Origin: Pirellula staleyi DSM 6068
GTDB lineage: Bacteria; Planctomycetota; Planctomycetia; Pirellulales; Pirellulaceae
Direction of reading: 5' to 3'
DNA length: 32,000 bases
Assembly (NCBI GenBank): GCA_000025185.1
Contig: CP001848.1
Span: 1,380,001 to 1,412,000 of the forward strand
The number at the start of each line of letters is the position of its first letter. Positions within the stretch are counted from its first letter, which is position 1. The notes below the pieces were generated by a model. That model was given only the letters and a program-made list of their open reading frames with translations. It was not told the origin of the DNA and made no database searches. The position numbers and the translations under genes are program-made. Positions 1 to 32,000 of this stretch are shown piece after piece.

Positions 1-638
1 CAACCCCTTATGCGATCGTCGCGTTTTCCTGGTGGGCGATTGCGATCCTCCTACTGAAGTGGCGGAAGCTTGCCTTTCAAAAACGATCGCTCACCTATGA
101 CGTGGTCCCTCGCGATCACGATTTTGTCCTTTCCATTCCAACAGCCGACCGTGTAATTGAGCATATGCATTTGGTAGCCGACGATCCCCGTCACTTTGTT
201 CTTTATAACCGTATGATGATCGCCCTCTCGAACATGAAAAACCTGGGACGAGTCGCCGATCTTGATGAGATCCTCCGTTCGCAAGGGGAGCATGATGAGT
301 CGTCGATGGAAACAAGCTACTCGCTGGTGCGCGGGCTTCTCTGGGCGATTCCGGTGCTTGGGTTCATCGGCACGGTGCTCGGACTTTCCGAAGCCATTGG
401 CGGGTTTAGCAATGTCTTGACCACCGCTACCGACATCTCTTTGGTGCTCGATGCACTGAAGGTTGTTACGGCGGGACTCGCGACCGCTTTTGAAACGACA
501 CTGCAGGCTCTGGTGGCTGCACTCGGCATTCAAATGCTCCTCACCTTTATCAAAAAGGGAGAAGAGGAATTTTTGGATCAGTGCAGCGATTACTGTATGC
601 GGCGACTTGTGAGTCGTTTGCGTTTGTCCCCGACGTAA
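1..638 (+). CDS. MotA/TolQ/ExbB-family proton-channel protein, 5'-partial (ORF open to the window edge)
   Basis: The frame of ORF 102..638 stays open back to nt 3 (TPYAIVAFSWWAIAILLLKWRK..., a TM helix plus basic stop-transfer). The C-terminal half (LWAIPVLGFIGTVLGLSEAIGGF...AGLATAFETTLQALVAALGIQMLLTF) matches the conserved last two TM helices of MotA/ExbB/TolQ channels. Confidence 0.75.
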   Translation, partial: TPYAIVAFSWWAIAILLLKWRKLAFQKRSLTYDVVPRDHDFVLSIPTADRVIEHMHLVADDPRHFVLYNRMMIALSNMKNLGRVADLDEILRSQGEHDESSMETSYSLVRGLLWAIPVLGFIGTVLGLSEAIGGFSNVLTTATDISLVLDALKVVTAGLATAFETTLQALVAALGIQMLLTFIKKGEEEFLDQCSDYCMRRLVSRLRLSPT

Positions 639-653
639 CGAAAGGATCGTGCG

Positions 654-1484
654 ATGGGACGACGTACCGCGCAAGCACCTTTCTCCCTCTTTTCGTTTCA
701 AGACATCATCACCTCGGTCACCGGGATTGTGGTCCTGATGCTGCTGGTGATGGCGCTGGAACTCGCGAGCCGCAAGTTGCAAGCGCCAGCCGTGCAGCAA
801 TCGATCACGCGCGAAGATACACGCGCTGCGCTCTCGGCGGCACAGACCAAAATCCAAGAGCTGCAGCGGATGCTCGAGTCGAGCGACTGGAGCGAGCTTG
901 CCTCACGAACCCCGACCGAGTTTGCTATCGAACAGGAAGTTTTGACGCGGCAGATTCCCCTTCTGAAGTCCGATCTCGCCGCGGCCAAGCGTCGCGTCGC
1001 TGAGCTCGAGCGACAAGAAAAAGCTGCTCACGACCAGTGGAACGCTCGGGGTAAAGACCGCCAGCAGCTAGAACGAATGGAGGCCGAAATCGGGGCCCTC
1101 GAGGCGAAGCTGAAGAAAGTGCAAAAGTCGGGTACGCTGGTCTATCGCGCGGGGCCACGCGAGTCGCGACAGCCGTGGATCATCGAGTGTACGGCCGCTT
1201 CGATTAGCGCCGCTCCTTTGGGGCCGATATCGAAGCCACTGCAGTTTGTTGGGAGCGATTCTCTTTCGCGCATTCGTCAGGTCGAGGCCTGGGCCAAAGG
1301 CTTGTCGCGCAGCGAGGTCTATCTCGTTTTGATGGTGAAACCGGGCGGGGCTGAGACCGCAACCATCCTCGAGGAGAAGCTGCGCGATTTGGGACTCGGT
1401 GTCGGACTCGATCTTATCGGCAGCGATCAGGCGGCGATCGACCCCGAAGAAGGGGCACCAGTCGTCGAGGAGCCGGCTCGATGA
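654..1484 (+). CDS. ExbD/TolR/MotB-like single-pass membrane protein with long coiled-coil insert
   Basis: N-terminal anchor SFQDIITSVTGIVVLMLLVMAL carries an Asp at the position typical of stator B-units (MotB YADLMT.., ExbD ..PLIDV..). The middle ~130 aa are heptad-like and rich in E/K/R/Q/L/A. The C-terminus (YLVLMVKPGGAETATILEEKLRDLGLGVGLDLI) resembles the ExbD periplasmic domain pattern. It starts 16 nt after the MotA-like gene and overlaps the next gene by ATGA. Confidence 0.6.
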   Translation: MGRRTAQAPFSLFSFQDIITSVTGIVVLMLLVMALELASRKLQAPAVQQSITREDTRAALSAAQTKIQELQRMLESSDWSELASRTPTEFAIEQEVLTRQIPLLKSDLAAAKRRVAELERQEKAAHDQWNARGKDRQQLERMEAEIGALEAKLKKVQKSGTLVYRAGPRESRQPWIIECTAASISAAPLGPISKPLQFVGSDSLSRIRQVEAWAKGLSRSEVYLVLMVKPGGAETATILEEKLRDLGLGVGLDLIGSDQAAIDPEEGAPVVEEPAR

Positions 1485-2392
1485 GGCGAAAAACACTCGA
1501 CACCAGCGACAGCCTGGAGCTGCTGCTCGACACCATCTCGAACGCCTTTGGAGGGATTCTGTTCCTCGCGCTGCTGGTCGGTTTACTGCTGCAAATGTCG
1601 CATCGCCCTTCAGCCCCGGTAGAAGTCGACCCCCAGGCAGAAGTGGAGATGATCGAGCTCGACGCCGCCTTGACCGAAGCACTTGCGCAACTGGAATCGC
1701 TCGAGCGCTCGGTTGCGCTGCAGCGGCAATCGCGCGAGCGATTGGTCGACCCCAGCACCGAGCAGATCGCCGCCGAGGTGCGCGCGTCGCGCGCCGAGGT
1801 TAGTGACCTCGAGAAGAAAATCGAGGCTGCCCGCAAGAGTGCCAGCACTACCCAGGTGGAGATCGACGCACTGCGCCGCAGTTCGACGGAGCTCGATAGC
1901 AAACTGGCCACAGCCAAAACCGATCAGGCGGAAGTTGCCAGTCGACTGAAGCGCGAGCAGCTGTTGCGTTCGCAAGTGATAGCGCCTCCCCGAACGCGTG
2001 GCACCAGCAAGGTGGAGTGCGAAGTGGTGCTCCGCTATGACCGGGTCTATCTGCACTGGAATATCGACGACGGGATCTACAACCAGAAGCTGAACCTCGA
2101 CGACTTTGTGATCGTCCGTCGCGAGGGAGTGGCACTGGTGACGACCCCCAACCCGGTCAGCGGATTGCCAGTGACAGCCGCCGCCGATTTTCCTGCCGCA
2201 CTGCGGCGCAAGCTTGCGGGCTATAGCTCGCAGCGCTGGTTCGTGACGGTGATTGCCTATGAGGATTCGTTCGACAAGTTTCAGAACCTCAAAGCGGGAC
2301 TCGTCCAAGCGGGCTACGAGTTTCGCATCCTTCCAGCCTCACAAGGGAGCAAGTTCGCAAAAACCAGCAGCGCCCCTGCTCAAGTGCAGTAA
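1481..2392 (+). CDS. Second ExbD/TolR/MotB-like single-pass membrane protein with coiled-coil insert (paralog of 654..1484)
   Basis: The anchor LLLDTISNAFGGILFLALLVGLL has a conserved Asp. A long coiled-coil-like segment follows. The C-terminus (FVTVIAYEDSFDKFQNLKAGLVQAGYEFRILP) fits the ExbD-type periplasmic domain pattern. A 4-nt ATGA overlap with the upstream gene indicates translational coupling. Confidence 0.6.
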   Translation: MRRKTLDTSDSLELLLDTISNAFGGILFLALLVGLLLQMSHRPSAPVEVDPQAEVEMIELDAALTEALAQLESLERSVALQRQSRERLVDPSTEQIAAEVRASRAEVSDLEKKIEAARKSASTTQVEIDALRRSSTELDSKLATAKTDQAEVASRLKREQLLRSQVIAPPRTRGTSKVECEVVLRYDRVYLHWNIDDGIYNQKLNLDDFVIVRREGVALVTTPNPVSGLPVTAAADFPAALRRKLAGYSSQRWFVTVIAYEDSFDKFQNLKAGLVQAGYEFRILPASQGSKFAKTSSAPAQVQ

Positions 2393-2468
2393 GGAATAGG
2401 CGATAAGCGATCGCTGCTGAGCTTGGCAGGCCTCACTTGCCGCACAAAAATTGTCGCGCAATAAAAAA

Positions 2469-2514
2469 TCCCGGGAGCCATCACTACTGACAGCTCCCGG
2501 GACTTCGGTTTTTT
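2469..2514. terminator. Bidirectional rho-independent terminator candidate between convergent genes
   Basis: A perfect 10-bp stem, tcccgggagc (2469-2478) with gctcccggga (2493-2502), encloses a 14-nt loop. An A6 run lies upstream (2463-2468) and a T6 run downstream (2509-2514). It sits between the plus-strand operon end (2392) and the minus-strand glgP end (2561). Confidence 0.5.
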
Positions 2515-2560
2515 CAGAGACAAGTTTTTTATTCGACAAGCGATGCGGTGAAGGGGCGGA

Positions 2561-4762
2561 CTATTTCACCGACATATCACAGCTGAGACCACCAGCAGCG
2601 GGGACGTAGCAAAGGCGAGCGTAGTCCATCACCATGCGGTGCGACGAGAATCGCCACGCCAGGGTGCTGATGCTCATCATCATTCGCTTGATCCACTGCC
2701 GTGGCAAACCGTCGACGTCGCGATCGTAGTAGCAAGGGATGACTTCGTTCTCCATCGCTTGCATCAGCGATTCGCCGTCGCGACGATCGGTCACTTCATC
2801 GTTGGTGTGGCTTGTCGCCCGACCAATCGCGAAACCGTTGGTTCCGTCGTAAGCTTCCGCCCACCAACCATCGAGGATCGACAGGTTCAAACCACCGTTG
2901 AGCACGGTCTTTTGTCCTGAAGTTCCCGACGCTTCGAGGGGACGACGTGGGTTGTTGAGCCACACGTCGACACCTTGAATCATGTGACGGCAAACGTTCA
3001 TGTCGTAGTCTTCGATGTAGACCACTTTGCCCGCAAAGCGTGGGTCGTGACGCAGGTTGGCGATCTGCTGAATGAATCGCTTTCCTGGTTCATCTTTCGG
3101 ATGGGCCTTACCGGCGAAGACAAACTGCACAGGACGCTCTTTGTTGTTGATCATCGCATCGAGACGATCGAGGTCCGACATGATCAGCGTGGCTCGTTTG
3201 TACGTCGCAAAGCGGCGGCCAAAGCCAATCGTCAAGACGTTTGGATCGAGCACGTTGCGGGCAGCCTCAACGACATCGTCGCTCTCGTTGCGGCGACGGC
3301 ACTGGCGGCTGACGCGGCGACGAACAAACGCGAGGAGCTGATTCTTGAGCGCGTTGTGCGTTTCCCACAGTTCGCCCGGATCGACGTTATGGATGTGCTG
3401 CCACACTTCGGGCTCACCCATGCGATAGATCCACTGGGCAGGGAAGTGGCGATCGTACAGCTGCAGCATCTGCTGCGCGAGCCACGTCGGGATGTGCACA
3501 CCGTTGGTGATGTGACCAATTGGAACTTCTTCTTCTTGACGCCAGGGCCAGAGCTGGGCCCACATGCGACGCGAGATATGGCCGTGCAACTGGCTCACCG
3601 CGTTCGCTTTACGCGACAGCTTGAGCCCCATCACGGTCATGGTGAACGGTTCGCTGTGGTTCTGGGGCTCGACGCGGCCGAGACCCATCAACTGGTCGTA
3701 ACTGATTCCGAGTTGATCGCGCAGCGGGCCCAGATGCTCTTCGATCATGTCGCCGCCAAAACGGTCGTGACCGGCAGGCACTGGGGTGTGCGTGGTGAAG
3801 CAGGTGTGACGCGCCACATCGCGGACTGCTTCGTCGAAGCTCATTCCATCGTCGACCATCCGCTCGCGAATCACTTCGAGAGGGCCAAACGCCGAGTGAC
3901 CTTCGTTCAGGTGATACACGCCGGGATAAATTCCCAGAGCGCGGAGCGCTTTCACGCCACCGACGCCGAGCACCAATTCCTGACGAATACGAACGCGCTC
4001 ATCGCCGCCGTAAAGACGGCTCGTGAGTTTGCGATCTTCGGGGCTGTTGCCGTCGACGTCGCAGTCGAGCAAGAACAGTCGCACGCGACCCACCTGCATG
4101 AACCACACTTTGGCAAACAGAGCGCCGCCACGGGTGTCGACACGAATGGTGATCGGCTTGCCGTCGGGGCAAAGTGCGGGGGCCATCGGCAAGTTCTCGA
4201 CCTTGGTGTCGAGATACTCTTCGCGCTGGAACCCAGTCTCGTCGAGCTGCTGTTTGAAATAACCTTGATCGTAGAACAGACCGATGCCAACCAGGTTCAC
4301 ACCCAGCCCGCTCGCGCTCTTCACATGGTCGCCCGAAAGCACCCCAAGGCCACCGGAATAGATCGGCATCGACTCGTGCAGACCGAATTCGGCCGAGAAG
4401 TAAGCGACCGGCTTGTTGCCCAGCACGCCGGCGTGCGTTGCCGCCCACGTTTGCTTGTTCGCCATGTATTCTTTAAGGCGACGATGGGCGTAGTTGATTC
4501 GGCTGTAAAGCACCATCTCGGAGGCACGGGTGGCCAGCCGCTCGGGGGTGAATTCCCGCAAGAGAGCGATGGGGTTGTGGTCAAGCTGTCGCCATCTGAT
4601 GGGATCGAGATCGCGAAACAGGTTGATTACCTCGGGATGCCACGTCCACCACAGATTGTGGGCCAACGCCCAGCACTTGTCGTAGAGGGTTTGGGGCGAC
4701 ATCTCGCCCGCCATCAGAGGAGTATTCGCATCAGAAGCAACGGCGGTGTCGATCGAGCTCAT
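2561..4762 (-). CDS. glgP: Alpha-glucan (glycogen/maltodextrin) phosphorylase, GT35 family
   Basis: Hallmark motifs are present: YSGGLGVLSGDHVKSASGLGVNLVGIGLFYDQGYF, FVFAGKAHPKDEPGKRFIQ and the PLP-site signature EASGTSGQKTVLNGGLNLSILDGWW. The ORF track starts at 4807. I prefer the ATG at 4762 (MSSIDT...), which has AAGGGA 7 nt upstream. Confidence 0.9.
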   Translation of the reverse strand: MSSIDTAVASDANTPLMAGEMSPQTLYDKCWALAHNLWWTWHPEVINLFRDLDPIRWRQLDHNPIALLREFTPERLATRASEMVLYSRINYAHRRLKEYMANKQTWAATHAGVLGNKPVAYFSAEFGLHESMPIYSGGLGVLSGDHVKSASGLGVNLVGIGLFYDQGYFKQQLDETGFQREEYLDTKVENLPMAPALCPDGKPITIRVDTRGGALFAKVWFMQVGRVRLFLLDCDVDGNSPEDRKLTSRLYGGDERVRIRQELVLGVGGVKALRALGIYPGVYHLNEGHSAFGPLEVIRERMVDDGMSFDEAVRDVARHTCFTTHTPVPAGHDRFGGDMIEEHLGPLRDQLGISYDQLMGLGRVEPQNHSEPFTMTVMGLKLSRKANAVSQLHGHISRRMWAQLWPWRQEEEVPIGHITNGVHIPTWLAQQMLQLYDRHFPAQWIYRMGEPEVWQHIHNVDPGELWETHNALKNQLLAFVRRRVSRQCRRRNESDDVVEAARNVLDPNVLTIGFGRRFATYKRATLIMSDLDRLDAMINNKERPVQFVFAGKAHPKDEPGKRFIQQIANLRHDPRFAGKVVYIEDYDMNVCRHMIQGVDVWLNNPRRPLEASGTSGQKTVLNGGLNLSILDGWWAEAYDGTNGFAIGRATSHTNDEVTDRRDGESLMQAMENEVIPCYYDRDVDGLPRQWIKRMMMSISTLAWRFSSHRMVMDYARLCYVPAAGGLSCDMSVK

Positions 4763-5110
4763 GAACAGTCCCTTATCCGCCTGGATAGTGCGCGGCCGCC
4801 TGGGCACCGTCTACCGCGCATGTACCGCCTTGTTATCGGCTGCAGAAACCGTTTGTCAAGAGTCGAGCGAGTTTGCACGCCACTACCCCGTTCATCCTCC
4901 TGACTTACGGAATCATCCCTGCCGTTAACGCTTGCCACGGGCATGTCACGTTTGCTTGACATCGCGAAGCGCAAGAGTCGACCGAAAGGATCCCGAAAAA
5001 TAGTTCAAAAAAATTTAGCCGAAAAGATGCTGAAGTTGTCGAGCGATTTTACCGGTGCCGTTCAGTGGCCATGAACATCGAAGTTCGCTCGTCGCGATAC
5101 TCTGCCATCG

Positions 5111-5608
5111 TTATGGCACCGAGTCGGGTAGATGCCTCTGCTTTTCGTCGATCGCTTGAGCACTTCCCTCCACCACCTGCGAATCAACCACCACGGTGCG
5201 GTGGCCGGTCGAGTCGGTAGTGACAATCGTGGAAGTCCCTGCCATTCGAAAGCGAGTTTTCAGATACCAGGTGATGGCCGCGAGGTAGAAGCGGCGCACG
5301 GGTGGGAAGAGCATCGAGAAGCCAATTAGGTCGCCGATCACACCGGGAAGAATCAGCAGAACTGCGGCGACAAAAAGCATGAAGCCATCGAGCAGTTTGA
5401 CCGAAGGGACCTCCCCTTTCGCCATCTGCTGGCGGGCTTTGGTCACCATGCTATAGCTTTGCCAGCGCATCACGGCGATCCCCAGCAAACCAGTGAGCAC
5501 CACGATCAGCAGCACAAGCGTAACGCTTGTTGCTCGCCCCAAATAAAGGAGCGCAGCGAGTTCCACCAGCGGATAGAACACCACAATCGCGGCTATCAGA
5601 CGTAGCAT
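5111..5608 (-). CDS. fxsA: FxsA-family inner-membrane protein
   Basis: MLRLIAAIVVFYPLVELAALLYLG...LDGFMLFVAAVLLILPGVIGDLIGFSMLFPPVRR matches the FxsA pattern, including the conserved ...LL.PG...D..G..LL.PP.R motif. I prefer the start at the internal ATG at 5608 rather than the track start at 5641. Confidence 0.8.
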   Translation of the reverse strand: MLRLIAAIVVFYPLVELAALLYLGRATSVTLVLLIVVLTGLLGIAVMRWQSYSMVTKARQQMAKGEVPSVKLLDGFMLFVAAVLLILPGVIGDLIGFSMLFPPVRRFYLAAITWYLKTRFRMAGTSTIVTTDSTGHRTVVVDSQVVEGSAQAIDEKQRHLPDSVP

Positions 5609-5699
5609 CTTGGTGCTCCTCTCCGCGAAAATGTGCTGCAAACAAGGGACTTGTTAAAGGAACCGTCGCTGCGACGGTTTCACGATGCCAATCGTCATT

Positions 5700-6704
5700 T
5701 CACGACGCTCGCTTCAGCGGCTCGCTCGGAAGTGCTGGACTGGCAGGGCGATAATAACCGAGCATATCAAACCGAGTCGCCAACGAGCGTGCGAGCGACG
5801 GTTGCTCGTCGGCTCCACGCTGCGGAGTCACCCGCGACTGAAGCGCTTCTATCCAGCGGTCTACGGGCAATAGTAGAATCGCGGTCAAGATGGCATTGAA
5901 AAAGAAGCCGTACGGAAACGAGACGAGCACACCGGCGTAGAACCCAAGGATCGCCAGTCCGACCCAGGTACGCAGTCGTGGAAAAATGGCGAGAATTCCC
6001 GCTGTTTCCACCACCAACGTGGCTCCCTGCAGCAGCATCGTCAGTTGGCGATTGTGAATGATCGCTTGCACTGCGGGTGACCATTCATAGCCAAAAGCAT
6101 GCGCCCAAAGTTGCAGCGAAACACCATTGGCCCACGCTGTCCCCGAAAAAATGATCTTCGATAAACCGGCAGCTGTGTGAAAGATCCCCACATAAGCAAT
6201 CGCTGTCAGCAGGACCCAGCGAGGGACGAGTGGTGTTTGAAAATAGGTTCCTGCTTGAATCGCACGCCGAATCTCTTGATGGTAGAGCGTGACCCAAATC
6301 ACCGCGACCACCATTAACATATTCGCCATATGTAATATATGGGCCGTGTTATAAGTATTTTCTACCTTCAGCGACCACACAGCAGTGTAACTCATCAATG
6401 TGAGCCAGCTGCTATAAGGCAACCATTGCTGAAAGAGCCATAGCAGGCTGCTGATCAACAGCATCGCGCGAAATGCCCAGAGCAGCTCGGTCGATGCAAG
6501 CCAGCTCGCCGGTAGGAACGAAAGTGGCGTGCTCGGGCCCTGGCGCGGGGCTTCAAGATATTCAAACGGCAGAAAGGCAAGCAGCAGCGCTGTCAGAAGC
6601 AGTACCCAAATCATCAGCTGAAATTGGGCGGGCCGCGCATACGACTCGAGCCAAACGGACCAGCTTGCCGCTGGCGTATCTTGCGGAATCGATGCACTTT
6701 TCAC
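5700..6704 (-). CDS. Polytopic integral membrane protein, possibly HTTM/SdpB-like
   Basis: There are about 8-9 hydrophobic segments. The stretch NTYNTAHILHMANMLMVVAVIW is reminiscent of the HTTM-domain His-containing helix. The GTG start overlaps the TAG stop of the upstream gene by 1 nt (TAGTG). The family assignment is a guess. Confidence 0.5.
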   Translation of the reverse strand: MKSASIPQDTPAASWSVWLESYARPAQFQLMIWVLLLTALLLAFLPFEYLEAPRQGPSTPLSFLPASWLASTELLWAFRAMLLISSLLWLFQQWLPYSSWLTLMSYTAVWSLKVENTYNTAHILHMANMLMVVAVIWVTLYHQEIRRAIQAGTYFQTPLVPRWVLLTAIAYVGIFHTAAGLSKIIFSGTAWANGVSLQLWAHAFGYEWSPAVQAIIHNRQLTMLLQGATLVVETAGILAIFPRLRTWVGLAILGFYAGVLVSFPYGFFFNAILTAILLLPVDRWIEALQSRVTPQRGADEQPSLARSLATRFDMLGYYRPASPALPSEPLKRAS

Positions 6705-7219
6705 TACTGCGAACTTCCTGCTGCCGATACTGCGTCGCGCGACACCGTCACTTCATCCACCTGCACCACATCCACGCTTCCGTCGGCATGAGAGCCAATC
6801 ACTTCTTGGGTAATCGTCAGTGCCTGGCACCCTGCATGTTCGGGCCGCTGAAGCAGTTTCTTCAGATGCGCGGTCAGCTCTTCCTCGGTCCGCACGCAAC
6901 CAAACTCCTCAATCACCGGTGGCGGCTCGAGTCCCACTCCATACCCCACCGGATTGCCATCATAAATCCGCTGGCAGAGTGTGGCTTTGGGGTCCATCGG
7001 CTCGCCGCGCTCATTCACAATCTTATAATTGCAATACTGCTGCGGCGCATCACGGAACATTGGCGCCGATGTGAAAGGATAGAAATCCCCCACACAAACC
7101 GGCAGCGCTACGTTGAGCACCAAAAACAGCCCAGCCAGCACAAGTCCGATCGTCATGCGCCGACGGCAATGGGCCGGCACATGGCATGTCATCGAAGAGG
7201 GGTTGTCGTTCATCGGCAA
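6704..7219 (-). CDS. Hypothetical N-terminally anchored protein
   Basis: 171-aa ORF with one N-terminal hydrophobic helix (IGLVLAGLFLVLNVALPVCVG). It lies 10 nt downstream of the lactonase stop and is stop/start-overlapped with the membrane protein gene. No recognisable motifs. Confidence 0.5.
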   Translation of the reverse strand: MPMNDNPSSMTCHVPAHCRRRMTIGLVLAGLFLVLNVALPVCVGDFYPFTSAPMFRDAPQQYCNYKIVNERGEPMDPKATLCQRIYDGNPVGYGVGLEPPPVIEEFGCVRTEEELTAHLKKLLQRPEHAGCQALTITQEVIGSHADGSVDVVQVDEVTVSRDAVSAAGSSQ

Positions 7220-7228
7220 GCAACTCGA

Positions 7229-8392
7229 CTACAGGGGCAAGAATTTCACGCACACAGGAGCGTCAATCTCAATCGCTTCCCCGGTCCGTGTGAGGATGCC
7301 AGTCTCCAGGTTCACCTTATAGACAAAAGCACTCTTGCCACCTTGGTTACAAACAATCACCCATTGGCCGGTTGGATCGACACCAAAGTTGCGAGGTGTA
7401 TCAATGCCACCTTCAGTGTGACCAACAGCAGCCAGCTTTCCGGTTTTCTCATCCACCGTGAAGATCGCGATGCTGTTATGGCCACGATTGCTGCCATAAA
7501 CGAACTTCCCACTAGGATGTACTTGGATCTCGGCAGTGCTGTTATTTCCCGAAAAACCCGCTGGAAGTGTGCTAATGGTGTCGATCTGCGCGAGCGATCC
7601 CTTTTCCGCGTCATAAGCATAAGCAGTGATCGTCGAAGTTAACTCGTTGATGGCATACGCAAACTTGCCGCTGGGATGAAACGCAAAGTGACGCGGCCCC
7701 GAACCAGGGGGCACCGTACCTGCGGCAGGATCGTTAGCAACTAGCTTTCCAGTTGAAGGATCGAGTTTATAGATCAAAACCTTATCAATCCCTAAATCGG
7801 CAGCAAAAACAAACTTACCAGCTGCATCAGGATTGATAGAGTGAGCGTGTGGTTCTTTCTGACGACCTTGATTAGGTCCACTTCCAGTATGCTGCACAAA
7901 GCCAGTCGCTTCGCCAAGGCTCCCATCATCCTTCACTGGCAAGGCGCAAATGCTTCCACCACCATAATTGGCGGCAAAAACATACGACCCTTGAGGGTGC
8001 ACACTGACATGACAAGGTCCCGCCCCAGCAGAAGATTGGCGATTAAGTAATTGGAGTTCGCCCGTTGCTTTATTGATAGAGTATGCATGCACGACCCCTA
8101 CCTTCTTGCCATCAAACTCCGATATCTCGCCGACAGCATACAAATACTTATGAGACGGCGCAATCGCGAGGAATGAGGCGTTCATCGCCTCCGCCACCAA
8201 GACTGGTTTTGTCACCACGCCAGTACTTAGGTCGAGCTCAGCTGTATAAATCCCTTTGCTGTTACCTGTCGTGTAGGTTCCAAAGTAAAGACGCTGCTTG
8301 GCACTCTCTTCGGCCAAGGCCACGTTACCAAGCATCACAGCTGCAAGCCCCAGAGCCAATTGAGGAGCAAGGTGGAGGAATCGTCGTAGCAT
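7229..8392 (-). CDS. Secreted lactonase-family 7-bladed beta-propeller protein (6-phosphogluconolactonase/YbhE-like)
   Basis: Repeated blade motifs typical of the lactonase family: GAGPCHVSVHPQGSYVFAANYGGGSI, GPRHFAFHPSGKFAYAINELTSTITAY, EIQVHPSGKFVYGSNRGHNSIAIF and PRNFGVDPTGQWVIVCNQ. I prefer the start at 8392 (MLRRFLHLAPQLALGLAAVMLGNVALAEE), which reads as a signal peptide. The track start is 8506. Confidence 0.85.
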   Translation of the reverse strand: MLRRFLHLAPQLALGLAAVMLGNVALAEESAKQRLYFGTYTTGNSKGIYTAELDLSTGVVTKPVLVAEAMNASFLAIAPSHKYLYAVGEISEFDGKKVGVVHAYSINKATGELQLLNRQSSAGAGPCHVSVHPQGSYVFAANYGGGSICALPVKDDGSLGEATGFVQHTGSGPNQGRQKEPHAHSINPDAAGKFVFAADLGIDKVLIYKLDPSTGKLVANDPAAGTVPPGSGPRHFAFHPSGKFAYAINELTSTITAYAYDAEKGSLAQIDTISTLPAGFSGNNSTAEIQVHPSGKFVYGSNRGHNSIAIFTVDEKTGKLAAVGHTEGGIDTPRNFGVDPTGQWVIVCNQGGKSAFVYKVNLETGILTRTGEAIEIDAPVCVKFLPL

Positions 8393-9105
8393 CGCGAAGC
8401 TCTTTCTGCGTGAGTGTCGACAGCTAGTTCCGGGCGTCACAGGCTGACGGCCCGAAGCCCATGTGGTTGCGCCGCTAAAGGGCAAATCTTCGCTGCATTG
8501 TGCCACGTTGCCATAGCCCTCGCCAGCAAGTTCCCATTTCGGCCGGTGGCAGGACCTCCGTTCAGGTCCTTGAGCCCTTTGCTAACTATCGTTTCAGCAA
8601 AGGTTTGTGGCGGCAGATCATTCCCTCTCAGCAGCGCGAACTTGCCGCCTTTGCCCGCTGTCCATTACCTGGCCGACACGAGACGTCGATAGAAGAATTG
8701 CGGATGCCTCAACTATTCACGATTCGCTACGCGCCAGTCACATTGTTGGCATTTGAGTCGCAAGTAGCTTGCCAGTAATGACTTGGGGCAAGTGGCCAGA
8801 AACTGCCGTAAATCGCTGCGGTGGATTTGCCCGGCTGGCATTCGTGAGGCAAGTTAACAGGTTGACTGAAATCGACATGGGTTCGATAGCGGCCCGGCCA
8901 TCGCCTCGCAATTGGTAAGGTGAACAACACCAACACTTTAGCGGGTGATTGTTCAGGTCGCGATGAGATTCGCGAGACGTCCATTCGGCTGCAAACGGTT
9001 ACTCGCATAACACTTCGGTAACGATCCAACCGTAGGATCGATGGTCGCCGACATGGCTCCCTTGCCAGTCGCCCACGCATCGATTAATTTCATGGATTCC
9101 CATAT

Positions 9106-9178
9106 TCCCCTGTAGCTCAGTTGGTAGAGCAGGCGACTGTTAATCGCCGGGTCGTAGGTTCGAGTCCTACCGGGGGAG
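9106..9178 (+). tRNA. tRNA-Asn (anticodon GTT)
   Basis: A 73-nt cloverleaf folded by hand. The acceptor stem tcccctg/cggggga has 7 bp including one G-U. The D-stem is gctc/gagc. The anticodon stem ggcga/tcgcc carries the loop ct-GTT-aa. There is a 5-nt variable loop, and the T-arm is gtagg-ttcgagt-cctac. Discriminator is g; no encoded CCA. Confidence 0.9.
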
Positions 9179-10430
9179 CTAGTTCTGCCAGCAAATCAAT
9201 GCCTTTTACGGAAAACCCCGGAAATTCTGGGGTTTTGTCGTTTCTTGCCGGAATGGATTTCCGCGATTTTCCACCCATTTCCGCCGTAGGGCGCGTCGGA
9301 TTTTGCGTCGGTAGCTGATCGGCTCCAACTGCTTTCCTCACATCATCTTCCGTCACTTGCAGGTAGTGCTTGGCGGCGATGAGTTGGCTATTCCCAATCC
9401 ACTCGCAAACTACATGCGTTGGATGGATTTTGCAAAGTTCGGTCTGTCGGGAGGCCCTGAGGTTGTGAAAAATCTTCGGCCAAGGCTGCAGGCCTGCCCG
9501 CTCAACGATCCGTTTCAGCTGAGTTCCCAGATTCTTTCCCGCTCCCCGATAGCTTGGGATGACGAACTCGGCTCCATCTGGGGCAAGCTCGAAAGCATCC
9601 TCCAGGTACGGGCGTAGCTCCTTGAAGATCGGCACGAACCGCGAATCCTTGCCGTCGTGGTGCTCGGTCTTGGGGGAACGCACGCGAATCATCGAGGCCT
9701 CCCAGTTCACATCTTGCCATCGTAGCTGGAGATGCTCGCTAGGACAGCGGAGGCCACCGTAGCGAGAAAGTGCAAAGATGAGCCTCCACTCAGCGTTGGG
9801 GCAAGCGTCCAGCACCTTAGTCGCCATTTCCTCGGTGACGAAGTACAACCTCTCTCGATTAGCCACGAGGTTCAGACTTTTCATCTCACCGAACGGATTA
9901 CTCGGAATCAGTCCTTTCTTCATCGCCGATTCGAAGAACTGCTTTGATCGCTGACACATCTTCCGAACTGTGTTCTCGCCAAGTCGCTTTCGCAGAGTCT
10001 TACGAAAATCCTCGGCATCTTCAGAGGAGATCGAGTTCATCTCGCGTGATTCGCCAAAATGCTTCTGCAATTCACCGGATACCTGCCTGAAGTGTCGGCG
10101 AGTGGGTTCTTTCGCATCGCTTCGACTCTCGATATAGCAATCGACGAACTCCCTGAGTTTGGGCTGTTCGACCTCTTTTCGCGGCGGAACTAGGTGGACA
10201 TTTGCCAGTTTGCGGTAAGTCGCGGTATCAAGCCCCTCAAGCCAACTGGCTGTTTCGGGGTCAAGTGATCGATGGAGCGCCCGGCACTCCAAGATATGCT
10301 CGACGCGACACTTCACTCCGTCAGCTGATTTCTTCGTCACCTTTCCTAAGTGGATCGACCTCCTTTCACCATCGAGACCCACGAACAGAATCCTTCGATA
10401 TCCATCCTTACTGCTTGAAACACTTGCCAT
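9117..10430 (-). CDS. int: Tyrosine recombinase / phage-type integrase
   Basis: Catalytic signature regions are present: ALSRYGGLRCPSEHLQLRWQDV (Arg box), HNLRASRQTEL (H-x-x-R) and IGNSQLIAAKHYLQV (catalytic Tyr). I prefer the start at the ATG at 10430 (MASVSSSKDG...), which has AGGAG 6 nt upstream. The track start is 10496. The last ~62 nt of the ORF run antisense through tRNA-Asn. Confidence 0.85.
   Translation of the reverse strand: MASVSSSKDGYRRILFVGLDGERRSIHLGKVTKKSADGVKCRVEHILECRALHRSLDPETASWLEGLDTATYRKLANVHLVPPRKEVEQPKLREFVDCYIESRSDAKEPTRRHFRQVSGELQKHFGESREMNSISSEDAEDFRKTLRKRLGENTVRKMCQRSKQFFESAMKKGLIPSNPFGEMKSLNLVANRERLYFVTEEMATKVLDACPNAEWRLIFALSRYGGLRCPSEHLQLRWQDVNWEASMIRVRSPKTEHHDGKDSRFVPIFKELRPYLEDAFELAPDGAEFVIPSYRGAGKNLGTQLKRIVERAGLQPWPKIFHNLRASRQTELCKIHPTHVVCEWIGNSQLIAAKHYLQVTEDDVRKAVGADQLPTQNPTRPTAEMGGKSRKSIPARNDKTPEFPGFSVKGIDLLAELAPPVGLEPTTRRLTVACSTN
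9212..9236 (+). terminator. Hairpin downstream of tRNA-Asn (terminator-like)
   Basis: aaaacccc (9212-9219) pairs with ggggtttt (9229-9236) around a 9-nt loop, 34 nt after the tRNA 3' end, with T-rich sequence following. It lies inside the low-complexity C-terminal tail of the integrase ORF on the opposite strand. Confidence 0.35.
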
Positions 10431-10514
10431 ATACTCTCCTGAACTTGCCATATAACCTAAATGCTTGATCGAATTTCGAAATTTTTTGAACTCCAAACCT
10501 ATAAGTTGATGCTA

Positions 10515-11981
10515 CTAGAACGGTGGATCAGAAGACTTGTACTCACACTTGCCATCAATCTCGGCCGTTCCCTCATCTTTGGTGGCTGAGGTCGCAACAT
10601 AAATTGTAGTAACTGGCCCTTGCCGAGGAGTACGCAATACTTTATCCAGATTCTTGGCTTCATAAAGCCTGTGCAACGCCTTCTCAGTATCCTCAATATT
10701 CTTAAGCCAACTCGCATTCTGCTGTACCTCTCGTGCTGTCATTCCATGTTCTCGTTTAGAGATCATATTCAGCAGCTTCTGATCATTGTCCATCGAGCGA
10801 TTTCCAGCAATGTACGCATAGACTCGTTCGGCTTGAACCTTGAACCATCTCGCCAGTTCAATCGCATTATCGAGTTCCTCGATCGAAAGTTCCGTGGACG
10901 GGTTCGACTTGCCAGGTGCAGAGGCCCACTTCACAAGATGCAGGATGAGAGCCAATCGCAAGACAGCACACTCCATCTTGGTGATACAGGCCGACATATC
11001 ATCCTCGTCGGTCGGATCGGATTCTCGCAACTCATCAGTGAACTCATAGTATCGTCGCCGAACATCCTCGGGCAGAGTGACGATGAGTGATTCGGGAGCG
11101 TCAGCGAGCTTGCCGCGGATATCCATTAGCCGTCTAAAAAGATGTTCAATAGCCTGAACGGAATCGACTTCGATAGGAATATCGTTGCTTCTTCTGACTC
11201 TCGCAGGTGGAAAGGCAAACAGAAATCTTGGGACCAATCCCGATCCAAAGTATTCAGGCTTCACCGCAAGACTTAGCATTTTTGGCTGAATGCCTGCCGT
11301 GATAGAAACGTTTGCTTGTTTAATCATTACCGAGCGTGGATTCCCTGTCTTGCGATCGATCGCAGCATACCGCCCGTCGTAGAGTTGTAGCCACTTCGAC
11401 TCATCTAGGCTCCCACCTCCGGACTTCGCATAACGATTCATGCCTGCAAAGAACTTGTGGCCCTCATCATGGACGAGAAGTAATCCCGAAGGAGATTTTG
11501 CGTGCTCATCATAGACAGTCTCAATCGTAATATCGTCAAGCAGTAAGCGTTCACAGTCGAGGTTCATGGGAATTGGTGGTGGTAGTTCCACTGGTGGCAG
11601 AGGGGCAGCTTCCTCTCCTTTCTTTGGCTTCTTGGGAGGTGACTGCGATTTTGCAGCTACGGCTGTTCTGATACGGTTGTAGAGGGCAGTCGATTCTCGC
11701 TTGCGCAACCACTTCATCACAAAGTCAATAGCTGGGCTTTTGGCACTACCGCTACGCCCTACTATCATGCTCCAGAGTGTTGGTACAGTTCGAAAACCGG
11801 GCTTACACTCGATCATCACTCGATTACCAACGACACCTGCGACTGCAGTCAGCACGGGAAGACCAAGGAACGATACATCACAGTCAATTGACTTCGACGC
11901 ATTCCACAGTGCCTTCTGAATCGAAACAGGAAATCCATCCAGAGGAAACGGAGTGAACTCACCTGGAAGAACCTTACTCAT
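10515..11981 (-). CDS. DUF3987/YfjI-like P-loop protein (replication/helicase-like protein of integrative elements)
   Basis: The N-terminal FPLDGFPVSIQKALWNASKSIDCDVSFLGLPVLTAVAGVVGN..., followed by the P-loop IVGRSGSAKSP and an acidic LLLVHDEG box, is the arrangement I associate with DUF3987 proteins encoded next to integrases. I prefer the ATG at 11981 over the TTG at 12035. Confidence 0.6.
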   Translation of the reverse strand: MSKVLPGEFTPFPLDGFPVSIQKALWNASKSIDCDVSFLGLPVLTAVAGVVGNRVMIECKPGFRTVPTLWSMIVGRSGSAKSPAIDFVMKWLRKRESTALYNRIRTAVAAKSQSPPKKPKKGEEAAPLPPVELPPPIPMNLDCERLLLDDITIETVYDEHAKSPSGLLLVHDEGHKFFAGMNRYAKSGGGSLDESKWLQLYDGRYAAIDRKTGNPRSVMIKQANVSITAGIQPKMLSLAVKPEYFGSGLVPRFLFAFPPARVRRSNDIPIEVDSVQAIEHLFRRLMDIRGKLADAPESLIVTLPEDVRRRYYEFTDELRESDPTDEDDMSACITKMECAVLRLALILHLVKWASAPGKSNPSTELSIEELDNAIELARWFKVQAERVYAYIAGNRSMDNDQKLLNMISKREHGMTAREVQQNASWLKNIEDTEKALHRLYEAKNLDKVLRTPRQGPVTTIYVATSATKDEGTAEIDGKCEYKSSDPPF

Positions 11982-12260
11982 GATTATTTGCAAATTCCTT
12001 CTTGCTTGTTTACCTAAATCAATCCTTAACGACAACGGCTTTCAACAAATCGTGGTTTCTATGTGGGGCACCCGCCCAACAAATCGCGTGATATGAGGCC
12101 ATCACGCTGGCATCTTGGGACGGTAATAGCAATATGCCCTTACTGCGCCCCTAAAGACGATCAATGTCGACATGCCTTAGACGCGTATGAGCGTCCTCTG
12201 TGTCGACGAAGTATCTACGGGTTTGGTTGTTTGCCAAGAATTGGCAAGATTCCGTAGATT

Positions 12261-12503
12261 TCAGAACTTGGAGCTTACCACTTGCTCCGTGGTACCTTGC
12301 GCCATGCTGCTCTCAAGCCATTTGCTCAGAGCCTCGATGGGATAGAGAACGATCCCGTTCACGCGTAGGTGTGGGATCTTGTTCTCTTTTGTCCACTTTG
12401 ACAGTGTCTTCTCCGAGATACCGAGGGCTTTGGCTGCTTCTTTCGATCGCAATGCCAGTTTCTCACCCGATTTACCCGCCACCAATCCTGCATCCTTGCT
12501 CAT
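12261..12503 (-). CDS. AlpA/excisionase-family helix-turn-helix DNA-binding protein
   Basis: LRSKEAAKALGISEKTLSKWTKENKIPHLRVNGIVLYPIEALSKWL is a typical HTH_17/Xis-AlpA motif. It is small (~80 aa) and co-oriented with the DUF3987-like and int genes. Confidence 0.75.
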   Translation of the reverse strand: MSKDAGLVAGKSGEKLALRSKEAAKALGISEKTLSKWTKENKIPHLRVNGIVLYPIEALSKWLESSMAQGTTEQVVSSKF

Positions 12504-13323
12504 TCTCACTACAAAAAACTCCGATTCATTGTGTCCCTAAACTGCATGCTTGCTCTCTAACTACTTACGAATGACGATATGGCTTAATGCCTCTTTCTTT
12601 TCCCGCCTACCGACTGCCAAGCGGACTCGCGAGGGTTAGCCCTTGTTAGCTTTCGCGCGCGTGGAAAAGAGCCTGCTGTTTCTAAGCCCCTTCCTAGTAT
12701 CGCTTTCTGCCACTCAGAAGCAGCCCCGAATTTCAGATTCCTACCCTGACTCTATCCATTGTGACCACTGTGCATTGCTTGTCCTTTCGATCGCTTACAC
12801 TGCTCAAGATACGCACCCTATTTCAGGGCCTCTTGCGAGGTAGCAAGACAGGCCAGATCGACTATACCTGCTGAGCTGGAACCAGCGGCGATTCGGGAAA
12901 GAAAGATCTTACGGATTTATTATAATGCATGTTTTCAAAATGATGGTTTGCATTGATAAATATTGTTTGCATCATCTTGGCATACCACAACTTGTGCAAA
13001 AACTTCATACTCGGCAATTTGTGCAATCCTCGCGGGATTTGACTAAGATTTACTTTTCTGGACATTGCTCATACTTCCAAAAAAACCACACGAGATAGGC
13101 CCTACTTCATGAGTCTCGATCGCTATCATCCAGCAGAGATGACGACATTCTAAAGAGAAAAAATGGCTGTAATATCAACTGCAAAAATGACGGCAATATC
13201 GACTGCAATTCTGAGAGCAATTTTCAGCATCATCTAGCGGTTGCTAGTTGTTGACGACTTCGTACAGTTGTACGATTCTGGTTGGCCCGACATCTGAGTG
13301 ACACACTAAGCTTAATTTTCAAT

Positions 13324-14208
13324 ATGCCTAAGTTTCAGCAGCGTCCGTTTTCGATCACCATCTTTGTCCCGGATGGCGATCCCGATAGCCTTCGACTGGT
13401 CGAGAAGTCGAACTGGACCGGGATTGGAGTGGTGTTCAATCGCACCAACTACAAGCAAGTGGTTCTGCAGGAAGAGTTTGAGCGAACCGGGGTCTACGTG
13501 CTGGTCGGAGATTCCGAAACGAGTGGGCTGCCGACGATTTACATCGGTGAGGGAGATCCGGTCAAGTATCGTCTCAACAGTCACTACAGCCAGAAAGACT
13601 TCTGGGACTGGGCTGTCTTCTTCGTCACGAAAGATAGCAGCCTGAACAAAGCCCACGTGCAGTACCTGGAGGCTCGCCTGATCGAGCTGGCCCGTGCTGC
13701 CAAGCAGTGCAAACTGGCGAACAACCAGTCTCCTGCTGCACCTTCGCTTTCGAAGGCTCAGACAGCCGATGTCGAAAGCTTCCTAGCCGATATGCTCAGC
13801 ATCTTCCCACTCGTTGGGCTGGGAGTATTTGAAGCTACGGAATCCTCGCCCAAAGCCCAGCAGCAGATGTTCTACATTGCCTCGAAGGGGATTAAGGCAA
13901 GTGGCTATGAGGATCCCAAGGGATTCGTCGTGCTGAAAGGATCACAGGTCATGAAGACCGAGGCACCTTCGATTGGCCCGTACCTGAAAGCATTGCGAAC
14001 AGACCTATTGGATGGAGGCGTTATCGCACTAAGTGGTGAGTATTACGTGCTGACGCAGGACTACGTCTTCACGTCTCCCTCTACAGCCTCTTCGGTGGTT
14101 CAAGGTAGGCGATCCAATGGACGCGCCGATTGGAAGACTAAGGATGGAGTAACGCTTCGTGAAATTCAGGAATCGGCGGCTGGTTTAGTGGAAAATTCAG
14201 GTGAGTGA
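13324..14208 (+). CDS. GIY-YIG nuclease-like protein with C-terminal DUF4357-type domain
   Basis: The N-terminal half (GVYVLVGDSE...TIYIGEGDPVKYRLNSHYSQKDFWDWAVFFVTKD..NKAHVQYLEARLIELA) matches the GIY-YIG-like core of methylase-associated DUF4357 proteins. The C-terminus (KGFVVLKGSQV...FTSPSTASSVVQGRRSNGRADWKTKDG) matches the DUF4357 pattern. I prefer the ATG at 13324 over the TTG at 13282. Confidence 0.7.
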   Translation: MPKFQQRPFSITIFVPDGDPDSLRLVEKSNWTGIGVVFNRTNYKQVVLQEEFERTGVYVLVGDSETSGLPTIYIGEGDPVKYRLNSHYSQKDFWDWAVFFVTKDSSLNKAHVQYLEARLIELARAAKQCKLANNQSPAAPSLSKAQTADVESFLADMLSIFPLVGLGVFEATESSPKAQQQMFYIASKGIKASGYEDPKGFVVLKGSQVMKTEAPSIGPYLKALRTDLLDGGVIALSGEYYVLTQDYVFTSPSTASSVVQGRRSNGRADWKTKDGVTLREIQESAAGLVENSGE

Positions 14209-15362
14209 TCAAGCAATTCTTTCCACCAAATTAATATGTGCCGTCTTGTGTCCATAAGGTGTTCAGGTAGTTTGCGTGTGTCATCATGAACTAAAAATTT
14301 GCACGCCCCAGTTTGTCCATCTTCACCAAGCCCCCAGGCTGCCCCGTGTCTAGAGCAGTATCCCTTGTCATTAGGGCCTAAAAAAAGAGATGCCCCTCTG
14401 AACGGTGTTGTGGTGTATTTTATTGGCAACTGCTAGTATATATGGGGGGCTGTCAGTGAGATTGTCACTCCCACAGATTTCTTCCAGACTGCTAAATCTG
14501 GCCAGGACTTATTTGCTTACCATGACATATGGACCGGGACGTCACTGCTTGATACCCCAGCGATGGGATATGCCAGATCCACTACTGGCCCGTTGCCCGG
14601 AAAAACCTAAATGTAGGAAAGTCCTGTTTCGTCTTTTACTTGCCCTACCGTGCGAGGTTTTAAGCACGGCCTTGCCAGCTTCATGAGCTTTTTGGTTCGG
14701 GATAAAGTCACTAAGTCATAACCCGTTCACACATCCGTGCGAAGTTGCCAATTACTTCCTCTGTGCCCAATGCCGCAGGATCAATTTCAGCCACGAACAT
14801 CAAGCACTCATCCAGTATAACATACAACCCTCCAAATCCGTTCAATTTCGTGGTTGCGAGAGTTGTAAGATGATTCTGCTCAAGAGCTTATAGCCACAGA
14901 ATCATGTCAAGAATTTGCAGCACTTGGGAGACTTTTTGGCGACCTTTCGCCTTGGATGCTACCCAACAATGCTTTGAGATTCTCTGGTTTGAATGACCCG
15001 CTAGAAGATCGCCTACTTCGACTCACATTTCCATTCGTCAGCACAATGCCCCTCACAGCTCGTTCGCTGCTATGCACCTCTCACAAGACATAATTGCGTC
15101 GCCAACTCTTTCAACGCGATCCTAGGGCCCTCTGCGTGGCCTTGAAACGCTCTCAAACGCCCGCCCCTTCGCCAGTGCCTCTCGTGGCTGAGATCGCGCC
15201 CCAACACTCCCCTTCTCCCCACTGCACAACTGCACTGCTGGGAGCCTCCTCTCCGCGATGCTAAATTGCTCTCCCTGCACCGCACTGAAGCCAGCCATTT
15301 GCCCCAAACTTCCCAGTCGTCCCAGCCTCGCCCCTGCTCCTCTCCGAAATCCCCTCTGCACC

Positions 15363-17765
15363 ATGGCCCTCAAAAAGTCGAGTCTCTACTCCTCCCTCTG
15401 GTCAAGCTGCGACGAACTCCGTGGCGGCATGGACGCCAGTCAGTACAAAGACTACGTCCTGGTGCTCCTCTTCCTCAAATACATCAGCGACAAGTACGCC
15501 AACGTCCCCTACGCGCCGATCGAAGTCCCGAAGGGCTCTAGCTTTAAGGACATGGTCGCCCTCAAGGGAACCAAAGACATCGGCGACGATATCAACAAAA
15601 AGATCATCGCCCCCATCGCCCAGGCCAACCGTTTGTCGGACATGCCCGACTTCAACGACTCCACCAAGCTGGGCAGTGGCAAAGAAAAAGTCGATCGCCT
15701 CACCAACCTCATCGCCATCTTCGAAAACAAGTCGCTCGACTTCTCCAAAAACCGAGCCGATGGCGACGACATCCTGGGCGATGCCTACGAATACCTCATG
15801 CGGCACTTCGCCACCGAAAGTGGCAAGAGCAAAGGCCAGTTCTACACCCCGGCCGAAGTCAGCCGCATCATTGCCCAAATCATCGGCATCAAGACCGCCA
15901 AAACCACTGGCAGCACCACGGTTTACGATCCCACATGCGGCTCCGGCTCGCTCCTGTTGAAAGTCAGCGACGAAGCTCAAACGCCAGTCACCCTCTACGG
16001 CCAAGAGAAAGATGCGGCCACCAGCGGCTTGGCTCGCATGAACACCATCCTGCACAACATGCCCACCGCACTCATCGAGCAAGGCAACACCCTCTCCAAT
16101 CCCCGCTTTGTCGATGGCTCGTCGCTCAAGACGTTCGACTACGTCGTCGCCAATCCACCGTTTTCCGACAAACGCTGGAGCACTGGTCTCGATCCAGCCA
16201 GCGATCCCCACGCCCGTTTCACCCTCGGCATTCCACCCGCCAAGCAGGGCGACTATGCCTATCTCCTGCACATCATCCGCTCCCTCAAATCCACTGGCCA
16301 AGGTGCCTGCATTCTTCCGCACGGTGTTCTGTTTCGCGGCAATGCCGAAGCCGAAATCCGCAAAAACCTGCTTCGCAAGGGCTACATCAAAGGGATCATC
16401 GGCCTACCTGCCAACCTCTTCTATGGCACCGGCATCCCTGCCTGCATTGTGGTGATCGATAAGAAAGAGGCCAACCGTCGCCAAGCGATCTTCATGATCG
16501 ATGCCAGCAGTGGCTACATGAAAGATGGCCCCAAGAACCGGCTCCGTGCCCGCGATATCCATAAGATTGTCGACACCTTCAATCAGCAGCTCGAAGTTCC
16601 CAAGTACTCGCGGCTGGTGACGATCGAAGAGATCGAGAAGAACGACTTCAATCTCAATCTTCCCCGCTACATCGATAGCCAAACGCCTGAAGATATTCAG
16701 AACATCGATGGCCATCTTAAGGGTGGCATACCCGTTGAAGATACCACCTCGCTCGAGCCCTACTGGAAAGTCTGCCCTGGTCTTCAAAAAGCACTTTTCA
16801 AGAAGAATCGCACGGGCTTTGTCGATTTGCGTGTCGAGCCTGCCGAAATCAAGACCACCATCTACCAGCATCCAGAGTTCACCCAGTTCATCACCCAGAT
16901 GAATCAGCACTTTGACACTTGGCGACAAAAGGCGGCCAAGACACTCAAAGCGCTCGATGCGGGCCATCATCCGAAGCAGCTCATCGCCAAACTGGCCGAT
17001 GGATTGCTCGAGCACTATCAGGCTTCGCCACTCATCGATCCCTATGCCGTCTATCAGCACCTGATGGACTACTGGGAAACCACCATGCAAGACGATTGCT
17101 ACAGCATCGCCGCCGATGGTTGGAAGGCCGAGCCGCAGCGATTGGTCGAGCAAACCAAAGCGGGCAAAACCAAAGATCGAGGCTGGGCGTGCGATCTGGT
17201 CCCCAAGTCGCTTGTCGTCGCTCGCTACTTTGCTAAGCAGCAGGCCGAAATCGATTCGCTCGCCGCGATGCTCGAAGCTGCCTCAGCCGCCATTGCCGAA
17301 ATGGAAGAAGAGCATGGTGGCGAGGAAGGTCTGTTTGCCGCACTAGAAAAAATCAGCCTGGCTTCGGTCAAGGCGCGGATGAAGGAGATTGTGGCCGAGG
17401 GTGATACGCTCAGCCGCGAGGAATTCGAGCTACTCGAAAAATACTGCGCCTTGGTGCAAGGCGAAACCACGCTTCGTCGCGATCTGGCGACCAAGACCGA
17501 CGAACTCGACCAGCTGGCCCTGGAACACTATGCCAAGCTCACCCCTGCCGAGATCAAAACCCTGGTGGTCGACGACAAATGGCTCGCCACGCTCGCCGCA
17601 GCTGTGCAGGGTGAAATGGACCGCATCAGCCAATCGCTCACCTCGCGCGTGAAGGAGCTGGCCGAGCGCTACCGCGAGCCGCTCCCCCAGCTTACCCTCC
17701 GCTGCCAACAGCTCGAAGCCCAGGTCAACACGCATCTGGAAAGGATGGGCTTCTCATGGCAGTGA
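15363..17765 (+). CDS. hsdM: Type I restriction-modification system, DNA methyltransferase subunit M (long form, ~800 aa)
   Basis: The N-terminus LWSSCDELRGGMDASQYKDYVLVLLFLKYISDKY is an HsdM N-domain. The SAM motif is VYDPTCGSGSLL and the catalytic motif is VVANPPFS. I prefer the start at the ATG at 15363 (MALKKSSLY...). The upstream part of the track ORF (15258-) is low-complexity. Confidence 0.92.
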   Translation: MALKKSSLYSSLWSSCDELRGGMDASQYKDYVLVLLFLKYISDKYANVPYAPIEVPKGSSFKDMVALKGTKDIGDDINKKIIAPIAQANRLSDMPDFNDSTKLGSGKEKVDRLTNLIAIFENKSLDFSKNRADGDDILGDAYEYLMRHFATESGKSKGQFYTPAEVSRIIAQIIGIKTAKTTGSTTVYDPTCGSGSLLLKVSDEAQTPVTLYGQEKDAATSGLARMNTILHNMPTALIEQGNTLSNPRFVDGSSLKTFDYVVANPPFSDKRWSTGLDPASDPHARFTLGIPPAKQGDYAYLLHIIRSLKSTGQGACILPHGVLFRGNAEAEIRKNLLRKGYIKGIIGLPANLFYGTGIPACIVVIDKKEANRRQAIFMIDASSGYMKDGPKNRLRARDIHKIVDTFNQQLEVPKYSRLVTIEEIEKNDFNLNLPRYIDSQTPEDIQNIDGHLKGGIPVEDTTSLEPYWKVCPGLQKALFKKNRTGFVDLRVEPAEIKTTIYQHPEFTQFITQMNQHFDTWRQKAAKTLKALDAGHHPKQLIAKLADGLLEHYQASPLIDPYAVYQHLMDYWETTMQDDCYSIAADGWKAEPQRLVEQTKAGKTKDRGWACDLVPKSLVVARYFAKQQAEIDSLAAMLEAASAAIAEMEEEHGGEEGLFAALEKISLASVKARMKEIVAEGDTLSREEFELLEKYCALVQGETTLRRDLATKTDELDQLALEHYAKLTPAEIKTLVVDDKWLATLAAAVQGEMDRISQSLTSRVKELAERYREPLPQLTLRCQQLEAQVNTHLERMGFSWQ

Positions 17766-19021
17766 AACCCGGCTTCAAGATGACCGAAATCGGCGAGATA
17801 CCGGCGGAATGGAACGCATATCACTTGTCGCAATTGTGGAAAGTTACTGACTGTAAACATGTAACAGCCACTTTTGTACCTGAAGGCTATCCTGTCGCAA
17901 GTATCAGAGAAGTGCAAAGCAAGTTTGTCAATCTACATGCCGCAAATCATACAACTCCCCACTTTTACAGACTGCTCATCGAGGGAGGACGTGATCCGCA
18001 AGCCGGAGATTTGATTCTAAGTCGAAATGCCACAGTTGGACAAATTGCGCAAGTGTCTCACTCACATCCAAAGTTCGCGATGGGACAAGACGTCTGTCTA
18101 CTTAGAAAAACTTCTCCGACAAATAGTACAGAGTTCATTCAGGCTGTATTTCAATCTCGAATTATAAAACAGCAGATATCCGACATTCTGGTCGGTTCAA
18201 CGTTCAAGAGAATTAATGTCAAGCAAATCAAGGCTTTTATAGTTCCTTCACCATCGGCAGCCGAACAACGGGCGATTGCGGGGGCGTTGTCGGATGTGGA
18301 TGCACTGATCGAGTCGCTCGAGCAGCTGATTGCCAAAAAGCGCGCCATCAAACAAGGAGCCATGCAAGAACTCCTCACCGGCAAACGCCGCCTCCCCGGA
18401 TTTTCAGGAAAATGGGAGAAGAAGCGACTTCAACAAATTGCTTGGTACCAAGAAGGTCCCGGTGTTCAGAAGCATCAGTTCGCAAGTGTCGGGACCAAAT
18501 TATTGAATGGATCGAATATAAGTCATGGCGAACTTTTTCTCGACCAGACTGAACGGTATATCGAAGATCAACTTGCGAATGGGACTTATCGACATTTCTT
18601 ATGCGATGCCGGCGACATCGTCATCGCGTCGTCTGGAATTTCACCGGCGACACTGAATGAAAAGATGGCGATTGTGCAAGCGTCGCATCTCCCACTTTGC
18701 ATGAACACTTCAACGATACGGTTTAAAGCGAATCAGGACCTTGCAACACAAGCGTTTCTATTTGTCTGCTTGCAGGGCAATTCGTTTAGGGATCAGATTG
18801 CTGGCATGGCGACAGGCTCAGCACAGTTAAACTTTGGGCCGTCTCACTTGAATAAAGTTGAACTGCTTCTACCTACCATTTCCGAGCAAGTTGCAGTAGC
18901 CGATGTCATTGGCTCTCTAGAACATGAATTGAGAAAACTTGACGATAGACTCACCAAACTCCGCCTCCTCAAACAAGCGATGATGCAGCAGCTGCTGACG
19001 GGGAAGATTCGGTTGGTGTAA
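17756..19021 (+). CDS. hsdS: Type I restriction-modification system, specificity subunit S
   Basis: Two variable, AT-richer target-recognition regions are separated by the conserved helices AEQRAIAGALSDVDALIESLEQLIAKKRAIKQGAMQELLTGKRRLPGF and SEQVAVADVIGSLEHELRKLDDRLTKLRLLKQAMMQQLLTGKIRLV. It overlaps the hsdM stop (ATGGCAGTGA). An alternative start is at 17780. Confidence 0.9.
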   Translation: MAVKPGFKMTEIGEIPAEWNAYHLSQLWKVTDCKHVTATFVPEGYPVASIREVQSKFVNLHAANHTTPHFYRLLIEGGRDPQAGDLILSRNATVGQIAQVSHSHPKFAMGQDVCLLRKTSPTNSTEFIQAVFQSRIIKQQISDILVGSTFKRINVKQIKAFIVPSPSAAEQRAIAGALSDVDALIESLEQLIAKKRAIKQGAMQELLTGKRRLPGFSGKWEKKRLQQIAWYQEGPGVQKHQFASVGTKLLNGSNISHGELFLDQTERYIEDQLANGTYRHFLCDAGDIVIASSGISPATLNEKMAIVQASHLPLCMNTSTIRFKANQDLATQAFLFVCLQGNSFRDQIAGMATGSAQLNFGPSHLNKVELLLPTISEQVAVADVIGSLEHELRKLDDRLTKLRLLKQAMMQQLLTGKIRLV

Positions 19022-19048
19022 CGCGGGCCCAGCGGCAGGTGGTGAAAT

Positions 19049-19573
19049 ATGCCCCACGGGTGGTGTATAGTGGCGACAGCCGTAAAGGGGATTTGCCGCT
19101 TCGCACCCACATGCGAGATGACCACCGCCATGGAACCGCTCGAACTCGAAAAAGTGATTGCGTTTGTCGCTGATCGTATCGCCCGCAAGATCGCCTACAA
19201 AGTGATGCTCGATCTGCGGAAGATGCCTTGCACCATGTCAGGCGATGATTCGGGACTCTCCAACGTTTGGGAAGAGATCTGTGTGCAGGTGCAGTATGAG
19301 GAGTCGCACTGCTGGGACATCTATGAACAGATGATCCGCGACCTAGTCGAATCGTATGTCGATGAACTCCCCATCGAACTTTACAACGCCGTTTGGCTAC
19401 AAACCGACCCCGGTTTCGATTGGCTTTATGCATCCCCTGAAACACGCAATCCGAGCCCTGCAGAATCAACTTCTGCGTCGAAGTGGGTCTATGACTTTGT
19501 GATCTCAAGAGCTGATTCCTGGTCGAACAAGGCTGTTCGGCGATACCTCCGACGAGCAAGCGAGCGAGACTAA
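19049..19573 (+). CDS. Hypothetical acidic protein embedded between hsdS and hsdR
   Basis: 174-aa ORF with an AGGTGG Shine-Dalgarno-like sequence 6 nt upstream of the ATG at 19049 (alternative ATGs at 19118 and 19130). It is tightly packed, 27 nt after hsdS and 6 nt before hsdR. Net charge from 19118 is about -9 by my count. No recognisable motif. Confidence 0.5.
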   Translation: MPHGWCIVATAVKGICRFAPTCEMTTAMEPLELEKVIAFVADRIARKIAYKVMLDLRKMPCTMSGDDSGLSNVWEEICVQVQYEESHCWDIYEQMIRDLVESYVDELPIELYNAVWLQTDPGFDWLYASPETRNPSPAESTSASKWVYDFVISRADSWSNKAVRRYLRRASERD

Positions 19574-19579
19574 TCCACC

Positions 19580-22500
19580 ATGTCGACCATCGGCGCTCCC
19601 GAACGCGAAACCCAGTCGCGCGTGATCCAGCTATTTTGCCAAGAGCTGGGCTACGACTATCTCGGCGATTTTCGCGACCGCGATGGCAACTCCAACGTCG
19701 AAACCACCTTGCTCGAAAAGTGGCTCGCCGCTCGAGGCTATTCACCCGCCCAAATCAGTGCCGCCATCTACAGGCTCACCAGCGAGGCCCATCACCCCAA
19801 TCGCAAGCTGATGGCCAGCAACAAAGCGGTCTATAGCCTGCTCCGCTACGGCGTGCCGGTGAAGGTGGAAGTCGGCAGCCCCACCGAAACCGTCCACCTC
19901 ATCGACTGGAGCCACCCCGAGCAAAACCACTTTGCCATCGCCGAAGAAGTGACATTGCAAGGCGACCACGACCGTCGCCCTGACCTCGTGATGTATGTCA
20001 ACGGCATTGCCATCGGCGTGATCGAACTCAAGAGCAGTATTGCGAGCATTGGCGAAGGCATTCGGCAACTCCTTTCGAACCAACAGACGCAGTTTCATGC
20101 CTGGTTCTTCTCGACCGTGCAACTGGTGCTCGCCGGTAGCAACTCCGAAGGGCTGCAATATGGAACCATCGGCACCGAGGAAAAGTATTTCCTCAAATGG
20201 AAAGAAGACGAAACCGACAACAGCCGGTTTAAGCTCGACAAATATCTTTTGAAGATCTGCCGCAAGGATCGCTTGATCGAACTACTGCTCGACTTCGTGC
20301 TGTTTGATGGCGGGGTGAAAAAACTGCCCCGCGTGCATCAGTACTTTGGTATCAAAGCGGCCCAGGAGCATGTGCGACAGAAAAAGGGTGGCATCATCTG
20401 GCACACCCAAGGGAGCGGCAAGAGCATTGTGATGGTGCTGCTGGCCAAGTGGATTTTGGAGAACTACCCGCAGGCCCGTGTGGCGATCATCACCGACCGC
20501 GACGAGCTCGATAAGCAAATCGAAGGAGTGCTCCGCGATGCCGGCGCGATTGGCGAAAACGATCAAGTGCGGGCCACCAGTGGCAGCGACCTGATGGTCA
20601 AACTGGCCCAGCCCACCCCCAGGCTGATTTGCTCGCTGGTGCACAAATTCGGCCGCAAGAAGGTCGACAACTTTGAGAAGTTCATCGAGGAACTGGAGGC
20701 TCAGCCTAGCCCTGCGGTGGGCGAACTGTTTGTGTTCGTCGACGAATGCCACCGGACGCAAAGTGGCAAGCTGCATCGAGTGATGAAGGCGCTGCTCCCC
20801 ACGGCAACGTTCATTGGCTTCACCGGCACCCCGCTGCTGAAAGACGACAAGGCCACCAGCCTCGAAATCTTTGGCGGCTATATCCACACCTACAAGTTCA
20901 GCGAAGCTGTCGAAGACAAGGTGGTGCTCGATCTGATCTATGAAGCCCGCGACATCGACCAACGACTATCGAGCCCCGAAAAGATCGACGAGTGGTTCGA
21001 GGCCAAAACACGCGGGCTCAACGACTGGCAAAAGAACGAGCTGAAAACCACGTGGGGAACGATGCAAAACCTGCTCAGTTCCAAATCGCGCATGAACCGC
21101 GTGGTGGCCGACATCCTGCACGACTTCAGCTGTCGCCCCCGGCTGAAAAGCGAACGGGGCAATGCCATCCTCGTCGCCTCTTCGATCTACGAAGCGTGCA
21201 AATACTACAAGCTCTTTCAAGAAACGCCTCTGAAAGGCAAATGCGCGATCATCACCTCGTACAATCCGCAGGCCAAAGACATTACGAAAGAAGAAGTCGG
21301 CGCTAACACCGAGACCGATAAGCAGTTTGTCTACAACACCTATACCGACCTGCTGACCGACGTCGCCCCTAATCCCAAGCAATCAAAAACCGAAACCTAC
21401 GAAGAAAATGCCAAGCATCTGTTTGTCGAAGAACCTGCCAACATGAAGCTATTGGTGGTGGTCGATAAACTCCTCACCGGCTTTGATGCCCCTTCGTGCA
21501 GCTATCTCTACATCGATAAGTCGATGCAGGACCATGGCCTGTTTCAAGCGATCTGCCGCACCAATCGACTCGACGATGACTCGAAAGACTTTGGCTATAT
21601 CGTCGACTATAAGAACCTCTTTAAGAGTGTGCAGAAGGCGATCAAGGTCTATACCTCGGAGATCGACAAAACTTCGGGCGGCTCCGATCCAGAAGTGCTG
21701 ATGCACGATCGTCTTACCAAAGGCAAAGAGCGGCTCGATAATGCCATCGAAGCGATCGAACTTTTGTGTGAACCGGTTGATCCACCGAAGGCAGAACTCG
21801 AACATATTCGCTACTTCTGCGGAAATACCGAAGTTCCCACCGATCTGAAAGAGCGCGAGCCGATGCGTGTGGCGCTCTACAAAGCAACCGTAGCACTGCT
21901 CCGCGCCTATGGAAGCATTGCCGACGAACTGGAAGAGGCTGGGTATAGCGCTGGCGAAGTGAAGCGGATCAAGAAGCGGCTCGATCACTTTGTGAACATG
22001 CGCGAAATCGTTCGCAAAGCGAGCGGCGAAACACTCGATCTTAAACCGTATGAATCGGACATGCGGCACCTGATCGATTCATATATCGATGCGTCGGAGC
22101 CGCGCAAGATCTCGCCCTTTGACAACATGGGGCTCTTGGAACTGATTGTCAAAACGGGAATTGCCGAAGCGATTGCCAACCAGCTTGGCGGGATGAAAGG
22201 AAACCAAGATGCCATCGCCGAGACGATCGAAAACAACGTTCGTAGCAAGATCATTACCGATCGTAATAACGACCCCGCCTTTTATGATCGCATGTCGACC
22301 TTGCTCGACGAAATCGTCGCCGCACGTAAGGCCAAAGCGATCAAGTACGAAGACTTTCTGAAGAAGGTGGCCGAGCTTGCCAAGATGGTTCACGAGGGAA
22401 AAGATGCTGAACTATCGGCTAAACTCAACACGCCTGGCAAGCGAGCCCTTTACAACAATTTAGCCAACGACGAAGCAACGGCGCTCAAAATCGACGAAAC

Positions 22501-22642
22501 GGTGAAGGCTGTGCGACCTGATGACTGGCGCGGCGTACAAGCCCGCGAGAAGATCATTAAGGCAGCCCTTTACGGTGTTTTGCAGGATAGCGAACAAGTG
22601 GAAAAGGTATTTGAGATCGTGAAAGCGCAGAAGGAGTACTAA
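19580..22642 (+). CDS. hsdR: Type I restriction enzyme, R (endonuclease/translocase) subunit
   Basis: SF2 helicase motifs are present: HTQGSGKS (I), FVDECHRTQ (II, DEAH-like), FTGTP (III) and QAICRTNR (VI). The N-terminal nuclease region (DLVMYVNGIAIGVIELK) is typical of HsdR. Length is 1020 aa. Confidence 0.93.
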   Translation: MSTIGAPERETQSRVIQLFCQELGYDYLGDFRDRDGNSNVETTLLEKWLAARGYSPAQISAAIYRLTSEAHHPNRKLMASNKAVYSLLRYGVPVKVEVGSPTETVHLIDWSHPEQNHFAIAEEVTLQGDHDRRPDLVMYVNGIAIGVIELKSSIASIGEGIRQLLSNQQTQFHAWFFSTVQLVLAGSNSEGLQYGTIGTEEKYFLKWKEDETDNSRFKLDKYLLKICRKDRLIELLLDFVLFDGGVKKLPRVHQYFGIKAAQEHVRQKKGGIIWHTQGSGKSIVMVLLAKWILENYPQARVAIITDRDELDKQIEGVLRDAGAIGENDQVRATSGSDLMVKLAQPTPRLICSLVHKFGRKKVDNFEKFIEELEAQPSPAVGELFVFVDECHRTQSGKLHRVMKALLPTATFIGFTGTPLLKDDKATSLEIFGGYIHTYKFSEAVEDKVVLDLIYEARDIDQRLSSPEKIDEWFEAKTRGLNDWQKNELKTTWGTMQNLLSSKSRMNRVVADILHDFSCRPRLKSERGNAILVASSIYEACKYYKLFQETPLKGKCAIITSYNPQAKDITKEEVGANTETDKQFVYNTYTDLLTDVAPNPKQSKTETYEENAKHLFVEEPANMKLLVVVDKLLTGFDAPSCSYLYIDKSMQDHGLFQAICRTNRLDDDSKDFGYIVDYKNLFKSVQKAIKVYTSEIDKTSGGSDPEVLMHDRLTKGKERLDNAIEAIELLCEPVDPPKAELEHIRYFCGNTEVPTDLKEREPMRVALYKATVALLRAYGSIADELEEAGYSAGEVKRIKKRLDHFVNMREIVRKASGETLDLKPYESDMRHLIDSYIDASEPRKISPFDNMGLLELIVKTGIAEAIANQLGGMKGNQDAIAETIENNVRSKIITDRNNDPAFYDRMSTLLDEIVAARKAKAIKYEDFLKKVAELAKMVHEGKDAELSAKLNTPGKRALYNNLANDEATALKIDETVKAVRPDDWRGVQAREKIIKAALYGVLQDSEQVEKVFEIVKAQKEY

Positions 22643-23358
22643 TGAGCGAAGTACTTCAGCTTGGCGACTTGGCGATTGAGCTCATTCAGAAAGACATCAA
22701 GAACGTCCACTTGAGTGTGCATCCACCGCATGGTCGAGTGCGCATTGCAGTGCCCAAGAACATGACGCGCGAGCGGGTGCGGGTGTTTGCTATTTCGAAG
22801 CTGGCATGGATCAGGCAGCAACAAAAGAAACTGCGCGAGCAAGCCCGAGAGTCGCGGCGTGAGTACTCGGAACGCGAGAGCCATTATGTGTGGGGCAAAC
22901 GCTATTTGCTCACCATCCTGGAGAAGAATGAGCCACCCAAGATTGAATTGCTGCATCGCAAGTTGCGAATGACCGTTCGGCCTGTGACGGACGAAGTACA
23001 GCGGGCGGCGCTGCTGGAGGGTTGGTATCGCGAGTTGATTCGTCAGCGGGCACCTGACTTTATTGAGCGTTGGCAAAAGCAGCTGGGTGTGGAGCACTCG
23101 AAGTTTTTTGTACGTCGGATGAAGACCCGCTGGGGAAGCTGCAATCCGGTGCGGCGAACCATTCGGCTCAATACCGATCTCGCCAAAAAACCCATCGAGT
23201 GTCTGGAGTATGTGATTGTGCATGAGTTGATGCACCTCTTGGAGCCAACGCACAATGCTCGTTTTGTACGGCTGATGAATCACCATTTTCCCAGCTGGCA
23301 ACAGTGCCGCAATTTGCTCAACCGCCTACCTGTCAGGCACGAAGATTGGAGGGTGTAG
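22642..23358 (+). CDS. YgjP/DUF45-type (M48/SprT-like) zinc metallopeptidase commonly linked to type I R-M
   Basis: RWGSCNPVRRTIRLNTDLAKKPIECLEYVIVHELMHLLEPTHNARF contains the HExxH zinc motif in the DUF45 context. Its start overlaps the hsdR stop (TAATG). Confidence 0.8.
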   Translation: MSEVLQLGDLAIELIQKDIKNVHLSVHPPHGRVRIAVPKNMTRERVRVFAISKLAWIRQQQKKLREQARESRREYSERESHYVWGKRYLLTILEKNEPPKIELLHRKLRMTVRPVTDEVQRAALLEGWYRELIRQRAPDFIERWQKQLGVEHSKFFVRRMKTRWGSCNPVRRTIRLNTDLAKKPIECLEYVIVHELMHLLEPTHNARFVRLMNHHFPSWQQCRNLLNRLPVRHEDWRV

Positions 23359-23390
23359 GCGGGTCGGATTTTATTTGGCAATCGGGCTCA

Positions 23391-23842
23391 CGTTTTGCTA
23401 CGATCCAAGGCATCGCGGGGAAGCTGGTTTTTCATCAGCTTTGGGCGATAGGTTTGTTTCGCCACGAGCCCGATATGCAGAGTCAGTCGTGGCTGGTGGT
23501 TTTCGGTTTGTTGTAGTTGGAAGGTTGTTTGGAGTATCCAGAGTCGGCGATTCCCAGGTGGATGCGTTTGGATACCTTGGTGAGGGGTGAACTCCTGAGT
23601 GTGGCAGCGTTGCGACAGCAGAGCGCAGTCCGAGCGGTAAGGCACGCACAGGGAGCGATCGCTTCTTGCGATTCAATTTGGCGCACGCGCGCAAGTGGGG
23701 CGTCGATTTGTGAATCCTGAGAGGTTGATGAGGTGTTGGTATGTACGTAGTCGAGAGGCTAGGTTTGTGAAGATGGTTTGCAACTGTTTACTGCTGAAAC
23801 ACTTGGCACGAATTTGGCGAGATCGTGACGGGTGCGGAAGGG
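23391..23842 (+). repeat. CRISPR leader, copy 1 (452 bp, identical to 28350..28801)
   Basis: Every 10-mer block compared by eye is identical to the second copy at a constant offset of 4959 nt. It ends exactly at the first repeat of array 1. It is G/T-rich with no convincing ORF. Confidence 0.85.
23804..23819 (+). promoter_or_regulatory. Sigma-54-like -24/-12 element in leader copy 1
   Basis: TGGCACGaattTGGCg compared with the consensus TGGCACG-N4-TTGCW: the GG and GC dinucleotides are correctly spaced with one mismatch (TTGC to TGGC). The GC lies 24 nt upstream of the first repeat. No experimental support. Confidence 0.25.
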
Positions 23843-25020
23843 GTGTGAGAAAGAGGCCCTTCGGGGCCGATTGAGACTTGTAGTTCGTACGGTGCTCTAA
23901 CCAACTGAGGGTGTGAGAAAGAGGCCCTTCGGGGCCGATTGAGACGACGTCATACGCGTCGTGAGACGTTGGTACGCCAGTGTGAGAAAGAGGCCCTTCG
24001 GGGCCGATTGAGACCCAACCCGACTCAGGGAGATTCTGAAGAACGCTAAGGTGTGAGAAAGAGGCCCTTCGGGGCCGATTGAGACGCGCACCACCAAACA
24101 GATCTCACGAGAGTCGCGCTTAGTGTGAGAAAGAGGCCCTTCGGGGCCGATTGAGACTCTGGCTTCTCAGCCGGAGGCGCCTTTGGCTCCTGTGTGAGAA
24201 TGAGGCCCTTCGGGGCCGATTGAGACGCCTCCGTCGGTGAGTTCTTGATGGCGTCATTTTCGTGTGAGAATGAGGCCCTTCGGGGCCGATTGAGACAGGA
24301 ATTGTTTCCGCCGTTCTTCACGAGCTAAACGCTGTGTGAGAAAGAGGCCCTTCGGGGCCGATTGAGACTACGTCTCGAATGACCCGTGCGTGAAGTAACG
24401 GTGGTGTGAGAAAGAGGCCCTTCGGGGCCGATTGAGACCCGCCGCGATCGGAAAGTTCAATCCGTTCACGCCTGTGTGAGAAAGAGGCCCTTCGGGGCCG
24501 ATTGAGACCCGACATCGCTGACATAGTATCGTGCAACTTCCTTACCCGTGTGAGAAAGAGGCCCTTCGGGGCCGATTGAGACCGCGGAGCGGCAACCGGG
24601 ATGTCGATCCCGAGACGATCGGTGTGAGAAAGAGGCCCTTCGGGGCCGATTGAGACACTCGGGTTTGCGAAATCCTCATCGACACTGATTGCGTGTGAGA
24701 AAGAGGCCCTTCGGGGCCGATTGAGACGAAGGAATGTGCCTACGCGACTACTACACGGAATCGTGCGTGTGAGAATGAGGCCCTTCGGGGCCGATTGAGA
24801 CTGCGTGAAATACCGATGGTACCCCACCGTCACCCGAGTGTGAGAATGAGGCCCTTCGGGGCCGATTGAGACTTCCCTTGCAGGAGGCTCACGGCTGTCA
24901 TTGTTAGGTTTCGTGTGAGAAAGAGGCCCTTCGGGGCCGATTGAGACGGACTCCTCGTAACGGTCCTCCATGTCCTCACGGTGCAGGGTGAGAAAGAGGC
25001 CCTTCGGGGCCGATCTTTAA
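23843..25020 (+). CRISPR. CRISPR array 1: 17 repeats (last one degenerate), 16 spacers
   Basis: The 35-nt repeat is GTGTGAGAAAGAGGCCCTTCGGGGCCGATTGAGAC. It has an internal GGCCC-TTCG-GGGCC hairpin and a 3' ATTGAGAC, the canonical Cas6-type 8-nt handle. Repeat starts: 23843, 23911, 23980, 24051, 24123, 24192, 24262, 24334, 24404, 24474, 24548, 24622, 24693, 24767, 24838, 24913, 24986. Spacers are 33-40 nt and all unique. The terminal repeat diverges (GGGTGAG...GATCTTTAA), consistent with a leader on the left. Confidence 0.95.
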
Positions 25021-25106
25021 GCTTGCACCCAGACCAGTAGCAATTCCGTTCGATTCCGAGTACCACAGGAGAACGAAACCCCGCTGCCCAACCCAGGCAC
25101 GAAACT

Positions 25107-27935
25107 ATGCAGATCTTTCGCGTCCGCGTGCTACTGCGCATCAAAACCGCCACGCGGATGCACGCCCATCACGCTGCCATCTTGTATGCGCTGCTCTGCG
25201 AAGCTCACGCCGCTGCACACCAGATCGATCCCTGCATTCCCGATGGGCTCCTCCTCGATGCTCCCGAGCAAGCCAGGCTCATGCTCGCCGCTGGCAGCAA
25301 GTATGCCTTCGGCTTCACGCTCCTTGCGCCCACCGAGCGACAAGCCTGCACCGTGGTCGATCATCTCGTGCGTGGTCTGCGCAAGGTGGGACGCGCCAAA
25401 ACCAAACCTAAGCCCGCTTTGGGTGGCAATTTTGAGGTCGAGCTGGTTGAAGATCTGGTAGCGAAGCAAACCCATCGCACCGGGCATCCACTGCAGCCGA
25501 TTGCCATTGAGGCCATCACCCAAGAGATTGCCGCGCTTGAAGGTTTAGTGCAACTCACCTTACAATTCCATTCGCCCCTGCGAGCCCATCGTCCCAAGAA
25601 GGCACGACGCGATGGTCACCAGTTTTTTGATGATCACTATTTCCATCCGCAGGCACTATTGCACCGCTTGCAATCTCGGATCGAATCACTAGGCATCTGT
25701 CCCGCTCCGTTTCAGCCTCATCTTCGGCCCCAAGCGGCTGCCCCACTCGATGGCTGGCCCGAACCTGCTTCGCCACTACCGGAAGATGCAGCTGAACCCA
25801 TCAGTCACTCCCCAATTCCCGCCGTTGTTTCGAATGAATTGGTTTGGCTCGACGTCTCGTATGGACCCCGGCACTCGCGCAAAACATTGGGAGGGGCCGT
25901 TGGATCGGTCAAGCTCGACGGACTTCAGCCTGCCACGATCGCCACACTTGTTTGGGGGCAGTATGTGCGCATCGGGGAGGGAACCCGGTTTGGTTTTGGG
26001 GCCTATCGCATCGCTGAGCTAGCAAGCGATCCCTATGTTTGCGAGCGTTCAACCCGCCTACTCGATCTTGCCACCGAGCATCCAGCACTCGACCAAGCTG
26101 CTTCGAAGTGGGATCTCGGTGGTGGTGAGGTTCAATCAGCGGCCCGTGATCTCGTGAAGGGAACCTATCAACCGCAGCCCTGCTTTCGCCTAGATATCCC
26201 CAAATCCAATGGCGACCGGCGTCAGCTCGCCATTCCCAGTCGACTCGATCGTGTGCTTCAGCGGAGCATCCTGGATGTGATTGCTCCAGCACTCGAGTTG
26301 TTCTTTGAAGAGTCGTCGTTTGCCTATCGTCGCGGTCTGGGGCGACACACCGCTGCGCGGCATCTGAGCCAAGCCTTTACCGATGGTTATCGTTGGGCTT
26401 TACACGCCGATTTCTTTGACTTTTTTGACACCATCGACCACAAACTATTGCGCCGTCGGCTCGCTGCCTATTTGGCAGATCCTAGCTTGGTAGAAGTTAT
26501 CATGCGCTGGGTCGAAACCGGTGCGCCTCATCCAGACCATGGCATTCCAACCGGCGCACCTCTCTCGCCGATCTTGGCAAACTTGTTCCTCGATCAGTTT
26601 GACGAAGCGATGCACAGCGTGGGGCGTCGACTCGTCCGCTATGCCGATGATTTTGTCGTCCTCTTTCGCGATCAATCCGAAGCACAAGCAGTGATTAGTG
26701 AAGTACGCCAAGCAGCAGAGTCGCTTCGCCTGGAACTCAATCGCGACAAGACGCACACACTCCACCTCGCCACATCCTTTGACTTTTTAGGACTCCATTT
26801 CGAGCCTCGAGAAATTTGGGAGGTCACCACCATTGACGAGCCCCAGCTCATCGAGCAGCTGGGATGGAAAGAGCGCTCGCGCAAGCCCTCTGGTGGCGTG
26901 CTGCATCCTCTGCCAGGTGAAAGCCAACTAGCAACACCGCTTCCAGGTACTTTGATTGCAGGCCCTGGCATAGAAGAAATTCTCGTTCACGGCGATGTGC
27001 TTCAATTCAAACATCAAGATCAGCGTGGTATTGAATCGATCCCCTTGCACACGCTACGCGAGGTCGTTGTTCTAGGAGCGGTCTCGCTTTCCCACCGTGT
27101 ACTATCTGCCATTCAGCAGAATGCTATCTCGCTGTTGCTTTTGGACGAGTCGGCAAATCGAACGGCATACATCGACTGTCAAAACGCCGAACCCGATTCA
27201 GCAGGAATTGAAGCCCAAGTTGATTTGATTCGAAATCCTGAAAGTAGCTTAGCAATCGCTCGCCAATTGATTTCAGCAAAACTGCATAACTATGCGACCT
27301 TGGCAGACGCCTATCCACCCAAGTCACACTCAGGAAATGCCCATCGTTCCTTGATGCGACTGGCAAAGGATGCCCAGCAAGCATCGTCGCTGCCAGAACT
27401 GCTTGGTATCGAGGGAAGCGGAGCTGCGCTTTGGTATGGCGAAATCGGGATGCGGCTTTCCCCCGGCTTCCACTGGGAGCGTCGAGTCGCGCCCAACGCT
27501 CATGACCCTGTCAATATTCTGCTGAATCTCGCGCAAACAGTTCTCTATCGCATGACACAACATGCCATCGCCCAAGCTAAGCTCGTCGACACCCTGGGGT
27601 TTTTGCATCAGCCACGCGCGGGGCATGCAGCCCTGGCGTCCGATATGCAAGAACCTTTTCGTCACTTGATGGATCGAGCGGTATTAGAGACCGTGCGGCG
27701 TATTCGACCGGAAGAGTTTGAACCCGACGAACGTGGTCCTTTTCCAGTACGCATGAAACCGCGAGCACTTCGTGAATCACTGGCGTGGATTCATCGAATA
27801 CTTGCCCTGCCATGCAATGGTGCCGGGCAATCTTCTCCAACAGCCTATCGATTGCAGATCTTCAAACAGGTCCGATCTTTTCGAAGGTTCCTGATGGATC
27901 CTGGAGGACGGTTTGAGCCGTTTCGACATCCATGA
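25107..27935 (+). CDS. cas1: Cas6-reverse transcriptase-Cas1 fusion protein (type III-associated RT-Cas1)
   Basis: The N-terminal ~300 aa end in a Cas6-like glycine-rich loop, GEGTRFGFGAYRI. The central group-II-intron-like RT has RRQLAIPSRLDRVLQRSIL, IPTGAPLSPILANLFL and the catalytic RYADDFVVL. The C-terminal Cas1 has ELLGIEGSGAALWY, NAHDPVNILLNLAQTVLY and ASDMQEPFRHLMDRAVL. Confidence 0.9.
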   Translation: MQIFRVRVLLRIKTATRMHAHHAAILYALLCEAHAAAHQIDPCIPDGLLLDAPEQARLMLAAGSKYAFGFTLLAPTERQACTVVDHLVRGLRKVGRAKTKPKPALGGNFEVELVEDLVAKQTHRTGHPLQPIAIEAITQEIAALEGLVQLTLQFHSPLRAHRPKKARRDGHQFFDDHYFHPQALLHRLQSRIESLGICPAPFQPHLRPQAAAPLDGWPEPASPLPEDAAEPISHSPIPAVVSNELVWLDVSYGPRHSRKTLGGAVGSVKLDGLQPATIATLVWGQYVRIGEGTRFGFGAYRIAELASDPYVCERSTRLLDLATEHPALDQAASKWDLGGGEVQSAARDLVKGTYQPQPCFRLDIPKSNGDRRQLAIPSRLDRVLQRSILDVIAPALELFFEESSFAYRRGLGRHTAARHLSQAFTDGYRWALHADFFDFFDTIDHKLLRRRLAAYLADPSLVEVIMRWVETGAPHPDHGIPTGAPLSPILANLFLDQFDEAMHSVGRRLVRYADDFVVLFRDQSEAQAVISEVRQAAESLRLELNRDKTHTLHLATSFDFLGLHFEPREIWEVTTIDEPQLIEQLGWKERSRKPSGGVLHPLPGESQLATPLPGTLIAGPGIEEILVHGDVLQFKHQDQRGIESIPLHTLREVVVLGAVSLSHRVLSAIQQNAISLLLLDESANRTAYIDCQNAEPDSAGIEAQVDLIRNPESSLAIARQLISAKLHNYATLADAYPPKSHSGNAHRSLMRLAKDAQQASSLPELLGIEGSGAALWYGEIGMRLSPGFHWERRVAPNAHDPVNILLNLAQTVLYRMTQHAIAQAKLVDTLGFLHQPRAGHAALASDMQEPFRHLMDRAVLETVRRIRPEEFEPDERGPFPVRMKPRALRESLAWIHRILALPCNGAGQSSPTAYRLQIFKQVRSFRRFLMDPGGRFEPFRHP

Positions 27936-28204
27936 GCCTCTACTTGGCCAGCTACGACATTTCGGACGACAAACGGAGAGCGAAAGTCGCCCGATTCCTA
28001 CTACAGTTTGGCGCTCGACTTCAGAAGTCGGTTTTTGAGATCGACCTCGATCCCGATGAGATTGCAGAGTTTCGCCGGGACGTTGGCTCGATCCTGTCAC
28101 AAAAGGACTTGTTTGTGTTGGTGCCAGTCGATGAACGTGGCAGCCGATCCACTCTCTCGTGGCAACGTGAATTGAGGCGGATGGATGCAGTGATCGTCCT
28201 TTAG
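27932..28204 (+). CDS. cas2: CRISPR-associated endoribonuclease Cas2
   Basis: 90 aa. MSLYLASYDISDDKRRAKVARFLLQFGARLQKSVFE is the canonical Cas2 beta1-alpha1-beta2 with the conserved Asp. ATGA overlaps the RT-cas1 stop. Confidence 0.85.
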   Translation: MSLYLASYDISDDKRRAKVARFLLQFGARLQKSVFEIDLDPDEIAEFRRDVGSILSQKDLFVLVPVDERGSRSTLSWQRELRRMDAVIVL

Positions 28205-28349
28205 CGGGCACGGCGTCTGTGAGACTGTTTCTCCCAGGTTCGGCCTCGTCTTGCAACTCATTGCTTGCCTTAGGATTACGCGAAAGCAAAGCTGGCAACG
28301 ACTGGCGATGCGCAAAAATCGGTGTCGCAAATCGTTGGCTAGCCATTCT

Positions 28350-28801
28350 CGTTTTGCTACGATCCAAGGCATCGCGGGGAAGCTGGTTTTTCATCAGCTT
28401 TGGGCGATAGGTTTGTTTCGCCACGAGCCCGATATGCAGAGTCAGTCGTGGCTGGTGGTTTTCGGTTTGTTGTAGTTGGAAGGTTGTTTGGAGTATCCAG
28501 AGTCGGCGATTCCCAGGTGGATGCGTTTGGATACCTTGGTGAGGGGTGAACTCCTGAGTGTGGCAGCGTTGCGACAGCAGAGCGCAGTCCGAGCGGTAAG
28601 GCACGCACAGGGAGCGATCGCTTCTTGCGATTCAATTTGGCGCACGCGCGCAAGTGGGGCGTCGATTTGTGAATCCTGAGAGGTTGATGAGGTGTTGGTA
28701 TGTACGTAGTCGAGAGGCTAGGTTTGTGAAGATGGTTTGCAACTGTTTACTGCTGAAACACTTGGCACGAATTTGGCGAGATCGTGACGGGTGCGGAAGG
28801 G
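28350..28801 (+). repeat. CRISPR leader, copy 2 (452 bp, identical to 23391..23842)
   Basis: See copy 1. It begins 146 nt after the cas2 stop and ends at the first repeat of array 2. Confidence 0.85.
28763..28778 (+). promoter_or_regulatory. Sigma-54-like -24/-12 element in leader copy 2
   Basis: Same TGGCACGaattTGGCg sequence as at 23804, at the same distance from the first repeat. Confidence 0.25.
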
Positions 28802-29837
28802 GTGTGAGAAAGAGGCCCTTCGGGGCCGATTGAGACCTCATCGCTGAGCTTCTTCTTCGCGGCGGCCTTTGCGTGTGAGAAAGAGGCCCTTCGGGGCCGA
28901 TTGAGACCAAGAATTCTGCCGAAGTAGTGAGAGTCATCCCAGTGTGAGAAAGAGGCCCTTCGGGGCCGATTGAGACAATTGATGATGTCGAGATAGATTG
29001 CAAGTGCGCAATCGTGTGAGAAAGAGGCCCTTCGGGGCCGATTGAGACAATGCCGCCGTTCTCGTTACGTTCAAAACTGAAGTCGTGTGAGAAAGAGGCC
29101 CTTCGGGGCCGATTGAGACACAAGAACCGTACTCCAAACCTTGCCAGTCTTGCGTGTGAGAAAGAGGCCCTTCGGGGCCGATTGAGACTTCCGGCCTCCG
29201 GCCGGAATCACCGTGGTTTGACGTGTGAGAATGAGGCCCTTCGGGGCCGATTGAGACGTGATCGAGGCAGAGTTAAACGCAGTCCATCCGAGTGTGAGAA
29301 TGAAGGCCCTTCGGGGCCGATTGAGACGATGAGGCCATTACCTTCTTTTCTTTGCCTTTTAGGTGTGAGAATGAGGCCCTTCGGGGCCGATTGAGACCAG
29401 TTCGGTTGCGACGGCGATGGGGTCTTGCCCGAAGTGTGAGAAAGAGGCCCTTCGGGGCCGATTGAGACACCGTCCGCGTTCCATCCCTGTAGGGACAAAT
29501 CCCCAGCCTCCGTGTGAGAATGAGGCCCTTCGGGGCCGATTGAGACCGTCGCTGGCAACGGTGTTCTCTATCTGATTTTCGGGTGTGAGAAAGAGGCCCT
29601 TCGGGGCCGATTGAGACGCAACAGCGACAGAAGTGATGATGAACAGAACAGCAACCGTGTGAGAAAGAGGCCCTTCGGGGCCGATTGAGACCGCACGACT
29701 TTGCCTTTTTCGTACAGCTTGTTGATTTGCCGTGTGAGAAAGAGGCCCTTCGGGGCCGATTGAGACGTTCTGCATGATCCAGAACAGACTGGAGCAGTGG
29801 CGGTGTGAGAAAGAGGCCCTTCGGGGCCAATTTGACG
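28802..29837 (+). CRISPR. CRISPR array 2: 15 repeats (last one degenerate), 14 spacers
   Basis: Same 35-nt repeat and orientation as array 1. Repeat starts: 28802, 28873, 28942, 29014, 29085, 29154, 29223, 29292, 29363, 29434, 29512, 29583, 29657, 29732, 29803. Spacers are 34-43 nt and all unique, with none shared with array 1. Repeat 8 is 36 nt (extra A). The terminal repeat diverges (…GGGGCCAATTTGACG). Confidence 0.95.
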
Positions 29838-29898
29838 GCTGTTTGATGCAGCTATTTTGTGCCGCGCACTTCGGGTGAAGAATTCACAATTCGGTGTA

Positions 29899-29927
29899 TT
29901 GATTTTGGAAAATTGCCGGGCTATCAT
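29899..29927 (+). promoter_or_regulatory. Sigma-70-like promoter candidate upstream of the 570-aa gene
   Basis: TTGATT (29899-29904), a 17-nt spacer, then TATCAT (22-27 of 299xx), about 140 nt upstream of the ATG at 30068. This is a sequence pattern only, and the promoter consensus for this organism is unknown. Confidence 0.2.
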
Positions 29928-30067
29928 CCTCGACGCCTACTGCCAAAGGGGTGTATCCATGCTTCTAGAGTGCCGGTTCTTTAGCATCCGATACTCTACT
30001 CAACGATCCTCACGCTTTTTGCCGTTGAACTTGCTTCCCAGCGTCTACCTTCGTTAAGTACAGCCCC

Positions 30068-31780
30068 ATGTCCCAGCCAGCTTCGCCGGCGACTGAAATT
30101 CCGGTGGAGCTGTTTCGCCAGATTCTGATTTGGCCGTTGCTGATTCATGCCCCTCATGGCGAATCAGCAATGGAATTAATGGATCTTGTAACGGACGAGC
30201 TAGAGCGTCACTCGTGGCATTGGAATGATCGATCCGCAGGCCAAAGTGCTTCGCCGCTGAAGGGGCTTCCTTGGTATCAGGACGATCATGACTATTCGGA
30301 GATCGTTTACTTCCACTCCTACGTGCGCGACTTTCTCTATGGAGGCGATGGAACACCGGCTAGCGAGCGACCACTTCGCGTCCTTCGTCGTACCGACATT
30401 GCTTCACTCCTGTTAAAGGTTGATGAAGGTCGCGAATATCGGCTGAAGGTCGAACGTGTCGAAGCCTATCTGTTCGATTCAGGCATTCTGCAAGTCGTGG
30501 TAGAAGTTGCCGCCCCGCAATTGGTATCCAAGTCGCCGACCGATAGTGAGCAGTTGCGGCCATTCATGCTCAGCGATGCACTCGATCTACAGAATGTGCT
30601 GCGCATGGCTTTTCCGCGCCGCTGGAAGCCGAAAACTGGCATACCTTCGGAAACTCCACACCGAGCTTGTTGGCTCAACTCCGAGGGAAGTGAAATCGCC
30701 GGGAGTGTTCAGGACTTTCTTAACCAGGAAGACTTTACTCGGATCGTGCGCGAGCAGGCCGAACTGCCGGCCGCCAAACACTGGCAGTATCTCGTCCAAC
30801 CCCTGCCACTCTTTGAGCGACGGGTTTGCACTGGATTGTCGGTCAAGCAAATTGAAGACCAGCGTTTACCTTCGATGTCGTACATCGCTGTCCCTGATCC
30901 GCGTTTGATTTCCGACGGCGACTTTGAGCGAATCGCCTTCTTCGACAGCGCCGGTCAGTCTTCGGTAGGTTCCTATTCCGATGAATTTCTAGTCGGTTGG
31001 GAAAAGGATCATGCTTACGACCGCTTTTGGCAACGACTCCCCAGCGAAGGCGGTCCTGAAGTTGCCCTGCATAACCAAATGATGCGAACTCGTTGGCTCT
31101 GCAGCGGCTATGGTTTTGCGGTGGTGGGTGCCAGCGGCGACAAGTTCTTCACTACTCAGATTGCAGCCAACTTTCGCCATCACTATTTTCGCATGGGGCT
31201 GATCGCCCATTTTCATCGTGCCAAGCTAATCTCACTTCGTGACCAACTTGCTGAAGCGACAAAACAGGTAGGTGAGAACTTCCGCAATCGCGTGATGGAG
31301 ATCCAGCGAAGCGCTACCATCTTTCGCGCCCGATTCTGGTTTCATGAGGTATCCACACAGCTTCAAGGTCGTGAGATTTTCACGTGGTGGTCCAATCGAC
31401 TCGGCAATCCATCGCTATTTGAGCATGTGATTTCCGACATCGAAGCTGCTGAGTCGCAAGTTCGAACCGAATTTGAAGCAGAAGAATCTCAAGACATTAA
31501 CCTCATCACACGCGTGGGTGGTGCGATTGGTATTCTGAGTATTGTACTCTCAATTGTAGCGCTAATCATTTCGCTGCTTGCACTGGAAGCCATTTCGCCA
31601 CTTAAGCAGTTTGCGATCATGCCAGCCAATCCATGGGACTGGACAGTTGCCAACCTCTGGCTTGGCCGTATCGCCTCGATCGCGTGCCCCCTATCAATTG
31701 TGAGCCTTTGGATTCTATTGGTCGTCTATGGTGGGCTTCGATATTACAAGAGCCATCGTCGTACTCGACGCTTGAGGTAG
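30068..31780 (+). CDS. Hypothetical membrane protein: large cytoplasmic domain plus C-terminal two-TM hairpin, CorA-like architecture (candidate CRISPR-associated membrane effector)
   Basis: 570-aa ORF with good coding character. The last ~90 aa read DINLITRVGGAIGILSIVLSIVALIISLLAL - loop FAIMPANPWDW - LWLGRIASIACPLSIVSLWILLVVYGGL - basic tail YYKSHRRTRRLR. This parallels CorA (N..M..LT - TM1 - GMN/MPEL.W loop - TM2 - basic tail) but lacks GMN. Long helical segments precede it (HYFRMGLIAHFHRAKLISLRDQLAEA...). The family assignment is inference only. Confidence 0.5.
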   Translation: MSQPASPATEIPVELFRQILIWPLLIHAPHGESAMELMDLVTDELERHSWHWNDRSAGQSASPLKGLPWYQDDHDYSEIVYFHSYVRDFLYGGDGTPASERPLRVLRRTDIASLLLKVDEGREYRLKVERVEAYLFDSGILQVVVEVAAPQLVSKSPTDSEQLRPFMLSDALDLQNVLRMAFPRRWKPKTGIPSETPHRACWLNSEGSEIAGSVQDFLNQEDFTRIVREQAELPAAKHWQYLVQPLPLFERRVCTGLSVKQIEDQRLPSMSYIAVPDPRLISDGDFERIAFFDSAGQSSVGSYSDEFLVGWEKDHAYDRFWQRLPSEGGPEVALHNQMMRTRWLCSGYGFAVVGASGDKFFTTQIAANFRHHYFRMGLIAHFHRAKLISLRDQLAEATKQVGENFRNRVMEIQRSATIFRARFWFHEVSTQLQGREIFTWWSNRLGNPSLFEHVISDIEAAESQVRTEFEAEESQDINLITRVGGAIGILSIVLSIVALIISLLALEAISPLKQFAIMPANPWDWTVANLWLGRIASIACPLSIVSLWILLVVYGGLRYYKSHRRTRRLR

Positions 31781-31824
31781 TTTCACCCTCCATCAAACAC
31801 ATTTACTGAATGACGGTGTTTGTG

Positions 31825-32000
31825 ATGCCAAGCTTTCTGCTAAGACTAGAAGCCGTCAACTTCAGCGAGTCCTGCTACGACACTTGCGACATTAGCACAA
31901 TTCGCGGCGGCTCGATGATGTTGTCGAATGCTCATGAGCTAGCTCGCGTCGTTCTGCCGCAGGAAATCCAGCACGAGCCGACAAGTTTCGGGGCTTCTCA
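31825..32000 (+). CDS. 3'-truncated ORF; N-terminus resembles the first palm-domain motifs of Cas10/mCpol-type cyclases
   Basis: Translated by hand from the ATG at 31825: MPSFLLRLEAVNFSESCYDTCDISTIRGGSMMLSNAHELARVVLPQEIQHEPTSFGAS, open to the window end. The pattern hhhh-E/D-h-x-x-F followed ~15 aa later by IRGGSMML recalls, from memory, the Cas10 palm motifs (..GDhSGIQxFI.. then ..LRGRSFxL..). Only 58 codons are visible. Confidence 0.35.
   Translation, partial: MPSFLLRLEAVNFSESCYDTCDISTIRGGSMMLSNAHELARVVLPQEIQHEPTSFGAS

Follow-up and report, generated by a model that had tools for sequence, protein, structure and literature searches.

A perfectly duplicated CRISPR leader flanking the Cas6-RT-Cas1/Cas2 module of Pirellula staleyi, most likely a recent case of recurrent leader copying

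A two-array layout around an adaptation operon has already been described for the type III-D RT-Cas1 locus of Vibrio vulnificus YJ016 (Gonzalez-Delgado et al. 2019, PMC6821258). As in Pirellula staleyi, the operon is flanked there by two arrays of the same repeat with near-identical leaders, and both arrays have been assayed for promoter activity and for RT-dependent spacer uptake (PMC6821258). The Vibrio locus nevertheless has features of its own, namely an RT-Cas1 without fused Cas6, two Cas2 proteins, small arrays (2 and 9 spacers) and slightly differing leader copies (PMC6821258), whereas in P. staleyi Cas6 is part of the fusion, the 452-bp leader is duplicated without a difference, the two arrays are of comparable size and the effector is type III-D2-like. 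At the level of the enzyme, the integrase of Thiomicrospira (7KFT/7KFU; Wang et al. 2021, PMC8102632) shares the three-domain fusion and a 35-bp repeat, and this Cas6-RT-Cas1-Cas2 integrates site-specifically at the leader-repeat junction, with a leader of 49-163 bp (PMC8102632). It is, however, a distant relation for which a single array was used and duplicated leaders go unmentioned (PMC8102632). An archaeal type I-A system also carries identical long leaders on two arrays around its cas genes, both of them taking spacers, although its arrays are inversely oriented and it has no RT. The leader duplication that we describe here is real, but its layout is already published for V. vulnificus YJ016.

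Our window is a 32,000-nt stretch of the genome of P. staleyi DSM 6068, in which the module, its arrays and the start of the effector operon are arranged as follows:

23391..23842, + strand: leader copy 1 (452 bp), 100% identical to 28350-28801; probably the derived copy
23843..25020, + strand: CRISPR array 1, 17 repeats of 35 nt and 16 spacers of 33-40 nt
23878..23910, + strand: spacer 1 (newest) of array 1, in antisense to a sequence resembling a tRNA
25021..25106, + strand: gap of 86 nt between array 1 and cas6-RT-cas1
25107..27935, + strand: cas6-RT-cas1 fusion, 942 aa (Pfam PF10040, PF00078, PF01867)
27932..28204, + strand: cas2, 90 aa (PF09827, E = 1.7e-15)
28205..28349, + strand: unduplicated 145 nt 3' of cas2, the distal native leader region, unlike the flank of copy 1 (p = 0.10)
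28350..28801, + strand: leader copy 2 (452 bp), placed after cas2 as is usual in the family; probably the parent
28802..29837, + strand: CRISPR array 2, 15 repeats of 35 nt and 14 spacers of 34-43 nt
30068..31780, + strand: first gene of the effector operon, 570 aa, without a Pfam or NCBIfam match

Gene order and domain content agree with the first-pass annotation, which had described a Cas6-RT-Cas1/Cas2 module between two co-oriented arrays of the same repeat. The Cas6 domain matches PF10040 at 28.8 bits (cut-off 25), and the best solved relative of the whole fusion protein is Thiomicrospira Cas6-RT-Cas1 (7KFT, E = 6e-72). Across a 24-protein alignment, Y512, D514 and D515 of the YADD motif are invariant, as are E769, H834, D846 and E849 in Cas1. 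By their position we take these last four to be the catalytic residues of Cas1, and the motifs of both RT and Cas1 are intact. The fusion contains the only cas1 of the 6.2-Mb genome. Its Cas6 is likewise the sole Cas6-like domain that PF10040 and PF01881 detect in the genome, and for this reason it plausibly processes the transcripts of both arrays, as the annotation had supposed; it would cut each of them 8 nt before the repeat end, with AUUGAGAC as the expected handle. Upstream of leader copy 1 lies a type I restriction-modification operon. Beyond the first effector gene, the downstream sequence (L016) encodes a Cas10 palm2-like protein of 499 aa, a RAMP/Csx10-like protein of 666 aa and a Cas7x3 protein (TIGR03986, 302 bits, cut-off 161); the Cas10 palm2 match is weak (26.4 bits, cut-off 27), as is that to Csx10. 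With its Cas7x3 fusion, HD-less Cas10 and Csx10-like RAMP, the operon that follows array 2 is type III-D2-like.

On alignment, 23391-23877 and 28350-28836 are identical over 487 bp (100%), a perfect repeat that cannot be chance. The leader duplicate proposed from the first reading, 452 bp at an offset of 4959 (23391-23842 and 28350-28801), holds in full; identity had been said to end exactly at repeat 1, but it extends through all of it, the block consisting of the leader and the complete 35-nt repeat 1. Outside both block ends identity drops straight to the random level (10-19/50), the left edge falling between 23390 and 23391, and a search for residual homology in the left flanks and in the trailers found none, both pairs being unrelated. 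Genome-wide, there are just these two leader copies and no further arrays with this repeat. Both arrays open with a flawless repeat 1 and close with a repeat that carries 6 mismatches, giving each a leader-to-distal polarity. The shared repeat and orientation thus stand as first described, and both distal repeats are degenerate, but they differ from each other (GGGTGAG...GATCTTTAA vs GTGTGAG...GGCCAATTTGACG): that of array 1 has decayed at nt 2 and from nt 30 onwards, and that of array 2 from nt 27. Array 2 includes one 36-nt variant repeat at 29292-29327 (R8, extra A). A rare A10T repeat variant occupies R6-7 and R14-15 of array 1 and R7-9 and R11 of array 2, the blocks following the same order A, T, A, T, A from old to new in both arrays.

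All spacers are unique and none is common to the two arrays, in accord with the wholly different contents (16 versus 14) reported at first. Together with the intact first repeats, this is consistent with the proposal that both arrays serve as acquisition sites. The newest spacer of array 1 matches the host tRNA-Val(CAC) exactly over 23 of its 33 nt (genome 909663-909685), the match stopping in the anticodon loop; this partial match is the only one between the spacers and the host genome, and the phage collection yielded no credible target. A tRNA-antisense sequence in the newest position may hint at RT-dependent, RNA-derived uptake.

Relatives of the module place this arrangement in context. 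In the usual layout of 78 related loci, cas6-RT-cas1 and cas2 are followed, after a gap of 272-434 nt, by a single array; the corresponding cas2-to-repeat gap is 597 nt in P. staleyi, and the leader, initially judged unusually long, is long yet unexceptional for the Cas6-RT-Cas1 family. Arrays on both sides occur in the P. staleyi window and in L058, L088, L044, L081 and L079. These loci are scattered over the maximum-likelihood protein tree and never sisters on it, which implies at least six independent gains of a second array, or five if only demonstrably paralogous leader pairs are counted. Paired leaders in relatives show a graded decay and are about 77-98% identical (L037, 97.7% and 95%; L058, 95.7%; L060, 95.5%; L088, 91.4%; L044, 99% and 84%; L081, 78%; L086, 77%), with mismatches distributed over the full leader length. 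Like the block in P. staleyi, their paralogous blocks reach the last base of repeat 1 and go no further, while the left breakpoint differs in every locus; in L088 and L060 the copied block takes in ~100 nt of the cas2 3' end, a sign of segmental copying from the cas2-side leader. No spacer is common to paired arrays in any locus compared. The nearest parallels, the planctomycete and other loci L037, L058, L060 and L088, belong to the same protein family (31-59% identity) and have repeats of 35-36 nt with 3' ends such as ATTGAAAC or ATTGAGAC, as well as paired 320-570-nt leaders homologous up to repeat 1, but their pairs are 91-98% rather than 100% identical and their leader sequences are unrelated to that of P. 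staleyi.

Between loci, leaders show no DNA or translated similarity to the P. staleyi leader, and this extends to the closest relative at 59% protein identity (relatives P0002 and P0003 stand at 58-59%). The sole clearly conserved leader positions over 33 loci are -6 to -1, GGTGCR beside repeat 1, and family leaders have a mild G-over-C skew (mean +0.087 vs -0.010 for the RT-cas1 gene). A search of 60 taxonomic relatives found neither the leader nor a Cas6-RT-Cas1 orthologue; the RTs there belong to group II introns, and Cas1 is a protein of its own.

The zero divergence of the two leaders most likely reflects a recent copying event, and on balance we lean towards a reading in which two arrays serve one RNA-capable adaptation module and the upstream leader is a recent copy of the cas2-side leader. 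Copy 2, beside cas2, would be the native leader, since the usual array of relatives follows cas2 and copy 2 is thus in the ancestral position. A segment that starts 145 nt beyond cas2 and takes in the first repeat would have been placed between the type I restriction-modification operon and cas6-RT-cas1, with a non-homologous left junction and a right junction within a repeat, and would either have seeded array 1 or joined a pre-existing run of repeats. As the copy would bear the integration signals that adjoin the repeat, along with the first repeat itself, Cas1-Cas2 could use both leader-repeat junctions, and each array would gain separate spacers. Perfect identity would then express the youth of the copy and not selection on all 452 bases. 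The sharp-edged homology block, with no eroded flanks, favours this account, which is drawn from a single genome of the P. staleyi lineage, and so do the recurrence and the graded decay of such copies in relatives. A weak hint comes from DNA run X1, with five low-depth contigs of a ~98%-identical strain, where a single leader contig has a depth of 2.6, like the single-copy cas contigs (2.0-2.7). Against it, array 1, the supposed daughter, is the larger (16 vs 14 spacers), and the alteration of its terminal repeat at nt 2 and at the 3' break is unexpected given 904 nt of unchanged leader. Moreover, the A10T variants are internal in both arrays, and simple growth from one copied repeat is therefore insufficient without recombination within or between arrays.

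These last observations suit a different history, in which arrays and leaders are old and gene conversion between the 487-bp direct copies has kept the leader and first repeat identical or recently made them so. The A10T mosaic in both arrays requires repeat exchange within or between arrays, although it is compatible with exchange between the arrays, within one array or between strains; terminal repeats that decayed independently, with the larger array upstream, suggest that both arrays are of some age; and direct copies of 487 bp separated by 5 kb make a good substrate for recombination, in which the non-template G-over-C skew of the leader would favour R-loops that could promote recombination. 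What makes us doubt this history, while granting it a real share of the probability, is that no zone of partial similarity extends beyond the identical block and that copies in all other two-array relatives have drifted by 2-23% over their full length, so that homogenisation is not a property of the Cas6-RT-Cas1 family. Leader copies are indeed more alike within than between genomes, but the tree makes separate, recent gains likelier than a two-array state of long standing. From the zero divergence, the first-pass annotation had argued for gene conversion or strong constraint, not merely a recent duplication. That inference is not supported; gene conversion may have occurred but is not needed to account for the identity. 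It had also reasoned that a single array with an unrelated leader in relatives would point to a trivial recent segmental duplication, and this is the arrangement seen in most related loci. Seeding of an array by reverse-transcribed, Cas6-cut leader RNA was considered separately and rejected as unsupported: it predicts daughter terminal repeats truncated at nt 27/28, and terminal-repeat decay sets in at varying points between nt 12 and nt 33, whether the array is parent or daughter.

The annotation's other proposal, strong constraint on the whole leader, would place all 452 bases under purifying selection as a structured RNA, a small gene or dense protein-binding sites. The leader does have an extreme base composition (G-C skew +0.32, G+T 63%, within the top 0.04-0.05% of genome windows), a mild G-over-C skew being common to family leaders, and its + strand folds slightly better than shuffled sequences (z = -2.05, against -0.35 on the - strand). 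For a structured RNA that z-score is modest, the leader has no alignable homologues for covariation, and a permissive Rfam search of 22500-30500 gave no match. Nor did the other candidates survive: there is no conserved translated similarity among leaders of different loci to indicate a gene, the minus-strand ORFs of 85-98 aa are without support, and internal GGTTTG repeats are not significant as binding sites given the base composition (p about 0.2). Constraint throughout is contradicted by relatives' leaders that cannot be aligned, in which only GGTGCR is clearly conserved, and by pairs that change everywhere; the homologous Thiomicrospira enzyme, moreover, needs at most a 49-163 bp leader (PMC8102632). 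We consider whole-leader purifying selection largely refuted and very improbable. An equally slim chance attaches to an artefact of assembly or polishing in the finished genome, concealing true copies that differ slightly. Repeats of ~500 bp can be homogenised in finishing, but each copy has its own unique flanks and spacers in a single-contig assembly, which makes collapse or polishing unlikely, and near-identical paired leaders are common among relatives.

Candidate transcription signals raise the further question of what the upstream leader does for the operon behind it:

23375..23404, + strand: sigma-70-like TTGGCA-18-TACGAT, lying across the left boundary of leader copy 1; consensus match only
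23804..23819, also 28763-28778, + strand: sigma-54-like TGGCAC-N5-TGGC; consensus match
29837..29853, + strand: terminator-like hairpin and T-run directly 3' of array 2
29899-29927: promoter-like site preceding the effector operon, 3' of the terminator-like hairpin

The sigma-70-like site has 9/12 consensus matches and a TG before the -10; its equivalent at leader copy 2 (TTGGCT-17-TACGAT, 8/12 matches) fell below flagging in the promoter search. The genome has rpoN, but the TGGC -12 variant of the sigma-54-like site shows no genome-wide enrichment (20 sites vs 17 in the control), unlike the canonical TTGCW form (14 vs 4). Transcription would be predicted to start near 23411 and 28370 from the TACGAT sites, or near 23830 from the sigma-54-like site. 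Within 25021..25106 no promoter-like site and no + strand terminator-like site was found, so read-through from leader 1 into cas6-RT-cas1 is possible, while array 2 is followed by the terminator-like hairpin. Upstream arrays lie 90-363 nt from the cas6-RT-cas1 gene in L081, L086, L058 and L088. Beyond serving as a second acquisition site, the upstream leader might on these grounds have been recruited repeatedly, in at least five independent lineages, directly before and co-oriented with cas6-RT-cas1, to drive expression of the adaptation operon. Array 1 and cas6-RT-cas1-cas2 would then form one transcript, cut free by the Cas6 domain that it encodes; we think this improbable, though worth stating. 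For the comparison with V. vulnificus, we assume that CRISPR01 is the array upstream of the operon. Constitutive promoter activity was found there only in CRISPR01, one of the two flanking arrays (PMC6821258). If the proposal were true, crRNA production would be tied to expression of the adaptation genes, and possibly also to integration assisted by R-loops at the G-skewed leader.

We regard the P. staleyi locus as settled to be an ordinary two-array adaptation module, its leader duplicate probably being the youngest example of a recurrent event. In the Cas6-RT-Cas1 family, second arrays recur through copying of the cas2-side leader plus a single repeat, and the copies drift freely over their full length save for a few repeat-adjacent bases. 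Family leaders in general are rather long, at about 300-450 nt, with a sense strand rich in G. The pairs, whose identities grade from 100% to 77%, form a natural series in which to ask which leader bases matter for integration by RT-Cas1, and this is useful for engineering RT-Cas1 enzymes as RNA recorders. Should a culturable strain be available, P. staleyi itself would offer a clean comparison of spacer acquisition between two sites for which context is the sole difference.

The leader ahead of array 1 recurs, every base identical, ahead of array 2: a fixed-offset comparison of 23391-23877 with 28350-28836 (offset 4959) returned a perfect 487-bp block, composed of the 452-bp leader and the entire 35-nt repeat 1 (GTGTGAGAAAGAGGCCCTTCGGGGCCGATTGAGAC). 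This alignment confirms the identical 452-bp pair of the first-pass annotation, which had ended the identity at repeat 1; the leader length was exact, but the identity continues through the full 35 nt of that repeat. Immediately outside the block only 10-19 of 50 positions agree per flanking window, and the flanks and trailers of the two copies have no similarity to each other, the left junction being sharp and non-homologous and the trailers unrelated. The host genome (a single contig of 6,196,199 bp) contains just these two copies of the leader, and only these two arrays bear this repeat. The features of the locus are:

15258-23358, same strand as leader 1 and directly upstream of it: type I restriction-modification operon (hsdM, hsdS, an unknown 174-aa ORF, hsdR and a YgjP-like metallopeptidase gene ending at 23358)
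23391-23842: leader 1
23843-25020: array 1, 17 repeats and 16 spacers
25107-27935: cas6-RT-cas1, a 942-aa ORF with Cas6, RT and Cas1 domains
28350-28801: leader 2, after cas2
28802-29837: array 2, 15 repeats and 14 spacers
Downstream, effector operon gene 1: 570 aa, without a family match
Downstream, effector operon: 499-aa Cas10 palm2-like protein
Downstream, effector operon: 666-aa RAMP/Csx10-like protein
Downstream, effector operon: 1272-aa Cas7x3 (TIGR03986, 302 bits against a cut-off of 161)

The RT-Cas1 of P. staleyi DSM 6068 was included in the list of Silas et al. (2017; PMC5513706). The best solved relative of the 942-aa protein is the Thiomicrospira Cas6-RT-Cas1 (7KFT, E = 6e-72). 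An alignment of 24 proteins shows no variation in the RT YADD motif or in the acidic and His columns of Cas1, and the next ORF encodes Cas2. The genome has a single cas1 gene, and searches with PF10040 and PF01881 found the fused Cas6 domain as its only Cas6-like domain. The restriction-modification operon and the CRISPR locus together form a defence island, and the downstream operon is a type III-D2-like module; beyond it, in the continuation of the host locus, lies an IS5-family transposase (L016:12888-13694).

The host lineage is represented by one genome in the collections searched. Searches of 60 taxonomic relatives recovered an orthologue of neither the protein nor the leader, and the nearest proteins in a large database share 58-61% identity. 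A scan of relatives at one genome per species yielded 78 loci, with arrays called wherever the flank sufficed. Typically, cas6-RT-cas1 and cas2 are followed, after a gap of 272-434 nt (median 346), by a single array; because such gaps are usual, long leaders are a trait of the Cas6-RT-Cas1 family, and the present leaders, described as unusually long, are long but not exceptional within it. In the window the gap measures 597 nt, and its repeat-proximal 452 nt are duplicated. Arrays flank the gene on both sides in the window and in L058, L088, L044, L081 and L079, as well as in L086, where the gene carries stops. No two of the two-array loci are sisters in a maximum-likelihood tree of 39 proteins, and parsimony requires six changes of this state (five when the count is limited to pairs whose leaders are demonstrably paralogous). 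The paired leaders within relatives differ in length and identity:

Paired leader blocks in related Cas6-RT-Cas1 loci
L037 (closest relative; three tandem leader-array units): 609 nt, 97.7%; 420 nt, 95%
L058: 352 nt, 95.7%; starts 4 nt past the cas2 stop
L060: 444 nt, 95.5%; includes the cas2 3' end
L088: 443 nt, 91.4%; starts 101 nt inside cas2
L044: 103 nt, 99%; 135 nt, 84%
L081: 87 nt, 78%
L086: 102 nt, 77%

In the long pairs (L037, L058, L060 and L088) homology stops precisely at the 3' end of repeat 1, as in the window; mismatches are distributed along the entire leader, and no spacer is common to the arrays of any pair. That second arrays arise repeatedly, through segmental copying of the cas2-side leader together with repeat 1, is evident from the cas2 fragments carried by L088 and L060, from left breakpoints that vary between loci and from the scatter of two-array loci over the tree; the window pair is probably the youngest of this series. 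Two loci are more elaborate. The L037 units (13150-16290, Pirellulales MAG) lie on the strand opposite cas6-RT-cas1, where the reading frame has two stops, and two of the three share a degenerate terminal repeat and a 231-nt trailer (98.7%). L088 and L096 occupy one MAG contig (Candidatus Multivoradales) as two cas6-RT-cas1-cas2-leader modules separated by 21.6 kb; 605 nt covering the end of cas2 and the leader are 100% identical between them, and a third leader copy (91%) lies upstream of one module.

The first-pass annotation had taken zero divergence to mean gene conversion or strong constraint on the whole leader, and not merely recent duplication. We lean towards a recent copy, a discrete event with which the sharp, non-homologous left junction and the unrelated trailers are consistent. 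A DNA run contained five low-depth contigs of a ~98%-identical strain, in which the lone leader contig has the depth of the single-copy cas contigs, which hints at best faintly at a single leader copy in that strain. Selection on all 452 bases is highly improbable, since the window leader is unrelated to that of its nearest relative, paralogous copies elsewhere decay over their entire length, and a homologous integrase achieves site-specific integration with 49-163 bp of leader (PMC8102632). We give equally little credence to an assembly artefact as the source of the identity.

Gene conversion between older leader copies is the less likely but still tenable account, and it is kept alive by the arrays themselves. 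Array 1 is larger than array 2, and its terminal repeat carries an additional change at nt 2. The distal repeats, previously described as degenerate in both arrays, are indeed both decayed, but each differently. Both arrays carry the rare repeat variant A10T (at nt 10) in internal blocks, numbered from the leader end: R6-7 (24192-24296) and R14-15 (24767-24872) of array 1, and R7-9 (29223-29397) and R11 (29512-29546) of array 2, where the repeat at 29292-29327 also has one additional A. New CRISPR repeats are made as copies of the first repeat. Simple growth at the leader end therefore cannot yield this mosaic, which points to recombination within arrays, between them or between strains. Comparable mixing of repeats was considered in work on Pyrobaculum (PMC3396285). 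A hybrid of the two routes is also conceivable: repair would copy the leader and repeat 1, with one end resolving within a repeat of an array already present and the other being joined non-homologously.

Leaders of different loci could not be aligned as DNA or in translation, the window and L037 included. When 33 independent leaders were anchored at repeat 1, clear conservation was confined to -6 to -1 (GGTGCR), with faint signals reaching ~-60. GGTGCR, a candidate leader-anchoring motif, directly adjoins repeat 1 in most Cas6-RT-Cas1 loci; in the window, GGGTGCG (23830-23836) lies 6 nt farther upstream and is followed by GAAGGG. The leader matched no Rfam family, and its predicted RNA fold is slightly better than shuffles on the plus strand (z = -2.05) but not on the minus strand (z = -0.35). 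By consensus match, a sigma-70-like TTGGCA-18-TACGAT spans the left edge of copy 1; its equivalent in copy 2, TTGGCT-17-TACGAT, is under the scan threshold. A sigma-54-like match, TGGCAC-N5-TGGC, lies 24 nt upstream of repeat 1 and the genome has rpoN, but this TGGC -12 variant is unenriched genome-wide (20 versus 17 in the control), whereas the canonical form is enriched (14 versus 4). The top strand of both copies has a G-C skew of +0.32 and 63% G+T, each in the top 0.04-0.05% of the genome's 452-nt windows, and may mark an R-loop-prone transcribed leader. Family leaders have a mild positive skew (mean +0.087 versus -0.010 in the RT-cas1 gene; Wilcoxon p ~3e-4, the loci not being independent). 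Short GGTTTG repeats in the leader were non-significant after allowing for composition. In the 86-nt interval separating array 1 from cas6-RT-cas1, a scan found neither promoter-like nor terminator-like sites; directly after array 2, a terminator-like hairpin is followed by a promoter-like TTGATT-17-TATCAT ahead of the effector operon (29837-29927).

Comparison of all 16 spacers with all 14 bore out the wholly different content reported earlier, with none in common. Their lengths span a broad range (33-43 nt), and none matched a phage collection. The newest array 1 spacer (23878-23910) is the antisense of a tRNA-like sequence, with an exact match of 23 of the 33 nt to host tRNA-Val(CAC) (C1:909663-909685, host contig) that spans the D-arm to anticodon-stem region and stops in the anticodon loop. 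Possible sources are an abundant RNA, a foreign tRNA, and an element or attachment site with a partial tRNA gene, none of them proved by the match. Given their perfect first repeats, identical integration signals and separate spacers, both arrays have most likely been used by the single Cas1-Cas2 integrase.

The two-array layout itself is already known. In V. vulnificus YJ016, two arrays whose repeats are identical likewise flank an RT-Cas1/Cas2 operon; their leaders diverge only past 119 bp, and the arrays are unequal in promoter strength and uptake (PMC6821258); S. islandicus REY15A has identical leaders at two loci (PMC9456107), and Sulfolobales leaders measure 200-400 bp (PMC4390879). The addition made here is accordingly small, and consists of the family-wide recurrence of second arrays and the series along which their copied leaders decay.

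Follow-up and report, generated by a model that had tools for sequence, protein, structure and literature searches.

The corA-like gene of Pirellula staleyi DSM 6068 and the cas10 gene behind it very probably open a type III-D2 CRISPR-Cas interference operon with SAM-AMP-type signalling to CorA. Both lie at the end of the 32,000-nt stretch of DNA analysed here (the window), and effector genes are absent from the window because its edge cuts the operon. The original prediction had offered two readings, a divergent CorA-type type III system or a stand-alone pair of a palm cyclase and a membrane effector not yet described. The first of these holds for the CorA-type type III system; the type, however, is III-D2 and not III-B as cited, and the system is not especially divergent. 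The P. staleyi locus is a further example of a known system (III-D2, characterised in 2026) and not a new one. The features of the locus are:

23843..24947, + strand: CRISPR array 1, 16 copies of the 35-nt repeat GTGTGAGAAAGAGGCCCTTCGGGGCCGATTGAGAC
25107..27935, + strand: Cas6-RT-Cas1 fusion, 942 aa (Cas_Cas1 E=5e-48, RVT_1 E=5e-33, CRISPR_Cas6 E=2e-6)
27932..28204, + strand: Cas2, 90 aa (CRISPR_Cas2 E=1.7e-15)
28802..29837, + strand: CRISPR array 2, 13 repeat copies at ≤3 mismatches
30068..31780, + strand: corA-like membrane effector gene, 570 aa (Psta_1139; ADB15821.1), match to the PDLC01043 profile
31825..32000, + strand: 5' end of cas10, 58 codons, cut by the window edge (58/58 identical to P0085)

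A search of the window with the 35-nt repeat revealed 29 matches, against 0 expected by chance, and both arrays are on the same strand. The 3' end of the repeat is a type III-like tag (ATTGAGAC). In array 2 the sequence shows a degenerate terminal repeat at 29803-29837, and a 106-nt gap at 29258-29362 would leave space for one further divergent repeat. The Cas6-RT-Cas1 fusion and Cas2 are flanked by arrays 1 and 2, and corA lies directly downstream of the arrays. The fusion protein, which also matched the Cas1_IIIb model in a PADLOC search (E=4e-83), is the adaptation enzyme and probably processes crRNA as well.

Reading of the open reading frames confirmed the 570-aa ORF, whose product is 100% identical to Psta_1139 of P. 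staleyi DSM 6068. The protein had been considered unannotatable, which did not hold, as the PADLOC profile PDLC01043 (CRISPR-associated CorA-like) matches it from end to end (E=8.3e-132), aligning residues 7-561 with positions 2-456 of the 457 in the profile. A further PADLOC model, PDLC01174, gave E=1.7e-41. The CRISPR-associated CorA-like family comprises 993 cluster representatives. Identification came only through the defence-specific profile (PADLOC) and the family profile: the Pfam CorA family (PF01544) gave no match at E≤1, no Pfam threshold was reached, and NCBIfam profiles and a single-sequence PDB search revealed nothing useful. Among the profiles named for checking in the original prediction, those for CRISPR-associated CorA and for Cas10 matched and Pfam CorA did not. 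A distant relative (P0041) scores 25.7 bits against Pfam CorA, with a cut-off of 27, and the family profile matches the TM region of T. maritima CorA (residues 281-348, TM1-loop-TM2) at E=0.003. Structural comparison, likewise suggested at the outset, points the same way: in a Foldseek search of the PDB with an AF2 monomer model (mean pLDDT 89.6), the nine top matches were all CorA, at weak scores (best E=3.6e-3; TM-score 0.16-0.26).

Hydropathy analysis placed TM1 at ~477-515 and TM2 at ~532-558, followed by the basic tail YYKSHRRTRRLR, and the AF2 model contains a 69-residue helix (447-515) and a second helix (522-569). Both support the CorA layout described before for the C-terminus (helix, TM1, loop, TM2, basic tail); the stalk helix would follow a predicted cytoplasmic sensor domain of ~445 residues. 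R266, D285 and R288 of the CorA-like protein are invariant residues. The loop does contain the reported MP..W (AIMPANPWDW), but already the closest relatives do not conserve it, and it was rejected both as a GMN equivalent and as a family motif. A scan for G[MIV]N detected no GMN motif at the end of TM1 in P. staleyi CorA (P0001) and its closest relatives (P0002-P0017), the flag in P0003 being a GIN in the pre-TM1 helix. More distant relatives have kept it (P0041, P0044, P0045, P0048, P0052, P0063-65, P0069, P0073 and P0077). Judged from these sequences, the P. staleyi CorA clade has lost the GMN motif. CorA relatives at ~35% identity, within III-D2 operons, carry a fused N-terminal DHH_CorA (NrN-like) domain. 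Annotation of these longer relatives with Pfam DHH was tried and gave no match; the PADLOC DHH_CorA model settled the identity of the domain. The P. staleyi-clade CorAs form a subclade of their own, without GMN and without the fused DHH domain. Promoter and terminator scans around corA performed no better than on shuffled sequence.

The next ORF starts at an ATG at 31825, 44 nt past the corA stop codon on the same strand, and its N-terminus reads MPSFLLRLEAVNFSESCYDTCDISTIRGGSMML. As predicted, it opens with LRLEAVNF…IRGGSMML and has no HD domain ahead of these motifs; the alignment with the III-D2 Cas10 of the solved complex (PDB 9wxh_B; E=2.4e-41) begins at native residue 2. The full protein (P0085; ADB15822.1) has 499 aa as annotated from an ATG at 31810, or 494 aa from the ATG at 31825, and the homologues support the latter as the probable start. 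It also matches PADLOC Cas10 (E=1.5e-25). The motif pair, which had been taken for the beta1/alpha motifs of a Cas10 or mCpol palm, is real and belongs to a true Cas10. Instead of a generic palm signature, however, it is the conserved N-terminus of the III-D2 Cas10 family, which by alignment forms the SAM pocket. The GGDD motif, which the original prediction had proposed to look for, is intact at residues 296-299, and the N-terminal motif together with GGDD or GGDE was found in ~120 Cas10 homologues. Aligning P0085 with Gab Cas10 paired the SAM-pocket residues E8, N11, S29, S123 and Q186 with E14, N17, S35, S63 and Q125, and the metal and phosphate ligands D286, G287, D347 and K420 with D225, G226, D298 and K360. 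The roles of these residues are described for the III-D2 Cas10 pocket (PMC13294483, section 15), and both sets are conserved across 117 Cas10 homologues.

The P. staleyi proteins encoded past the window edge were recovered through homologues and accession numbering. The lack of effector genes noted before is true of the window, yet the same genome encodes a Cas7x3 protein, a fusion of three Cas7 domains (P0201; ADB15824.1; 1272 aa), two genes past Cas10; the GenBank, UniProt and RefSeq numberings agree in placing CorA at n, Cas10 at n+1 and Cas7x3 at n+3. P0201 matches 9wxh_D (E=1e-57), 8s9t_E (E=9e-113) and also 8s9t_D, as well as III-D Csm3/Cas7 models of PADLOC. Within it, residues 11-361 correspond to Cas7-2x and 618-1269 to the Cas7-insertion protein, with weaker matches to Cas7-11. 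The protein encoded between Cas10 and Cas7x3, ADB15823.1, is called Cas7-5 by synteny only and is a putative member of that family. The order CorA-Cas10-Cas7-5-Cas7x3 is syntenic in four independent relatives (L001/L002, L003/L004, L005/L006 and L007/L008; eight loci, four being duplicate assemblies), with overlapping or near-abutting reading frames from Cas10 through Cas7-5 to Cas7x3. The survey of homologue neighbourhoods that had been proposed finds CorA next to Cas10 in type III operons (L001, L003, L005, L007), and in L005 the operon continues with Cas2 and Cas6-RT-Cas1. The relatives' proteins at the Cas7-5 position have 626-656 aa. The one from L001 matches 9wxh_C (E=4e-96) and PADLOC III-D Csm4 (E=8e-67) and keeps the catalytic D29. 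The best PADLOC models for the downstream RAMPs were CAS-III-D Csm4, Csm3 and Cas7_IIId. A type III-B (Cmr) assignment was rejected because these RAMPs are fused III-D-type proteins and not separate Cmr1 and Cmr3-6. What the sequences show directly is which genes these are, their homologues and shared gene order, and that the residues of the SAM pocket and of catalysis are kept.

III-D2 systems typically encode Cas7x3, Cas7-5, Cas10 and CorA; the characterised one makes SAM-AMP and SAM-AMP2, and its CorA is needed for Cas10-dependent growth arrest (PMC13294483). By analogy with this system (Gammaproteobacteria HyVt-522) and with the B. fragilis III-B system, pre-crRNA from the arrays would be processed, and the Cas6 domain of Cas6-RT-Cas1 would probably do this; Cas10, Cas7-5 and Cas7x3 would then form a complex with the crRNA. 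A complementary foreign transcript, once bound, would activate the GGDD palm of the HD-less Cas10. Cas10 may then couple ATP to S-adenosylmethionine at its 3'-OH, giving SAM-AMP, and possibly SAM-AMP2. The messenger would bind the cytoplasmic domain of CorA and open a two-TM, presumably pentameric pore, and the open pore would depolarise the membrane and arrest growth of the infected cell.

Accessory genes described for related systems were looked for around the operon. NrN is required in the B. fragilis system (PMC10600005), and a VapBC-like TA module is described as typical of III-D2 and as indispensable to defence by the HyVt-522 system (PMC13294483). No NrN/DHH enzyme, DEDD enzyme or SAM-AMP lyase was found within the window, and a tblastn search (E≤0.1) detected no DHH_CorA-like sequence in the window or in L001-L006. 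No SAM-AMP-degrading genes were called in the L001-L006 flanks, where DEDD and lyase genes were judged from Pfam labels only. The NrN or SAM-lyase genes suggested in the original prediction were found neither in the window nor among the calls in these flanks. Likewise, the window holds no candidate gene for a VapBC-like TA module between the arrays and corA, and none was called beside the operon in L001, L003, L005 and L007.

The proposal of a stand-alone cyclase and membrane effector of the mCpol kind, acting independently of a CRISPR effector complex, drew on the absence of any RAMP or cmr/csm gene from the window and on a short (~495 aa), HD-less Cas10. It is now highly improbable, and mCpol and other stand-alone cyclases were rejected, because RAMP backbone genes follow cas10: Cas7x3 lies two genes past it in the same genome, Cas7-5 and Cas7x3 follow it in the four independent relatives, and the protein itself has a homologue among the subunits of the solved complex 9WXH. 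It is somewhat less improbable, but still very unlikely, that the CorA-like protein transports divalent cations constitutively and modulates Cas activity, instead of acting as a messenger-gated suicide or dormancy effector. The CorA of an RT-associated VI-B1 system transports Zn2+, Ni2+ and Cd2+ and down-regulates Cas13b (PMC11662929), and relatives that share the N-terminal domain and still have the GMN motif occur in ordinary metabolic neighbourhoods (L009/L010, L011). The P. staleyi clade, however, lacks this selectivity motif, no terminator-like site was detected in the gap between corA and the co-directional cas10, and the requirement for CorA in the growth arrest of the characterised III-D2 system also argues for an effector.

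A different messenger deserves more weight, although we consider it unlikely. The architecture would still be III-D2, but the Planctomycete clade would make something other than SAM-AMP (SAM joined to another nucleotide, or a product of another length), sensed by a co-evolved, GMN-less CorA. Alignment of the donor-adenine pocket revealed Q at F290 and R at D307 in 16/16 of the Cas10s closest to P. staleyi (Q229 and R245 in P. staleyi numbering) and in 0/101 of the others; the clade also has H or Q at W124, and GGDD rather than GGDE. In the characterised complex D307 touches the adenine N6, and the D307A substitution abolishes SAM-AMP synthesis (PMC13294483, section 15). Since D307 is lost, the donor nucleotide or the product could differ in the P. 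staleyi clade. In addition, the L001 Cas7-5 is without the segment bearing W351, a residue needed for SAM-AMP2 (PMC13294483), the paired CorAs form the separate subclade described above, and different activators for CorA clades were already proposed by Hoikkala 2024. Against this, the SAM contacts E8, N11, S123 and Q186 vary little or not at all among the 117 homologues, those of the P. staleyi clade included, an arginine could stack on the adenine in place of the lost phenylalanine so that ATP may remain the donor, and the pocket assignment is itself a sequence alignment to a homologue at E=2.4e-41. With a similarly low probability, the clade would be a functional variant of III-D2, defined by the Q229/R245 pocket, a Cas7-5 without the SAM-AMP2 tryptophan and a CorA without GMN, NrN or TA, in which a messenger other than SAM-AMP or SAM-AMP2 would be used and the signal perhaps reset by another route.

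An RT-CRISPR locus that seemed to lack effectors and to carry an orphan membrane protein is thereby read as an ordinary III-D2 operon cut by the window edge, which is not to be counted as a new signalling pair. CorA-associated III-D systems were flagged for study by Makarova et al. (2025), partly since they encode no SAM-AMP-cleaving enzyme. The NrN-like DHH fusion in CorA relatives from III-D2 operons, and its absence from the P. staleyi clade, bear on this point. The two substitutions that mark the Cas10 donor pocket of this clade are a testable lead on messenger diversity. Because the P. staleyi type strain is in culture and has RT-based adaptation, its III-D2 system could be studied in the native host.

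One of the closest known systems is HyVt-522 III-D2 (2026, Nat Commun, PMC13294483; PDB 9WXH/9WXI/9WXJ). It shares with P. staleyi the order corA, cas10, cas7-5, cas7x3 (here with cas7-5 by synteny), an HD-less Cas10 with the N-terminal E..N / RGGS SAM pocket and a GGD(D/E) site, homologous Cas7x3 and Cas7-5 proteins (Cas7-5 compared via L001), a repeat of ~35-37 nt and a CorA that combines a soluble N-terminal domain with two TM helices at the C-terminus. In contrast to HyVt-522, P. staleyi has Cas6-RT-Cas1 and Cas2, with Cas6 fused and not free, and no VapBC-like TA module is visible in its window. Its Cas10 has GGDD instead of GGDE and Q/R for F290/D307, and the Cas7-5 of its relative L001 is without the W351 segment. 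The C-terminal two thirds of its Cas7x3 are far closer to the Synechocystis III-Dv Cas7-insertion protein (8s9t_E, E=9e-113) than to 9wxh_D.

The B. fragilis III-B CorA/NrN system (Chi et al. 2023, Nature, PMC10600005) also has an HD-less Cas10, which joins ATP to SAM, and its membrane effector is a CorA-family protein whose N-terminal domain is unique; adaptation modules with RT-Cas1 are likewise found in this group. It differs in its separate Cmr1-6 proteins, as opposed to the fused Cas7-5 and Cas7x3 of the P. staleyi system, and in its need for the NrN phosphodiesterase, for which no gene was found in the P. staleyi window. Comparison of III-B and III-D2 CorA proteins showed only ~15% identity (PMC13294483). 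With the CorA/MIT Mg2+/Co2+ channels (T. maritima CorA, PF01544) the P. staleyi protein shares a long stalk helix that continues as TM1, then a short loop on the periplasmic side, TM2 and a basic C-terminal tail, and its profile and fold matches to them are weak but specific. It lacks, however, the GMN motif and a Pfam match at E≤1, its cytoplasmic domain is ~200 residues larger, and TM-scores to funnel-bearing CorA are low. A fused multi-Cas7 backbone is common to P. staleyi, III-Dv and III-E; in III-Dv, for which no CorA is noted, Cas7-2x and Cas7-insertion are separate proteins accompanied by Csx19, whereas III-E lacks Cas10 and uses the Csx29 protease for signalling.

The original prediction of a 570-aa ORF with two hydrophobic C-terminal segments, followed by an ORF opening with palm-like motifs, was confirmed in the following arrangement:

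30068-31780, + strand: CorA-like ORF, 570 aa
From ATG 31825 past the window end, + strand: 5' end of cas10, reading MPSFLLRLEAVNFSESCYDTCDISTIRGGSMML, 44 nt beyond the corA stop

The 570-aa protein is Psta_1139 of Pirellula staleyi DSM 6068 (100% identity). Its hydrophobic segments (~477-515 and ~532-558) enclose the loop LKQFAIMPANPWDW and are followed by YYKSHRRTRRLR. Searches of Pfam, NCBIfam and, with the single sequence, the PDB revealed no match. The protein can nevertheless be annotated, contrary to the original statement: the PADLOC 'CorA-like' model PDLC01043 matched it end to end (E=8.3e-132). Counted in a library of 50%-identity clusters, the family has 993 representatives with E<=1e-3, 294 of them with E<=1e-30. 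An AF2 model from 49 homologues was confident (pLDDT 89.6) and predicted a cytoplasmic domain of mixed alpha/beta structure, followed by a helix of 69 residues (447-515) and a final helix (522-569). The proposed CorA relationship held in part: the family profile matched T. maritima CorA across TM1-loop-TM2 (E=0.003) and the best nine Foldseek matches in the PDB were all CorA, but with E-values of 3.6e-3 or worse and low TM-scores (0.16-0.26). The tie to true CorA channels is specific yet weak.

The motif GF(L/I)GMN(L/V) is kept in distant family members (27-29% identity, ~90% coverage), some of which match Pfam CorA. A motif check on relatives found GMN, the CorA selectivity motif at the end of TM1, absent from the P. 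staleyi subclade, which has lost it. The predicted loop motif MP..W is present as MPANPW, but is absent even from 60%-identical relatives. On the PDLC01043 match, the weak CorA profile and fold link and the GMN loss, the protein belongs to the CRISPR-associated CorA-like family; by the criteria that define Mg2+-selective CorA proteins it does not qualify as one. Two GMN-bearing family members with the whole N-terminal domain (P0069, P0052) reside in ordinary metabolic neighbourhoods with no cas genes, so the 'CRISPR' CorA sensor domain is not restricted to CRISPR loci; a third GMN-bearing protein, P0064, adjoins RT, Cas1, Cas2 and Cas6. The non-CRISPR or RT-linked family loci are L009/L010 (10001-11671), L011 (609-2291) and L012 (2381-4165).

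The 58 cas10 codons in the window are all identical to residues 6-63 of P. staleyi Cas10 (P0085; ADB15822.1, 499 aa). P0085 matched PADLOC Cas10 models (E=1.5e-25), Pfam Cas10/Cmr2 palm2 (26.4 bits) and chain B of the HyVt-522 type III-D2 complex (PDB 9WXH/9WXI/9WXJ; E=2.4e-41), and carries WGGDD at residues 295-299. The alignment begins at native residue 2 of 9WXH Cas10, so both proteins are without an HD domain, as had been noted for the window's ORF. ADB15822.1 as annotated begins at ATG 31810 (MTVFVMPSF...). Homologue N-termini all read M-P-x-(F/Y)-L-L-R-L-E-A-V-N-F; because close homologues thus begin at the equivalent of ATG 31825, this start is likelier and the annotated one probably five codons too long.

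Relatives' loci and accession numbers were used to infer the genes beyond position 32000. L001 is the closest relative: its corA (product 63% identical to P. staleyi CorA) is followed in order by genes for a 508-aa Cas10 (78% identical across the 58 residues that the window covers), a Cas7-Cas5 fusion of 653 aa (E=4e-96 to 9wxh_C) and a 1262-aa triple-Cas7 protein. The same four-gene order was found in L003/L004, L005/L006 and L007/L008, and in L005 Cas2 and a Cas6-RT-Cas1 fusion come next after the operon. In P. staleyi, consecutive GenBank, UniProt and RefSeq accessions run from CorA (ADB15821/D2R8Z4) and Cas10 (ADB15822/D2R8Z5) over one gene to Cas7x3 (ADB15824/D2R8Z7; P0201, 1272 aa), which matches 9wxh_D, 8s9t_E and 8s9t_D. 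From this synteny and numbering, the predicted P. staleyi order is corA-cas10-(putative cas7-5)-cas7x3, as in published type III-D2. Of the two readings originally offered, the CorA-type type III system is therefore right, whereas an undescribed stand-alone cyclase/effector pair is ruled out by Cas7x3, encoded two accession numbers after Cas10, and by the relatives' gene order. P0201 aligns with HyVt-522 Cas7x3 only over residues 13-469 (E=1e-57); its C-terminal half is far nearer the Synechocystis III-Dv Cas7-insertion subunit 8s9t_E (residues 618-1269, E=9e-113), which hints that III-Dv-like Cas7-2x and Cas7-insertion proteins were fused.

Cas7x3, Cas7-5, Cas10 and CorA are typical of III-D2 loci (Mitsuda et al. 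2026, PMC13294483). With cognate target RNA bound, the characterised complex yields SAM-AMP and SAM-AMP2 and no cyclic oligoadenylates, and Cas10-dependent growth arrest needs CorA. SAM is held by E8, N11, L12, S29, L33, S123 and Q186, and ATP/Mg2+ by G121, A122, W124, D286, G287, K289-G291 (including F290), F306, D307, G346, D347, E348 and K420 (PMC13294483). We aligned 117 Cas10 homologues to the 9WXH sequence fragments. The predicted palm motif pair is real and lies in Cas10, but by alignment coincides exactly with the SAM pocket: LRLEAVNF holds E8, N11 and L12, and IRGGSMML holds S29 and L33. Across the family E8, N11, S123 and Q186 vary little or not at all (P. staleyi E14, N17, S63, Q125), and the metal/phosphate ligands D225, G226, D298 and K360 are present in P. 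staleyi. These conserved residues support, by inference, SAM-nucleotide signalling to CorA: a Cas10-made SAM-nucleotide messenger would act on CorA, and by analogy a pentameric pore may depolarise the cell and lead to dormancy, steps that are themselves proposals in the literature (PMC10600005).

The 16 Cas10s closest to P. staleyi (P0078-P0093, including the one whose start lies at 31825-32000), each paired with a GMN-less CorA, all have Q at F290 and R at D307 (0/101 other homologues), and also H/Q at W124, F at L12 and GGDD rather than GGDE. In the characterised enzyme D307 touches adenine N6 and D307A abolishes synthesis (PMC13294483). The Q/R pair may change the donor nucleotide or may amount to no more than a compensated pocket. 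A second Cas10 subclade, linked to DHH-CorA, has W306/S307. The L001 Cas7-5 (13196-15157) keeps the catalytic GLD (D29); the 7-residue YPWPFIR segment with W351, required for SAM-AMP2 synthesis in the characterised III-D2 complex, is absent.

A search of the window and L001-L006 revealed no DHH/NrN domain; the genes called there include neither a DEDD enzyme nor a SAM-AMP lyase, nor any VapBC-like toxin-antitoxin gene. In CorA relatives at ~35% identity, a DHH_CorA domain of 245-270 aa is fused to the N-terminus (PADLOC DHH_CorA E=2e-28; C3a116 E=6e-63); these are the L007 protein, P0019, P0020, P0023, P0028, P0036, P0049, P0051 and P0056. In L007 (10001-19851) the fusion heads a Cas10-Cas7-5-Cas7x3 (III-D2) operon. 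III-D CorA loci were reported to lack known SAM-AMP-cleaving enzymes and to deserve more study (Makarova et al. 2025); the L007 fusion places an NrN-like enzyme inside a III-D2 locus, and the statement in PMC12669027 needs qualifying accordingly.

Upstream of corA lie the following features:

9106-9179, + strand: tRNA-Asn, abutting the tyrosine integrase
9117-10496, - strand: tyrosine integrase
10515-12035, - strand: DUF3987 gene
13282-14208: DUF4357 gene
15258-17765, 17756-19021 and 19580-22642: hsdM, hsdS and hsdR of a complete type I restriction-modification system
22642-23358: YgjP-like metallopeptidase
23843-24947, + strand: CRISPR array 1
25107-27935, + strand: Cas6-RT-Cas1 fusion
27932-28204, + strand: Cas2
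28802-29837, + strand: CRISPR array 2

One 35-nt repeat occurs in 29 copies across both arrays (0 expected by chance). A one-base variant, GAATGAGG instead of GAAAGAGG, occurs in blocks in both arrays, with four copies in array 1 (24192-24872) and three in array 2 (29223-29546), which suggests a common history of, or recombination between, the arrays. The CRISPR locus directly follows the metallopeptidase gene that closes the segment 9106-23358; together, these features look like a tRNA-integrated defence island.

CorA loci adjoining RT-Cas1 modules are already known, and the P. staleyi RT-Cas1 was noted earlier (PMC5513706). The locus is a real feature and an uncharacterised example of the known III-D2 system, not a new system; what still makes it interesting is the Cas10 pocket specific to its clade and the lack of a visible off-switch. 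Among known systems, HyVt-522 III-D2 comes closest; the III-B CorA/NrN system of B. fragilis is analogous in function but has another backbone.
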